DNA of 55,331 nt from Myxococcota bacterium (GTDB lineage Bacteria; Myxococcota; XYA12-FULL-58-9; JALHOP01): NCBI GenBank assembly GCA_041288095.1, contig JBGGMJ010000160.1, positions 1 to 55,331 on the forward strand, in the 5' to 3' direction. Both the position numbers and the translations under genes were made by a program. A model generated the notes under the pieces. The model searched no databases. It was not told where the DNA came from and worked only from the letters and a program-made list of their open reading frames with translations. Each line of letters begins with the position of its first letter. Position 1 is the first letter of the stretch. Shown one piece after another: positions 1 to 55,331 of the stretch.

Positions 1-67
1 TCGCCGCACGAGGCTTATTGGACAGCCCCAGCGGTCCCGCCGAAGGCGCGCGCGAATCGGCCCCCGG

Positions 68-102
68 CCATCGGCCATCGGCTATCGGCTATCGGCTATC
101 GG
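68..102 (+). repeat. Heptamer tandem repeat (CCATCGG)2(CTATCGG)3
   Basis: Five consecutive 7-bp units read directly, just beyond the 3' end of the minus-strand GNAT gene. Confidence 0.9.
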
Positions 103-122
103 AAAAATGGTTACTGTCCCCA

Positions 123-599
123 TCAATCCTCGTCTTCACTCTCCAACGCCGCCCGCATCACCACCACATGCTTCTCAAACCCCGCTCTCTCATACGTCGT
201 GATCGCCGACGTATTCGCCACATAAGCCTCGAGCCGCACCTCCGTGATCCCCTGCTTGCGGATCCACACCTTCAACGCCGACAAAATCTCCGCGCTGTAC
301 CGCTTCCCCCGATGCTCGGGCTTCACATAGACGAACCCCAAGTACGCATGCCGCGTGTGCCGCTGAAAACCGGCGGAGGATTCGACGCGGGCGAAGCCGC
401 AAGCGATCACCTCGCCGTCGAGCTCGGCGACCAGCAGCTCAGCGGTGGCTGAATCGATGAGAGCGGGGATGTCGTAATAGCGGACGGCTCCTTGGCGCAG
501 CGTGACGTCGAACGGCCGCTCCGCGGTGATGACGCCTTGTTCGAACTGCAGCAGGATCGGCAGATCAGCGTGGACGGCTTGGCGCAGGGATAGGCTCAC
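123..599 (-). CDS. GNAT-family N-acetyltransferase
   Basis: LLVAELDGEVIACG, motif A YLGFVYVKPEHRGKRY, motif B NTSAITTYERAGF. Start placed at the in-frame GTG at 599 (ORF track begins at TTG 635). Confidence 0.88.
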   Translation of the reverse strand: MSLSLRQAVHADLPILLQFEQGVITAERPFDVTLRQGAVRYYDIPALIDSATAELLVAELDGEVIACGFARVESSAGFQRHTRHAYLGFVYVKPEHRGKRYSAEILSALKVWIRKQGITEVRLEAYVANTSAITTYERAGFEKHVVVMRAALESEDED

Positions 600-654
600 C
601 CCGCGATGCTCTGATTTCGCGCACCGATTCGTCAATCAAAATTGACGTGGTGCG

Positions 655-984
655 TTATCCGCGAGGGCGCCGCCGTGGCGCTGCCGCGACCGTAGCGAGC
701 TGCGCGGCCAGAGCGGTAGACTTTCGCGCCTGCGCCGGCTCCTGCTTGGCTTCTCCGGTCACCTGCGGCAGCAGCCGCTCGCGCTCGGCGCGGTAGAGCT
801 GGTCTTCGACCTCTTCGATGACGCGCTTCCAGCGGAGCGAGGCGACCTTGAAGGCTTCGTGCTCGGCGACCCAACGCTCGAGCGTGCCGCGCGGAATGTC
901 GAGGGCGCCGCTTGCATCACTCGGCTGCCACCCTAACGTTTGCTGGCCTTCGAAGTCGAGGCCGAGCTCTACGCGCACCTTCAT
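655..984 (-). CDS. Hypothetical protein (109 aa, helical/coiled-coil C-terminal half)
   Basis: Protein-like composition from MKVRVELGL; TGcTAAACG lies 7 nt before ATG 984. Confidence 0.65.
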   Translation of the reverse strand: MKVRVELGLDFEGQQTLGWQPSDASGALDIPRGTLERWVAEHEAFKVASLRWKRVIEEVEDQLYRAERERLLPQVTGEAKQEPAQARKSTALAAQLATVAAAPRRRPRG

Positions 985-1083
985 GGCCCACCGTTTAGCA
1001 CGAAGGTCCGACACGCAGACGCGCAAGCACCCGTGCGCGAAGAACGTTTCGGCGGACACGCGATCAAACCCGATCAAAAGCGA

Positions 1084-4000
1084 TCAGTTGTGATCGCGCG
1101 TGAACGGATTCCACTGCTCGGCGGCACGAGCGCGACGGCGGCGCTCTTCGGCCTGGGCGGCGGCCCGCTCGCGGCGGGCGCGATCGCCTTCGCCCGGCGG
1201 CATCGGCAGCGGCGCCGGCAAGCTCGGTACGACCTCATCTGTGACCGGCCGGGGGCGTTCGGTCGCGGGGCGCGGCCGCGGCGCGTTCCAGCGTCGTCGG
1301 ATCGCATCGCTAGTGTCGCGCGCGCTGCGCAATGCGTCGTCGGGGCTCATGACGCCGTCGAAGGTGAGGGTGCCGTTGGTGAGCACCGCGTGAGCGCGCG
1401 CCGAGATCTCGCTGGGAGCGTCGGCGCTACGGACGACCGCGCTGATCGGCCGGCCGTCGCTGCGCATGCTGAAGTCGATGCTGCCGTTGAACCGACCAGC
1501 GCCGCGCACGTAGCTCGCGGCCTGTTGATCGTTCGCCGCCGGCGCCTCGCGCTCGGGCAAGCTGAACGCGCCCTCGAGGCGCCCCGCCATGCGTGCGTCC
1601 AGTCGTTGGTCGCGACCCTGCTGCGTGAAGCCCATGGAGCCCAGGAAGATCTGCAACCGCGAACGGCGCGTGACCGGTTGCTGAGGGTTGCTCCGGTCGA
1701 TCCAGGTGGGCTCGATGCGCAGATTCGCGGCCTGGGTGCCTTCGGGACCGGCGACGACCGTACCGACGACCTCGCCCTGGGTGGCGTCGGTCTCGAGGTA
1801 CCAATCGTGGAGCATCACCTGCTTGCGGTTCGGACCGATGTGCAGCGCCTCGAGCGTGCCGGTCGACATGGCGTTGCGGATCTGGACGCGCATGCGGGGC
1901 GAAGGGAAGACGAAGGTCGCGCTGTCGACCTCGACACCGACCGTGGCGCGTTGCTCGCGCGGCATGACCAAGCTGATGCCGGCCTCGGGGCTCAGGCTCA
2001 GGGTCGCCGCCGGCGCGCGCAGATCGATGCGGCGCAAGCGCGCTGAAACGCCCGACGCCGTCGGGTCGTTGGTCTCGGGTGGAATATCGAAATTGGTGGC
2101 GGTGCCGACGACGTTGCTGAGGCGCAGATCACCGGTGCGCACCTGGCCGTTCGCCTCGAGCCGCGGCGAGCCATTGGTGAGGCGGGAGCTGCGCACCCAG
2201 AGCTGTGACCCGTTGTACATCAGGTTGCCGCTGAAGTTGCCGTAGACGCCTTCGGTGGTGACGGAGCCGTCCTGCGAGACGCTGATACGCTCTGCTCCGC
2301 CATCGCGGATGGTGAACGTCTGCCGGTCGGCTTGCTGGAAGGTGAGGGCCGGGGCGCGCACGTCGGTGAGGTCCAGCACCGTCGACGTCGGGTTGCGCGG
2401 GTCTCCGGTCTGCACCAGTCGGATACGAGCACTCACGCCCGCGAGGCTCATGCTCGCGCCGTCGGCGGCACGCACCGTGGAGTCGCCGAAGGTCACCTGC
2501 GCGGTGACCTCGGTACGGCCATCGGCGCGCACGACGCGCACGTCATCGGCCGCGGCGATAGCCAATCGATTGCTGCCCATCTGGATAGTCTGGCCCGGGT
2601 TGATCTGGGCGCGCGCCCGCAGCTCGGTGCTGGCGATGATCTCTCGAACGAAGCGGCGATCCTGCTCAGGGACGCGCTCCAAGGCGCGCTCGATGATGTC
2701 GGCGCGGGTGTCGATGCGCACGTTCAAGTGGCGGGCGGCGCGGGCGGCGAGCTCTTGAACCGTCGTCGGCAGCTCGCTCGAGCCGGTCGCCATCTGCATG
2801 ACCCGGCCGGTGAGGAAGCCGTTGAGGGCGCTCTCCTGGCCGAGCCAGCCGCTCGCCACGTGGATACCGTTGAGGAAAGACGCGTCGCCGAGGGTGGCGC
2901 GGGTGACGCGCGGACGGAATGTGATCTGGTCGGGGTTCGACGCCGACGGCACCACGTCGAGGGCCGAGACCTCCATGACGCTCTCGAAGGGCGTGTTGTA
3001 CCAGCGGCCATTGCTGCTCGGGTTGAACGTAATCCGCAATGGCGGATTGAAGGTGATGCCAGAGGGTTTCGGTGTACCGTCCTCGTTGGTCTCGAGCTGT
3101 GGCGTCACGCGCCCGCCGTCGCTCTCGAGCGCCAGGCGGATGGTGCCTTGCTGGATGGTGAGCTCTTTGGCGCCGCTGTCGGCGATGAGCCCGTCGGTCA
3201 AGCGGATGGTATGCGAGCGCGGCACGTTCAGGGTGAGATCGACGTCCAGCTCGCGCAGGCCTTGAGTCACCATGGTGGCGACGTCGAGGCTGCGTGTCAC
3301 GCTGTCGAGCGAGTCGCGTGGCGACGCCGCGGCGCCGGGGACGAGCTCGGGGATGGGCAGGATCTCGAGCGACCGGCGCAACGACTCGTGGCGCGCGCGA
3401 GCGTTGGCGACGTCGGTGTACATCGGCAGACCGCTATTGCGGGCACCGTCGGTGTTGTAGAGCGTGTCGATGGTGAGGCGGTCGAAGTTGACGCTGCCCT
3501 CGGTGGTCTGGCCGTCGCGCGTCGAGAACGCACCATCGCGCGTCACGGTGAACGGCACCGCGATGTTGATGTCACCCACGCCCCGGACGTGAATGCCGGC
3601 CTCGGCGCGGTGGCCGTCGAAACCAGGCACTCCCGATGGTAGGAACGAGAAACCGGCAGGCTGCTCGCCCGAGCCCGGCCGTGGGGCCGCGACGCGCAGA
3701 TTCACGGTGCCGCGCACCTCCGGCGAAGCATCACCCGCGCGGTACGTGATGGTCGCCTGGCCGCGACCGCTGGCATTCGTCAGCGTGGCTTGCTCGGTCG
3801 TCGGCAAGCGCACCGTGGCGCTGGCGAGGGTTGCATCGAACTCGGCGCGCATGTCGATGGCGCTGGTCGCCCAGTCGAGGCTGCGCACTTGGGCCCGCAA
3901 TAGCGAACCGTTGGCGACGTCCGTACGAATGCCGATTTCGCCCAAGCTGCGATTCACGTGCGTGCCGAAGAGCCGCACATCGGCGCGCACACCGTGGCGT

Positions 4001-5637
4001 GACTCGAGCTTGAAGTTGGTCCCCGCCGTCCCGCCCATCGTGTAGGTCAGACGCCCGCTGCCGACGAGCGACGTGCCGCTCTGGACGCCGAAGCCGAAGC
4101 CCTCGCCGCTCGCGAGCTGGACGCCTCGGGGCGCCGTCAGGCCGAGATTCAGGCCTTCGGTGTCCGCTTCGACCCGCATCTGCTCCACCCGCACCGGGTG
4201 CGCCGCGTCCGTGGTGAGGTCGATGCGCGCCGCGATGCGCAAGTTGTCGCGACGGTCGCGCGGGTTGCCGAGGCTCAGCACGCCTTGGCGACCCTGCCCA
4301 TCGCGGAGGTGGAGTGAGCCGTTGACTCCGTCGAGCTGGGTATCGAAACCGACGGTAAGCTTGCCATTCGCGAGGGCGATGATGGGATTGCCGCCGTTGG
4401 TGAGGCTGACGTTGCCGAGATTGAGCTCGTTGGTCAGCTCTTCACCCGGGCGGGCGCCGGCCACCGGGGTGCGCAGGCGGACGTTCTCGATGACGCCCGT
4501 GCCGTTCTGCTGCTGGGCGTTGGCGACGGTCACCACCCAGCGACGGCGGCCGTTCTCTTCGCGCTCTTGGAGGACGACACGGAGGCTGGCGCGGCCGATC
4601 TCCAAGTTGGGGCCATTGGCGACGCCGAAGCGGGCGCCGCTGACATTGGCGTCGATCTCGTAGCGGTCGAAGCCGTTTTCGCGGACATAGGTAGCCCGCG
4701 AGCCGGGCGCGAACGCGAGCTGCAGGCCTTCGCCAAAGTTGACGAGCTGGCCGTTGCGCGACGGCGCGAGGTCTACCGTGGCGCGGACGGGCGAGCGTTG
4801 CTCGTCGATGACGCGGCGAAGCTCCGCGAGCTCACGGCTCGGCGGCCGTTGCTCGCGCGCTGGACCGATGAGTGAGATCTCCTCGCGCATGCCGAGCGAT
4901 TGGAAGAACATGTGCGGATCGACCGGTACTCGGCGCTGGCCGGAGAAGATGGCGCTCGTCTGATTGCTCATGCCGAAGACGTCGGCGAAGAAGCGGGTAA
5001 AGGCGTTACGGAGGCGCGGCACGACGCGCCGGTCGTTGGTGAGGTCGACGCCGCTGATGTCCGCCGGACCGTTGAGGTAGCTCGGGCGGCCATCGCGGTC
5101 GAGGACGTCCACACGCGCTTGGGTAAGTACGCCATCGCGGACGGAGACGGAGATCGGCAACTGCGTGCCCGGCGCCACCGTCACGGAGCTGACGCGGCCG
5201 CCGTCAGTCGACACCAGGTTCGCCTGGGCATCGGCGCTTCGCACCGAGGCGAGGATCGAGCCGGGGTTCGCGCGCACGATGGGATCGCGGGCGAGCGGCG
5301 AGAGGTCGATGGTGGGCTGAATGGGGGCGTTGAGTGGCACGGCCGATGGCCGGTCACGAGGCGCGGGCTCCGGGATCGGCGGGGCGTAGCGCACTCCGCC
5401 ATCGCGGACGGCAGGGGTCGGCGCGACGGCGGAGCGGACGCGGGGCTCGGCGCCTCGGCGGCGCGCCGCGCTGGCGTCGGTCACGGGCCGCGGAACGACT
5501 TGGTCCTGGGCGCTCGCCGGTTGATCATCGCCTGACGCGGGTTGCGGACCTTGCGAGCGGACGCCGGCGCGCGGCTCATCCTTGGGGGGCACATAAAGAC
5601 CCCGCAGGATTGGCGCCGCTGTCATGTCGTCCGACAT
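1084..5637 (-). CDS. Giant beta-strand-rich hypothetical protein A (1517 aa), Pro/Arg-rich disordered termini
   Basis: Uninterrupted 4.5-kb ORF with alternating hydrophobic beta patterns and DG/NG turns. No signal peptide or TM helix seen. Segments match the neighbouring 1403-aa ORF. Confidence 0.9.
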   Translation of the reverse strand: MSDDMTAAPILRGLYVPPKDEPRAGVRSQGPQPASGDDQPASAQDQVVPRPVTDASAARRRGAEPRVRSAVAPTPAVRDGGVRYAPPIPEPAPRDRPSAVPLNAPIQPTIDLSPLARDPIVRANPGSILASVRSADAQANLVSTDGGRVSSVTVAPGTQLPISVSVRDGVLTQARVDVLDRDGRPSYLNGPADISGVDLTNDRRVVPRLRNAFTRFFADVFGMSNQTSAIFSGQRRVPVDPHMFFQSLGMREEISLIGPAREQRPPSRELAELRRVIDEQRSPVRATVDLAPSRNGQLVNFGEGLQLAFAPGSRATYVRENGFDRYEIDANVSGARFGVANGPNLEIGRASLRVVLQEREENGRRRWVVTVANAQQQNGTGVIENVRLRTPVAGARPGEELTNELNLGNVSLTNGGNPIIALANGKLTVGFDTQLDGVNGSLHLRDGQGRQGVLSLGNPRDRRDNLRIAARIDLTTDAAHPVRVEQMRVEADTEGLNLGLTAPRGVQLASGEGFGFGVQSGTSLVGSGRLTYTMGGTAGTNFKLESRHGVRADVRLFGTHVNRSLGEIGIRTDVANGSLLRAQVRSLDWATSAIDMRAEFDATLASATVRLPTTEQATLTNASGRGQATITYRAGDASPEVRGTVNLRVAAPRPGSGEQPAGFSFLPSGVPGFDGHRAEAGIHVRGVGDINIAVPFTVTRDGAFSTRDGQTTEGSVNFDRLTIDTLYNTDGARNSGLPMYTDVANARARHESLRRSLEILPIPELVPGAAASPRDSLDSVTRSLDVATMVTQGLRELDVDLTLNVPRSHTIRLTDGLIADSGAKELTIQQGTIRLALESDGGRVTPQLETNEDGTPKPSGITFNPPLRITFNPSSNGRWYNTPFESVMEVSALDVVPSASNPDQITFRPRVTRATLGDASFLNGIHVASGWLGQESALNGFLTGRVMQMATGSSELPTTVQELAARAARHLNVRIDTRADIIERALERVPEQDRRFVREIIASTELRARAQINPGQTIQMGSNRLAIAAADDVRVVRADGRTEVTAQVTFGDSTVRAADGASMSLAGVSARIRLVQTGDPRNPTSTVLDLTDVRAPALTFQQADRQTFTIRDGGAERISVSQDGSVTTEGVYGNFSGNLMYNGSQLWVRSSRLTNGSPRLEANGQVRTGDLRLSNVVGTATNFDIPPETNDPTASGVSARLRRIDLRAPAATLSLSPEAGISLVMPREQRATVGVEVDSATFVFPSPRMRVQIRNAMSTGTLEALHIGPNRKQVMLHDWYLETDATQGEVVGTVVAGPEGTQAANLRIEPTWIDRSNPQQPVTRRSRLQIFLGSMGFTQQGRDQRLDARMAGRLEGAFSLPEREAPAANDQQAASYVRGAGRFNGSIDFSMRSDGRPISAVVRSADAPSEISARAHAVLTNGTLTFDGVMSPDDALRSARDTSDAIRRRWNAPRPRPATERPRPVTDEVVPSLPAPLPMPPGEGDRARRERAAAQAEERRRRARAAEQWNPFTRDHN

Positions 5638-5690
5638 CTGCCCCCGGTCCGCCTAACCCCGAAAAAAGAGAACACTTCGGGATTATTGAA

Positions 5691-5718
5691 GTATCGGTCA
5701 CTCGGGCGATTGGGTTGC
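5691..5718 (-). promoter_or_regulatory. Putative alternative-sigma promoter GCAAC-N17-CGATAC upstream of giant protein A
   Basis: Minus strand reads GCAAC ccaatcgcccgagtgac CGATAC; the same arrangement occurs at 25933-25959. Confidence 0.4.
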
Positions 5719-5798
5719 TGCTTTGGCCCAACGAAATTGCCACCTTGGCAGGCCGTTGGCGGCCCGCTCCTGAGCGCTCGCCCGGTACGACCGACCAG

Positions 5799-8700
5799 CT
5801 AGCGCGGGGTGCCGTTTTCGCGAATGAAATCGCGGAACTGCTGCATGCGGCGCTCTAGGTCGTGCTGGCTCATGCGGAGCGTGCCGCCGGCCACGGCCGC
5901 GATCTCCGCGTCCTCCACCTGCAGGTCGCCGGCCGCCACGGAGCGGGTGCGGTCGGCGAAGATACCGAACGAATAACGCATCCGGCCACGAATGACGACG
6001 TTGCCGTGCCCTCCCTCGTCGGCGACGCGCGCCGCCATGACCGTGTTCGGCAGGTCGATGCCGGAGAAGATCACGTGGGTCCTGTTGTCCTGCGGCGCAC
6101 GCCGGCTGTTGACCACGTGGAGGATCGGCGCGACGAACTCGCCCTGCGGGGCCTCGAAGTCGAGGCGGCTCGGACCCAACCTCACGGAGCCGCGGATCAT
6201 GCGCTCCCGTGTCGTCGGACCAGGCTCGGTGATCGAACGGAGATTGCGAATCTGTAGCTCGAGGTGCTCACGCGCCTCGTCGTTGCCGACGTAGAAGGAC
6301 AAGCGCCTGATGTCCGCGGTGGCGAGCGAGCCCTCCGGGATCTGCATTTCGACGTCCGTCGGCTTCGGCGATACGATGCGTCCGCTGTAGCGGATGCGGG
6401 CTAGGTTCGGCTCCTCGCCGTTCGCGACGACGCTTACTTGGTCGTCGCCGAAGGCGATGTCGGTGCCGCGCGCGAGGAAGGTTAGCTCCTGGATGCGCGC
6501 TTCGCCTCGACCCTGACCCGCACCGGGCGCGGGCGTGAGCTCGAGATTGCGAACCGTGAGTGGTCCGCTAACCCGGAGATTGCCGGCGAACGTCGTCGTC
6601 GTCACTCCGGGTGCGAGCACGTCTTGCCGTTCGCCTCCGGACATACGGCGAGCCATCTCCGAGAACATGGCGAGGCGGTGGTTCGGCTGCTGGACAGTCG
6701 TGAGGCGCACGTCTCCGGAAACCTCGGACGGGCCGAGTACGAAGCTCGTCGCCTGGCGCGGATGCCATGGGCCTTGTTGGCCGATGCGTAGATCGCGGGC
6801 ACGGAAGCCTTCGAAGTTGAAGTCCTGAGTGACGACGCGGTCGTCTCCGATCGTCGTGTTGACCGTGAAGCGCCGTGCCGAGCCGCTGCTCAGTTGGAAG
6901 CGGCGGTCATCGGTGGCGATGCTCGTCGGCCCGAGTGCGAGGTCACCGCCCGCGGGATTTTCGCCGACGAGGCTCACGCGGCCGCTGTTCGCCGGCTTGT
7001 CGATGGTGAGGCGCATGCCGCTCGCCAGCGTGACCAAGTTGCTGCCGAAAGGAACACGCGTGCCCGAGGGGATGGTCACCTGCGCGTCGCGGATCTCGGC
7101 GGCGTGCATGGCGCGACGGATGAGCGCCGCGACCGGGGTGTTGCCGAGGGCCATGTCGACTCGGCTCGCCGGGTTGGTGTCCGCGTCGAGCTGCATGCCG
7201 GACATGCTGACGATGTTGGCGAGGACCTGGGGCACGACGTTGGCGCGCGCCGGCCCGCTGGGGACCGCCGGCCCAAGCAACGGAGCAAGCTGACTTTGGA
7301 CCGTCGGCCAGATGTCGATGTTGAGCGGCGACCAGCTGTTGTTTACGACCGGCCGCTCGCGGCTTTGGCCACTTGCGTCGGTGAAGCGCTCGAACGGCTC
7401 GGCGCGCAAGCGGCCGTCGGTGCCGGGCACGAAGCGAATGCCGTGAAAGGTGGTCGAGCCACTCATGGCGCCCATGAAGGCGCTGCTGTTGACGGTGATG
7501 GGGTTCGAGAAGCTCAGCTCGACGCCGTGCGCCGGCTCATCTCCTCGGCGCAGCGTCGTGACGTTCAGCGTGGTGTTCGCCGGAATGACGAGTCGCGCTC
7601 CGCCGACTCTCTGACCTGCCGGCGTGATATCCAGATCCTGGGCGTCGGGCCCGAGCGGCACGCGCACGTCGAAGCGCGCGTCCTGGGCGCTACCGATGAC
7701 CTGGCCGAGATTGATTTGGCGCAGCGTTTCGTCGAGCGAGCGGGGCGTCGCGTTGAGGTCGACGCCGGCCCCGCGCAGAGCGGTATCGAGCCGAGCGTTG
7801 CGCTCCGCGAGCTCGCGCGCCTGGTCGGGATTTTCGGCTGCCCGCTCCGCCGCCTCACGCAGGATCTGCGGCTGATTGCGCAGGCCGCGGTCGACGCCGG
7901 CGATCGGTGTGAGGTCGCCAGAGTCCTCGTGTGAGGCCGAGAACACGACGCCGCGCGAGCACATCGCGGCCCAACGGCCCTGCGTCACCGCGTCGAGGCT
8001 GCCGTTCGGGGCAAGCGCGGCGCGACACCCGGCGAGCATCGCGGTGTAGTCCTGCACGTTCTCGTACAGCGGTGGCGCTTCGGGAGTGCTCAGCGTCCCG
8101 TCTTGCTTGAGCGCGCCACGCACCGGAATCGACACGACCGTCTGCGGGCGACCGCTCGCGGGCAAGCGCGGATCGCGACGAATGGCGACGTTGAGCGCGC
8201 CGGGATTGTTCTCGTCCGATGTCAGCGGCATGCCGAGCGTGCCCTCGGCGATGGCGCCACGAACATGGCCGTCGACCGTCGTCTCCGTCCCAGTGCGGTT
8301 GAACGTGAGATTCACGTCGAGGTTCGGGTGGCGCGCCTCGAACGAGTAACCTTGGCGCGGCTGACCGGTGCGCGGATCGATCGGCGTCACCTGACGCATC
8401 GAGAGATGCGCATCGTCGGGCCGGCCGGGACGCGGTGTGCCGGTCGCGGTCGCGCGCAAGGTGTAGCTGAAGTCCCCGTCGGACGCGAAGGCGCGGACCT
8501 GCAGCGTGCCGCCGGCGTTGACGTGCATGTTCGCGACGGCGCTGCCGACGAGCTGATTGACGCCGTGCACTTGCGCGTTCGTGGTCAAGGTCAATGGATC
8601 GTCGCCGGTCGAAGCCAAAGCCCAGCGGCCCACGCGGGGCGTTCCGTCATTGCGGATAGCGCCTTCGTAGGTGATGCGGCCACTGCCCGACAGACGGGTG

Positions 8701-10010
8701 CCGTCACGCAAGGTCGCGTGCAAGCCGTCACGCACCTGCATGGTGAAGCCGTCACCAGTCGCGAGTCGCAGGTCGAGGCCGTTGGTGTCGGCTTCGAAGC
8801 GCACGCGTGTGCGGTCGCCTCGCTCGCGCGGCTCGCCATCCCGGAACGGCCGCACGTCGAGGTTGATGTTGCGCACGCCGGCGTTGGCATCGGAATCGGA
8901 GACGCGTAGGCGAGCGCGCTCACCAGCGCCGTTCACGACGCTCAGGTCGGTCGAAAGGCCGGTGACCTGAGCGTTCGCCAAGCTCGCGCGCGCCAAGCGG
9001 CCGTTGTTGATCTCGATGCTCGAGCCACGCGGCAGCACGAGGCGGCGCGCCCCGACGGTGTCGACCTGGCCGCGGCCGACGGGCACCGCGATGCGGGCGT
9101 TCTGTACGTCCATCTCGCGCACCGTCATCGTGACCTGGCCATTGGCGGCGCGCGTGCCTTCAATCTGGATGCGGCCGCGGCCCATGCGCACACCGTCTTG
9201 CGGAGCCCCGAGCACCGCGGACGCGACGTCGGCCGACAGGGTGAAGCGCGCCGAGCCACGCTCGCCCGGCGTGACCGTGAGGCTCGGCGGCCGCGCGCCG
9301 GGCGCCGGCTGCAGCTGGATGCCGGGCCCGAGGAAGTTGCTGATGTTGACGGTGGCGTTGACGGTGCCGTTGCCGGTCTGGGCGCCGCGGATGTCGTAGT
9401 CACCGATGAGCGACGACACCCAGCCGAGGTTCGCCGAGACCGGGCGGTTGTTGACGAGCCGCACGCCTTCGATGGGCACGAGCCCGCCGGCGGCCGAAAG
9501 TCCGCTAATGCGGACGGTGCCGGTGATGCCGGTGCGCGAGTCGATGCCGACCGTGCCCCCGAGGCGGGCGGGCTGGTTGCCGGCGAGGCTGACGCGGGGG
9601 TCGGGTGAGGAGCGCAACACGCCAGAGACGTCGGCGGTACCACGCAGGTGAGGCATGAGGTTCGCGCCGGCTATGGGCAGGCGGGCGTCGAAGCGCGCGG
9701 CTTGGGGTCGTGCCGCCGCCGGATCGGGGGTGGTCGCGCGCCGCACCGGCGGCGTTGGTCCACTTTGGCGGACAGGGCGACCCGGTCCCGTGGCGCGCTC
9801 GGTCGTTGCGCGGCGCGCGGTAGGTTGCGCTCGCGGATCGACGCGCAGGTCGCGGTTGCGCTCGCGCTCCGCCTGCCGTGCTCGTTCGCGGCTTCGGTCG
9901 GCGTTCGATCGCCGCGCCGGACGGGCCACGGGCGCCGGCTCGGTGAACGAGCGGAAGAACCTCGCGATCGGGTCCGAGTCGTCTCCGCGGGTTGGGCGTC
10001 TCGTCGACAT
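5799..10010 (-). CDS. Giant beta-strand-rich hypothetical protein B (1403 aa), paralogue of protein A
   Basis: Uninterrupted 4.2-kb ORF with an Arg/Pro-rich N-terminus. RFEADTNGLDL...GTRLSGSGRITY matches RVEADTEGLNL...GTSLVGSGRLTY in protein A. Confidence 0.9.
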   Translation of the reverse strand: MSTRRPTRGDDSDPIARFFRSFTEPAPVARPARRSNADRSRERARQAERERNRDLRVDPRAQPTARRATTERATGPGRPVRQSGPTPPVRRATTPDPAAARPQAARFDARLPIAGANLMPHLRGTADVSGVLRSSPDPRVSLAGNQPARLGGTVGIDSRTGITGTVRISGLSAAGGLVPIEGVRLVNNRPVSANLGWVSSLIGDYDIRGAQTGNGTVNATVNISNFLGPGIQLQPAPGARPPSLTVTPGERGSARFTLSADVASAVLGAPQDGVRMGRGRIQIEGTRAANGQVTMTVREMDVQNARIAVPVGRGQVDTVGARRLVLPRGSSIEINNGRLARASLANAQVTGLSTDLSVVNGAGERARLRVSDSDANAGVRNINLDVRPFRDGEPRERGDRTRVRFEADTNGLDLRLATGDGFTMQVRDGLHATLRDGTRLSGSGRITYEGAIRNDGTPRVGRWALASTGDDPLTLTTNAQVHGVNQLVGSAVANMHVNAGGTLQVRAFASDGDFSYTLRATATGTPRPGRPDDAHLSMRQVTPIDPRTGQPRQGYSFEARHPNLDVNLTFNRTGTETTVDGHVRGAIAEGTLGMPLTSDENNPGALNVAIRRDPRLPASGRPQTVVSIPVRGALKQDGTLSTPEAPPLYENVQDYTAMLAGCRAALAPNGSLDAVTQGRWAAMCSRGVVFSASHEDSGDLTPIAGVDRGLRNQPQILREAAERAAENPDQARELAERNARLDTALRGAGVDLNATPRSLDETLRQINLGQVIGSAQDARFDVRVPLGPDAQDLDITPAGQRVGGARLVIPANTTLNVTTLRRGDEPAHGVELSFSNPITVNSSAFMGAMSGSTTFHGIRFVPGTDGRLRAEPFERFTDASGQSRERPVVNNSWSPLNIDIWPTVQSQLAPLLGPAVPSGPARANVVPQVLANIVSMSGMQLDADTNPASRVDMALGNTPVAALIRRAMHAAEIRDAQVTIPSGTRVPFGSNLVTLASGMRLTIDKPANSGRVSLVGENPAGGDLALGPTSIATDDRRFQLSSGSARRFTVNTTIGDDRVVTQDFNFEGFRARDLRIGQQGPWHPRQATSFVLGPSEVSGDVRLTTVQQPNHRLAMFSEMARRMSGGERQDVLAPGVTTTTFAGNLRVSGPLTVRNLELTPAPGAGQGRGEARIQELTFLARGTDIAFGDDQVSVVANGEEPNLARIRYSGRIVSPKPTDVEMQIPEGSLATADIRRLSFYVGNDEAREHLELQIRNLRSITEPGPTTRERMIRGSVRLGPSRLDFEAPQGEFVAPILHVVNSRRAPQDNRTHVIFSGIDLPNTVMAARVADEGGHGNVVIRGRMRYSFGIFADRTRSVAAGDLQVEDAEIAAVAGGTLRMSQHDLERRMQQFRDFIRENGTPR

Positions 10011-10120
10011 GCCGCGCTAGCGATCCTGCCTGTCGGGGGGTCAATCGCGGCTCCGAGAACCGGCGCCGCCACCACACCCTCGTACATACCCGGACTTACG
10101 GAGGCATGGCTCCCTTCCGG

Positions 10121-11779
10121 CTAGCGTACGACGATCTTCAAGTGACCGATATCGTTGGGAGAAACGCCCATTTGTTCGATCTGGCCAACGAGCTCGCCCA
10201 CCGTCGCGCGGCGGGCCAGGCGCAGCTGCTTTCCGGAGCCGGTGGTTTGGGGGAGGGGGATCCACCCCGAGCCCAGGACCCGGGCATCGAAGAGACCGAG
10301 GTAGCCGTCGAGAAACTGCATGTCGACGCCTTGGCAGCCGCACGTCGCGATGAGGCTGGGAATGGCCCGGCGAGCGGTGCCGAGTGAGACGCCGGCGGCG
10401 AACGATTCGGCCGAGGCGCGGTAACCGGCGTAGCACGTACGACCGAGCTCCTCGCGGAAGATCTGTGGCACGAGGCCGACACGCAGGCTCGGCGCCGCGC
10501 CCTCGAGGTCCGCTGCTTCCTGACGCAAGCGGGGATGGCTCACCGTGCCCGGCAGCTTGATGGTGCGCGCCCCGACCAAGAGCCGTCCCTCGAGGCGCAC
10601 CTCGAGCATCTGGGTCATCTCCCGCAGGGTCGCCGCGATGTCGAGGAGTTGGCGCGCCTGCACCGACTGGTCGGCGTCGATGTACACGATCACCTGCTCG
10701 GCCTGCGGCATGGCTTGCGCGAGCGCCTGGCCCAGTTGATCGCGGTCGAGCGCGGCACCGCGGGTGCCGTTGCTGTCGACGACGTAGGTACCTTCGGGGC
10801 CGACGACGACGCGAGGTCCGCTCTCCTGACCGTATTGGACGAGCTCACCGGCGACCTGCGGCACACTCGTGTCGGCGGCGCTGTAGAGGGGGGTCATCGT
10901 TTGAATGCGGTTCGTCAAAGCGGACACATGATCACTGCAGCCGAAAAGACCTTCGCCGCCGCCAATCTGGCCGAGGTCAGGAGGGGCTTCGCCTGCTTCC
11001 GGCTGGGCGATGACCACGAGTGACTCACTGCGCCGCGACACGACCGGCTTGGCCTCGGCGGCCGCGGATCGGGCATCGGAGCTGTCGTCGAGATATTCGA
11101 TCGTCGAGCCCACGCGGGTCTCACCAATCAGCAGATCGCGCATCGACGCCTGGGCCTTTCCGCTAACGCGGACCTGAGCCTTGACGTTGCGGGTGTCCTC
11201 GATCTTGATGTCGGCGTTCTGCTCGCCGCTGACGCCGACGACGTTGAACGGGCCCTTGGGCGTGCGCTGTGTGCCTTCGCTGCGGAACGTCGCGATCACC
11301 GGCGTGCCTTCGCTCGTCGACAAGCTCGCCTGTCGCGGGCGGTCGTTGCGGATGGTGCGCAAGTCGAGTGGGCTCACCGGACCGGTGGCCTGCAGCGCCG
11401 AGAGGGTGCGGGTGACGAGCCCCGTCAGGCGATCGTCGAGGCCGTCCACCGCGAACTGCTGGAGGCGGCCGGTGGCTTCGAAGCTCGCGGTCACCGACTT
11501 GCCGATGAGGGATTCGGCGTTCTGGGTGGCGCCGTCGTCGAGGATGCGCGCGTCCGTGAACGTCAGCAGCGCGTCGAAGCTGCCGTCCGGGTTGACCTGG
11601 CGAACCTCGAGGTCGAAGACCAAGCGGTCATCGTCGATGCCGCGTCCCGTCTGCGTTGCCGTGGCCGCGGTGCCACGATAGTGGTCGCCCGCGGCAGGCT
11701 TGTGCAGCGATGGCGCACAGGCAAATGATGAAGCGGCGAACAAGAACGAGGAAAGAGCAGTCCTAGAGCGCGTGCGCAT
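10121..11779 (-). CDS. Putative lipoprotein (552 aa) with an ExbD/TolR-like motif in the C-terminal half
   Basis: Basic N-region, hydrophobic stretch and lipobox SFA-C; VYIDADQSVQARQLLDI resembles the ExbD periplasmic signature. Confidence 0.75.
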   Translation of the reverse strand: MRTRSRTALSSFLFAASSFACAPSLHKPAAGDHYRGTAATATQTGRGIDDDRLVFDLEVRQVNPDGSFDALLTFTDARILDDGATQNAESLIGKSVTASFEATGRLQQFAVDGLDDRLTGLVTRTLSALQATGPVSPLDLRTIRNDRPRQASLSTSEGTPVIATFRSEGTQRTPKGPFNVVGVSGEQNADIKIEDTRNVKAQVRVSGKAQASMRDLLIGETRVGSTIEYLDDSSDARSAAAEAKPVVSRRSESLVVIAQPEAGEAPPDLGQIGGGEGLFGCSDHVSALTNRIQTMTPLYSAADTSVPQVAGELVQYGQESGPRVVVGPEGTYVVDSNGTRGAALDRDQLGQALAQAMPQAEQVIVYIDADQSVQARQLLDIAATLREMTQMLEVRLEGRLLVGARTIKLPGTVSHPRLRQEAADLEGAAPSLRVGLVPQIFREELGRTCYAGYRASAESFAAGVSLGTARRAIPSLIATCGCQGVDMQFLDGYLGLFDARVLGSGWIPLPQTTGSGKQLRLARRATVGELVGQIEQMGVSPNDIGHLKIVVR

Positions 11780-11821
11780 ATGACCTTTACGCCTTCCATC
11801 GCGAGTCTCGCTAAAGACGGC

Positions 11822-12964
11822 GTGCCGATCAAACTTTCCCGACGTCTACCCACGGACATGACGCCGTCGGAGTTGACGCGCGCGGTCGAAGCGCTCGCAC
11901 CCCCGTACGACCTCACCGAGACCAACCCGACTCGCGTCGAGCTGGTTTATCCCGAAGGCGACTTGGCCTGGGCTTTGGGAGGCGCCACGGCGCTTGCCTC
12001 GTACGAACCGGACGCGATGGGCATGCGCTCGGCCCGTGACTTCTTGAGCGGTGTCGCTGGTGTTCCTGTCGACCACCTACTGGTGACCGCCAGCACCAGC
12101 GAGGCGTACGCTATAGCGATCAAGGCGTTCGTCGACCCGGGCGGGCTCGTGGCGGTGCCGCGGCCGAGCTACCCGCTGATCCCCCACCTCGCGCAGCTCG
12201 AGGGCGCCGAAACCGTTTGGTACGACCTCATCGCCGAGGAGCGCTTCCGTATCGATCTCGCGAGTCTCCAGCGCGCGCTCGTTGCGGGCGCCAAGGTGGT
12301 GGTGATCGTCAGCCCCAACAATCCCACGGGCTCGGTGGCGAGCGACGACGAGATCGCCGAAGCGGCGTTCCTGTGCGCCGAGCGTGGGGCGGTCCTCGTC
12401 ATCGACCGTGTCTTCGCGGCCTATGCGCTCGAAGGCGTCGTTCCGGAGCTTCCGAAGAATTTGCCTGGTCTCGTCATCGCCCTCGACGGCCTGTCGAAGC
12501 GCGCCGCCATGCCGCAGCTCAAGCTCGCCTGGATGGCCTTGCACGGCGATGCGGCGGACAGCGTCGCGTCGGCGCTCGCTTGGGTGAACGACGCCTATCT
12601 CTCGGCGGCAACGCCGGTGCAACGCGCGCTGCCCGCGATCTGGCCCCACGGCGAGGCAATGGCAGCTCAAATCGGCTCGCGGTTGCGCACCAACCTCGCG
12701 ACCTTGCGGGCAGGAGCGCTGTCCGTCAAAGCGGTGGGCGTCCTGCCGGTCGCCGCCGGCTGGAGTGTCGTGGTTCGCGTGCCGCGGGTCGTCGATGACG
12801 ACGGCTGGACGCTCGCATGCGCGCGCGCCGGTGTGAAAGTCGCGCCTGGCTACCTGTACGACTTCGACCGGCCGGGCTTCCTCGTGTTGAGCCTGCTGCC
12901 CAAGCCCCAAAGCTTCGCCGCGGGTGTTCGTCGCTTCATCACCGTGGCGCAGGAGCTGGTGTAG
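11822..12964 (+). CDS. PLP-dependent aminotransferase class I/II
   Basis: VVIVSPNNPTG, LVIDRVF, LDGLSK (PLP lysine). Start placed at GTG 11822; ATG 11780 is the alternative. Confidence 0.9.
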   Translation: MPIKLSRRLPTDMTPSELTRAVEALAPPYDLTETNPTRVELVYPEGDLAWALGGATALASYEPDAMGMRSARDFLSGVAGVPVDHLLVTASTSEAYAIAIKAFVDPGGLVAVPRPSYPLIPHLAQLEGAETVWYDLIAEERFRIDLASLQRALVAGAKVVVIVSPNNPTGSVASDDEIAEAAFLCAERGAVLVIDRVFAAYALEGVVPELPKNLPGLVIALDGLSKRAAMPQLKLAWMALHGDAADSVASALAWVNDAYLSAATPVQRALPAIWPHGEAMAAQIGSRLRTNLATLRAGALSVKAVGVLPVAAGWSVVVRVPRVVDDDGWTLACARAGVKVAPGYLYDFDRPGFLVLSLLPKPQSFAAGVRRFITVAQELV

Positions 12965-13003
12965 GCGCTTTGCCGGTGGCGGGGCTCACCGAGCTACCCG
13001 CGC

Positions 13004-13028
13004 TGTCACGTTTGCGCACCAAGTGACA
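13004..13028. promoter_or_regulatory. Inverted repeat TGTCAC-N13-GTGACA, candidate enhancer-binding-protein site
   Basis: Perfect 6-bp arms about 50 bp upstream of the sigma54 element. Confidence 0.45.
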
Positions 13029-13079
13029 TCTTTTGCGTGTGGGTGTGCCTCAAACCTGCCCGCAATGGCGGTCAAGCGA

Positions 13080-13095
13080 TGGCACGCGCGTTGCT
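13080..13095 (+). promoter_or_regulatory. sigma54 (RpoN) -24/-12 promoter
   Basis: TGGCACgcgcgTTGCT matches TGGCAC-N5-TTGC(A/T) with exact GG/GC spacing; GGAGGG RBS and ATG 13135 follow. Confidence 0.85.
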
Positions 13096-13134
13096 CATGT
13101 GGTTGGCAAGGCGCATCGCGCGGAGGGTTAACCG

Positions 13135-13509
13135 ATGGTCACCACGTCCACCCACAGTGCAGCAAGCGACGACCGTTCGTGTCTGGTTGGCCAGCTCGAA
13201 GCCTGGCCGCTCGAAGAGATCTTGCTGTGGCTGTACCAGTCGGAACGCTCGGCGGTGTTGCGCGTCGGCACCGGCCGCGAGCACGCGATGTTGCTGGTAC
13301 GCGGTGGCCAGCTCTCGCGCGTCGAATGGGGAGCGCGCATGGGTGAAGACGCTCTGATCGCCCTGTTCTCGATGCCCGCGGGCGCTTTCAACTTGATGCT
13401 GCGCGAACCGCCCGATGTCCGCGCGAACGTGCTGCGCCCGACCCCCGAGCTCCTGCTGCAATGCACCTTCGCCTACGAGGACAGCGACCGCCCGATGTAC
13501 CAGGCCTGA
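13135..13509 (+). CDS. Stand-alone DUF4388 (PatA-N-like) domain protein
   Basis: LVGQLEAWPLEEILLWL...RSAVLRV...GEDALIALF...GAFNL...ELLL follows the DUF4388 pattern. Confidence 0.75.
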   Translation: MVTTSTHSAASDDRSCLVGQLEAWPLEEILLWLYQSERSAVLRVGTGREHAMLLVRGGQLSRVEWGARMGEDALIALFSMPAGAFNLMLREPPDVRANVLRPTPELLLQCTFAYEDSDRPMYQA

Positions 13510-13604
13510 CGCGCACACATCGACCCGCATTGGATCCCTGACGCGAATTGGCAGCGCTGCCGCACTTGGTCAGCATGGCGCATGAGTCGGCTACACTCTG
13601 GGCG

Positions 13605-15332
13605 GTGACCCGCCTCTGCGTTCTTGCTGTCGTGGCAAGCTGCGCTGCTTGTGCCAAGCAGACGGTTGGTCTCATCGACCGCGCTTGTGACGTCGGTCAG
13701 TGTGCCGCGGGCTTCGCCTGCCTGGACGGCATCTGCCGTCCCTTCGTCGAGACCTCGAGCGCTGGGGCGCGGTGCGGCGAGGCCCTGGGTGTAGCCCCGT
13801 GCGTCGCCGGTGCCGGCGATTGCACGCAAGGCTGCCGTCAGTGCGTCGCCGGCGCCTGGAGCGAATGCCTCTACGATTGTCTGCTGACGGACGGTGCCTT
13901 CATTCGCGTCGAGTCGTGCAACACCCGCGACGACGATTGCGACGGCGCCGTCGACGAGGCTACCGATGCGCCGCAGGGCTGCTCCGACCGCTTCCTCGAC
14001 CAGGATGGTGACGGCCACGGCGCGGGGGAGGCGCGCTGCGCCTGTGCGATCGACAGCGACGGCTATGTCGCCGTCAGCTCCGATGACTGCAATGACGCAA
14101 ACGCCGCCATCTTCCCGGGCGCGGCCGACGCCTGTTTCGCCTGCGAGACCATCGTCGCGTGGAACCTCGACAACGACGGCGACGGCGTCGACGAGTGCGG
14201 TGGCGATTGCAACGACGCGAGCGCGAGTGTCGGCCCCGCGGTGCTCGAGGACATCACCAGCGGCAACTGCCGCGACGGCTTTGACAACGATTGCAGCGCG
14301 CAGAGCGATTGCGCCGACACGAATTGCACGGTGCCGCCGGCGCTCTTCCGCTACGGCCGTGTCGTCACCGTGACTCCGAATCCGACGCTGGCGGCGGGGT
14401 TCGGCATCGCCATCACCTTCGACCATGCGGCCTTGGTCGCCTCCGGCCGTGCGGCGCTCTTCGGCGGTGATGTTCGTGTTTTTGTGCGCGATAGCGGAGG
14501 GTTTCACGAGGTGCCGCGTGAGGTCGACGTGCTGAGCAGCTGGAATCGCGCCAATACGCGCTTGTGGGTGCGCAACGAGCATGCGCGCAGCGCCACGGAG
14601 ACCGACCTGCTCCTCGTCTACGGCGCCGGCCCCAACGTCACGACCTCGGCGATGACCGACACCGACGTCTACGCGCTTCGCGACGACTTCGACCGGCCGG
14701 ATTCAGCGCTCGGCACGCCGTGGGTCATTCCCAGCTCCTTCGGCATTCCCATGAGCGGCGGTGCCATTCGCTTGCCGGGCACCAGTAACGCCAACGCGAA
14801 CCCCGTCGCCGACCGTGTCTTCCCGGCCATCGAGAGTGGCCGCGTCGAGCTGACCGTGGCGATGAACAACAACGTGAGCGGCGAGACGGACTACGGCACC
14901 TTCGTGCACCTCGGGCGCAGCTTGCCCAACATCTTGGCCAGCACGGTCGTGAGCTCCGTGGCTTCGGCGGTGGTGCTCGGGTTCGGTAACTTCCCCGACA
15001 GCGATGCCGGCCCGGCCTTCGGCCCAAACCACTACTTCGGCGTGGCGGGTGGGACCTACTACGACTTCGGCGCGAGGACGGGAGCGCACGTCTTGCGGGC
15101 CATCGCCGACCTCGGCAGCCGTACGGTGAGCACGACTCTCGACGGTGTTGCGGTCACCGGCCCCGCGTTCGGCGATGCCGCCGTGACCGGAGTGGACACC
15201 TTGCGCCTCTCGGGGTGGCAGCTGTTGAACAGCGGCGGCATTACTTACGACTATGTGGCCGTGCGGGCGCTCCCCCCGGTCGAGGCCACGGTGGCCGTCG
15301 GGCCGGAGCTGGCCATAGGCCCGTGTCCTTGA
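13605..15332 (+). CDS. Cys-rich lipoprotein with MopE-like putative metal-binding repeats and a DUF2341-like/beta-sandwich C-terminus
   Basis: Lipoprotein-like signal ending CAA-C; repeats CNTRDDDCDGAVDE, DQDGDGHG, DCNDANAAIFPGA, CRDGFDNDC; then FDHAALVASG...DVRV...LWV. Start uncertain (13575 or 13605). Confidence 0.8.
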   Translation: MTRLCVLAVVASCAACAKQTVGLIDRACDVGQCAAGFACLDGICRPFVETSSAGARCGEALGVAPCVAGAGDCTQGCRQCVAGAWSECLYDCLLTDGAFIRVESCNTRDDDCDGAVDEATDAPQGCSDRFLDQDGDGHGAGEARCACAIDSDGYVAVSSDDCNDANAAIFPGAADACFACETIVAWNLDNDGDGVDECGGDCNDASASVGPAVLEDITSGNCRDGFDNDCSAQSDCADTNCTVPPALFRYGRVVTVTPNPTLAAGFGIAITFDHAALVASGRAALFGGDVRVFVRDSGGFHEVPREVDVLSSWNRANTRLWVRNEHARSATETDLLLVYGAGPNVTTSAMTDTDVYALRDDFDRPDSALGTPWVIPSSFGIPMSGGAIRLPGTSNANANPVADRVFPAIESGRVELTVAMNNNVSGETDYGTFVHLGRSLPNILASTVVSSVASAVVLGFGNFPDSDAGPAFGPNHYFGVAGGTYYDFGARTGAHVLRAIADLGSRTVSTTLDGVAVTGPAFGDAAVTGVDTLRLSGWQLLNSGGITYDYVAVRALPPVEATVAVGPELAIGPCP

Positions 15333-15456
15333 CGATCGCGGTCGCTTGAGCCTTTCTGACGCCGCGATCGCGGGGTTTTGGGAAAACGATCGGACCCCCC
15401 ACGTATTGGGTATGCGCCGACGAGTCCCTAACGCCTCGTCGTCGATTGGCAGGGCC

Positions 15457-18400
15457 ATGCGCATCAAGAGACTCGAGATCCACGGCTTCAAATCGTTCGC
15501 CGAGCGAGCCGTGCTCAACTTCGGGGAAGGCATCACCGGCGTCGTCGGCCCCAACGGCTGCGGCAAATCGAACATCGTCGATGCTCTTCGCTGGTGCATG
15601 GGCGAGATGAGCGCCAAGCACTTGCGTGGCCGGGCCATGCAAGACGTCATCTTCGCGGGCTCGGACAGCCGCGGACCGCTCGGCATGGCCGAGGTTACGA
15701 TCAGCTTCCACAACGACGGCAACGTACCGCCGCAATACGCCAGCTTCAGCGAGATCGCCGTGACGCGCCGCCTGCATCGCGACGGCAGCAGCGAATACCT
15801 GGTGAACAAGGTGCCGGCGCGGCTGCGCGACATCACCGATCTCTTCCTCGGTACCGGTGTCGGCACGCGCGCCTATTCGATCATCGAGCAAGGCCGCATC
15901 GGCTTCATCGTCAGCAGCAAGCCCGAAGATCGCCGCTCCCTCATCGAAGAGGTCGCCGGCATCACCAAGTTCAAGGCGCGCAAGAAGGCCGCCGAGCGGC
16001 GTATGGAGTCGACGCAGCAGAACTTGGATCGCGTCGGCGATGTCGTGAGCGAGCTCGAACGCCAGCTCCAATCGCTGCGCCGGCAGGCGCGCCGCGCCGA
16101 GAAGTACAAGGAGCTACGGACCGAGTTGCGCGATCTCGAGCTCCATCAAGCATCGCTCGAGATGTTGCGCGTCTCCGCGCTCGAAAAGCACGCCCACGGC
16201 GAAGCCGGGTTGCTGGCTCGTGACGCCGAAGACGCGCAGGCGGGTATCGCGGCGCGCGAGAGCAGCATCGAAGCCGATCGTCTGCGCTTGCTCGAGGTCG
16301 AGCGGGAGCTGCAGCGCGAGCATGCAGCGAGCGCCGAGCTCGACGCCAAGCTTGCTGCCTTGGAGCGCGACTTGTCGCACTGGCAGCGGCAGCGCGACGA
16401 AGCCATCGCTCGGGTGCATGCGGCGCGGCGCGATGTCGAGGACGCCGAGACGCGCCTGGCGGCGGCACGCAACGAGCACGAGAGTCACGATCACGCGCTC
16501 GGGCATCTGTCCGCTTCGGTGGACAGTGACCGCGAGCGCACCTACGCGCTCGAGACCGCGGTCGGCGAAATGCAGGCCCAGATCGCCGGACTCGATCGCG
16601 ACGCGGAGGCGCTGCGGCGCTCGGCGGTCGAGCACATCCACGAGGGGGCCCGCCAGCGCACGTTGATTGCCGCCATCGCCAAGCGCGACGTCGAGCTCAA
16701 GAATCGCTTGAGTCAGTCGAGCGCCGAGCTCGAAGACGTGGCGCGCCGGAGGGCGTTTGCGGAGGCGAAAGCCAGTGAGCTGACCGAGCGGCGCGACGTG
16801 TTGGCCGGCCAGATCAGCGAGTGGCGTGGGCGCGTCGCCGAGAACCGCGCTACCCTCGAGACCGCCATTCGGCAGGTCGGCGAGAGCGAGACGCGTTTGC
16901 GGTCGCTCCGCGATACGTTGGCCGAGCGGCGGTCGCGCTTGGAATCCCTGCAGGAGATCGCGCGGCGCTTCGAGGGCTACTCGGACGGCGTGCGCTCTCT
17001 CATGCGGCCCGACGGCGGCGAGCCGGCCGTTGCCGGTATCCGCGCCCTCATCACCGACGTTCTCGAGGTGCCCCCGGAGCTCGAGCGCGCGGTGGAAGCG
17101 GCGCTCGGCGAGCGTCTGCAGTACGTCGTCGTCGACGCACAGTCGGTCGGTGTGACTGCTATCGCGCACCTGCAACAGGTCGCCGGCGGCCGCAGCGGCT
17201 TCGTACCGATGACACCGCGTACCTCGGCGGTGACGGCGCGGGGCAATGCCCTCGATCGCGTCAAGGCGCGGCCCGGCTTCGAGAAGGTCGCCGAGTATCT
17301 TCTCGCCGACGTCAGCATCGCCGACTCGCTCGACGCGGCGTTGATGGCGTTCAGCGCCGATCAGAGCCCGCTGCGTTACGTCACCTCGACGGGCGAGGTG
17401 CTCGACGCCTTCGGCACTCTCATCGGTGGCTCGGAAGAGGGCACCGGTCTGCTCGCCAAGCGCCGCGAGATTCGTGAGCTCGAGGAGATCGTGGCGTCGC
17501 TCGACGCCGAGCACGAGACGGCTCGGGCCGACCACTTGCGGCTCGAGACCTCGCGCTTGCAGCTCGAAGTCGACATCCAGCAGCTCGAGAAAGACCTGCA
17601 CGCCGCGGACCTCGAGCGCATCGAGACCTCGAAAGATCTCGAGGCGGCGATGGCGGACGCCCAGCGTGCCGGCGACCGCGCCGAGATTGTCGAGTTCGAG
17701 CGCTCGCAAGCGAGCGACGAGCTGGCCAAGAGCGCCAGCGAGACCAGAACCGCGGAAGAAGCGGCCGGTCGAGCCGAGGAAGAGCAACGCAGCATCGAGC
17801 AGCGCGCCCGCGATCTCGCCGAGCGACGAGCCGCCATGGCCGAGGAGCTAGCGGCCCGGGCCGACGAGCTCACCCGCGCCAAGGTCGAAGGCGCGACGCG
17901 CGCCGAAAAGCTCACCGGCACCAAAGCCGCGGCGCAGCGCCTGCAGCAGACCATTCACGAGCTCACGCAGCGCATCGAGCGCGGCCAGGGCGCCATTCGC
18001 CACAACGAGACGGCGGGCCAGGAGCTCACGCAGCGCATCGACGAGGGCCAGCAGGTCGCATTGACGACCTCGGCGGAGGCATTGCGCCGGCGCGAAGAGC
18101 TCTCGGCGGCCCGCGATCGCTACGAAGCTGATCGCCAGAGCGTCGCGGTGGTCGAGCAAGCGCTACGCGAGCAACGCAAGAGCGGTGACGCGACGACCGA
18201 GCGGCTGACGGCCGTTCGCCTCGAGCTGCAGCGCTTGGAGCTCGAGCGCGTGCGCATCGGCGATCACATTCTCGAGCGCCACGATGTGCGCATCGAGCAC
18301 GTCATGACCGACTATCACCTGCGCCCGATGCCGGGACCCGAGGCGCGCCAGAAAGCGACCGAGCTCGACCGGGCCATCAAGGCGTTGGGCCCGATCAACC

Positions 18401-19002
18401 TTACCGCCATCGACGAGTGCGCCGAGATCGAGACGCGCTACGGCTTCCTGGTGACCCAGCGCGACGACCTGACCAACGCCCTCGACTCGTTGAAGCGCGC
18501 TATCCAGCGCATCAACCGCGCGTCGCGCGAGCGTTTCCAGGAGGCGTTCGATGCCGTCAACGAGATGTTTCAGCAGGTCTACCCGCGCTTGTTCCGCGGC
18601 GGTGTGGCGCGCCTCGAGCTCATCCAGGGCCAAGACGACGTGCTCGAGTCGGGTGTCGAGATCATCGCGCAGCCCCCAGGTAAGAAGCTGCAGAACGTCT
18701 CGCTGCTCTCCGGCGGCGAAAAGGCGCTGACCGCGACCGCGCTGGTGTTCGCGATCTTCCTCATCAAGCCCTCACCGTTCTGCGTGCTCGACGAGGTCGA
18801 CGCGCCGCTCGACGAGGCGAACGTTGGTCGCTTCAACGAGATGCTGCGTGAGATTTCGAAGATTTCGCAGTTCATCGTCATCACCCACAACAAAAACACC
18901 ATGTCGCAGGCGGACAAGCTCTACGGCGTCACCATGCAGGAGCCGGGTATGAGCACGCTGGTTTCGGTCAATCTCGACGAAAAGAAGGTCGAGGCAGCCT
19001 GA
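15457..19002 (+). CDS. smc: Chromosome segregation protein SMC
   Basis: MRIKRLEIHGFKSF, Walker A GPNGCGKSN, IIEQG, long coiled coils and hinge, LSGGE signature, Walker B VLDEVDAPLD. Confidence 0.97.
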   Translation: MRIKRLEIHGFKSFAERAVLNFGEGITGVVGPNGCGKSNIVDALRWCMGEMSAKHLRGRAMQDVIFAGSDSRGPLGMAEVTISFHNDGNVPPQYASFSEIAVTRRLHRDGSSEYLVNKVPARLRDITDLFLGTGVGTRAYSIIEQGRIGFIVSSKPEDRRSLIEEVAGITKFKARKKAAERRMESTQQNLDRVGDVVSELERQLQSLRRQARRAEKYKELRTELRDLELHQASLEMLRVSALEKHAHGEAGLLARDAEDAQAGIAARESSIEADRLRLLEVERELQREHAASAELDAKLAALERDLSHWQRQRDEAIARVHAARRDVEDAETRLAAARNEHESHDHALGHLSASVDSDRERTYALETAVGEMQAQIAGLDRDAEALRRSAVEHIHEGARQRTLIAAIAKRDVELKNRLSQSSAELEDVARRRAFAEAKASELTERRDVLAGQISEWRGRVAENRATLETAIRQVGESETRLRSLRDTLAERRSRLESLQEIARRFEGYSDGVRSLMRPDGGEPAVAGIRALITDVLEVPPELERAVEAALGERLQYVVVDAQSVGVTAIAHLQQVAGGRSGFVPMTPRTSAVTARGNALDRVKARPGFEKVAEYLLADVSIADSLDAALMAFSADQSPLRYVTSTGEVLDAFGTLIGGSEEGTGLLAKRREIRELEEIVASLDAEHETARADHLRLETSRLQLEVDIQQLEKDLHAADLERIETSKDLEAAMADAQRAGDRAEIVEFERSQASDELAKSASETRTAEEAAGRAEEEQRSIEQRARDLAERRAAMAEELAARADELTRAKVEGATRAEKLTGTKAAAQRLQQTIHELTQRIERGQGAIRHNETAGQELTQRIDEGQQVALTTSAEALRRREELSAARDRYEADRQSVAVVEQALREQRKSGDATTERLTAVRLELQRLELERVRIGDHILERHDVRIEHVMTDYHLRPMPGPEARQKATELDRAIKALGPINLTAIDECAEIETRYGFLVTQRDDLTNALDSLKRAIQRINRASRERFQEAFDAVNEMFQQVYPRLFRGGVARLELIQGQDDVLESGVEIIAQPPGKKLQNVSLLSGGEKALTATALVFAIFLIKPSPFCVLDEVDAPLDEANVGRFNEMLREISKISQFIVITHNKNTMSQADKLYGVTMQEPGMSTLVSVNLDEKKVEAA

Positions 19003-19020
19003 TCGGCTATCGGCTATCGA
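19002..19020 (+). repeat. Short CTATCGG-type heptamer run after the smc stop codon
   Basis: ATCGG CTATCGG CTATCGA, the same unit as 68-102. Confidence 0.6.
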
Positions 19021-19068
19021 CACCCCGCAACCCTTGATTGGACGCGGATCTAGCAGGTAAAGAGGCGC

Positions 19069-19548
19069 ATGCTCGAAGCACACCTACCGCTGTTCCTCAT
19101 GGTGATCTTGGCGACCGGGCTAGGCGCGCTCCTCCTCACCCTGTCGAACTTTCTCGGCCCCCGTCGCCCGACCAAGGTGAAGCTCGAGGTTTTCGAGTGC
19201 GGTAACCCGCCGACGGGACCAGCCCGCGAGCGCTTCAACGTCAAATTCTATCTCGTTGCGATCCTCTTTCTCGTCTTCGACATCGAAGCGGTCTTCATCT
19301 ACCCGTGGGCCGTGACCTTCGGGGACGCGGTGCGCGGTAAGAGCTCGCTGGCTCCGGCCGCGCTCGCCGGCTCCATGCTCGTGTTCGCGGGTCTCCTCGT
19401 GGTGAGCTTGATCTACGAGTGGCGCAAGGGCGCGCTCGAGTGGGCGGGCCGCGAGGCCGACGACAACGTCGAAGAAACCGCTCACGGGACGGTGACCGCC
19501 GTCCACGGGCGTGAGACCAAGTCCACCGTCAGCCACCACGCGGCCTGA
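19069..19548 (+). CDS. nuoA: NADH-quinone oxidoreductase subunit A
   Basis: K...FECG, FNVKFYLVAILFLVFDIE, YEWRKGALEW. Confidence 0.95.
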   Translation: MLEAHLPLFLMVILATGLGALLLTLSNFLGPRRPTKVKLEVFECGNPPTGPARERFNVKFYLVAILFLVFDIEAVFIYPWAVTFGDAVRGKSSLAPAALAGSMLVFAGLLVVSLIYEWRKGALEWAGREADDNVEETAHGTVTAVHGRETKSTVSHHAA

Positions 19549-19556
19549 GGCATACG

Positions 19557-20081
19557 ATGAAAGACGAAGACATCATCCACAACGAGGTGCTGGTTACCCG
19601 GCGAGCGGACGCCGAGAGCTGGTTGCGCCAGACCATCGAGCGCATGAGCCAGCCGGGTATCAACTGGAGCCGCAAGTTCTCGCTCTTCAACTACCCCTTC
19701 GTGACCGCCTGCTGCGGCATGGAGTTCATGTCGGTCAACGGCCCGCGTTACGACATGGCGCAATACGGCGCCGAGTTCCCGCGCTTCTCTCCGCGCCAGG
19801 CGGACCTCATTTGGATCGTCGGCACCATCACTCAGAAGCAGGCGCCCATCTTGCGCCGCGTCTGGGAGCAGATGGCCGAGCCCAAGTGGGCCATCGCCTT
19901 CGGTGTCTGCGCCTCGACGGGCGGCTTCTACGACAACTACTGCACCGTGCAGGGCGCCGACCGCATCATCCCGATCGACGTTTACATCCCCGGCTGTCCG
20001 CCGCGTCCCGAGCAGATCATCGACGGCTTGCGCCTGCTCATGGACAAGATCCAGACCGAGCACGGCCGCGTGATGGTGTAG
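19557..20081 (+). CDS. nuoB: NADH-quinone oxidoreductase subunit B
   Basis: ACCGME, SPRQAD, GVCASTGG, DVYIPGCPPRPE (N2 cluster ligands). Confidence 0.96.
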   Translation: MKDEDIIHNEVLVTRRADAESWLRQTIERMSQPGINWSRKFSLFNYPFVTACCGMEFMSVNGPRYDMAQYGAEFPRFSPRQADLIWIVGTITQKQAPILRRVWEQMAEPKWAIAFGVCASTGGFYDNYCTVQGADRIIPIDVYIPGCPPRPEQIIDGLRLLMDKIQTEHGRVMV

Positions 20082-20084
20082 CTC

Positions 20085-20621
20085 ATGTCCGTTTTGGCGT
20101 TGGAAAAGCTCAAGCGTCGCTTCGGTGACGACATCCTCGAGACCCACAGCAAGCTCGGCGACGACACCGTCCTCGTCAAGCCCGAGCGCATCTACGAGGT
20201 CGCGCAGTTCTTGAAGGACGATCCCGAGCTGCAGTTCGACATGCCGATCGACAACACCGGCGTCGATTGGTGGCAGGTGAGCGAGCCGCGCTTCGAAGTG
20301 ATCTGGCACCTGTACTCGACGCTCAAGCACATGCGCATCCGCATCAAGGTGCGCATCGGCGAAGACAATCCGACCTGCGCTTCGCTCACGCCGCTGTGGC
20401 CGGGCATGAACTGGCACGAGCGCGAGACCTGGGACATGTACGGCATCCGCTTCAGCGGACACCCGAACTTGAAGCGCGTCCTCATGTACGAGGAGTTCGT
20501 CGGCTATCCGCTGCGCAAGGACTACCCGATCACCAAGCGCCAGCCGCTCATCGAAGAGCGCCTCGTGCGCGACGTGCCGACGCAGCGCAATCCGCCGGCC
20601 GATATGCTCAATCGCCCGTAG
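20085..20621 (+). CDS. nuoC: NADH-quinone oxidoreductase subunit C
   Basis: WHERETWDMYGIRFSGHPNLKRVL...YPLRKDYP. Confidence 0.96.
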   Translation: MSVLALEKLKRRFGDDILETHSKLGDDTVLVKPERIYEVAQFLKDDPELQFDMPIDNTGVDWWQVSEPRFEVIWHLYSTLKHMRIRIKVRIGEDNPTCASLTPLWPGMNWHERETWDMYGIRFSGHPNLKRVLMYEEFVGYPLRKDYPITKRQPLIEERLVRDVPTQRNPPADMLNRP

Positions 20622-20630
20622 GCCTCCGGC

Positions 20631-22058
20631 TCAGGCGCCGGTGGCCTCGGCCAGTAGTCGCTTCAAGGTGTCGTTGTTCGACGAACCGACGTAGGCCTTG
20701 ATCTCGTCCCAGCTGGCGCCGATCGCCGCCTGCAGCCGACTCATGCTCACGCCGTATTGCAGCATCGCGCCGGCGATGGCGTCCGGGTTCTGCAGGTTCG
20801 CGCGGATGAAGTCCGCGATTTGAGCGTCGCTCACGGCGGCGCTCGTGGTCGGCGTCGGCGTCGGCGTCGGATCGGGCGTGGTCGTCGGCGTGGTTGGCGT
20901 CGTCGTAGCCGGCGCGCTGGTCTGCTGAGCGTACAATCGCTTCAATGAGTCGCTGTTCGAGCTAGCCACGTAGGTTGCGATGTCCGCGGCGCTGGAGCCG
21001 GTCGCGGCCTGTACACGCGCGAAGCTGACGCCGTACTGAACCATCGCGCTGGCGATGGCGTTCGGGTTCTGGATGTTCGCGCGAATGAAGTCCGCGATCT
21101 GAGCATCGGTGGGTGCGCTCGGCGTGCCCGTTTGCTCGGCGTACAACCTCTTCAACGTATCGTTGTTCGAGTTGGCCACATAGGCGGCAATCTCGGCCGA
21201 GGTCGCGCCGAGCGCGGCCTGCACGCGAGCGAAGCTCACACCATATTGCAGCATCGCCGCGGTGATGGCGTTCGGGTTCTTCAGATTGGCGCGGATGTAG
21301 TCCGCGATCTGCGCGTCGGTAAGAGGCGCCGTCGACGAGGTGTTACGCGCGGCGATCATGGCGGCAGCCTGTTCGAGATTTGCCCGGTCCTGCAAGCGCT
21401 GGACGTTGGTTGCCCACTGGCGTTCGTTCGCGTCCATCGACGCCGCGAAGGGTAGCCACACCCCCATCTCGTCCTTCGTGGGCTCGCGGCCGAGGTGCTT
21501 GCGATAGGCCTCCTTGATCGTGGCGGCTGCCTTCTCGAGGAGCTGATAGAAGGCAGGGTTCGACGCGGTGCCGCTCTCGACCATCTGGCGCGCCCAGTCG
21601 CGGTTGTAGTCGGCGAGATCGACGCCACGCAGTCTCACGCTGGCTTCGCGGAGCTTCGCGAGCGCCACGGTGGCGGAGACGGAACCCGCGGCGGTCGTCG
21701 ATGTGACGGGCGTCACAGTGCCGCTGGTGGTGCCGGTGCTAGCGGTGCTGCTCGTGCCGCTGGTGGTGCGGGTACTACCGGTGGTGCTCGTGCCGCCGGT
21801 GCCCCCGGTGGTGAAGGGGTTGGTCGTCGCGCCCGCTGCAGCGGACTTTGGCGCCGTGGTTGGTGGTGGCTCCGACAACCCGTTCTCGCTCGGCAGCGTC
21901 GTCAACGGCGGCGCTGACAATGGCGCGCGCTCGCCGACCACTCTCAGCAATATGTCTTGGCGCGAGTGCTGTGGGCGCGGAGAAGTCAGGCCGCGTGCCT
22001 GATTCTGCGTCGTGGAACGTTGAATCTTGGATAGGCTTGGACGCTGAGAGATGTGCAT
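20631..22058 (-). CDS. Hypothetical protein with Thr/Ser-rich linkers, a DUF4214-like motif and three ~60-aa C-terminal repeats
   Basis: GGAG RBS before ATG 22058; YRKHLGREPT..E..W motif; three copies of DAQIAD(Y/F)IRAN...YGVS...LKRL. Confidence 0.85.
   Translation of the reverse strand: MHISQRPSLSKIQRSTTQNQARGLTSPRPQHSRQDILLRVVGERAPLSAPPLTTLPSENGLSEPPPTTAPKSAAAGATTNPFTTGGTGGTSTTGSTRTTSGTSSTASTGTTSGTVTPVTSTTAAGSVSATVALAKLREASVRLRGVDLADYNRDWARQMVESGTASNPAFYQLLEKAAATIKEAYRKHLGREPTKDEMGVWLPFAASMDANERQWATNVQRLQDRANLEQAAAMIAARNTSSTAPLTDAQIADYIRANLKNPNAITAAMLQYGVSFARVQAALGATSAEIAAYVANSNNDTLKRLYAEQTGTPSAPTDAQIADFIRANIQNPNAIASAMVQYGVSFARVQAATGSSAADIATYVASSNSDSLKRLYAQQTSAPATTTPTTPTTTPDPTPTPTPTTSAAVSDAQIADFIRANLQNPDAIAGAMLQYGVSMSRLQAAIGASWDEIKAYVGSSNNDTLKRLLAEATGA
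20640..21325 (-). repeat. Three ~190-bp coding repeats (approx. 21125-21325, 20915-21110, 20640-20835)
   Basis: Visible at the DNA level (AGTCCGCGAT recurs in each copy) and at the protein level. Confidence 0.85.
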
Positions 22059-22146
22059 GGCTTGGCTCCGTGAGCGACATACGGCCACGGCTCGCCAGTG
22101 GTTCGGCACGCGGCATGTCACGCCGACGGGACACGCTGTCGGTGCG

Positions 22147-24021
22147 CTACGGTGTCATCATCGCGTTTGCGAGCTTGCGCGCCGCGAGCGGGCGCTGCCG
22201 CAGCACGCGGCGCTCGACTGGGTAGCCGGCGCGGTACATGTCGCGGATGCGCACGGTCGATTTGAAGTCGCCGGTCGCCGGATTGTCCGCGAGTAGGAGC
22301 AGGTCGGCGGCGAAGCCAGGGCGCACGAGCCCGTAGGGTACGCCTTCCTTCTTCGCGTCGTCGCCGGCGAACATGCGCGTCGGGTTCAAGGTCGCGCTCT
22401 TGAGCGCCTCGAGTGACGCCTCGCGCGCCGACAGCCCTCCGGCCTCCATGAGCGCCGCGCGAATGAGCGCCATCTCGTAGTGCACGGTCAGCCCCGGCAC
22501 CGCCGGCTCGGCGCCACTGGCATCGACGCCGGCGATGAGCCGCACTCCCGCGGCGTGCAGCTTGGCGACGTTGCGGAAGAGCAGGGCATGGTCGGCCCCC
22601 GGCGTCGCGGGGGAGTTCGCGAGCAGGCGCAAGGTGTCGTAGGGGCTTACGTAGGTGTCGACCTCGTCCGCGATGGCGGGGTCCGCGGTCCAGCTCCAGT
22701 GCTGTCCGACATAGCGGCTGACGAACGGGTCGCGTGATGCCCGCGGAATTTGCGCGAGCAGCACGGTGAGCGAGGGAACCATGCTCGCGGCTCGTTCCGG
22801 ATGTAGGCGCAGCGGGCTGCCGTGGGCGCGCGCGAGCTCGATGAGCCGCTCGTTCACCTCGGCGTCACCCGGTGTGTGGATGAGGCAATCGGCGCCGCGC
22901 TCGAGGGCTTCGACGGCTTCCGAGACCGTGCGCGCGTGGACGACGACCGGTAACCCTCGTGCATGCGAGGCGACCACGATCTCGGCGAGCGTCTCCTTGT
23001 CGATGGCGGGGCGATCTTTGGGTTGCTCGGCGCCGCGTCGGCGCTGATCGTCGTAGTAGACCTTGATGTACGTGGCGCCGTGATAGGTCTTGCGGCGCTC
23101 GATAGCGCGCGCGATGTCCTCTTTCGTCCAGCCGTCCTTGAGGTTGTAGAAACCCTCGGTGCCCCACTTGGGGTAGTACTGCATGTCGCCGGCGATGAGC
23201 CAGTTGCCCGACGTGTTGAAACGCGGCGTGTTCTTGGCGAAAGCGGTGAGCATGCGCTCCTCGGGAGTGCCCGACTGCTTTGGCGGACTGCCCTCGAGCT
23301 TCGCCGCGCGCGCGCGCACGAACATCCGCGTGAGCCCCGGGTTGCTCTGCATGTCGTGGACGGTGAAGACGCCGAAGTTCATCGACGTGACCATGTCGTT
23401 GAGCGGATGTGGCGTGTTCTGCGCGGTGCCGGCGACGTTTCCATAAGGGAAGTCGAACGGCACGATGGTCTTCATGAGCCCGCGGTCGACGAGCTTACGA
23501 TAGAGCTTGCCCATTGGCGGCCGTACCACGCGGCCCGCGTCATCCTTCACCGGCTGGTCTTCGCTCGGCGGGATGTTTGTCCACTCGGACAGGAACTGGT
23601 CAGGCGTGTGGAAATGGAACTCACCATCCTGGAGGGCTGGGAGGGCGAAGCGCCCTGCCTTGTCTTGCACGACGATGCCCAGGCGCTCGTGCTCATCGAC
23701 GAGCTCGCGGTCGGCGCTGCTCGGCAAGACAGCCGTGACGACGCCGTCCTTGATGACCACGGTCTGCGGCAGCGGATGCAAGGCTTCGCCGTCGAAGAGC
23801 GTGAGGTTGCGCAGCACCCGTGAATTGGACGTCGTCGGGGGAGCCGACCCGAGTCGCACCTCGAGGGGGGTAAGCCCGCCACCCTTGCCGACCGCGCGTG
23901 TCGCGGTGCCGTCGCGCGTGAGCTCGTCCGCTGCTCGAACGTGACGGGTGTAGTGCGAGCCCTGGCTCGCGACGCCATGCGCGGTGAGCGTCAACGCCGC
24001 AATGGACCGGGTAACCTTCAT
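22147..24021 (-). CDS. Amidohydrolase-superfamily protein with an N-terminal extension
   Basis: NLTLFDG, VVIKDG, PALQDGEFH, GVFTVHDM, IKVY, VVVHA, LIH, AGVDA, ATLNP, G-x-x-ADLLLL. Start at ATG 24021. Confidence 0.88.
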   Translation of the reverse strand: MKVTRSIAALTLTAHGVASQGSHYTRHVRAADELTRDGTATRAVGKGGGLTPLEVRLGSAPPTTSNSRVLRNLTLFDGEALHPLPQTVVIKDGVVTAVLPSSADRELVDEHERLGIVVQDKAGRFALPALQDGEFHFHTPDQFLSEWTNIPPSEDQPVKDDAGRVVRPPMGKLYRKLVDRGLMKTIVPFDFPYGNVAGTAQNTPHPLNDMVTSMNFGVFTVHDMQSNPGLTRMFVRARAAKLEGSPPKQSGTPEERMLTAFAKNTPRFNTSGNWLIAGDMQYYPKWGTEGFYNLKDGWTKEDIARAIERRKTYHGATYIKVYYDDQRRRGAEQPKDRPAIDKETLAEIVVASHARGLPVVVHARTVSEAVEALERGADCLIHTPGDAEVNERLIELARAHGSPLRLHPERAASMVPSLTVLLAQIPRASRDPFVSRYVGQHWSWTADPAIADEVDTYVSPYDTLRLLANSPATPGADHALLFRNVAKLHAAGVRLIAGVDASGAEPAVPGLTVHYEMALIRAALMEAGGLSAREASLEALKSATLNPTRMFAGDDAKKEGVPYGLVRPGFAADLLLLADNPATGDFKSTVRIRDMYRAGYPVERRVLRQRPLAARKLANAMMTP

Positions 24022-24058
24022 GTCCGCGTTTATCGTGCGGCGCCGGGCGGAGGTGTCG

Positions 24059-25924
24059 CTAGCGCAATGACGCCCGGGCACCGGCGCGACTGCGCCACAG
24101 GAGCGCAAGCGCGAGCAACGCGAGCAACCCATGCGGCTCCGACGAGGCGCAGCCGCCGCCGGCGATGACCGGCAGGAGCTCCACGGCGTCGCTTACGTCC
24201 GGTCCGATCTCGTAAGTGACTCCGACGGGATCTTCGTTGCCCATGGCATCCACCGCGGCGATGCGGATGATGTGCCGGGAGTCGTCGAGCCCTTCGATGT
24301 GAATCGCCCGACCGAAATGCAGCCGACCCTGGCGCTGGTCGTCGATGGTGAGGCGATAGCGCATGCGGTTGTCCGGGGTGGTGTCGTCAGTGGCCGTGGG
24401 CTCGATATCGACCGTGTCGCGTGAGGGACGCGTGGGTGGCGTTTGTACCGTGGTGGTCGGTGGCGTCGTGTCGGCCGTGTCGAGCTGGCCGATATGGACG
24501 TCGGCGATGAGGCCGCCTTCGATGCTGTGCACACGCTCGATGGCGATCGGCGTCAGCGACGTCGTGAAGAGGCTGCTGACGATGGGGAGCTCCGCGACTC
24601 CCGCCGCGAGGACCGGCGCGACTTCTTCGCGCACGTAGCGATCGGCGTCCGCTTGCGTGAACGGGATATCTTGGCCGTCGAGCTGGATGTCGAAGGGGCG
24701 GATGTCGACCGAACGGGGCGCGATGAGGATCTCGTTCGTCGTTCTTCGCACCTTGGTCTCGGCGCCGATGGTGAGGCCGCCCAGGATGTAGGCATGGAAG
24801 TCGCGCTTGTCGTCCGCGGAGATGGTGACCCGGCCGACGAGATGGCCGATGTCGACCTCCGCGTACCCGGTTTCGCTCGGCGTGAAGGTGACGCGCGGGG
24901 GCTGCAAGGTGCTCGCCGTGGCTTTCATGCGGGCGTTGGTGCCGAAGCCGCTGATCATGCTGTCGGCGTCGGGGTAGACCTCGGCGAGATCGAGACAGAG
25001 CCAGCCGGCGCGCCAGGCGCTCTCGAGCGTGTTCTGCACGAAGCGCTGCGAGACACCGACACTGGTGCCGATAAGCGTCGGCCACGTCGGGGGCGGAGGC
25101 GCGGGCTCACGTCGCCAATCGACGCCCTCGAGACAGTCCGCTAAACCGTAGTGCTCGGAGCCTACCGCGAACTTCGCGGTGATGCCGCCGCCGTCGATGG
25201 CAATGGACTCCGGTTGCGCCTTGAAGAAGACGCCGTCGACTTCTTGTCCGACGCTGACGATGTTGGCGGAGAGCGCCTCGACCTGGTCCGCGACCAGCTC
25301 GGGGATGTAGTTGCGGACCTCTTGGATGGCGTAGGCGACGAGGTCTTCTTCGAACCAATCGTAGAGTCGCTCGAAGACGTGGTCATAGACAGGGCACCCA
25401 GAAATGTCGACGCTGGTCGCACCGTCGATGCGGACCAGCACGTTCGTGAGGCTCACTTGCGGCACGCATTCGTTCACCGCGACAAACGCCTGGGCGACGA
25501 CCTTCGCGCCCGCGGCGACCACGCGCGCGTCACAGCTCGTGTCCGGTAAAGCGCACAACTGAACATCGAGGCTCGCGTCGACTTGGATGTCGCCGCTGAT
25601 GCTCACGAAAAACCCCCCACCGGTGAGCACGAGATCGATCTTTGGGTTGGCCAAGCGAACATCGCCCTGGCGCACCCGCACGACATTGTCGTCGAACCAC
25701 AAGCCGCACTCGCCGAGCACGAACTCTTGGCCATCGAGCGCTGCCTGCTGCGGCACCAGTCCACCGACCGGGGCTAGCACCTTGTCGATGTCGTCGCGGG
25801 CCACCCGCGCCACGACCGCTTCCGACACCAAGCCCGGGTCGCAGGTACCTGACGCTGTCCTCGGAAGGGCAACGCCACCGGCCACAAGGAGGGCCGTGGG
25901 ATACACAACGGCCAGGAATCTCAT
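24059..25924 (-). CDS. Secreted protein: BPI/LBP(TULIP)-like region, Ig-like domain and MYXO-CTERM-like sorting signal
   Basis: Signal peptide; GVSQRFVQNTLESAWRAGWLC; DTTPP...AVDAMGN; C-terminal GGGCASS + hydrophobic helix + Arg-rich tail. Confidence 0.75.
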   Translation of the reverse strand: MRFLAVVYPTALLVAGGVALPRTASGTCDPGLVSEAVVARVARDDIDKVLAPVGGLVPQQAALDGQEFVLGECGLWFDDNVVRVRQGDVRLANPKIDLVLTGGGFFVSISGDIQVDASLDVQLCALPDTSCDARVVAAGAKVVAQAFVAVNECVPQVSLTNVLVRIDGATSVDISGCPVYDHVFERLYDWFEEDLVAYAIQEVRNYIPELVADQVEALSANIVSVGQEVDGVFFKAQPESIAIDGGGITAKFAVGSEHYGLADCLEGVDWRREPAPPPPTWPTLIGTSVGVSQRFVQNTLESAWRAGWLCLDLAEVYPDADSMISGFGTNARMKATASTLQPPRVTFTPSETGYAEVDIGHLVGRVTISADDKRDFHAYILGGLTIGAETKVRRTTNEILIAPRSVDIRPFDIQLDGQDIPFTQADADRYVREEVAPVLAAGVAELPIVSSLFTTSLTPIAIERVHSIEGGLIADVHIGQLDTADTTPPTTTVQTPPTRPSRDTVDIEPTATDDTTPDNRMRYRLTIDDQRQGRLHFGRAIHIEGLDDSRHIIRIAAVDAMGNEDPVGVTYEIGPDVSDAVELLPVIAGGGCASSEPHGLLALLALALLWRSRAGARASLR

Positions 25925-25932
25925 CGCGGTTG

Positions 25933-25959
25933 TTATCGCCAAAACCCTTTGAAAGTTGC
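25933..25959 (-). promoter_or_regulatory. Putative alternative-sigma promoter GCAAC-N16-CGATAA, 8 nt before ATG 25924
   Basis: Minus strand: GCAAC tttcaaagggttttgg CGATAA caaccgcg ATG; no SD sequence. Confidence 0.5.
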
Positions 25960-26085
25960 GGCAGTACCTGACGCGCCGCGTCGCCCAAGAAACGACCAGG
26001 AACCTTCTTGGCGCCGGTAAATATCGGAACTTTCAGCGCTCCGCGTTGGCCGCCGTCCTGACGCGATGGCAGGGTCCGCGATCCT

Positions 26086-26754
26086 TTAGGGCTCGGCGTT
26101 TTTCGCCCCGGCGATGGCCGTCTGGACGTAGCGCAGCTGATCCTCGCTGATCCCCGGAATGCGGGCGCAGCGTGTGTACTCCGCTATAGCGTCTTCGCGA
26201 CGCTTCCTGTAGAGCAGCCAGCGGCCGTGGTCGACGCAGATCGACAGGTCGTTGCGGTGCGCCGACAGCAGCCGTTCGAACTCCGCCTCTCCCGAAGGCA
26301 TGTCGGGATTGAAGCTCAAGACGTCGGCGATCTGCTCGTCGGTGATCGCCGTCAGCGCCGGCTTGTTCATCAAGCGCTGACGCCGACCCTTTTCGCTGAT
26401 CCGCCGGTGCGTCGCCTCCTCCGCGTTCTTCGGCGGCTCCTTGGGCGTGGCCATCTCGGTGTCGAAGGCTTCGCGCTCGTGCTTCACCAGCTCGACGTAG
26501 TCGCGCGCGAACTCCGGAGAGAAGCGCCCGGCGACCACTTCGATCACAGGCCAAGGCGGCGGAGGAACGGGCGGACCAGCCTCTTCGGCCGTCCCGCTGG
26601 CGGAGGAGGGGGCCCCGGCGGGCGCGGCTGTCGGGCTTTCCGGCGACGTGATTAGCGGCGGCACCGGACGCTTCTCGACCTCGTCGCAGGCGAGCGCGAG
26701 AAGAGCGATCCCCAAAGCTGCAAAACGGTAGCCCACGCTAGCTTTTACCCACAT
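26086..26754 (-). CDS. Putative lipoprotein, Pro-rich linker and a TPR-like C-terminal helix pair
   Basis: GIALLALA-C lipobox; ICVDHGRWLLYRKRREDAIAEYTRC. The ORF-track extension to 27786 is an antisense shadow of nuoD. Start is 26754 or GTG 26736. Confidence 0.75.
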   Translation of the reverse strand: MWVKASVGYRFAALGIALLALACDEVEKRPVPPLITSPESPTAAPAGAPSSASGTAEEAGPPVPPPPWPVIEVVAGRFSPEFARDYVELVKHEREAFDTEMATPKEPPKNAEEATHRRISEKGRRQRLMNKPALTAITDEQIADVLSFNPDMPSGEAEFERLLSAHRNDLSICVDHGRWLLYRKRREDAIAEYTRCARIPGISEDQLRYVQTAIAGAKNAEP

Positions 26755-26772
26755 TTGGCGCCCCCAAGCGCG

Positions 26773-26801
26773 TTGACTTGGGGGGCTGAAGCTTCTACAC
26801 G
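26773..26801 (+). promoter_or_regulatory. sigma70-type promoter for nuoD-G-H-I
   Basis: TTGACT-N17-TACACG, about 40 bp upstream of nuoD. Confidence 0.6.
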
Positions 26802-26844
26802 TTTCCCGCCCTTGCGAGGGCACTTTTCCGCGAAGGCTTAGGTG

Positions 26845-28038
26845 ATGACCGACACCGCGTTCGACCTTCCGACCCGCAACATGGAAATCGCGCTCGGGCC
26901 TTCCCACCCAGCGATGCACGGCACCGTGCGTATGATGGTCGAGCTCGACGGCGAGACCATCGTCAAGACCGAGACCGAAGTCGGCTTCTTGCACCGCGGC
27001 TTCGAGAAAGAGTCGGAGTCGGTGCACTGGGCGCAGATCATGCCGTACTGCGACCGCCTCAATTACGTCTCGCCGCTGATCAACAACTTCGCCTATGCGA
27101 TGGCGCTCGAGAAGCTGTGCGAAGTCGAGATCCCCGAGCGCGCCAAATACATCCGCGTCATCGCGGCGGAGATCTCGCGCATCTGCGATCACATGACCTG
27201 CAACGGCGCCATGGGCATGGAGGTCGGTGGCTTCACGCCGTTCCTCTACATGGTGGAAGCGCGCGAGCTGCTCTACGACATCGTCGAAGAGCTCACCGGT
27301 CAGCGCATCACCGTCAACTTCGCGCGCATCGGCGGCGTCGCCCACGACTTGCCTCCCGGCTTCGCGGGTCGCTGCAAGGAGGCGCTCAACAAAGCCTTCA
27401 AGCTGTTCGACGACGCGGACGCGCTGCTCACGCGTAACCGCATCTTCATCGACCGTATGAACAAGGTCGGCCGCATCACCAAAGAGCAAGCCATCGCCTA
27501 CGGCATCACCGGGCCGATGCTGCGCGCCACTGGCGTCGCCTACGATCTGCGCAAGGCGGCGCCTTATGACGTCTACGACCGCATGGATTTCGACGTGCCG
27601 GTCGGTGAAAACGGCGACACCTACGACCGCTGGCTCGTGCGTCTCGAGGAGGCTCGCCAGAGCCGGCGCATCGTCGAGCAGGCACTGGCGCAGATCCCGC
27701 CCGGCCCAATCTGCATCGAAGATCCGCGCTTCGTCTTGCCGCCGAAGGACGAGGTCTACACCTCGATCGAAGGCCTGATGAATCACTTCAAGCTGATCAT
27801 CGAAGGCGCGCGCGTGCCCGCCGGCGAGGTGTACGGCTACACCGAAGGCGGCAACGGCGAGCTCGGCTTCTACATCGTGAGCGACGGCAGCGGTAAGCCG
27901 TACAAGTGCCGTGTGCGCTCACCGTGCTTCACCGCCATGCAGCTGCTCGATCCGATTCTGCTGCCCGGCAACATGATCTCGGACATCGTTCCCATCTTCG
28001 GTTCGGTCAACATGATAGGCGGCGAGTGCGACCGCTAA
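26845..28038 (+). CDS. nuoD: NADH-quinone oxidoreductase subunit D
   Basis: GPSHPAMHG, GFLHRGFEK, DRLNY, GELG, C-terminal GECDR. Confidence 0.96.
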   Translation: MTDTAFDLPTRNMEIALGPSHPAMHGTVRMMVELDGETIVKTETEVGFLHRGFEKESESVHWAQIMPYCDRLNYVSPLINNFAYAMALEKLCEVEIPERAKYIRVIAAEISRICDHMTCNGAMGMEVGGFTPFLYMVEARELLYDIVEELTGQRITVNFARIGGVAHDLPPGFAGRCKEALNKAFKLFDDADALLTRNRIFIDRMNKVGRITKEQAIAYGITGPMLRATGVAYDLRKAAPYDVYDRMDFDVPVGENGDTYDRWLVRLEEARQSRRIVEQALAQIPPGPICIEDPRFVLPPKDEVYTSIEGLMNHFKLIIEGARVPAGEVYGYTEGGNGELGFYIVSDGSGKPYKCRVRSPCFTAMQLLDPILLPGNMISDIVPIFGSVNMIGGECDR

Positions 28039-28060
28039 AGCATACTCTTTCGAGGATTCC

Positions 28061-29659
28061 ATGCCGTCTTTGACGCTCGACGGAAAGAAAGTCGACTTCC
28101 AGCCGGGTGAGACCATCATCCAGGCCGCCACGCGCGAAAACGTCGACATCCCGTACTACTGCTGGCACCCGCGGCTCTCGGTCGCGGCCAACTGCCGCAT
28201 GTGCTTGGTCGAGGTCGAGAAGGCGCCGAAGCTGATGCCGGCCTGCCAGACCGCCGCCACCGAGGGCATGGTCGTCCACACCCAGAACGAGAAGGTGAAG
28301 GACGCGCAACGCGCGGTGCACGAGTTCTTGCTGGTGAATCACCCGATCGACTGCCCGATTTGCGATCAGGCCGGCGAGTGCAAGCTGCAAGACTACTACA
28401 TGGAGTACCAGCTCAAGCCGAGTCGCGTCATCGAGCACAAGGTCAACAAGCCGCGTCTCGAACAGCTGGGGCCTCACGTCGTCTACAACGCCGAGCGCTG
28501 CGTCGTGTGCACGCGCTGCGTGCGTTTCATGGATGAGGTCGCGCAAAATTCGCAGCTCGGTGTCTTCAATCGCGGAGACCACAGCGAGATCGGCTGCGCT
28601 CCCGGCACCACGCTCGACGACCCCTATTCGCTCAATACCGTCGACGTCTGCCCGGTCGGCGCGCTCACCTCGACCATCTTCCGCTTCAAGCAACGTGCTT
28701 GGAATCTCAAGCGCAGCGACAGTGTTTGCAGCGGCTGCGCGCGCGGCTGCAACGTGCACGTCGATCAACGCAGCGGCGTGGTTTACCGCTTGTTGCCGCG
28801 CGACAACGACGCGGTCAACAAGGCGTGGCTTTGCGACGAAGGCCGACTCACCTACAACCGTCCCAACGAGGGCAAGATCACCGAGGCCTTGGTGCGCGAG
28901 GGCCAAGACGCCCCGATCACCACCGACGGCGTCGCCGGGCTCGGCAAGGCGGTCGATCTGTTGAAGCCGCTCGCGAACGCCGGCATGGGCGTCGCGGCGT
29001 CGCTGTCGCTGCACGCCACCGTCGAGGAGGCCTATGTCTTCGGCCGCTTCGTCAAGGACGTGCTCCAGGCCGACACCATCGCGGTGCTGGGCCTCACCCC
29101 GGGTAGCCAGGATGACCTGCTGCGCGTCGCCGACAAGAACCCGAACCGCGCCGGCGTCATGGCCGTTTTCGCGGATCTGAATTTGAAGCCGGTCGACGAG
29201 CGCGAGCTCATGCAGCGCATGAAATCCGGCACCGTGAAAGCGTGGCTCGCGGTTGGTCACGAGACCAGCTTTGGCCCCGAGCTCGCGGCCGCCGCCAAGG
29301 CCCTCGAGGTCGTCGTGCACATCGCCTACGCGCGAGGCCCCATCGCCGAGGTCGCTCGCGTGACGCTGCCCGCCGTGTCGTGGGTCCAGACCGACGGCAC
29401 CTGGGTCAACGTCCAGCAACGCGCCCAGCGCCTCAAGGTCGGGTTCCTGCCGGAGCACGACGCCAAGCCGAGCCATGCCTGGCTCATGGACATCGCTTCG
29501 CGTCTCGGTGTCGCTTATGCCTGGCCGTCGATGACCACGCTTCGCGCCGAGATCGAATCGCAGCTGCCGGCGTTTCGCGAAGTGAAGCTCACGCAAGTGC
29601 CGCCAACCGGGACGCAACTTCCGTGGGCAGTGCCCGCCGAAGCTGCTTCCAAGATCTGA
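28061..29659 (+). CDS. nuoG: NADH-quinone oxidoreductase subunit G (short form, 532 aa)
   Basis: C..CRMCLVEV..C (2Fe-2S), HPIDCPICDQAGEC, CVVCTRC..CPVGAL, CSGCARGC..WLC. Confidence 0.93.
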   Translation: MPSLTLDGKKVDFQPGETIIQAATRENVDIPYYCWHPRLSVAANCRMCLVEVEKAPKLMPACQTAATEGMVVHTQNEKVKDAQRAVHEFLLVNHPIDCPICDQAGECKLQDYYMEYQLKPSRVIEHKVNKPRLEQLGPHVVYNAERCVVCTRCVRFMDEVAQNSQLGVFNRGDHSEIGCAPGTTLDDPYSLNTVDVCPVGALTSTIFRFKQRAWNLKRSDSVCSGCARGCNVHVDQRSGVVYRLLPRDNDAVNKAWLCDEGRLTYNRPNEGKITEALVREGQDAPITTDGVAGLGKAVDLLKPLANAGMGVAASLSLHATVEEAYVFGRFVKDVLQADTIAVLGLTPGSQDDLLRVADKNPNRAGVMAVFADLNLKPVDERELMQRMKSGTVKAWLAVGHETSFGPELAAAAKALEVVVHIAYARGPIAEVARVTLPAVSWVQTDGTWVNVQQRAQRLKVGFLPEHDAKPSHAWLMDIASRLGVAYAWPSMTTLRAEIESQLPAFREVKLTQVPPTGTQLPWAVPAEAASKI

Positions 29660-29671
29660 TCGAGGACGACG

Positions 29672-30976
29672 ATGCTCTTCTTGCTGGTCACCACCGTCAT
29701 CAAGTGGGTCTTTCTCGTCCTGCTCTTCGTGATGCCGCTCGCGACGCTCCTCACCTGGATGGAGCGCCGCCAGAGCGCGCTGACCCAGGACCGCTTGGGA
29801 CCGTGGCGTGCCTCGTTCTTCTCGGTCGGCGGCAAGCCCGTGCGTCTCTTGGGTCTCCTGCACCCCATCGCGGACGCCATCAAGATGCTCTTCAAGGAGC
29901 CTTTCACACCCGCCGCCGCGGACAAGAAGCTCTTCGGTGTCGCTCCGATGATCGGTTACGTCTTCGCGCTGACCGTTTTGGCGGTCATCCCCTTCGGTCC
30001 GGATATTCCGACTTCGATCGTGCCGTTCGTTTCCGAGGAGACCATCGCCAAATATCCGGTGTTGCCGCTGCAAGTGGTGCGTGTGGACGCCGGCATCCTG
30101 TGGATCTTTGCATTCGCTTCGCTCGGCGTTTACGGCACGGCAATCGCTGGCTGGGCCTCGAACAACCGTTTCGCGCTGCTCGGTGGCATGCGCGCGACGG
30201 CGCAGGCTATCTCTTACGAAGTGGCGCTCGGCCTGACTGTCGTCGGCGTGCTCATCGCGTACGCCACGACGGAGCCGTCCGCTATCGTTTCGGCGCAGAA
30301 CACCACCGGCGCCTTGGGCCTGCCGCTGTGGGGCATCTTCGTGCAGCCGTTCGGCGCCTTGCTCTTCTTCATCGCCTCGGTCGCGGAGACCAAGCGCACA
30401 CCCTTCGACATTCCGGAGGGTGAGTCGGAGATCATCGGTTACTTCATCGAATACTCGTCGATGGGTTTCGGCATGTTCATGCTCGGCGAGTTCGTCGAGA
30501 TCGTCGTGCTCTCCGCGGTGTTCAGCACGTTCTTCTTGGGCGGCTGGGACCTGCCGTGGATCATGTCGGACTCCTCGATCTGGCTCGGCGTGACCACCTT
30601 GACCCCGGAGTCGATGGGCCAAGGCGCCTTCCACCTGCTGCATATGCTGCTCGGCATGGGCATCTGGGGCGCGAAGATCTTCTTCCTCTGCGCCTTGCAG
30701 CTGCAAATCCGCTGGACGCTGCCGCGCTTCCGTTACGACCAGGTCATGAATCTCGGCTGGAAGATGCTCTTGCCGCTCGCGCTTGCGAACATTTTCGTCA
30801 GCGCCGCGCTCATCTGGTGGGACCCGACGCTGACGGCCATGACCATCGTCGGTCTGGCCTTCATCCTCATGGTCTTCGTGGTGGCCTTCGCTGGTCCGCG
30901 CCGCCGTCCGGCGCACCAGGTTGCTCACGGCTCACATTCGTCTGACTCGCACGGCCACGCGGCCGCGGGTCACTAG
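29672..30976 (+). CDS. nuoH: NADH-quinone oxidoreductase subunit H (extended)
   Basis: WMERR..QDRLGP, ADAIKMLFKE, ISYE, AETKRTPFDIPEGESE, PRFRYDQ. Confidence 0.95.
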   Translation: MLFLLVTTVIKWVFLVLLFVMPLATLLTWMERRQSALTQDRLGPWRASFFSVGGKPVRLLGLLHPIADAIKMLFKEPFTPAAADKKLFGVAPMIGYVFALTVLAVIPFGPDIPTSIVPFVSEETIAKYPVLPLQVVRVDAGILWIFAFASLGVYGTAIAGWASNNRFALLGGMRATAQAISYEVALGLTVVGVLIAYATTEPSAIVSAQNTTGALGLPLWGIFVQPFGALLFFIASVAETKRTPFDIPEGESEIIGYFIEYSSMGFGMFMLGEFVEIVVLSAVFSTFFLGGWDLPWIMSDSSIWLGVTTLTPESMGQGAFHLLHMLLGMGIWGAKIFFLCALQLQIRWTLPRFRYDQVMNLGWKMLLPLALANIFVSAALIWWDPTLTAMTIVGLAFILMVFVVAFAGPRRRPAHQVAHGSHSSDSHGHAAAGH

Positions 30977-30985
30977 GAGCATCCC

Positions 30986-31543
30986 ATGGGCGTCGTCCGA
31001 GTTCGCGAGCGTGTCGAGTACTCCCTGTACGAGCGGGCCTTCATCCCTGAGATCCTCCGCGGTCTCGGCATCACGCTGCGGCACTTCTTTGCCAACGCTT
31101 TCGGCAACAGGGAGACGCGCAACCTGCAGACAGTGCGTTATCCCGAAGAGCAACGCGTTTACCCCGCGCGTTTTCGCGGCCAGCACCGCCTCCTGCAGCG
31201 TGAGGACGGCTCGCCCCGCTGCGTTGCTTGTTACATGTGCTCGACGGTCTGCCCGGCATATTGCATTCACATCGTCGCCGCCGAGTCGCCCGACAACCGC
31301 ATCGAGAAGTATCCGGCGGCTTTCGAGATCGACATGTTGCGCTGCATCAACTGCGGTCTCTGCGTCGAGGCTTGCCCCGAAGACGCCATCCGCATGGACA
31401 CCGGCGTCCACACGCCGCCGTTCTTCACTCGCGACGACGCGGTGGTCGGGCGTATCGACCTGTTGTCGTTGATGGGTCGCGCCGGGACGCCGGCGGCGTA
31501 CGGCGCGCAGAACTATCGCGAAGGTAAGCCTCGCGGCGCCTGA
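30986..31543 (+). CDS. nuoI: NADH-quinone oxidoreductase subunit I
   Basis: YPEE, RFRGQH, two CxxCxxCxxxCP ferredoxin motifs. Confidence 0.95.
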   Translation: MGVVRVRERVEYSLYERAFIPEILRGLGITLRHFFANAFGNRETRNLQTVRYPEEQRVYPARFRGQHRLLQREDGSPRCVACYMCSTVCPAYCIHIVAAESPDNRIEKYPAAFEIDMLRCINCGLCVEACPEDAIRMDTGVHTPPFFTRDDAVVGRIDLLSLMGRAGTPAAYGAQNYREGKPRGA

Positions 31544-31548
31544 AGCTC

Positions 31549-32895
31549 GTGCGCGCCACAGGTCTCGTCCTAGCGGTGGTCCTCGCCTGTTCGTCCGCTC
31601 GAGCGGACGATACACACTATCAGGACTACCTGGTCGGCGGGCGCGCCATCGCTCTCGGCGGTGCTTTCTGTGCCTTGGCCGACGACTCCTCGGGCGTGTG
31701 GTTCAACCCCGCCGGACTCGCCGACGTCGGTTCGTCGAGCTTGCAGCTCTCGACCAGTTTGTACGGTTTCGAGCGCGGCACGATCGGGAACGGCGGCGGC
31801 ATCCCGGTGCCGGGCGTCCCGAACCTCAACGACGCGTTCACCGACCTCGTCGTCATCCCGGCGAGCGCCGGCGCGGCGATAGCCTTCGGCGATCGTGACG
31901 AGGACGGGAAAGCACGTCAGGGTATCGGCGGCGCCATCATCATCCCGTCGTACCGCTCGAGCTCGCCCGGGACGAGCGAGGACCTCGCGACGACGTCGTA
32001 CAAGCGTCGCGTCACCGACCGAGAGATCTGGGCGGGCCTGGGCTACGGAGCCCGCGTCACCTCCAAGCTGCGCCTCGGGGTTTCGGCGTTCTACGTATTA
32101 CGTTCGGTCGCCGATACCGAGCAGCTCGCCTACGCGGCCGATGACACGTCGACCTCGGCGCCCTTCGAGACGGTGTTCAGCGATATCACCCTAGCCAACG
32201 GCTCGCTGGTTCTCTCGGGTGGCGCGAAGCTCGTGCTCGACGAGCACTGGAACGTCGGCATCTCGATGCGCTCACCCTCGATGCGCATCCACTCGAGCGG
32301 TGCCATCCAGTACGCGCGCGCGACCTCGGAGCCGAGCACCGGCTTGTCGAGCGTCGAGCGTGTTGTCCTCGACGGCCTCGATTCGCAGACCAAACAAGCA
32401 CCGACCCTCCGCGCCGGCGTTTCGTACATGCAGTTGAGGCACTTCACGCTCGCCGCGGACCTGACGGCGCACGCCCCAGTCAGCTACACGCTGGTCAACG
32501 TCCCCCGCTCGACACGCGAGCGCTTGCCGTTCACGACGGAGATCGAGCGCCGTGCGGTCGTGAACTTGAACATCGGGGGCGAGTATCTCGCGATGACGTG
32601 GCTCTCGGTGGCTGGCGGCTTCTTCACCGACTTCTCCAGCGCACCGCGCATCCGCGAGCCGCTCGAAGCCGATCAACCGCCGCGCCTGAACCTCTACGGC
32701 ACCACCGCTTCCGTGGCCTACATCAGTGAGCACATGATCACGCGGCTCGGCCTGCTCTACAGCTTCGGCTCCGGCCTCGACGTGCGCCCGGTCAGCGACC
32801 TGACACGACTGGGTGAGGGCACCAACGCCTTCACGACGCAGGAGTTCACCCAGTCGTTCTTCTATCTCTACGTTTCGTCGACGTTCCGCTACTGA
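31549..32895 (+). CDS. FadL/TodX-like outer-membrane beta-barrel
   Basis: Signal peptide; GGRAIALGGAFCALADDSSGVWFNPAGL; amphipathic strands; aromatic C-terminus. Confidence 0.8.
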   Translation: MRATGLVLAVVLACSSARADDTHYQDYLVGGRAIALGGAFCALADDSSGVWFNPAGLADVGSSSLQLSTSLYGFERGTIGNGGGIPVPGVPNLNDAFTDLVVIPASAGAAIAFGDRDEDGKARQGIGGAIIIPSYRSSSPGTSEDLATTSYKRRVTDREIWAGLGYGARVTSKLRLGVSAFYVLRSVADTEQLAYAADDTSTSAPFETVFSDITLANGSLVLSGGAKLVLDEHWNVGISMRSPSMRIHSSGAIQYARATSEPSTGLSSVERVVLDGLDSQTKQAPTLRAGVSYMQLRHFTLAADLTAHAPVSYTLVNVPRSTRERLPFTTEIERRAVVNLNIGGEYLAMTWLSVAGGFFTDFSSAPRIREPLEADQPPRLNLYGTTASVAYISEHMITRLGLLYSFGSGLDVRPVSDLTRLGEGTNAFTTQEFTQSFFYLYVSSTFRY

Positions 32896-33464
32896 CCGTT
32901 CCTACCCTTGGCCTTGGCGCGGTCACGGCGGTCCTCGACTTTTTCTTTGCGGTCTTCGCGGTTCTCGCGGCGGTCGCGAGCAACCTCGCGGCGCGCCTCA
33001 CCGAGCATCGTGTTGATCAGGTCGACGCGGCGGTTCACGGAGGCGTCATCGCTCTTGCCGATGAGGCTCTCTAGCTCCTTGCGCTCCTTGCCAGTGCGGG
33101 CGCGCTCTACCGCTTGCTTGCGCTGGTCGCGCTTGTCGTCGGAGAGGTCGCGCAGAGCGTCGTAGTCCTGCTCGCTGAACACTTCTTTCCAGCTGCCGCG
33201 CGTCTCGCGGCGCGCCTGACGCGATTCACGCCGCTCCTCGCGAAGCTCACCGTTGAACCAGTGCTTGAGCTCGTCGTCGGTGGCGCTCACCTTCGCGGCG
33301 TCGTGGGTCTGTTGGGCGTCGACGTAGTCGTTGCGGATCTCGAGCAGGGCGGCGAGGTCGCGGCCGTCGTCGAATTTGCGCCACTGGCCTTGGCCCTGGG
33401 CCAACGCGACCGAGCAAAGCAGAGTGGACAACGCTACAGCGGACAGGGAAGAAGCTGTTCTCAT
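32889..33464 (-). CDS. Secreted, highly charged helical hypothetical protein
   Basis: Signal peptide ending ALA; R/E/D/K-rich coiled-coil; GAGGA RBS. Confidence 0.75.
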   Translation of the reverse strand: MRTASSLSAVALSTLLCSVALAQGQGQWRKFDDGRDLAALLEIRNDYVDAQQTHDAAKVSATDDELKHWFNGELREERRESRQARRETRGSWKEVFSEQDYDALRDLSDDKRDQRKQAVERARTGKERKELESLIGKSDDASVNRRVDLINTMLGEARREVARDRRENREDRKEKVEDRRDRAKAKGRNGQ

Positions 33465-33485
33465 GACGGGTACTTTCCTCTGGAT

Positions 33486-34049
33486 TTAGACGATTTCAGG
33501 CTCGCGGTCGGCGTACCGCTGCCGCATCACGAGCACCAAGGCGACCGCCGCGAGATACGCCGCGATCCCCATCCAACCTGCGAAACGGGCCACGAACAGA
33601 CGCGCATGCCCCTGCCAGAATTCATCGTAGTCGCCGATGAAAAGCAGACGTCGAGGGAACGCGACGAGTGACCAAAGCACAATCGCGCCGGCGATGCCAA
33701 ACGGAGTCCAGCGCAGCCACTCCGGACCGACGCGTACGCTTTGGCGGACAACCATGAAGCCGACCACCGCGGCTGCGGCATTGGCGCCCACGGCAACCGC
33801 CGACAGGGCGCCTGTCCAGGTGTCGATCTCGGGGAAGACCTGCGGGTCGAACCAGTAAAACATCGACCACTGTGGGTGAAATCGGAAGAGCAGGGTGGCG
33901 ATCGGTGTAGCAACGACGGCCTCGAAGGCCAGCAGCACCAGGAACGGCCAGCTCAGAGCCTCGTCGCGCAGCGACGGTGAACGCCGCAGCACGAGCGCGA
34001 GGCTCGCACCGAAAGCTAGACTGGCTGCGACGTTTACGAGCGCTGGCAT
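33486..34049 (-). CDS. Hypothetical membrane protein (about 5 TM helices)
   Basis: Multiple hydrophobic segments; fills the gap between its neighbours. Confidence 0.75.
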   Translation of the reverse strand: MPALVNVAASLAFGASLALVLRRSPSLRDEALSWPFLVLLAFEAVVATPIATLLFRFHPQWSMFYWFDPQVFPEIDTWTGALSAVAVGANAAAAVVGFMVVRQSVRVGPEWLRWTPFGIAGAIVLWSLVAFPRRLLFIGDYDEFWQGHARLFVARFAGWMGIAAYLAAVALVLVMRQRYADREPEIV

Positions 34050-34091
34050 GAGCGTGGCGTCGGACCCTGCCTAGCGCTACGATACGCCACA

Positions 34092-35105
34092 GTGTCCGCC
34101 ATCAACTTTCATACGAAAGAGATCTCGGTCAAGATCGTGTTCTACGGTCCGGGCCTCTGCGGGAAGACGACTTCCCTTCATACGATCTACGCCTCCTTGC
34201 CCGAGCACAAGCGGCCTCAGCTCGTCTCCCTCGCAACCGAGGGTGATCGTACCATCTTCTTCGATTTTCTACCGGTCACCGCCTATCGCATCAAAGACTT
34301 CAATGTTCGCCTGCAGCTCTACACCGTGCCCGGCCAAGTCTTCTACAACGCCACGCGCAAGTTGGTTCTGAACGGCGTCGACGGCATCGTCTTCGTCGCC
34401 GATTCACAGCGTCTCATGCGCGACTCGAACAGCGAGAGCCTGCAGAACTTGCAGGAGAACCTTTCGGAGCTCGGCCTCGAGGTGAGTCAGGTCCCGATGG
34501 TCATGGAGTTCAACAAGCGTGACCTCTCCGAGATCTACAGCGTCGAGGAGATGGAGCAGATCTACAACCCGCGCCACGTGCCTGCGTTCCCGACCATCGC
34601 CACCAACGGCAGCGGCGTCTTCGAGGCGCTCAAGAACATTAGCCAGCAAGTGGTCAACGACCTGCTGCGCAAGGGTCTCGGCCGCCAGATCCTCCAGCAG
34701 ACCGAGCCCAAGGCGGCGAAGGAGCCTGACGGCTTCGCGGCGCTGGGAGTCGCGACGCGCGAGGCCCCCCCGGCGAAGGCAGTGCCGGCGGCCGCCGGCC
34801 TTTGGCCACCCGCGGTCGTCGCCATCGGGCAGCGCATCGACGAAGCTCGCAGCCAAGGCCGATGGAACGACGTGGTCATGGCGGTGGAGGAGCTGGTCGC
34901 CAGCGAAGCCAAGCGCTTTGGCGCGAGCGCCGACGACAAGGACGCTAAAACGGACTGGGTGCCGACGCTCATCTTGCAACGCAACATCCCTTTCGTGCGC
35001 TTTGCGGCGCTGACGCGGGCGGTGCAGGGAGCGAAGCTCGGGCGTCAGGTGACGCAGGGTGAGGCGATGAGCGCGTTGTGTGTGGCGCTCGAGTTGTTTT
35101 GGTAG
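34092..35105 (+). CDS. MglA-family small GTPase with a C-terminal helical extension
   Basis: KIVFYGPGLCGKTT, TEGDRTIFFDFLP, LYTVPGQVFY, NKRDL; about 140 extra C-terminal residues. Confidence 0.9.
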   Translation: MSAINFHTKEISVKIVFYGPGLCGKTTSLHTIYASLPEHKRPQLVSLATEGDRTIFFDFLPVTAYRIKDFNVRLQLYTVPGQVFYNATRKLVLNGVDGIVFVADSQRLMRDSNSESLQNLQENLSELGLEVSQVPMVMEFNKRDLSEIYSVEEMEQIYNPRHVPAFPTIATNGSGVFEALKNISQQVVNDLLRKGLGRQILQQTEPKAAKEPDGFAALGVATREAPPAKAVPAAAGLWPPAVVAIGQRIDEARSQGRWNDVVMAVEELVASEAKRFGASADDKDAKTDWVPTLILQRNIPFVRFAALTRAVQGAKLGRQVTQGEAMSALCVALELFW

Positions 35106-35124
35106 GGCCGATAGCCGAGGGCCG

Positions 35125-36021
35125 CTATTCCTTCTGCAGATCGTCGGCCAGGTACGACAGGATGACCTCGTCGAGCGACTTCTCGCTGATGAGGTCCTCG
35201 CCGAAGATCGAATCGACGGCGCTCTCGTTTTTCGACTCGAACGCGCGAGCCAGCGTTTCGGCCTCGAGCACCGCTTCCGCTGCCTGCGGCGCGCTGGCGA
35301 TGGGGGCGGGCGGCGGCACGGGGCGGGTGATGGCGGCGGGCGCACCCGTCTTGGGCAAACTGGTCGACGACTTGGGCGGTAAACCGCCAAAGGTGGGCGG
35401 GGTCGCCTGGGCCTGCGCCGGCGTGGCCGCGGGACGGGCCGGTGTGATGGGTGCCGCCGCGACGGGACGCGGAGCTGGAAGCCCCTGCACCGGCCTACTA
35501 CCCACTGGGCCCGGTGGCGGCCGCGGCGCCTGTGAAAACGGATTCGGATCGGATTTGACCGGCGTGCCGGACGCGGCCGCTTTAGCGTACGCACCGGCGC
35601 TCGGCTGAAGGGGCTTCGCGGGTGGCGGCGCAGCAGGAGGCGTCGCTGCTTGCTTGGCGACCGCGGCATCGACCGGCAAGCCGAATGACGTGCGGTGTTG
35701 GGCGCCGGCGTCGACGTTCAGAGGCGCCGGCCCGTTCAGCGTCGCCGCGTTTTTCGAACGCTCGGCGATCTTCGAATCGAACTTTCCGCCGATGAGATCC
35801 TTGAGCATGCCCTTGTGCTGGGCCTGCATGATCTCGACGAGCAGCTCCCCGAGGCGCGGGCTGTTCACGATGTCCGCGTAAGATGTCTTGCGGGACTCGA
35901 CGATGTTACCGCCCACGAACAAGTGGGTGATCACATGCGGAGTCTGAACGCCCGAGTCTTCGGTCTGGACGTGATAGACGCGGTCTTTGTATTTGACGTT
36001 GTGGTTGTAGCCCGGAATCAT
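35125..36021 (-). CDS. Hypothetical protein: compact N-terminal domain, Pro/Ala-rich linker, acidic C-terminal helix
   Basis: MIPGYNHNVKYKDRVYHVQTEDSG...; ends FGEDLISEKSLDEVILSYL. The ORF-track extension upstream runs through the tRNA and is excluded. Confidence 0.85.
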   Translation of the reverse strand: MIPGYNHNVKYKDRVYHVQTEDSGVQTPHVITHLFVGGNIVESRKTSYADIVNSPRLGELLVEIMQAQHKGMLKDLIGGKFDSKIAERSKNAATLNGPAPLNVDAGAQHRTSFGLPVDAAVAKQAATPPAAPPPAKPLQPSAGAYAKAAASGTPVKSDPNPFSQAPRPPPGPVGSRPVQGLPAPRPVAAAPITPARPAATPAQAQATPPTFGGLPPKSSTSLPKTGAPAAITRPVPPPAPIASAPQAAEAVLEAETLARAFESKNESAVDSIFGEDLISEKSLDEVILSYLADDLQKE

Positions 36022-36110
36022 CGCGTTGCGGCGTGACCTCGACCTCGATGAGGTATCACACCCCAGAAACGAGAGCCAACTTACGCGGTGACTATGGGGA
36101 AAAGAAGAGG

Positions 36111-36184
36111 GGTGATCGACGGGGTTTGAACCCGCGACCCGCGGATCCACAATCCGCTGCTCTACCAGCTGAGCTACGACCACC
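36111..36184 (-). tRNA. tRNA-His (GUG)
   Basis: G-1 + GTGGTCG/CGATCAC acceptor stem, D arm TAGCTCAGCTGGTAGAGC, anticodon arm GCGGA-TTGTGGA-TCCGC, T arm GCGGG-TTCAAAC-CCCGT, C73. Confidence 0.97.
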
Positions 36185-36237
36185 AGGAACGAGCGCGACC
36201 TACAGGAACTAGGCCGCGCTAGTCAACCGACGAGTTG

Positions 36238-36825
36238 CTAGAGCTGCGCCAGGCCAGCATCGGCGCCGCGGCAGCGCGGGCAGATGCGGTTACCGGGGCC
36301 GCTCGACAGGAATACGCGGTTGCACGAGAGGCAATCGCGCGCGGCGAGTGACGAGGGGACGCGCCGGGCGCCCGGACGATCACCAGCCAGGTCGGCGGCA
36401 ACGGTTTGAACGTGGCGGAGGTAGGCCTCGGAGAGACCCAGGTCCGCGGCGCGGCGAACCACGGCGGCTCCGGTGATGCCCTTCGTGGCCAGCTCGGTCA
36501 GGAGCGTGCCGCGGTCGGTCAACATACCCTCGATGATACGGCGGTCGAGCTGCGGGTCGTCCCAGGTGATTGCGTTGACGACATCGCTCTTGGCCTCGTC
36601 CGGCAGCGCCGGAACGGGGACCTTGGTCTCGACTGGGGCGCTGTTGGCGGCCGGGGGCAGGACCACGCGCTTGCGCTCTTCTTTGGCCACAGGTTTCACG
36701 ACCTTGCTCACAGCTTTCGTGCTCGCTTTGGCGGCATGGGCACTAGCCCGCCGCGCCAAGCTCCGGGTTTGCTTGCTATCCTTCTTGGACTGCTGCGTCT
36801 TGATTGCACGCCCCGCACCCATCAA
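36238..36825 (-). CDS. Lys-rich N-terminus, HTH-like segment and C-terminal C4 zinc finger
   Basis: GGAGGAG RBS; CLSC...FLSSGPGNRICPRC. Confidence 0.75.
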   Translation of the reverse strand: MMGAGRAIKTQQSKKDSKQTRSLARRASAHAAKASTKAVSKVVKPVAKEERKRVVLPPAANSAPVETKVPVPALPDEAKSDVVNAITWDDPQLDRRIIEGMLTDRGTLLTELATKGITGAAVVRRAADLGLSEAYLRHVQTVAADLAGDRPGARRVPSSLAARDCLSCNRVFLSSGPGNRICPRCRGADAGLAQL

Positions 36826-37166
36826 TCTGCTCCTCCATCAAATGCCGGCAGACTTCGTGGCCAGACCCCAAAATTGGGTCCCCTCGGCCGAGCACTTTTT
36901 GGCCTCGGCTGAGGGCGCCATATGTGCCGGAAAAATCTAAAAAGTCAACAACTTACGACACGAAGCGTCGTCGCCGGCCGAGGGTTTCAACAGGCACTCC
37001 ACAGGTATTTCAACACCGCAGAACTAGTGCGGAATTCCTGAATCAATGACCCATGTGGGTGATTGCTGAATGAGGAGTCAGCAAGCAAAAGTGAGTACTT
37101 TTTGGCTCAACATGAGCGCCTACGATCGTGGGCTCGTGTGGGGTGCGGTGCGGCAGGGCGAACAGG

Positions 37167-38060
37167 TTAGCGGAGGTCGTGGTCGTCGTCGCGGGGGCCT
37201 TCCCAGCTCGACCGGCCCACCGGCAGGTGGCGAACATTCCGCTCCGAAGCCTCCGGCAACAACGTGACCGGGGCCGGCCTCCCCCCACGGCGCTCGGGCA
37301 TGGCTCGCACCGGCTTCTTCTTGCTGTCTTCGATCTCGTCGAACCGGCGCGCGACCCAAATTGCGGCCGCGATACCGCAGGCGAAGCCCAGCCCGCCCAT
37401 GCCCGCACCCCCCGCCACGGCCTCTCCGCCGACGACCGAGTAGAGGAGCAAGCCAACGCCGACGCAGACGATCACCGTCAGCGTGACCCACTTGAACCAA
37501 GGTGGCAGCTCGATGGGCGCGCCGTCGTCATCGAAGTCGATGAGCTCTTCGGCTTTCGCGGCTTCGGCCTGCATCATCAACCAGCGCCCGAGGATGATGC
37601 CGCTGACGATGGCGAAGGCCGCCGCTCCGAACAAAGCACCCGGTCCAAACCATTGTTCGAGGGTACCGTTGCGGGAAAGCACGACGACACCCACCGCGCC
37701 GCCGGCGCCCAGCAAAAACGTCACCCACCGGGTGAGCAACGAGGCCGGGCCCTTGGGCTCGGGCGCTATGTCGGCCGGGTCCGCCATAGCGGCGCGAGCG
37801 AGGGCGATGTTCCAGAGCCAGCGGCCCAGCGAGATGCCGACGATGACCGCGGCGAGAGAGAGGACGAAGGAGGCGGCGCCGTTCGACAGCGAAATGCGCG
37901 AGCCGCTCGCGGCAATGACGACAGCCAGCGCGATCAGCAACAATCCGAAGGCCCAACGCCACGCCGGATTCGGCGGCCGCTCGATGTCGAGCTCGATATG
38001 GTCGAGGTCGAGCCGCGACAAATCGAAGCCACGCAAGTCATCGTAGTCCTGACCAGCCAC
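37167..38060 (-). CDS. Hypothetical membrane protein (three pairs of TM helices)
   Basis: About six hydrophobic segments; the internal motif GIxLGRWL occurs twice. Confidence 0.75.
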   Translation of the reverse strand: MAGQDYDDLRGFDLSRLDLDHIELDIERPPNPAWRWAFGLLLIALAVVIAASGSRISLSNGAASFVLSLAAVIVGISLGRWLWNIALARAAMADPADIAPEPKGPASLLTRWVTFLLGAGGAVGVVVLSRNGTLEQWFGPGALFGAAAFAIVSGIILGRWLMMQAEAAKAEELIDFDDDGAPIELPPWFKWVTLTVIVCVGVGLLLYSVVGGEAVAGGAGMGGLGFACGIAAAIWVARRFDEIEDSKKKPVRAMPERRGGRPAPVTLLPEASERNVRHLPVGRSSWEGPRDDDHDLR

Positions 38061-38164
38061 GCTTCAGAGGTGGCATGGCGCCATCACGTCTGCAAGACAA
38101 ATGAAGCTTGGCTGACGCCGTGGCCGCGCGAGACCACCGCTGGGTATGAGTCGGGCCCGGTCGT

Positions 38165-38608
38165 CTAACGCTGCTTGCGCTTGCGTTGTAGCGCCAGCCT
38201 GGCCTGCGGCAGCTCGATCACCCTCGCACAGGGCTCACGCGACCAAGCCAGCACGATCTCGCGGCTTTCCGTCCCGGGCACGCGCTCGACCACGAAACCG
38301 AAGCGCGACAGCTGGCGCTCGACCACATCGGTTTCCAGCGGTACCCGCCCCCGCGAGCGCAGGCGGAGCTGGATGTGGCCGTCGCGGACGTCGACTGCCA
38401 GATCGTCACGTGTCGGCACCTCGCGAAACCCATGCGATCGGCGCGACACCAACTGCACCAGGACACCGAGGAGCTCGAGTCGCGGGTCGGGGGCGATCAC
38501 CGCGGCCGGTTGACCGTTGTCCGCCATCAGCGACCAGGCGTCGCTCACCTTGATGAGCACCGCCATCACTTGGGCCATGTCGGACGATGTTGGCGGCGTC
38601 GTGGTCAC
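38165..38608 (-). CDS. Hypothetical protein (147 aa)
   Basis: Co-directional, 16 bp downstream of the 38625-39230 gene; protein-like composition. Confidence 0.6.
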   Translation of the reverse strand: MTTTPPTSSDMAQVMAVLIKVSDAWSLMADNGQPAAVIAPDPRLELLGVLVQLVSRRSHGFREVPTRDDLAVDVRDGHIQLRLRSRGRVPLETDVVERQLSRFGFVVERVPGTESREIVLAWSREPCARVIELPQARLALQRKRKQR

Positions 38609-38624
38609 TTGCAGGCCTTCGCCG

Positions 38625-39230
38625 CTAACGCAGCTCCGAGCGTTTAATTTGCTCGATCACTTCGCTGTATGACGTCGCTTCGACCAAGGTCGATAGCTGA
38701 GCCGTGTACCGCTGGATGGAATCCGCGCGGTTCTCGTTACGTGCGTGTTGCAGAGCGCGATAGACGTCCACGAACGCGCGCTCGCTGTTGATGAAGAACT
38801 CGACCGCCTGGAGCACGCACATGATCGACGACAGTGTCAGCGATGGCGAACCGTGCGTGAAGATGAAGTCGCGGCCGTCGGAGTTGAGGACACGCAGCGT
38901 GACTCCAGCCGCCATGTCGGACCTGGCGGCGTGGCGGCCGGTGTCGACGTTGGCCTTGATTTGGAAGTCGGCGAAGCGAATCGTCGTCAGCGAGGGATAC
39001 TGACTGGAGTAACGCACGATGAGACCGTTGAAGAAGGCGTCGACGATGCCGACACCCTCGCCGCTGATCACCTGGCGCTCTCCGTTCTTGTCGTTGCGCA
39101 CGGTGCAGCTGATCTTGGCGACTCCGAGCTCGAGGTTCTCCTCGAGCGCGTAGGAATCGACTCGCAAGCGCAGCTCGGTGCCATCGAGAACTTCGGCGAC
39201 CAGCTTCGATATGGCGTCTTTGTGGGACAT
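38625..39230 (-). CDS. Stand-alone LeuA allosteric (dimerisation)-domain-like protein
   Basis: GEGVGIVDAFFNGL...FADFQIKA...SDMAAGVTLRV...SIMCVLQAVE parallels the 2-isopropylmalate synthase regulatory domain; GGAGG RBS. Confidence 0.65.
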   Translation of the reverse strand: MSHKDAISKLVAEVLDGTELRLRVDSYALEENLELGVAKISCTVRNDKNGERQVISGEGVGIVDAFFNGLIVRYSSQYPSLTTIRFADFQIKANVDTGRHAARSDMAAGVTLRVLNSDGRDFIFTHGSPSLTLSSIMCVLQAVEFFINSERAFVDVYRALQHARNENRADSIQRYTAQLSTLVEATSYSEVIEQIKRSELR

Positions 39231-39500
39231 GTTTACTGCCTCCGCCCCTAAGAGCGCTCTCTTAGTTCAAGGTGTGCCGATCGACATGATCGGTCAACAC
39301 ATTAGACGCCGGTGGCGCGCATTTGCTTCGCCCCGTCATCATTGAGTGTGACCCGGTTCATCTACCCGCGCGACGGGGACTTCAGGTTGCTCCCGTAAAA
39401 AAACCGACAGTGACGTACATAAAAGTACGACGGTGCTCTGACGTCGCGCGTCGAGCTGTTCGCAACGCGAGTTCTAGTCTTGTTTTTCACTCGCGATGTT

Positions 39501-40454
39501 TCAGGGGTCGCCAGCGAGCAATGGTGACCCGGGGGCGATGTAGGGTTCTGGGTGAATCGTCACCATGCAGTCGGGGAAATCGCCGCGCAGCGTCTCTTCG
39601 ATCTGGGCAGTGACAAGGTGCGCGTCGGCGAAGCTCATCTGCGCGGGTAGCTCGAGGTGGAACTCGATGACTAGGGTGCGGCCCGAGCGGCGAGTCTTCA
39701 GCGCGTGCAAGCCGAATACTTGCGGCACGCTTTGCTGAACGAGCGCGCGAATCCGCTTTCGCGTATCGTCTTGCAGCTCGCGATCCATGAGCTCGTCGAG
39801 CGCGCGCTTGCCGATGCGCCCGGCTTGCAATGCCAGCACTGTCGCCGCGGCGAAGGAGATCACCGGGTCGACCCATGACCACGCGAAGAAACGGTAGGCG
39901 AGGAGGGCGACGATCGCGGCGCTGTTGGTGAGCCCGTCGGAAACGTAGTGCGCGGCATCGGCTTCGAGCGCAATTGAGCCGTGCTGCCGCGCTTCACGAC
40001 GGAGAAACCAGCCGAGCACCAGGCTCACCGTGAGCGAAACCGCCATCACCGCGACGCCGAGCCCGGTGTGAACGATGGGCGCCGGCGACAGCAGGCGCTC
40101 GATCGCTTGCCAGACGACGACGCCGGCGCTACCGCCGAGGAGCAGTGCCTGACCGAGGCTGGACAAGCTCTCCGCTTTGCCGTGTCCCCAGCGGTGATCG
40201 TGATCGGGCGGGGCTTCGGCGCTGCGCAGAGCGATGAAGTTCATCGCGGACGTGATGCAGTCCATGCTCGAATCGACGAGGCTCGTGACCACGGCGAGTG
40301 AGCCGGTGAAGAACGCGGTCACCGCCTTGAGCAGCACGAGGAGCGCCGCGACGCCGACGGCAATCATCGCGGCGCGTGAGCGCTCGCGAGCGTCCGCCGG
40401 CTTCATGTGCGGCATGTCCCGCTCGGGGGTGCCGATGACCATGTGCGTCTGCAT
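39501..40454 (-). CDS. Cation diffusion facilitator (FieF/YiiP-like) transporter
   Basis: TGSLAV..SLVDS..D, PPDHDHRWGHGKAE, ADAAHY.SD, LKTRRSG, IHPEP. Confidence 0.93.
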   Translation of the reverse strand: MQTHMVIGTPERDMPHMKPADARERSRAAMIAVGVAALLVLLKAVTAFFTGSLAVVTSLVDSSMDCITSAMNFIALRSAEAPPDHDHRWGHGKAESLSSLGQALLLGGSAGVVVWQAIERLLSPAPIVHTGLGVAVMAVSLTVSLVLGWFLRREARQHGSIALEADAAHYVSDGLTNSAAIVALLAYRFFAWSWVDPVISFAAATVLALQAGRIGKRALDELMDRELQDDTRKRIRALVQQSVPQVFGLHALKTRRSGRTLVIEFHLELPAQMSFADAHLVTAQIEETLRGDFPDCMVTIHPEPYIAPGSPLLAGDP

Positions 40455-40474
40455 GGGAGCGGCGAAGGTAACAG

Positions 40475-40807
40475 TTACCCGCTACTTGCGAAACCCGAGA
40501 CGACGCGGACCGGTGGAGTCGAGTCGAGAATCTCGGAGACGGCGCGCAGGAAGAAGGCGTCGGGCCCCACGAACATGAGGCCGATGCCGTCATTGGCGTG
40601 GCGAACCACGCGGGCGGCGCAGACCAAGGCGTCTTCGCCCCAGACGAAGCCGATGTTCACGATGCCGTCGATCTCCGGGCGCTCGTCGGTCTCGACGAAT
40701 ATGCCGGTGACCGAGAGATCGCGTGTCCGCCCAAACGGAACCGGCTCTTCGCCCGAGCTGACGAAGAGGCAGACGTTGTGCCGTTGCGGACGGTCACTTT
40801 GGCCCAT
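40475..40807 (-). CDS. Single-domain PilZ protein
   Basis: RPQRH and DLSVTG motifs, ARVVR...GIGLMF; ATG 40807 is preceded by TGgTATTCT-N7. Confidence 0.85.
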   Translation of the reverse strand: MGQSDRPQRHNVCLFVSSGEEPVPFGRTRDLSVTGIFVETDERPEIDGIVNIGFVWGEDALVCAARVVRHANDGIGLMFVGPDAFFLRAVSEILDSTPPVRVVSGFASSG

Positions 40808-40866
40808 GCGGCGCAGAATACCATCCGCACTTGCCAACGGCTACCGCCCGGTGCAGAAGCCCCGCC

Positions 40867-41442
40867 GTGGACGTGCTCCGCCTACCCACACCGCCCCAGT
40901 GGATCGACGTGGCCATGGCCGACTTCTCGGCCGTGCTCATCGATCATTGCCATTGCGAGCGGAAAGCGGCCACCAGCGCCATTGCGATGGTGAACTGGTA
41001 TCCCTCCCACGAGGTCCTGGTGCGCCGTTTGGCGAAGCTCGCGCAGGAAGAGCTGCGTCATTTTCGCGAGGTGCACCGCGTCATCGTCCAGCGCGGTCTC
41101 ACCCTGACCCGCGATAGCGGTGACCCCTACGTGCAGCTCCTGCTCAAGCATGTGCGCACGCCCGAAGCGCAGCGCCGCACCGACCGGCTGCTCGTGAGCT
41201 CCTTGATCGAGGCACGCTCCTCGGAGCGTCTCCAGCTCATCGCCGATGCTCTCACCGGCGACGAGGAGCTGGGGCCGTTCTACAAGGCGCTCGCTACAGC
41301 GGAGCGTGGCCACTACAAGCTCTTCGTCGAGCTTGCGACGCTCTACGAAGATCAGGCCGTGGTCGACGCGCGATTGCTCGAGCTTGCGGACGCTGAAGCG
41401 GACATCGTGCGGCGGCTGCCCGTGGAGCCGCGCATCCACTAG
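40867..41442 (+). CDS. miaE: tRNA-(ms2io6A)-hydroxylase
   Basis: DHCHCERKAA, EELRHF, LIEARS.ER, ERGHY, PRIH (di-iron ligands). Confidence 0.92.
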   Translation: MDVLRLPTPPQWIDVAMADFSAVLIDHCHCERKAATSAIAMVNWYPSHEVLVRRLAKLAQEELRHFREVHRVIVQRGLTLTRDSGDPYVQLLLKHVRTPEAQRRTDRLLVSSLIEARSSERLQLIADALTGDEELGPFYKALATAERGHYKLFVELATLYEDQAVVDARLLELADAEADIVRRLPVEPRIH

Positions 41443-42752
41443 GGCTTCTTGCGCCACTCGCTCAAGCGCTCGGCGACGGCCTTCTCTTCACCGTTGCCCG
41501 ACGGCTCGTAGTAGCGGCGGCCCGCCAGCTCGTCCGGCAGATAACGCTCGACGACATAGTTGCCCTCGAACTCGTGCGGGTACTTGTAGTCCTTGCCGTA
41601 GCCCATGCTCTTCATGAGCCCGGTGGCGGCGCTACGGAAGCGGAGTGGCACGGGCAGGGAGCCGCTCTCGCGCACATCGGCGCGCGCCTTGCCGTAGGCC
41701 ACGATGACGGCGTTCGATTTTGGGGCGGCTGCGAGATACGTCGCCGCTTGGGTCATCGGCAGGACGCCTTCGGGCAGGCCCACGAGCTCGAACGCTTGCA
41801 GCGCGTTCACCGCGACCTCGAGCGCGCGCGGGTCGGCGTTGCCGATGTCCTCGCTCGCGAAGATCACCATGCGCCGCAAGATGAAGCGCGGCTGTTCCCC
41901 TGACTCGAGCATGCGCACCATCCAGTACACGGCGGCATCGGGGTCGGAGCCGCGCATGCTTTTGATGAAGGCGCTGATGACATTGTAGTGCTCTTCGCCG
42001 GCCTTGTCGTAGATGAGGGCTTTGTGTTGCGCCGCCTCCTGCACGTGCTCGACGGTGAGCGTCTTGGTGCCTGCCTGGGCGGCGAGATCGGCCGCCACCT
42101 CGAGCGTGCCCAGCGAGCGGCGCGCGTCGCCTTGAGCGAGCTCGGCGATGGCCTCGAGCACGCGCGGCTCGGCGTCGATGCCGGCGGCGCCGAGGCCCCG
42201 CTCGCGGTCGTGCAATGCGCGACCCAAGAGCGTGACGAGCTCGTCCTTGGCGAGCGACTCGAGCACGAACACGCGGGTGCGCGACAAGAGAGCGGCGTTC
42301 ACCTCGAACGATGGATTTTCGGTGGTGGCGCCTATGAGCGTCACGCGCCCCGATTCGACGTGCGGCAGCAGAGCGTCTTGCTGTGCCTTGTTGAAGCGGT
42401 GGATCTCGTCGATGAAGAGAATGGTGCGGCGGCGATGGAACTTCCAGCGCTCGGAGGCAGCAGCCACGACCTCGCGCACCTCCTTCACCCCGCTCATGGT
42501 GGCCGAGAGCACCTCGAGCTCGGCATCCACGCGGGCAGCGAGCGCGCGGGCGAGCGTGGTCTTGCCGGTGCCCGGCGGACCCCAGAGAATCATCGAAGGG
42601 ATCTCGCCGCGTTCCACCAAGCGCTCGAGGGCGCGGCCTGCCCCGAGGATCTTGGTCTGGCCGACCATCTCCGCGAGCGTGCGCGGCCGCATGCGCTCGG
42701 CGAGGGGAGCGCCGCGCGTGTCCTTGGCGGCGGCTTGGGTGAAGAGATCCAT
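41439..42752 (-). CDS. rarA: Replication-associated recombination protein A (RarA/MgsA)
   Basis: PLAERMRP, WGPPGTGKTT, FIDEIHRFNKAQQD, GATTENPSF, KSMRGSDPDAA, ASEDIGNADP. Confidence 0.96.
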   Translation of the reverse strand: MDLFTQAAAKDTRGAPLAERMRPRTLAEMVGQTKILGAGRALERLVERGEIPSMILWGPPGTGKTTLARALAARVDAELEVLSATMSGVKEVREVVAAASERWKFHRRRTILFIDEIHRFNKAQQDALLPHVESGRVTLIGATTENPSFEVNAALLSRTRVFVLESLAKDELVTLLGRALHDRERGLGAAGIDAEPRVLEAIAELAQGDARRSLGTLEVAADLAAQAGTKTLTVEHVQEAAQHKALIYDKAGEEHYNVISAFIKSMRGSDPDAAVYWMVRMLESGEQPRFILRRMVIFASEDIGNADPRALEVAVNALQAFELVGLPEGVLPMTQAATYLAAAPKSNAVIVAYGKARADVRESGSLPVPLRFRSAATGLMKSMGYGKDYKYPHEFEGNYVVERYLPDELAGRRYYEPSGNGEEKAVAERLSEWRKKP

Positions 42753-42760
42753 AGGCGCCG

Positions 42761-43135
42761 CTATAGCCTGCGCACCGCGAGGTCGGAAGGCTCGGCGCCG
42801 CGCGTCGCGACGACGGCATAGACCCAGCCGGCTTGCGCAAGATGCTCGTCTCGGGCGGACAGCCGGGCCGCGCCGTTCGGGTGGCTGTGAAACACGCCGA
42901 GCACCTCGAGCCCGCGGGCGGACGCCTCACGATGCGCCGCGAGCAGTGCCGCCGGCGCCATCAGATAGCCGCGCCGTCGGTCGGCGGCCACATTCGCGAC
43001 CGGTAGCACGCGCTCGACCAGCTCGCCGTGACCCAGCAGAAAGCCGCACGCTTCCTCGGGATAGGCCGAACGCACCGCGTCCCGCATGGCGACGAGCGTT
43101 GCCTCTCCCCATTGAAGTGTGATTTCCGCGCCCAT
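42761..43135 (-). CDS. JAB/Mov34/MPN (M67) metallopeptidase
   Basis: YPEEACGFLLG and HSHP...LSARD JAMM motif. Confidence 0.9.
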   Translation of the reverse strand: MGAEITLQWGEATLVAMRDAVRSAYPEEACGFLLGHGELVERVLPVANVAADRRRGYLMAPAALLAAHREASARGLEVLGVFHSHPNGAARLSARDEHLAQAGWVYAVVATRGAEPSDLAVRRL

Positions 43136-43137
43136 CG

Positions 43138-44064
43138 ATGGCACCGCGTTCCTTCCGCTCGATCTCGACGCCGATCATCTGGGCGAGCATCGCGGTCGCG
43201 ATCACCATCGCCATGTTGGTCGGCTGGATCATCCTCATGGTCCAAAAGATGTCGGTCACTCAAGAGCTGGTGCAGAACACCTCGCTGCTCATCGCCGGCA
43301 TCATCTCCTTCCTGCTGATCACCGTCGTGCTCATCATGTTCAGCATCTTCCTCACGCGTGAGATCCTCGAGGTGCGCCGGCAGACGAGCTTCGTCGATTC
43401 CGTCACGCACGAGCTCAAGAGCCCACTCGCGTCGCTCAGGCTTTGCCTCGAGACCCTGGCGCGGCCGGAGGTCGTCGAGGAGCAGCGGGCGACGCTGCGG
43501 CAGATGATGATCGATGACGTGGAGCGCCTGTCGACGTTCATCGACGACGTCCTCGAGGCAAGTCGGTTGGGTCACGGGCTGCGGCCGCACGTCCTCGCCG
43601 ACGTCGCGCTCGGGGCCATCGTTCGCGAGATCGCCGACGGCGTCGCCAAGCGCTACCGCTTGCAGGGCTCCGAGATTGCCGTCGACATCGCGCCGGAGCT
43701 CGTGGTGCGCACCGACCGGACGGCTCTCGAGACCGTGCTCAAGAATCTATTGGACAACGCCGTGAAGTATTCCGACCCTCCGGTCCGCGTCAGCGTACGC
43801 GCTACCGAGTCGCGGGGCCGCGTCGAGATCGCCATCCGCGATGTGGGCATCGGCATTTCCCAGGCCGATCTCAAGCGTATCTACGACCGCTTCTATCGCG
43901 TCCCCATCGAGGCGGTGCGAGCACGACGCGGCACCGGTCTCGGTCTTTTTGTCGTACAATCCCTGATAAGCAGCATCGGCGGCAGGCTTCGGGCCGAAAG
44001 CGCGGGCATCGGGCAGGGAACCACCATGATCGTTACCTTGCCGTTGGATGTGAAGGATGTCTGA
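43138..44064 (+). CDS. Membrane sensor histidine kinase
   Basis: Two TM helices, H-box THELKSPL, NLLDNAVKY, DxGxG, GTGLGL. Confidence 0.94.
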   Translation: MAPRSFRSISTPIIWASIAVAITIAMLVGWIILMVQKMSVTQELVQNTSLLIAGIISFLLITVVLIMFSIFLTREILEVRRQTSFVDSVTHELKSPLASLRLCLETLARPEVVEEQRATLRQMMIDDVERLSTFIDDVLEASRLGHGLRPHVLADVALGAIVREIADGVAKRYRLQGSEIAVDIAPELVVRTDRTALETVLKNLLDNAVKYSDPPVRVSVRATESRGRVEIAIRDVGIGISQADLKRIYDRFYRVPIEAVRARRGTGLGLFVVQSLISSIGGRLRAESAGIGQGTTMIVTLPLDVKDV

Positions 44065-44803
44065 ACCCACGGAACCCAGGCGCTTGCTGATCGTCGAGGA
44101 CGAGGAACACCTCGCTACGGGCTTGCGCCTGAACCTCGAGCTCGAGGGCTATGCGGTCGATCGTGCCGCAACCGCGCGCGAGGCACGCGAGCTCCTCATC
44201 AACCCCGTCGGCTACGCCGCCATCATCCTCGATGTCATGCTCCCGGATCTCGATGGCTTCGAGCTCTGCCGTCACCTGCGCCGCGCCGGCAATCTAACGC
44301 CGGTCATCATGCTGACAGCGCGTGCATCCGCAGATGACCGCGTTCGCGGATTGGATGCTGGAGCGGACGACTACCTCGTGAAGCCGTTCCAGCTCTCGGA
44401 GCTTCTCGCGCGCGTGCGCTCCGTGTTGCGACGTAGCGTCTGGGACCGCGGTCGTGAGCGCGCGCAGCTAGGCACCAATGTCCTGGCATTCGGCGAGGCT
44501 CGCATCGACTTCGACACCCACGAGGCGACCGTGAGCGGCAAGGCGGTGCAGCTCACGCAGCTCGAGATCGACTTGGTACGCTATTTCGCGGCCAACGCGG
44601 GACGCGTCTTGTCACGCGATGAGCTACTCGAGCACGTCTGGAAACTGCGCAACTACCCGAACACCCGCACGGTCGACAATTTCATCGTCCGCCTGCGTCG
44701 TATCTTCGAGGCCAATCCGGCCGTGCCGGTGCACTTCCTGTCGGTACGCGGAAGTGGGTATCGCTTCGTGACAGAACCTTTACACAGCGTGACGAAAGCG
44801 TGA
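44057..44803 (+). CDS. OmpR/PhoB-family response regulator
   Basis: IVEDE, ILDVMLP, KPF, winged-helix RTVDNFI..LR, VRGSGYRF. Confidence 0.95.
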   Translation: MSEPTEPRRLLIVEDEEHLATGLRLNLELEGYAVDRAATAREARELLINPVGYAAIILDVMLPDLDGFELCRHLRRAGNLTPVIMLTARASADDRVRGLDAGADDYLVKPFQLSELLARVRSVLRRSVWDRGRERAQLGTNVLAFGEARIDFDTHEATVSGKAVQLTQLEIDLVRYFAANAGRVLSRDELLEHVWKLRNYPNTRTVDNFIVRLRRIFEANPAVPVHFLSVRGSGYRFVTEPLHSVTKA

Positions 44804-44853
44804 CTACGAAAGGGGGGGCGTCGGATCGATGATGTGAGGTGGAGCATCATCAA

Positions 44854-45750
44854 ATGACTGCGTATTTCGAAGCACCCACCTCCGTCATCGCTAAAGCGGA
44901 TAAGCCCACCAAGAAAGCGTCGATCGAGCGCGCCAAGCCCTACGAATGGGCTTACCTCATCCCGTTCATCGCGTGTCACCTGGTGGTCTTCGGTGCCATC
45001 TGGTCCGGAGTGACCTGGCAATCGGTGGTCGTCTGCGCCGTGCTCTACTTCGTGCGCATGTTCGGCGTCACCGCCGGCTATCACCGCTACTTCTCGCACC
45101 GTACCTTCAAGACCAGCCGGCCGATGCAGTTCTTGCTCGCGCTCATCGCCGAGAGCAGCGCCCAGAAGGGCGCGTTGTGGTGGGCGGCCCATCACCGCGA
45201 CCATCACAAATTCTCCGACACCGAGAAGGACATTCACTCACCGCGGCAGCGCGGCTTCTGGTACGCGCACTGCGGCTGGCTCTTCGACTACACGGAAGAC
45301 ACCAAGTGGGACCGCATCAAGGACATGGCGAAGTTCCCCGAGCTGGTGTTCCTGAATCGCGTCGAGAAGCTGGTGCCGACCGTGCTCGGCCTCGCGGTCT
45401 GGTGGTTCTTCGGCTGGTCCGGCCTGTTCATCGGCTTCTTCTTGAGCACCGTGCTCTTGTGGCACGGAACCTTCGTCATCAACTCGCTGGCCCACGTGTT
45501 CGGGTCGCGGCGCTACGCGACCGACGATGACAGCCGCAACAACCCCTGGCTCGCGCTCGTGACGCTCGGCGAGGGCTGGCACAACAACCACCACCACTTT
45601 CAGGGCTCCGTGCGCCAAGGCTTCTATTGGTGGGAGCTCGACATCACCTACCTCATCCTCAAGGGGATGGCGTCGGTGGGGCTGGTTTGGGATCTGCGTG
45701 AGCCGCCGGCGCGTGTCTACGAGGCGCGCGAACAGCTGCGAAAGGCCTAA
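44854..45750 (+). CDS. Fatty-acid (delta-9-type) desaturase
   Basis: His boxes HRYFSH, HRDHH, HNNHH; GGAG RBS before ATG 44854. Confidence 0.93.
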   Translation: MTAYFEAPTSVIAKADKPTKKASIERAKPYEWAYLIPFIACHLVVFGAIWSGVTWQSVVVCAVLYFVRMFGVTAGYHRYFSHRTFKTSRPMQFLLALIAESSAQKGALWWAAHHRDHHKFSDTEKDIHSPRQRGFWYAHCGWLFDYTEDTKWDRIKDMAKFPELVFLNRVEKLVPTVLGLAVWWFFGWSGLFIGFFLSTVLLWHGTFVINSLAHVFGSRRYATDDDSRNNPWLALVTLGEGWHNNHHHFQGSVRQGFYWWELDITYLILKGMASVGLVWDLREPPARVYEAREQLRKA

Positions 45751-45751
45751 A

Positions 45752-45805
45752 GTACTTCCCCGGAAGTACCGCGTACGCGGAAGTACGTTTCAGCGTACTT
45801 TTTTT
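45752..45805. promoter_or_regulatory. Cluster of GTAC-centred palindromes and direct repeats (operator array and/or weak terminator)
   Basis: GTACTTCC-cc-GGAAGTAC, CCGCGTACGCGG, AAGTACG-tttcag-CGTACTT followed by a T-run. Confidence 0.45.
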
Positions 45806-45906
45806 CGACCGCTTTTTTGCCCCGTCGATCGCCGCGGGTTACACGTCGGCTGTCCGCTACGGCGTTCCGCCGCAAGCGTCTCGACCAATCGAAAGGTTTC
45901 GCCGCC

Positions 45907-46161
45907 ATGAAGCATGTCTTTCTCGTTGCCTGTACCGCCATCGCCCTCGCCATCGGTGTTGCCCGCTGTGGCCACGGCGACAGCCTGCGAAACCAAGCTC
46001 AAGGTGGCGCCTGCGAAGCCTCTTGCACGCAAGCCGCCGACAAGTGCGCGAGCGAGTGCGCCGGGACCAATCCGGACGGCACGCAGAAAGACAGCGCTGC
46101 TTGCAACATTGGCTGCCGTGAAGCCAAGGACAAGTGCAACAGCGACTGCAAGTCGAAGTAG
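45907..46161 (+). CDS. Small exported Cys-rich protein (84 aa) with 2x Cx3Cx6Cx3C
   Basis: Signal-like N-terminus MKHVFLVAC...; regular Cys spacing. Confidence 0.75.
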   Translation: MKHVFLVACTAIALAIGVARCGHGDSLRNQAQGGACEASCTQAADKCASECAGTNPDGTQKDSAACNIGCREAKDKCNSDCKSK

Positions 46162-46276
46162 CCTGTAGCTTCCCAAGTCGCCGGGCCCGGGTGTTAGTTC
46201 AGCGGAGAAGCTGGCCACCCGGGCCTTGGTGTTTTTGGAATGGCTGTGCCCGCCATAGTGGTGCATCCTCCTCGCC

Positions 46277-46849
46277 ATGCTCGTTTCGGGCAAGGCGTTC
46301 CTCGGATTGATTCGGCACATCCGAGAGAGCGAAGGTGATGGGGCGCTGGAGGGGGTCGTCGAGAAGGCCGACAACCCCTACGTGCGCACCGTTTTCGCGG
46401 AGGAGATCCGGCCCCTTTCCTGGTACCACTACTCCGCTTTCGCGAGCTTCCTGCAGAGCTGCGCCAACGTCTTCGGCAAAGGGAATCTGAGCTATTGCCG
46501 AGGGCTCGGACGTGGTGCCGGCCGGCGCGACTTGAACACCGTCTTCAAGCTCATTCTGCGCCTGCGCGATCCAGAGGGCTTGATCACCGCGTGCTCACGC
46601 GTCTGGGAGAGCTACTACCGCGAATGCGGCCACATGGACGCCCTCAGCACCAGTCCCGACAACACCGTCTTGCGCATCTACGACTTCAAGAGGATGCACC
46701 CGGCGCACTGCCAGCTCATGATCGGTTGGATGGAGCAAGCGATGCAGCTCATCGGCTGCGAGGTCTCGGACGACGCTCACGAGTCCAGGTGCATGTGCCG
46801 AGGCGACGCCTTTCACGAGTTCGTATGCACGTGGACGCGGGTTCCCTAG
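46277..46849 (+). CDS. Myxococcales-type V4R-like ligand-binding protein
   Basis: LSWY, VWESYY, C...GW, C-terminal C..RGD..EF..W. Confidence 0.7.
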   Translation: MLVSGKAFLGLIRHIRESEGDGALEGVVEKADNPYVRTVFAEEIRPLSWYHYSAFASFLQSCANVFGKGNLSYCRGLGRGAGRRDLNTVFKLILRLRDPEGLITACSRVWESYYRECGHMDALSTSPDNTVLRIYDFKRMHPAHCQLMIGWMEQAMQLIGCEVSDDAHESRCMCRGDAFHEFVCTWTRVP

Positions 46850-46852
46850 CCC

Positions 46853-48067
46853 TCAGGCCAGGACCTTCTCGATGCGCTCGAGAGCCCAATCGAGCTCTTC
46901 ACGTGTGATCACCAGCGGCGGCGCCAGCCGGATGGTGGTGCCGTGCGTGTCCTTGCAGAGCACGCCGTCGTGCATCAGGCGCTCGCAAAACGGCCGCGCT
47001 TTTTCGTTGAGCTCGATGCCGGCCCATAAGCCACGGCCGCGCACGGTCTTGATACGCGGCGACTTCAAGGCGCGTAGACGGCCGAGCATGTACTCTCCGA
47101 GCTTCGCCGAGTTGGCCTGCACCGTACCCTTGGCCAGCATGTCGCAGACCGCGACGCCGATGGCGCAAGCGAGCGGGTTGCCGCCGAAGGTGCTGCCGTG
47201 GTCACCCGGCTTCAAGACGTCCATGATCGCACGGTCGGCCGCGATGGCTGACACCGGCATGATGCCGCCGCCGAGTGCCTTGCCGAGGATGTAGATATCG
47301 GGCGTGACGTTCTCGTGGTCGTTGGCGAAGGTCTTGCCGGTGCGTCCGAGACCCGCTTGGATCTCGTCGCCCAGGTACAGCACGTTGTGCTTGCTGCACA
47401 CCTCGCGCACCGCCTTCAAGTAACCCTCAGGGGGCACGATGATGCCCGCTTCACCCTGGATGGGCTCGACGAGGAAGGCGACGGTGTTTTTGTCGATGGC
47501 CCGCTCGAGCGCGCCTATGTCACCGTAAGGAATCGAGACGAAGCCGGGTGTGTGCGGCCCGAAGTCACCACGCGATTGCGGATCGTCGCTGAAGCTGACG
47601 ATGGTGGTGGTGCGGCCGTGGAAGTTACCCGCGCAGGTGATGATGGTCGCCTGGTTGTCCGGGACGCCCTTCTTTTTGTAACCCCACTTGCGTGCGACTT
47701 TGACGGCCGTCTCGACCGCCTCGGCGCCGCTGTTCATCGGCAGCACCGACTCCTTGCCGGTGAGCTTGGCGACGGCCTCACAGAACGGCCCCAGCGTGTC
47801 GCTGTAGAAGGCGCGGCTCGTGAGCGTGACCTTGTCGAGCTGGGCCTTGGCGACCGCGGTGAGCTCCGGGTGCACGTGCCCGAAGTTGACGGCGGAGTAG
47901 GCGGATAGGAAGTCCATGTAGCGCCGGCCTTCGACGTCGGTGATCCACACGCCCTTGGCCGTCGCGACCACCACCGGCAGCGGGCTGTAGTTGTGGGCGC
48001 TGTATTGGTCGACGAGGGCGACGTGACGGTCGCTCGCGCTATTCTTGGTTTGTTCGGCGGAAGCCAT
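46853..48067 (-). CDS. rocD: Ornithine-oxo-acid aminotransferase
   Basis: HNYSPLPVV, DFLSAYSAVNFGH, PMNSGAEAVETA, EPIQGEAG, DEIQ, LGKALGGG, HGSTFGGNP. Confidence 0.95.
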   Translation of the reverse strand: MASAEQTKNSASDRHVALVDQYSAHNYSPLPVVVATAKGVWITDVEGRRYMDFLSAYSAVNFGHVHPELTAVAKAQLDKVTLTSRAFYSDTLGPFCEAVAKLTGKESVLPMNSGAEAVETAVKVARKWGYKKKGVPDNQATIITCAGNFHGRTTTIVSFSDDPQSRGDFGPHTPGFVSIPYGDIGALERAIDKNTVAFLVEPIQGEAGIIVPPEGYLKAVREVCSKHNVLYLGDEIQAGLGRTGKTFANDHENVTPDIYILGKALGGGIMPVSAIAADRAIMDVLKPGDHGSTFGGNPLACAIGVAVCDMLAKGTVQANSAKLGEYMLGRLRALKSPRIKTVRGRGLWAGIELNEKARPFCERLMHDGVLCKDTHGTTIRLAPPLVITREELDWALERIEKVLA

Positions 48068-48108
48068 GGGCGCGCACTCTAGTTGCGCGCATCGAGCTTG
48101 TCGACGGG

Positions 48109-49821
48109 TCAAGCCGCGGGCCGCACGTCCTCGATCTCCATTTGCACGCTTTCGCGCCCGCGGTACTCGTTGCGGGTCAGACGAAAGGCGACGTCGATGT
48201 GCTGCGGCAAGTCGTTGCCCAGGGCGCCGAGGCCGAAGCCGATGGCGTCGAAGACGGCGATGTCGGAGCCCAAGCCCAGCTTCAAGTGGCTGCCGCTATC
48301 GCCGACGGTGCGCTTGTTGCGGACCTCGAGGTTGCGTGCCACCAGCAGCGGCTCGGGGTTGTCCTGCCCGAACGGCGCCAAGCGCTGCAGCTCGTCGACC
48401 ATGTCGAGTGAGAGGTCGCGCGGCGACACTTCGAAGTCCAAGCGGACCGTGGGCACGAAGGGTGGGGCGCCGAGAACGCGCTGCACCGAATCGGCCAAGC
48501 CCGCGCGGAAGGCTTCGACGTGACCGCTCTCGATGGTGACACCGGCGGCGGCATGATGTCCGCCGAAGCGGATGAGGTGCGCGGAATTCTCGGCGATGGC
48601 GTCGTGGAGGTTCAGGCCTTCGACCGAGCGTGCCGAGCCCTTGCCACCCTCGCCGATGACGACCGCGGGGCGGCGATATTTGCCGACCAATCGCGAGGCG
48701 ACGAGTCCGAGCACACCGGGGTGCCAGGCGGGATCGTGCACGACCAGGGCGGCGTGCTTCGTCAATGCCAAAGCCTCGACCTGCGCGAAGGCGGCGTCGG
48801 CGGTGATGCGTTCGACGCTGCGGCGCTCGCGGTTGGCGACGTCGAGGGCGGCGGCAAGCATGCGGGCGCGCTGCATGTCGGCGGTCAGCATGAGCTCGAC
48901 GGCTTCGGCGGCGTGGGCGAGGCGGCCGCGGGCGTTGATGCGCGGCCCGAGGCGAAAGCCGATATCGGTGGCGGTGACGCGGGTGGCGTCGATCTCCGCC
49001 ACCTCGAGCAACGCCTGCAGACCGGGGCGCTTGGTTTCGCCGATGCGTTTCAGTCCGGCGGTGACGAGAGTGCGATTCACGCCACGCAGCGGCACCATGT
49101 CGGCGACCGTGGCCAGCGCGACGACGTCGAGTAGCTCGCGCACGTCCGGCTCGGGCAGCATCGCGAAGTGACCGCTATCGCGGAAGGCGCGGCGCAGGGC
49201 GATGACCAGCATGAAGGCGACGCCGGCGGCGCACAGACCCTTGAACGGGAAGTTGCAGTCGCTGCGCTGCGGATTCAGCACCGCGTTGGCGTTGGGCAAC
49301 GTCTCGGGCACCTTGTGGTGATCGACGATGATGACGTCGAGACCGGCCTCACGGGCCGCCGCTACCTCGTCGTGCGCGGTGATACCGCAGTCGGCGGTGA
49401 TGAGGAGGTCGGTCTCCTTGGCGATCTCGAGCACGGCGGCGCGGTTGAGGCCGTAACCTTCGCTGCGGCGGTCGGGAATGTAGTAGCCGACCTTGGCGCC
49501 GACGCGCTGCAGGAAGTCGACGAGCACGGTGGTGGCGCAAACCCCGTCAACGTCGTAGTCGCCGTAGACCGTGATGGTCTCGTTGCCGCGAACGGCGCCG
49601 AGGATGCGCTCGAGCGCCGGTGTCATGTCCGCCATGGTCGCGGGGTCGGCGAGGGTCGCGAGGCTGGGGGTGAGGTAGCTACCGATGTCATCGGCCGCGC
49701 ATAGACCGCGCTGGGTGACGAGGTGGAGCATCCACTGCGGGACGCGCGCCACGTTGGCCGGGGCACTTACGGGAGACGGCCATTGCCATCGGCGGCCAGT
49801 GAGGCTGAGCTTGGCGTCCAT
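48109..49821 (-). CDS. recJ: Single-stranded-DNA exonuclease RecJ
   Basis: YGDYDVDG, EGYG, DCG, DHH, TVADMVPL, PRINA.GR, GSARS, GGH; start placed at ATG 49821. Confidence 0.95.
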   Translation of the reverse strand: MDAKLSLTGRRWQWPSPVSAPANVARVPQWMLHLVTQRGLCAADDIGSYLTPSLATLADPATMADMTPALERILGAVRGNETITVYGDYDVDGVCATTVLVDFLQRVGAKVGYYIPDRRSEGYGLNRAAVLEIAKETDLLITADCGITAHDEVAAAREAGLDVIIVDHHKVPETLPNANAVLNPQRSDCNFPFKGLCAAGVAFMLVIALRRAFRDSGHFAMLPEPDVRELLDVVALATVADMVPLRGVNRTLVTAGLKRIGETKRPGLQALLEVAEIDATRVTATDIGFRLGPRINARGRLAHAAEAVELMLTADMQRARMLAAALDVANRERRSVERITADAAFAQVEALALTKHAALVVHDPAWHPGVLGLVASRLVGKYRRPAVVIGEGGKGSARSVEGLNLHDAIAENSAHLIRFGGHHAAAGVTIESGHVEAFRAGLADSVQRVLGAPPFVPTVRLDFEVSPRDLSLDMVDELQRLAPFGQDNPEPLLVARNLEVRNKRTVGDSGSHLKLGLGSDIAVFDAIGFGLGALGNDLPQHIDVAFRLTRNEYRGRESVQMEIEDVRPAA

Positions 49822-49891
49822 GTGGGCGTGAAGGTACGCGCCGGCCCCGACAGTTTGCGAGGCCCCCGTCGGAGGGGTACGACCTCTGTAC

Positions 49892-50185
49892 ATGGCCAAA
49901 GGTCCGACGAAGCAGCCACCCCCTCGCGCGGGGGTGAACGACGCCGAAGCGTTCGTCGGCGAGCCCATGCCGCGACCCTCGGGCTTGAACCCGTTCGACG
50001 GCCGTGAGGACGACGCCAGCGGCGAGCGCGACGTCGCTCTCGAGCTCTTGCCCAAGATGATGCGGCAGACCAGCTCGCACCCGGTCATCGAAGAGCCGGG
50101 ATCGTCGCGCACGCTCATCTTGGTGGCGGCGCTGCTGGGACTCGCGGTGCTGGGGATCGCGTTTTACGTGTGGCTCAGGCCGTAG
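49892..50185 (+). CDS. Small protein with a C-terminal membrane anchor
   Basis: Hydrophilic Pro-rich body and one C-terminal TM helix; divergent from recJ. Confidence 0.6.
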   Translation: MAKGPTKQPPPRAGVNDAEAFVGEPMPRPSGLNPFDGREDDASGERDVALELLPKMMRQTSSHPVIEEPGSSRTLILVAALLGLAVLGIAFYVWLRP

Positions 50186-50194
50186 TCGCGCCCC

Positions 50195-50232
50195 AAAGAA
50201 AAAGGCGGACCCGGTGCATCACCAAGCCCGCC
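50195..50232 (-). terminator. Rho-independent terminator
   Basis: Minus strand GGCGGGCTTGGTG-atg-CACCGGGTCCGCC followed by TTTTTCTTT, about 20 nt after the 50253 stop codon. Confidence 0.8.
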
Positions 50233-50252
50233 CCTTCTACTTGTCAGACTCT

Positions 50253-50516
50253 TTAGTTCTTGTTCCGCAAAGCGCCGATGATCTTGCGCTTCGTGGAGTT
50301 GGTCCGCGTGCCGACGGCGGCAATTGCGCGCTTCTCGATCGAAGCGAGCATGGCGCGGGTCTCGGGATGGTCGTTGCCGACCTGCTCGAGCTTCATGGTC
50401 TCCGGTGCGCGAAAACCCTGGCGCATACGAACGACCTTCTCTTCGGTGGCAGTCAGCGTCGAGGTCTTGGTGTTGGTCTTGGAGACCGTCGCCACCCCTG
50501 ATTTTGTCTTCATCAT
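50253..50516 (-). CDS. Small basic protein resembling sigma70 region 4
   Basis: LTATEEKVVRMRQG...LEQVG...IEKRAI parallels RpoD LTPREEKVLRMRFG...LEEVG...IEAKAL; GGAGG RBS, own promoter and terminator. Confidence 0.75.
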   Translation of the reverse strand: MMKTKSGVATVSKTNTKTSTLTATEEKVVRMRQGFRAPETMKLEQVGNDHPETRAMLASIEKRAIAAVGTRTNSTKRKIIGALRNKN

Positions 50517-50611
50517 CCTTACTCATCCTCCGACAGCGCCGGGAACCCAGCGTGATTGAATGGAGGCCTTAGCGCCGTTCGCGCAATCGGCATCGAGGCC
50601 GGCTCAGCCCG

Positions 50612-50640
50612 AAACTACGGCCGCCCGCTCAAACCGTCAA
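50612..50640 (-). promoter_or_regulatory. sigma70-type promoter of the region-4-like gene
   Basis: TTGACG-N17-TAGTTT on the minus strand. Confidence 0.7.
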
Positions 50641-50748
50641 ATTTTCGCCCTAAGAATCTGATCGTCTTTTCCAGCGTCTATGACCGATGCGCGATCGCGC
50701 CGCGATCGTCAAACTACGAAAACCTAAAAACCCGCGTATGCACGCGAT

Positions 50749-50777
50749 TTGCCGAGCGCACCCACACCGGCTACCTT
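50749..50777 (+). promoter_or_regulatory. sigma70-type (leaderless) promoter of the HNH gene
   Basis: TTGCCG-N17-TACCTT, 7 nt before the in-frame GTG 50785. Confidence 0.55.
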
Positions 50778-50787
50778 TTGTGCTGTG

Positions 50788-51393
50788 ATGATCGAAGCGC
50801 ACGTCCTCATCCTCAATCGCAATTATCAGCCCGTTAACGTCACCCATTGGCGTCGGGCGATGACGATGCTCTACATCGGCGCCGTCAAGGCGCTGGACCG
50901 CGAATTCAGGCTCTTCGACTTCGACGACTGGCAGGCGGTCTCCGCCGCCTACGGTGACGATGACACCGTTGCGACCATCAACCGGCGCATCGTCATCCCC
51001 AGAATCGTCGTTCTCCAGGCCTACGATCGCTTACCGCGCGCCCGGGTTCGCTTCTCACGGCACAACATTTTCGCGCGCGACGATCACACCTGTCAGTACT
51101 GCGCTGGCCGGTTCGCAAGGCTGGATTTGAATCTCGATCACGTCTTGCCGCGCTCGCAGGGCGGTAAGACCAACTGGGAAAACGTCGTCGCCAGCTGCGT
51201 CGCCTGCAACTCGCGCAAGGGTGGCCGGACGCCCGAGCAGGCCGGCATGAAGCTCGTGCGCGCCCCACGCAAGCCGACTTGGGCCGAGATCGTCCATCCA
51301 CCGCGCTTCCGCGCCCGTTACCGTGAGTGGCTGCCGTTCTTGAACCCGGTCGACGCGTCCTACTGGAACACCGAGCTACAGTCAGACGATTAG
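50788..51393 (+). CDS. HNH endonuclease family protein
   Basis: VLILN, RD..TCQYC, DHVLPRSQGG, WENVVASC..CN..KG. Start is GTG 50785 or ATG 50788. Confidence 0.92.
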   Translation: MIEAHVLILNRNYQPVNVTHWRRAMTMLYIGAVKALDREFRLFDFDDWQAVSAAYGDDDTVATINRRIVIPRIVVLQAYDRLPRARVRFSRHNIFARDDHTCQYCAGRFARLDLNLDHVLPRSQGGKTNWENVVASCVACNSRKGGRTPEQAGMKLVRAPRKPTWAEIVHPPRFRARYREWLPFLNPVDASYWNTELQSDD

Positions 51394-51468
51394 TTGCCCC
51401 GCCGCGTACGCGGGGCCCGTTGACTTACGCACCCTTACGTTGCGAAGACTCGAAGCAACGGAGGGGAC

Positions 51469-52455
51469 GTGCGCGGGGTGGACGTAGCACAGGACGAAGT
51501 GTCGCCGGCGCCGCGTGAGGGCGCGCCAGCTGAAACCCGCCGCAGGATCATCGCGGTCGGCGGCGGCAAGGGCGGCATCGGCAAGTCGCTCGTGTCGGCG
51601 AACCTGGGTGTCCACTTCGCGGCTCAGGGCAAGCGCGTCGTCCTCCTCGACGCCGATCTCGGTGGTGCGAACCTCCACACGTGTCTCGGCATCAATGCGC
51701 CCGAGCGGACACTCTCCGATTTCATCAACCGCAAGGTCGAGACCCTCGACGAGCTGGTCGAGAAGACCAGCATTCCCGGTCTCGGCCTCATTAGCGGCGC
51801 GCTCGATTTCCTCGGCGCCGCGAACCCCAAGTACACGCAGAAGCTGCGCCTCCTGCGTGAGATCACCCGCCTCGACGTCGACTACACGATCATCGATCTC
51901 GGCGGCGGCACCGGGTTCAACATCCTCGACTTCTTCCTCATCGCTCACCACGGCATCCTCACCGTGGTCCCCGAGCCCACCTCCATCGAGAACGCCTACC
52001 GCTTCATCAAGGCCGCCTACTACCGCAAGCTCAAGACCGCCGAGCTCGCCTACGAGCTGCGGCCGGTGGTCGAGGAGGCCATGGCGGACCGCGGCAGCGC
52101 CGGCATGCGAACGCCGGCCGACCTGGTGCGTTACGTCGAGGAGCGGGAACCGGAGGGCGGGGCGCGCCTGCGAGCCGAGCTCACGCAGTTCCCCCTGGAG
52201 CTGGTGGTCAACCAGTGCCGCACCCGCGAGGAGCACCAGCTGGGCCCCGCCGTCAGCGATGCCTGCCGCAAGTACTTCGGGATCCCTATGCGTTTCTTGG
52301 GTAGCATTCCCTACGATGATGCGGTCTGGCAGTCGGTGCGTCGCCGTCGTCCGGTGATGATCGACAAGCCGGAAGCGGATGCCAGTCGTTGCATCCGCCG
52401 AATCGCCGCCAACCTGCGCGAAGGGACTCCTCGCCTCGAACGGAACGGTGGCTGA
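51469..52455 (+). CDS. FlhG/FleN/MinD-like P-loop ATPase
   Basis: Deviant Walker A GGKGGIGKS, DADLGGANL, IIDLGGG, PEPTSIENAY. Confidence 0.9.
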   Translation: MRGVDVAQDEVSPAPREGAPAETRRRIIAVGGGKGGIGKSLVSANLGVHFAAQGKRVVLLDADLGGANLHTCLGINAPERTLSDFINRKVETLDELVEKTSIPGLGLISGALDFLGAANPKYTQKLRLLREITRLDVDYTIIDLGGGTGFNILDFFLIAHHGILTVVPEPTSIENAYRFIKAAYYRKLKTAELAYELRPVVEEAMADRGSAGMRTPADLVRYVEEREPEGGARLRAELTQFPLELVVNQCRTREEHQLGPAVSDACRKYFGIPMRFLGSIPYDDAVWQSVRRRRPVMIDKPEADASRCIRRIAANLREGTPRLERNGG

Positions 52456-53672
52456 TGGTCGGGCAGCGCTCTCCTACACTCTACGAGCTGCTCGAGGTGA
52501 GCAGCGGCGCGACGTTCGAGGAGATCGAGCAGTCCTACCAGCGTATTGCCTCCTACCTCGGGGCCGACTCCCTGGCCGTGTATTCGATCCTGGACAGCGA
52601 CGACGCGCACAGCGCGCGCGCGCAGATCGACGAGGCATACCGCACTCTGAGCGATCCCGACCGTCGCGCCGCCTACGACCGCTCGCGCAAGGAGGCGAGC
52701 TATCCCTCGATGATGGTGCCGGCGGCCTCGGGCGGCTCGACGTCGACCGCTGACGCGGACATTGCGTCGCGTGACCGCTTTAGCGAACCGTCAGAGCGCG
52801 ACAAGCGCCTACCCGTGACCGGCCGTTCACAGTCGCGTCAGCCGATTCGTGGCCCCGGTGCGCGCACCGGACGCACGCCTCTCTACGGTCGCGATGTCGG
52901 TCGCTCGAGCAAGGCCAACGAGCCCGCCGCGGCGGAGCCCAAGAAGAAGCCCTTGTACGGCCGTGCCCAGCCTCGCGGCGCCGGCGCCTCGGAAGCACCG
53001 CCCGAGCCCAAGGGCCGCCACGGCGAGCCGGACCGAGGCTCGGCCCGCTGGAGCACGCGCGACGGCGACCAAGATCAGCACGAGGACGCGCCGCAGCCGT
53101 CGCTGACCCGCCAGGCCTCCGGCGACGGCCCCCTACATCGCGACGAGGTCGTGGACGCGCCGCAGCGCTACGCCGTAGCGCCGCGTGACGACAAGCGCGC
53201 CGAGTCGCCGACGCGGCAGGACCCGGGGCGTGCCGACGCGGCTCCGCGCAAAGAGCCAAAGTCGTCCGAGGAACGGCCGGAGCTGGTGAAGACCGCCAGC
53301 GATGTCGTCGAACCGCGAAAACGTCCGACTTTACCGCCTCCTTCGCAACTCTCGGCGTCGGCCAAGGCGAAAAAGAGGATCCTCTCGCCAAGCATCGCCA
53401 TGGAGCTGACGGGCGATGTGGAATACGGTGGGTCGCTGCTTCGTCGGTTGCGGGAGAGCACGGGAGCGTCCCTGGATGAGGTCGCCGAGATTACCAAGGT
53501 GGGTAAACGCCACCTCATCGCGATCGAAACCAATGATTTCGCCGCGCTCCCCGCGGCGGTGTACACTCGTGGCTTCGTGGCGGAGTACGCGCGAGTTCTG
53601 GGACTCGATGTCTCGCGCGTCACCAAGAGTTTCATGGCGTTGTATGCCAAATACAGGGGAGTGGGGGGCTAG
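52455..53672 (+). CDS. J-like domain, disordered linker and RodZ-type HTH protein
   Basis: LYELLEV...EAYRTLSDPDRRAAYD; C-terminal LRRLRE..SLDEVAEITKV..L.AIE..YTRGFV..YA; TGATG coupling to the upstream ATPase. Confidence 0.85.
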   Translation: MVGQRSPTLYELLEVSSGATFEEIEQSYQRIASYLGADSLAVYSILDSDDAHSARAQIDEAYRTLSDPDRRAAYDRSRKEASYPSMMVPAASGGSTSTADADIASRDRFSEPSERDKRLPVTGRSQSRQPIRGPGARTGRTPLYGRDVGRSSKANEPAAAEPKKKPLYGRAQPRGAGASEAPPEPKGRHGEPDRGSARWSTRDGDQDQHEDAPQPSLTRQASGDGPLHRDEVVDAPQRYAVAPRDDKRAESPTRQDPGRADAAPRKEPKSSEERPELVKTASDVVEPRKRPTLPPPSQLSASAKAKKRILSPSIAMELTGDVEYGGSLLRRLRESTGASLDEVAEITKVGKRHLIAIETNDFAALPAAVYTRGFVAEYARVLGLDVSRVTKSFMALYAKYRGVGG

Positions 53673-53678
53673 GTTGTC

Positions 53679-54782
53679 GTGCGCCTGACGTGCCTTCGGT
53701 GCGGGAACCAAATGGAGCTAGCGGCTTCCGGTCCGCGCGTCGGCACCATTTGCACGTGCGGCACGGAGATCACCTATCCGGAGGTCTACAACACCGGCGT
53801 CCGTCCCAACGAACGAGCCGCCGAGCGCCTGCGCTATCGCGCCTTTCGTGCCGCCGGTTTGGTCAAGAACATCGGCGGCTTCGCCCTAGGCCTCGCGCTG
53901 CTCGGGATCATCTTCTTCCCGCTGGCTCTCATCGGAGCCATCGTCGGCATCTACGTGCTTACCATGGTGCGCGGACCGCTCGGACGCTATAGCGGACGAC
54001 AGCACGCGATGATCGCCATCGGCGTCGGCACCCTGGTGTTCGTCGCGGAAGGGTCGGTGTTGTGGTCGTTCCTGGCGCAGCGCCGCGCCGAGCGTTTGAG
54101 CGCTTTGCAGGCGTCCGGCGCCGATGACCTGCGTACGCTATTGCGGACGGAGAGGCTCTATCGCGCGGCACAGGACCGCTTCGGCACGCTCAAGGAGAGC
54201 CACTTCCAGCCGCGGATTGGCGCCTACACCATCTATTTGAGCCCGGACGAATACGTGTCGGCCATGCGCGACGAACAGGCGGTCACTGACCCGCTGCCGG
54301 CCGACCTCTGGCCGCGCGTGACCAACGACGCCTTCACGGCGGTCGCCGTCGCGAATCTCGATAGCGACGCCGACCTGGATGTTTGGGTGGTCTCCGAGGC
54401 CGGCGAGGTGAAACATGTCGCCAACGACGTCCCGTGGCTGCCGGAGCCCAAGGAGCTGACGCGGGCCGAGCCGACCATCGAAGCCGCGAGCCCGGCTGGC
54501 GAGGGACCGGCGGTGGTCGTGCCGATCATGCCACCTGTTCCGCCGCCGCAGGACAAGGGAAAGGCCGAGAAGGCGGCGGCTGAGAAGACGGCGGCTGAGA
54601 AGGCGGCGGCTGAGAAGGCGGCGGCTGAGAAGGCGGCGGCCGAGAAGGCGGCGGCTGAGAAGGCGGCGGCTGAGAAGGCGGCGGCTGGGAAGCCGGGGGC
54701 CGAGAAGCCGGCATCCGACAAGGCGACGACCGACAAACCGACGGCCGAGAAGCCCAGCCCCGACAAGCCCGCGGCCGAGTGA
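53679..54782 (+). CDS. Zinc-ribbon + DUF4190-like TM region + pilin-like domain + AEKAA-repeat tail
   Basis: CxxC..CxC; hydrophobic TM segments; LRTL...YRA.QDRF...[15 protein letters not shown]. Confidence 0.75.
54564..54683 (+). repeat. 15-bp coding tandem repeat (GCYGAGAAGGCGGCG) x8, encoding AEKAA
   Basis: Eight near-identical units, followed by degenerate copies to about 54779. Confidence 0.92.
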
Positions 54783-54840
54783 CCTGGCGCGATCTGGCGA
54801 TCTTTTGACCGGAACCGTACGCGCTAAGAAAGACTGAAAC

Positions 54841-54870
54841 TTGACCCTGTTCCAAGGCCGTTGCTAGCTT
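54841..54870 (+). promoter_or_regulatory. sigma70-type leaderless promoter
   Basis: TTGACC-N18-(TGc)TAGCTT-N6-ATG 54877; no SD sequence. Confidence 0.65.
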
Positions 54871-54876
54871 CGGCGC

Positions 54877-55143
54877 ATGGCGTTGATTGAAGAACCCGAA
54901 AAAGCGATGCGCCTTGCCCGCGCCATCGCATCCGACATCTCGCTCTACAACGAGGAGAAGATTCGGACGGGCATCGAAAACGACACGTTCTTCGACGCCA
55001 TCGCCGCCGAGCTCGAGGAGGGTCGCGAGCTCTACAAGAGCCGCGTCGCGCCCAACCTCTACTCGGCGACCAACTTCTACGATCGCGCCGTGGTCGACAT
55101 CATCTTCCGCTCCAAGGGCCACATCAAATCCAAGATTTGGTGA
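54877..55143 (+). CDS. Small helical conserved hypothetical protein (88 aa)
   Basis: A.RLARAIASDISLYN...ELEEGRELY.SRV pattern; its stop overlaps the next start (GTGA). Confidence 0.8.
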   Translation: MALIEEPEKAMRLARAIASDISLYNEEKIRTGIENDTFFDAIAAELEEGRELYKSRVAPNLYSATNFYDRAVVDIIFRSKGHIKSKIW

Positions 55144-55331
55144 CTCTCGACCTGAGCCCCGGCGCGCCCGAGGAGGCGCGCGGGATTCGCCTCGACAAGT
55201 ATCTCACTGCTAAGTCCGCTGAAGCGGACACAGCGCTGGCTGGTTTCACACGGACGCGCTTGCAGAAGCTCATCGACGACGGCCTGGTGCTCGTCGACGG
55301 CAAGACCGCGCGGGCCTCGCTCAAGCTTACA
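55140..55331 (+). CDS. RluA/RluD-family pseudouridine synthase, N-terminal S4 domain (partial, runs off the window)
   Basis: My translation from GTG 55140: ...GIRLDKYL...TRTRLQKLIDDGLVLVDGK..ASLKL. Confidence 0.75.
   Translation, partial: MTLDLSPGAPEEARGIRLDKYLTAKSAEADTALAGFTRTRLQKLIDDGLVLVDGKTARASLKLT

What the first reader, a model, noticed from the sequence alone, without database searches (positions are those of the whole stretch)
1084..10010. Tandem pair of giant, signal-less, beta-rich paralogues: candidate undescribed system
Seen: 1517-aa and 1403-aa ORFs on the same strand share ordered segments: RVEADTEGLNL/RFEADTNGLDL (approx. 4145-4177 vs 8769-8801), GTSLVGSGRLTY/GTRLSGSGRITY, DGAFST/DGTLST, PMYTDV/PLYENV, SLDSVTRSLDV/SLDETLRQINL, ITFNPPLRI/LSFSNPITV, QINPGQTIQMGSNRLAIA/TIPSGTRVPFGSNLVTLA. 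Both begin with about 100 disordered Pro/Arg-rich residues and have no Sec/Tat signal or TM helix. I recognise no catalytic motif. Known: over 1000 aa of continuous amphipathic beta-meander is the architecture of repeating-beta-groove lipid bridges (AsmA/TamB/YhdP, VPS13), but bacterial members normally carry an N-terminal TM anchor. Inference: these may be soluble or non-classically secreted beta-groove proteins, for example lipid-bridging effectors of a predatory myxobacterium.
Basis: partly seen in the sequence, partly recalled or inferred. Interest (0 to 1): 0.75.

Follow-up and report, generated by a model that had tools for sequence, protein, structure and literature searches.

The report
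Anchorless beta-groove proteins of myxobacteria
Two neighbouring giant genes belong to an unnamed protein family of myxobacteria-like bacteria whose predicted shape resembles the greasy grooves that carry lipids between membranes, yet they lack the usual membrane anchor, so they may be a new kind of exported lipid carrier.

Summary
Both ORFs are real genes and distant, collinear paralogues. They are not one 1000-residue meander: each is a tandem duplication of a ~650-aa unit (alpha/beta cap plus ~440-aa beta-meander; unit 1 vs 2 E 2e-20) with a ~100-residue internal repeat. Stepping-stone searches extend the family to 14 of 22 genomes of the order and at most 30 of 301 in the phylum (Myxococcota by record titles). 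No Pfam, NCBIfam, PDB or Atlas name. The tandem pair is not a fixed system: one close relative has only A. AlphaFold gives open, strongly one-sided beta-sheets; the best fold matches (LptD/LptC lipid grooves, MORN; Z 7-9) are only middling, and sequence links to AsmA/TamB are weak but above controls. No member has a transmembrane helix; 5 carry LysM or peptidoglycan-binding domains and one has the cap fused to phospholipase D. Best reading: an anchorless lipid-binding beta-groove protein, exported without a signal peptide, perhaps through the genome's type III gate (0.4). The groove itself, lipid binding and export are not shown.

The parts
1084..5637 (-). Gene A, 1517 aa, two-unit beta-meander protein
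5308..5637 (-). A residues 1-110: Pro/Arg-rich, poorly conserved, probably disordered leader with a short hydrophobic patch near the start
4789..5298 (-). A unit 1 alpha/beta cap (res 114-283), includes amphipathic helix 211-221
3460..4788 (-). A unit 1 amphipathic beta-meander (res 284-726)
3358..3420 (-). A helix closing unit 1 (res 740-760)
2626..3330 (-). A unit 2 alpha/beta cap (res 770-1004)
1351..2625 (-). A unit 2 amphipathic beta-meander (res 1005-1429)
1087..1350 (-). A C-terminal helix and Pro/Arg-rich tail (res 1430-1517)
1080..1097 (-). Terminator-like hairpin with T run overlapping the stop codon of A (consensus match only; 3 such sites found against 5.7 expected)
5799..10010 (-). 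Gene B, 1403 aa, fast-evolving paralogue of A with the same two units
9696..10010 (-). B residues 1-105: Pro/Arg-rich leader with an amphipathic helix at 15-25 (moment 0.76)
7791..9683 (-). B unit 1 (about res 110-740)
5871..7760 (-). B unit 2 (about res 751-1380)
5802..5870 (-). B C-terminal amphipathic helix (moment 0.60)

Best explanation
A and B are members of an unnamed Myxococcota family of anchorless beta-groove proteins. Each ~650-aa unit is an alpha/beta cap followed by about 20-27 antiparallel strands that form an open, curved sheet with one hydrophobic face (shown in models and sequence). That face is inferred to be the concave lining of a groove that holds lipid acyl chains, with amphipathic helices at the ends touching membranes. 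Two units in tandem would give a rod of roughly 20-25 nm (inferred, about 0.48 nm per strand, recalled value). Lacking a signal peptide, the protein is inferred to leave the cytoplasm by its disordered N-terminal leader, most likely through the type III export gate, and to work at peptidoglycan-bounded membranes (own envelope or a prey contact), taking up or passing lipids. B is a later, fast-evolving and dispensable copy.
For: Models: mean pLDDT 66.8 and 74.9, long meanders. One-sided strands: hydrophobic face 64% and 59% apolar, other face 26% and 30% (faces chosen per strand, which inflates the contrast). A and B rank 3 and 5 of 490 long ORFs for beta-periodic hydrophobicity, interleaved with the genome's own TamB/AsmA proteins at 1, 2, 4. 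Fold matches with low rmsd include the LptD lipid-groove domain (Z 8.8, rmsd 3.8, 165 aligned), LptC (Z 7.1, 3.8, 134; Z 6.4, 3.1, 137) and TamB 5vtg (Z 5.6, 4.8, 124 of 131); whole porins fit only at rmsd about 20 or more. Internal repeat of about 100 columns, E 6e-9. Unit HMM scores 11 of 33 AsmA/TamB/DUF748-type proteins at 10 bits or more, 0 of 60 other beta-rich proteins, 3 of 33 reversed ones. DUF748 matches P0022 at E 1.7e-4. Conserved columns are almost all Gly, Pro or apolar, no catalytic pattern. Of 16 distant members scanned, 2 carry LysM, 3 PG_binding_1, 1 has the cap fused to a PLD domain. Genome holds SctV, SctR, S, T, Q, L-like genes and CpaB, no flagellin found at 90% completeness.
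Against: Model coordinates could not be inspected, so the groove was not seen. All fold Z-scores lie in the range the tool calls background (7-9); MORN repeats tie or lead for unit 2 (Z 9.1; 8.4). No VPS13, ATG2 or BLTP chain is in any top-50 list. Profile-profile match to TamB-like proteins is short (63 columns, probability 47%) and absent for DUF748; the cap shows no likeness to the AsmA N-terminus. DUF748 hits are far below the Pfam cut-off and seen in only 2 members. The second cap sits mid-chain and may break a continuous groove. A and B themselves have no PG-binding domain. SctV passes the cut-off in 175 of 301 genomes, so co-occurrence is uninformative, and the family was not found in several large genera that have SctV (0 of 11, 0 of 10, 0 of 8, 0 of 10).
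Confidence: 0.4

Rival explanations
1. A structural beta scaffold or adhesin-like rod: MORN/OspA-like twisted sheets whose apolar faces pack on each other (unit 1 on unit 2, or oligomers), tethered to peptidoglycan or a prey surface, with no lipid cargo.
For: MORN proteins are the top matches for unit 2 (Z 9.1 and 8.4, rmsd 4-5.5 over 184-197 residues); OspA also listed. Exact two-unit duplication suits a pseudo-dimer. Fast evolution: A 55% and B 29% identical to G003 orthologues while neighbours are 77-87%.
Against: Strands are 10-20 residues and strongly one-sided; AsmA-type proteins, not other beta-rich proteins, score on the unit HMM; single-unit members and a cap-PLD fusion exist.
Confidence: 0.25
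2. A cytoplasmic lipid carrier or bridge that serves the inner face of the membrane, lipid bodies or internal membranes and is never exported.
For: No signal or TM segment in 37 family sequences (maximum hydropathy 1.75); almost no Cys; conserved position near smc, an aminotransferase, dsbA and coaD in three families, like a housekeeping gene.
Against: LysM and PG_binding_1 domains on 5 homologues make little sense in the cytoplasm; patchy distribution, 11 of 151 genomes in one family; fast divergence and copy gain or loss.
Confidence: 0.15
3. A membrane-inserting, pore-forming or lytic predation effector: each meander curls with its apolar face outward into a barrel or arc in a prey membrane.
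For: Many outer-membrane barrels appear among fold matches, some partial fits at rmsd 5-7; signal-less with PG-binding homologues; the M. xanthus T3SS* is needed for prey lysis and its effectors are discussed only as hypothetical in the passages read (PMC12075869).
Against: Whole barrels fit at rmsd about 20-25; Trp+Tyr only 1.1% of family residues, so no aromatic girdle; chains end in helices; no match to any toxin sequence or fold.
Confidence: 0.1

Closest known systems
AsmA-like / repeating beta-groove lipid bridges (TamB, YhdP, YdbH/DUF748, AsmA; VPS13, ATG2)
   Same: Very long, one-sided beta-meander with a ~100-residue repeat, low aromatic content, amphipathic helices at the ends, same rank in beta-periodicity; weak HMM cross-scores.
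   Different: No N-terminal TM anchor; disordered leader instead; own alpha/beta cap with no detectable Chorein_N/AsmA-N likeness; whole-unit duplication with a cap in mid-chain; LysM, PG-binding or PLD fusions; genome already has four ordinary AsmA-type genes.
Lpt beta-jellyroll groove (LptC, LptA, LptD N-domain)
   Same: Best low-rmsd matches to parts of both units (Z 6.4-8.8, rmsd 3.1-3.8, 134-165 residues).
   Different: Covers only about a third of a meander; no sequence similarity; no lpt genes nearby; no signal or anchor.
MORN-repeat and OspA/CPAP single-layer beta-sheets
   Same: Long twisted antiparallel meander, Z up to 9.1.
   Different: No MORN motif found by Pfam; strands about twice as long (recalled comparison); fits use only part of each hairpin.
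Myxococcus Kil (Tad) and needleless T3SS* predation system
   Same: Genome encodes type III export-gate genes and CpaB.
   Different: A and B are unlinked to these clusters; no paper found naming such a substrate; family not found in several large SctV-bearing genera.

Membership tests
AsmA-like / RBG | N-terminal transmembrane helix anchoring to the inner membrane (PMC10345924) | tested here: not met
   Maximum 19-residue hydropathy 0.97 and 1.25; at most 1.75 in 37 family sequences against 2.96 for an AsmA-type control
AsmA-like / RBG | N-terminal Chorein_N-like domain | tested here: inconclusive
   Cap profile vs home-made DUF748 and TamB-like profiles: no match (E 0.1-0.2); profiles are shallow and the cap was not folded and searched alone
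AsmA-like / RBG | Match to a clan CL0401 Pfam family over its cut-off | tested here: not met
   A and B: none. Sub-threshold DUF748 in P0022 (E 1.7e-4) and P0017 (E 0.063)
AsmA-like / RBG | Repeats of about five antiparallel strands forming a long open meander | tested here: met
   AlphaFold meanders; self-alignment offset 96-99 columns, E 6e-9; about five strands per 100 residues by my count
AsmA-like / RBG | U-shaped section with hydrophobic concave lining | tested here: inconclusive
   One-sided strands and LptD/LptC/TamB partial fits; coordinates not available to see which face is concave
AsmA-like / RBG | Fold match to a solved RBG protein above background | tested here: inconclusive
   TamB 5vtg Z 5.6, rmsd 4.8, 124 aligned; none other listed
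AsmA-like / RBG | Binds and transfers glycerophospholipids | not testable with these tools
   Needs lipidomics and a liposome assay as in PMC13542527
Outer-membrane beta-barrel | Sec signal, aromatic girdle, closed barrel, C-terminal beta-signal | tested here: not met
   No signal by hydropathy; Trp+Tyr 1.1%; C-terminal helices; full barrels fit at rmsd about 20-25
MORN repeat proteins | MORN sequence motif | tested here: not met
   No Pfam MORN match in A, B or homologues
Type III (T3SS*) substrate | Cognate export apparatus in the genome | tested here: met
   SctV 850.6 bits, SctR, SctS and SctQ over cut-off, SctT and SctL below
Type III (T3SS*) substrate | Export that depends on the N-terminal leader and the apparatus | not testable with these tools
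   Needs reporter fusion or secretome data

The most novel reading that the evidence does not exclude
The family is a secreted, anchorless lipid bridge: exported through the needleless type III gate, held on peptidoglycan (LysM/PG-binding in homologues), spanning about one periplasm and draining lipids from a prey or neighbouring cell membrane into the predator, with paralogues such as B diversifying for different prey.
Probability: 0.18. Interest if true: 0.9.

Novelty: new variant of a known kind. Interest (0 to 1): 0.62.

Why it matters
All bacterial bridge-like lipid carriers described in the review read (PMC10345924) are anchored in the inner membrane. A soluble, duplicated, capped version with peptidoglycan-binding or phospholipase partners would be a new architecture, easier to purify than TamB or YhdP (anchorless constructs of those could not be isolated, PMC13542527), and a concrete candidate cargo for the myxobacterial needleless type III system, whose effectors are open. 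Even if it carries no lipid, it is a large unnamed family and probably an unsolved fold.

Tried and rejected
Pfam and NCBIfam on A, B, halves and homologues: nothing for A or B beyond E 0.2. PDB sequence search with three profiles: nothing under E 0.07. ESM Atlas blank for A and P0017. Foldseek: PDB best E 2e-4 to Rhs proteins at TM 0.06 and rmsd 29, rejected; none under 0.001 for unit 2 in PDB or viral library (a viral Chorein-N protein is rank 32 at E 0.07, not significant). No VPS13, ATG2 or BLTP in the VIA top-50 lists. Word-based searches found only close kin. The unit HMM with filters did not find the genome's own TamB/AsmA genes or any third paralogue. Four weak hits were inspected and dropped as non-members: a TPR protein, an anchored AsmA-type protein, a lipoprotein-like ORF and a DnaK-like ORF (the last two named from recall). 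Viral contig scan could not run. No RNA holder was listed. Earlier findings: none listed. The complex predictor was not available, so packing of unit 1 on unit 2 is untested. Type III co-occurrence is uninformative. No conserved functional neighbours outside the order: flanking genes differ at each locus. No sigma-70-type promoter match. One search timed out. Five paper searches listed no paper on such a family; subscription papers and supplements were not seen, and proteomics supplements could hold members.
Full report
Observation. The two ORFs exist as stated and are real genes: substitutions against G002 fall mostly on third codon positions. They are distant paralogues, collinear over their length. 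Neither has a hydrophobic segment. They have no match in Pfam, NCBIfam, PDB sequences or the ESM Atlas.

The pair is not a fixed system. A is in 4 of 4 genomes of the genus, B in 3 of 4; in G001 (97% complete) A follows the upstream 551-aa gene directly, with no remnant of B. Against G003, A is 55% and B 29% identical while neighbours are 77-87%. In a quick tree of 66 units B forms its own long-branched lineage, and A has closer relatives (P0013, P0014) than B; deep branching is poorly supported.

The family. A profile search of 1.84 billion representatives gave only 10 proteins. A weak hit in G008 served as stepping stone to 1280-1630-aa homologues across the order. A profile of the unit's first 300 positions matched 34 of 301 phylum genomes, scoring at most 7 candidates per genome. 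I fetched 20 of the distant places; 16 hold members and 4 do not, so the count is at most 30 of 301, with 14 of 22 in the order. In one large family 11 of 151 genomes matched under a strict filter. Record titles say Myxococcota for 2 of 3 close relatives; the named members are 'hypothetical protein'. In three families of the order the gene lies near smc, with an aminotransferase and/or dsbA and coaD close by; outside the order neighbours vary.

Anatomy. The protein is a tandem duplication: unit 1 versus unit 2 aligns over 549 columns at E 2.4e-20. AlphaFold half-models of A (13 and 14 sequences; pLDDT 66.8 and 74.9) show for each unit an alpha/beta cap, then 21-27 strands of up to 20 residues, then a helix; cap 1 is partly under pLDDT 50. 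B was not folded. The meander has a ~100-column internal repeat. Single-unit members exist, as does a protein with the cap fused to a phospholipase D domain; 2 members carry LysM and 3 PG_binding_1, all without a hydrophobic segment. Conserved positions are Gly, Pro and apolar, with two Asp near 55%: no sign of an enzyme.

Is it a lipid groove? For: strands are one-sided; A and B rank 3 and 5 of 490 long ORFs in beta-periodic hydrophobicity, between the genome's own TamB and AsmA proteins; low-rmsd fold matches include the LptD groove domain, LptC and TamB, while whole barrels fit badly, which points to an open elongated sheet; the unit HMM scores AsmA-type proteins above 60 other beta-rich proteins and above their own reversals; amphipathic helices sit at chain ends, as described for eukaryotic RBG proteins (PMC7613979, passages). 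Against: every Z-score is in the background range and MORN repeats tie or lead for unit 2; profile-profile support is short or absent; reversed AsmA sequences also score up to 18.8 bits, so part of the signal is periodicity; the defining TM anchor of bacterial AsmA proteins (PMC10345924, parts 1-2 of 5 read) is missing; and I could not view coordinates. It plausibly works like an RBG protein; it should not be filed as one.

Where it acts. Peptidoglycan-binding domains on signal-less homologues imply export by a non-Sec route (inference). The genome encodes SctV, SctR, S, T, Q, L-like genes and CpaB, with no flagellin found, resembling the needleless T3SS* and Kil pilus of M. xanthus, whose effectors are treated as hypothetical in the passages read (PMC12075869). 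But SctV is common in the phylum (175 of 301), A and B are unlinked to it, and several SctV-bearing genera lack a detectable member. A and B have only 0.4% and 0.2% Lys (median 2.6% among long ORFs), shared with a set of other long orphan ORFs with disordered starts; its meaning is unknown.

Verdict. A real, unnamed, patchily distributed Myxococcota family with a clear duplicated architecture. Best reading: anchorless, exported lipid-binding beta-groove (0.4); rivals: structural scaffold (0.25), cytoplasmic lipid carrier (0.15), pore-former (0.1). Shown: genes, paralogy, duplication, distribution, amphipathic open meander in models, accessory domains. Inferred: groove geometry, lipid cargo, export, role in predation. 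The liposome assay of PMC13542527 (passages) would test it directly. Paper searches (listings and abstract starts only) showed no description of the family.

Noticed in passing
G000:C175:5834-9445 (L161:5834-9445 +): A third long, Lys-poor (0.2%), signal-less beta-rich orphan, 1204-aa frame, rank 6 of 490 for beta-periodicity, ending in Phe like a barrel signal; no Pfam match, not hit by the unit HMM.
   Followed up: partly
G000 genome-wide: 42 of 1210 long ORFs have Lys at most 0.6% and Arg at least 8%; many start with disordered leaders and lack hydrophobic segments (some are shadow frames). Of 7 others scanned, 6 had no Pfam match and one matched DUF6861. Possibly a class of non-classically exported proteins.
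   Followed up: partly
G000:C92:2888-19133 (L170): Type III export cluster (SctT, S, R, Q, FliJ-like, SctL-like) with two long signal-less orphan ORFs embedded (11343-13700, 14770-16788); SctV lies on another contig, C31.
   Followed up: partly
   Followed up: partly
L113:4172-9709 (G150:C3): A single-unit member lies convergently about 130 bases from a true AsmA-family gene (E 4.8e-21); one case only.
   Followed up: no
window 10121-11779 (-): Upstream 552-aa lipoprotein-like gene on the same strand, conserved in all four genus genomes (77-90%), faint ExbD match (E 5e-4).
   Followed up: no
window 20631-24132 (-): Two genes (one amidohydrolase-like) interrupt the NADH dehydrogenase cluster after nuoC here but not in G001 or G002.
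   Followed up: no
window 655-1077 (-): Small conserved gene directly after A (71% in G001), no confident family.
   Followed up: no
L041:2274-5177 (-) (G008:C100): 967-aa signal-less orphan next to the G008 homologue, with a W-x-G-x-C-like motif recalled from transglutaminase elicitors; no Pfam match.
   Followed up: no
window A end and B-family starts: The motif WNPF closes A and opens two B orthologues (P0009, P0010); meaning unknown.
   Followed up: no
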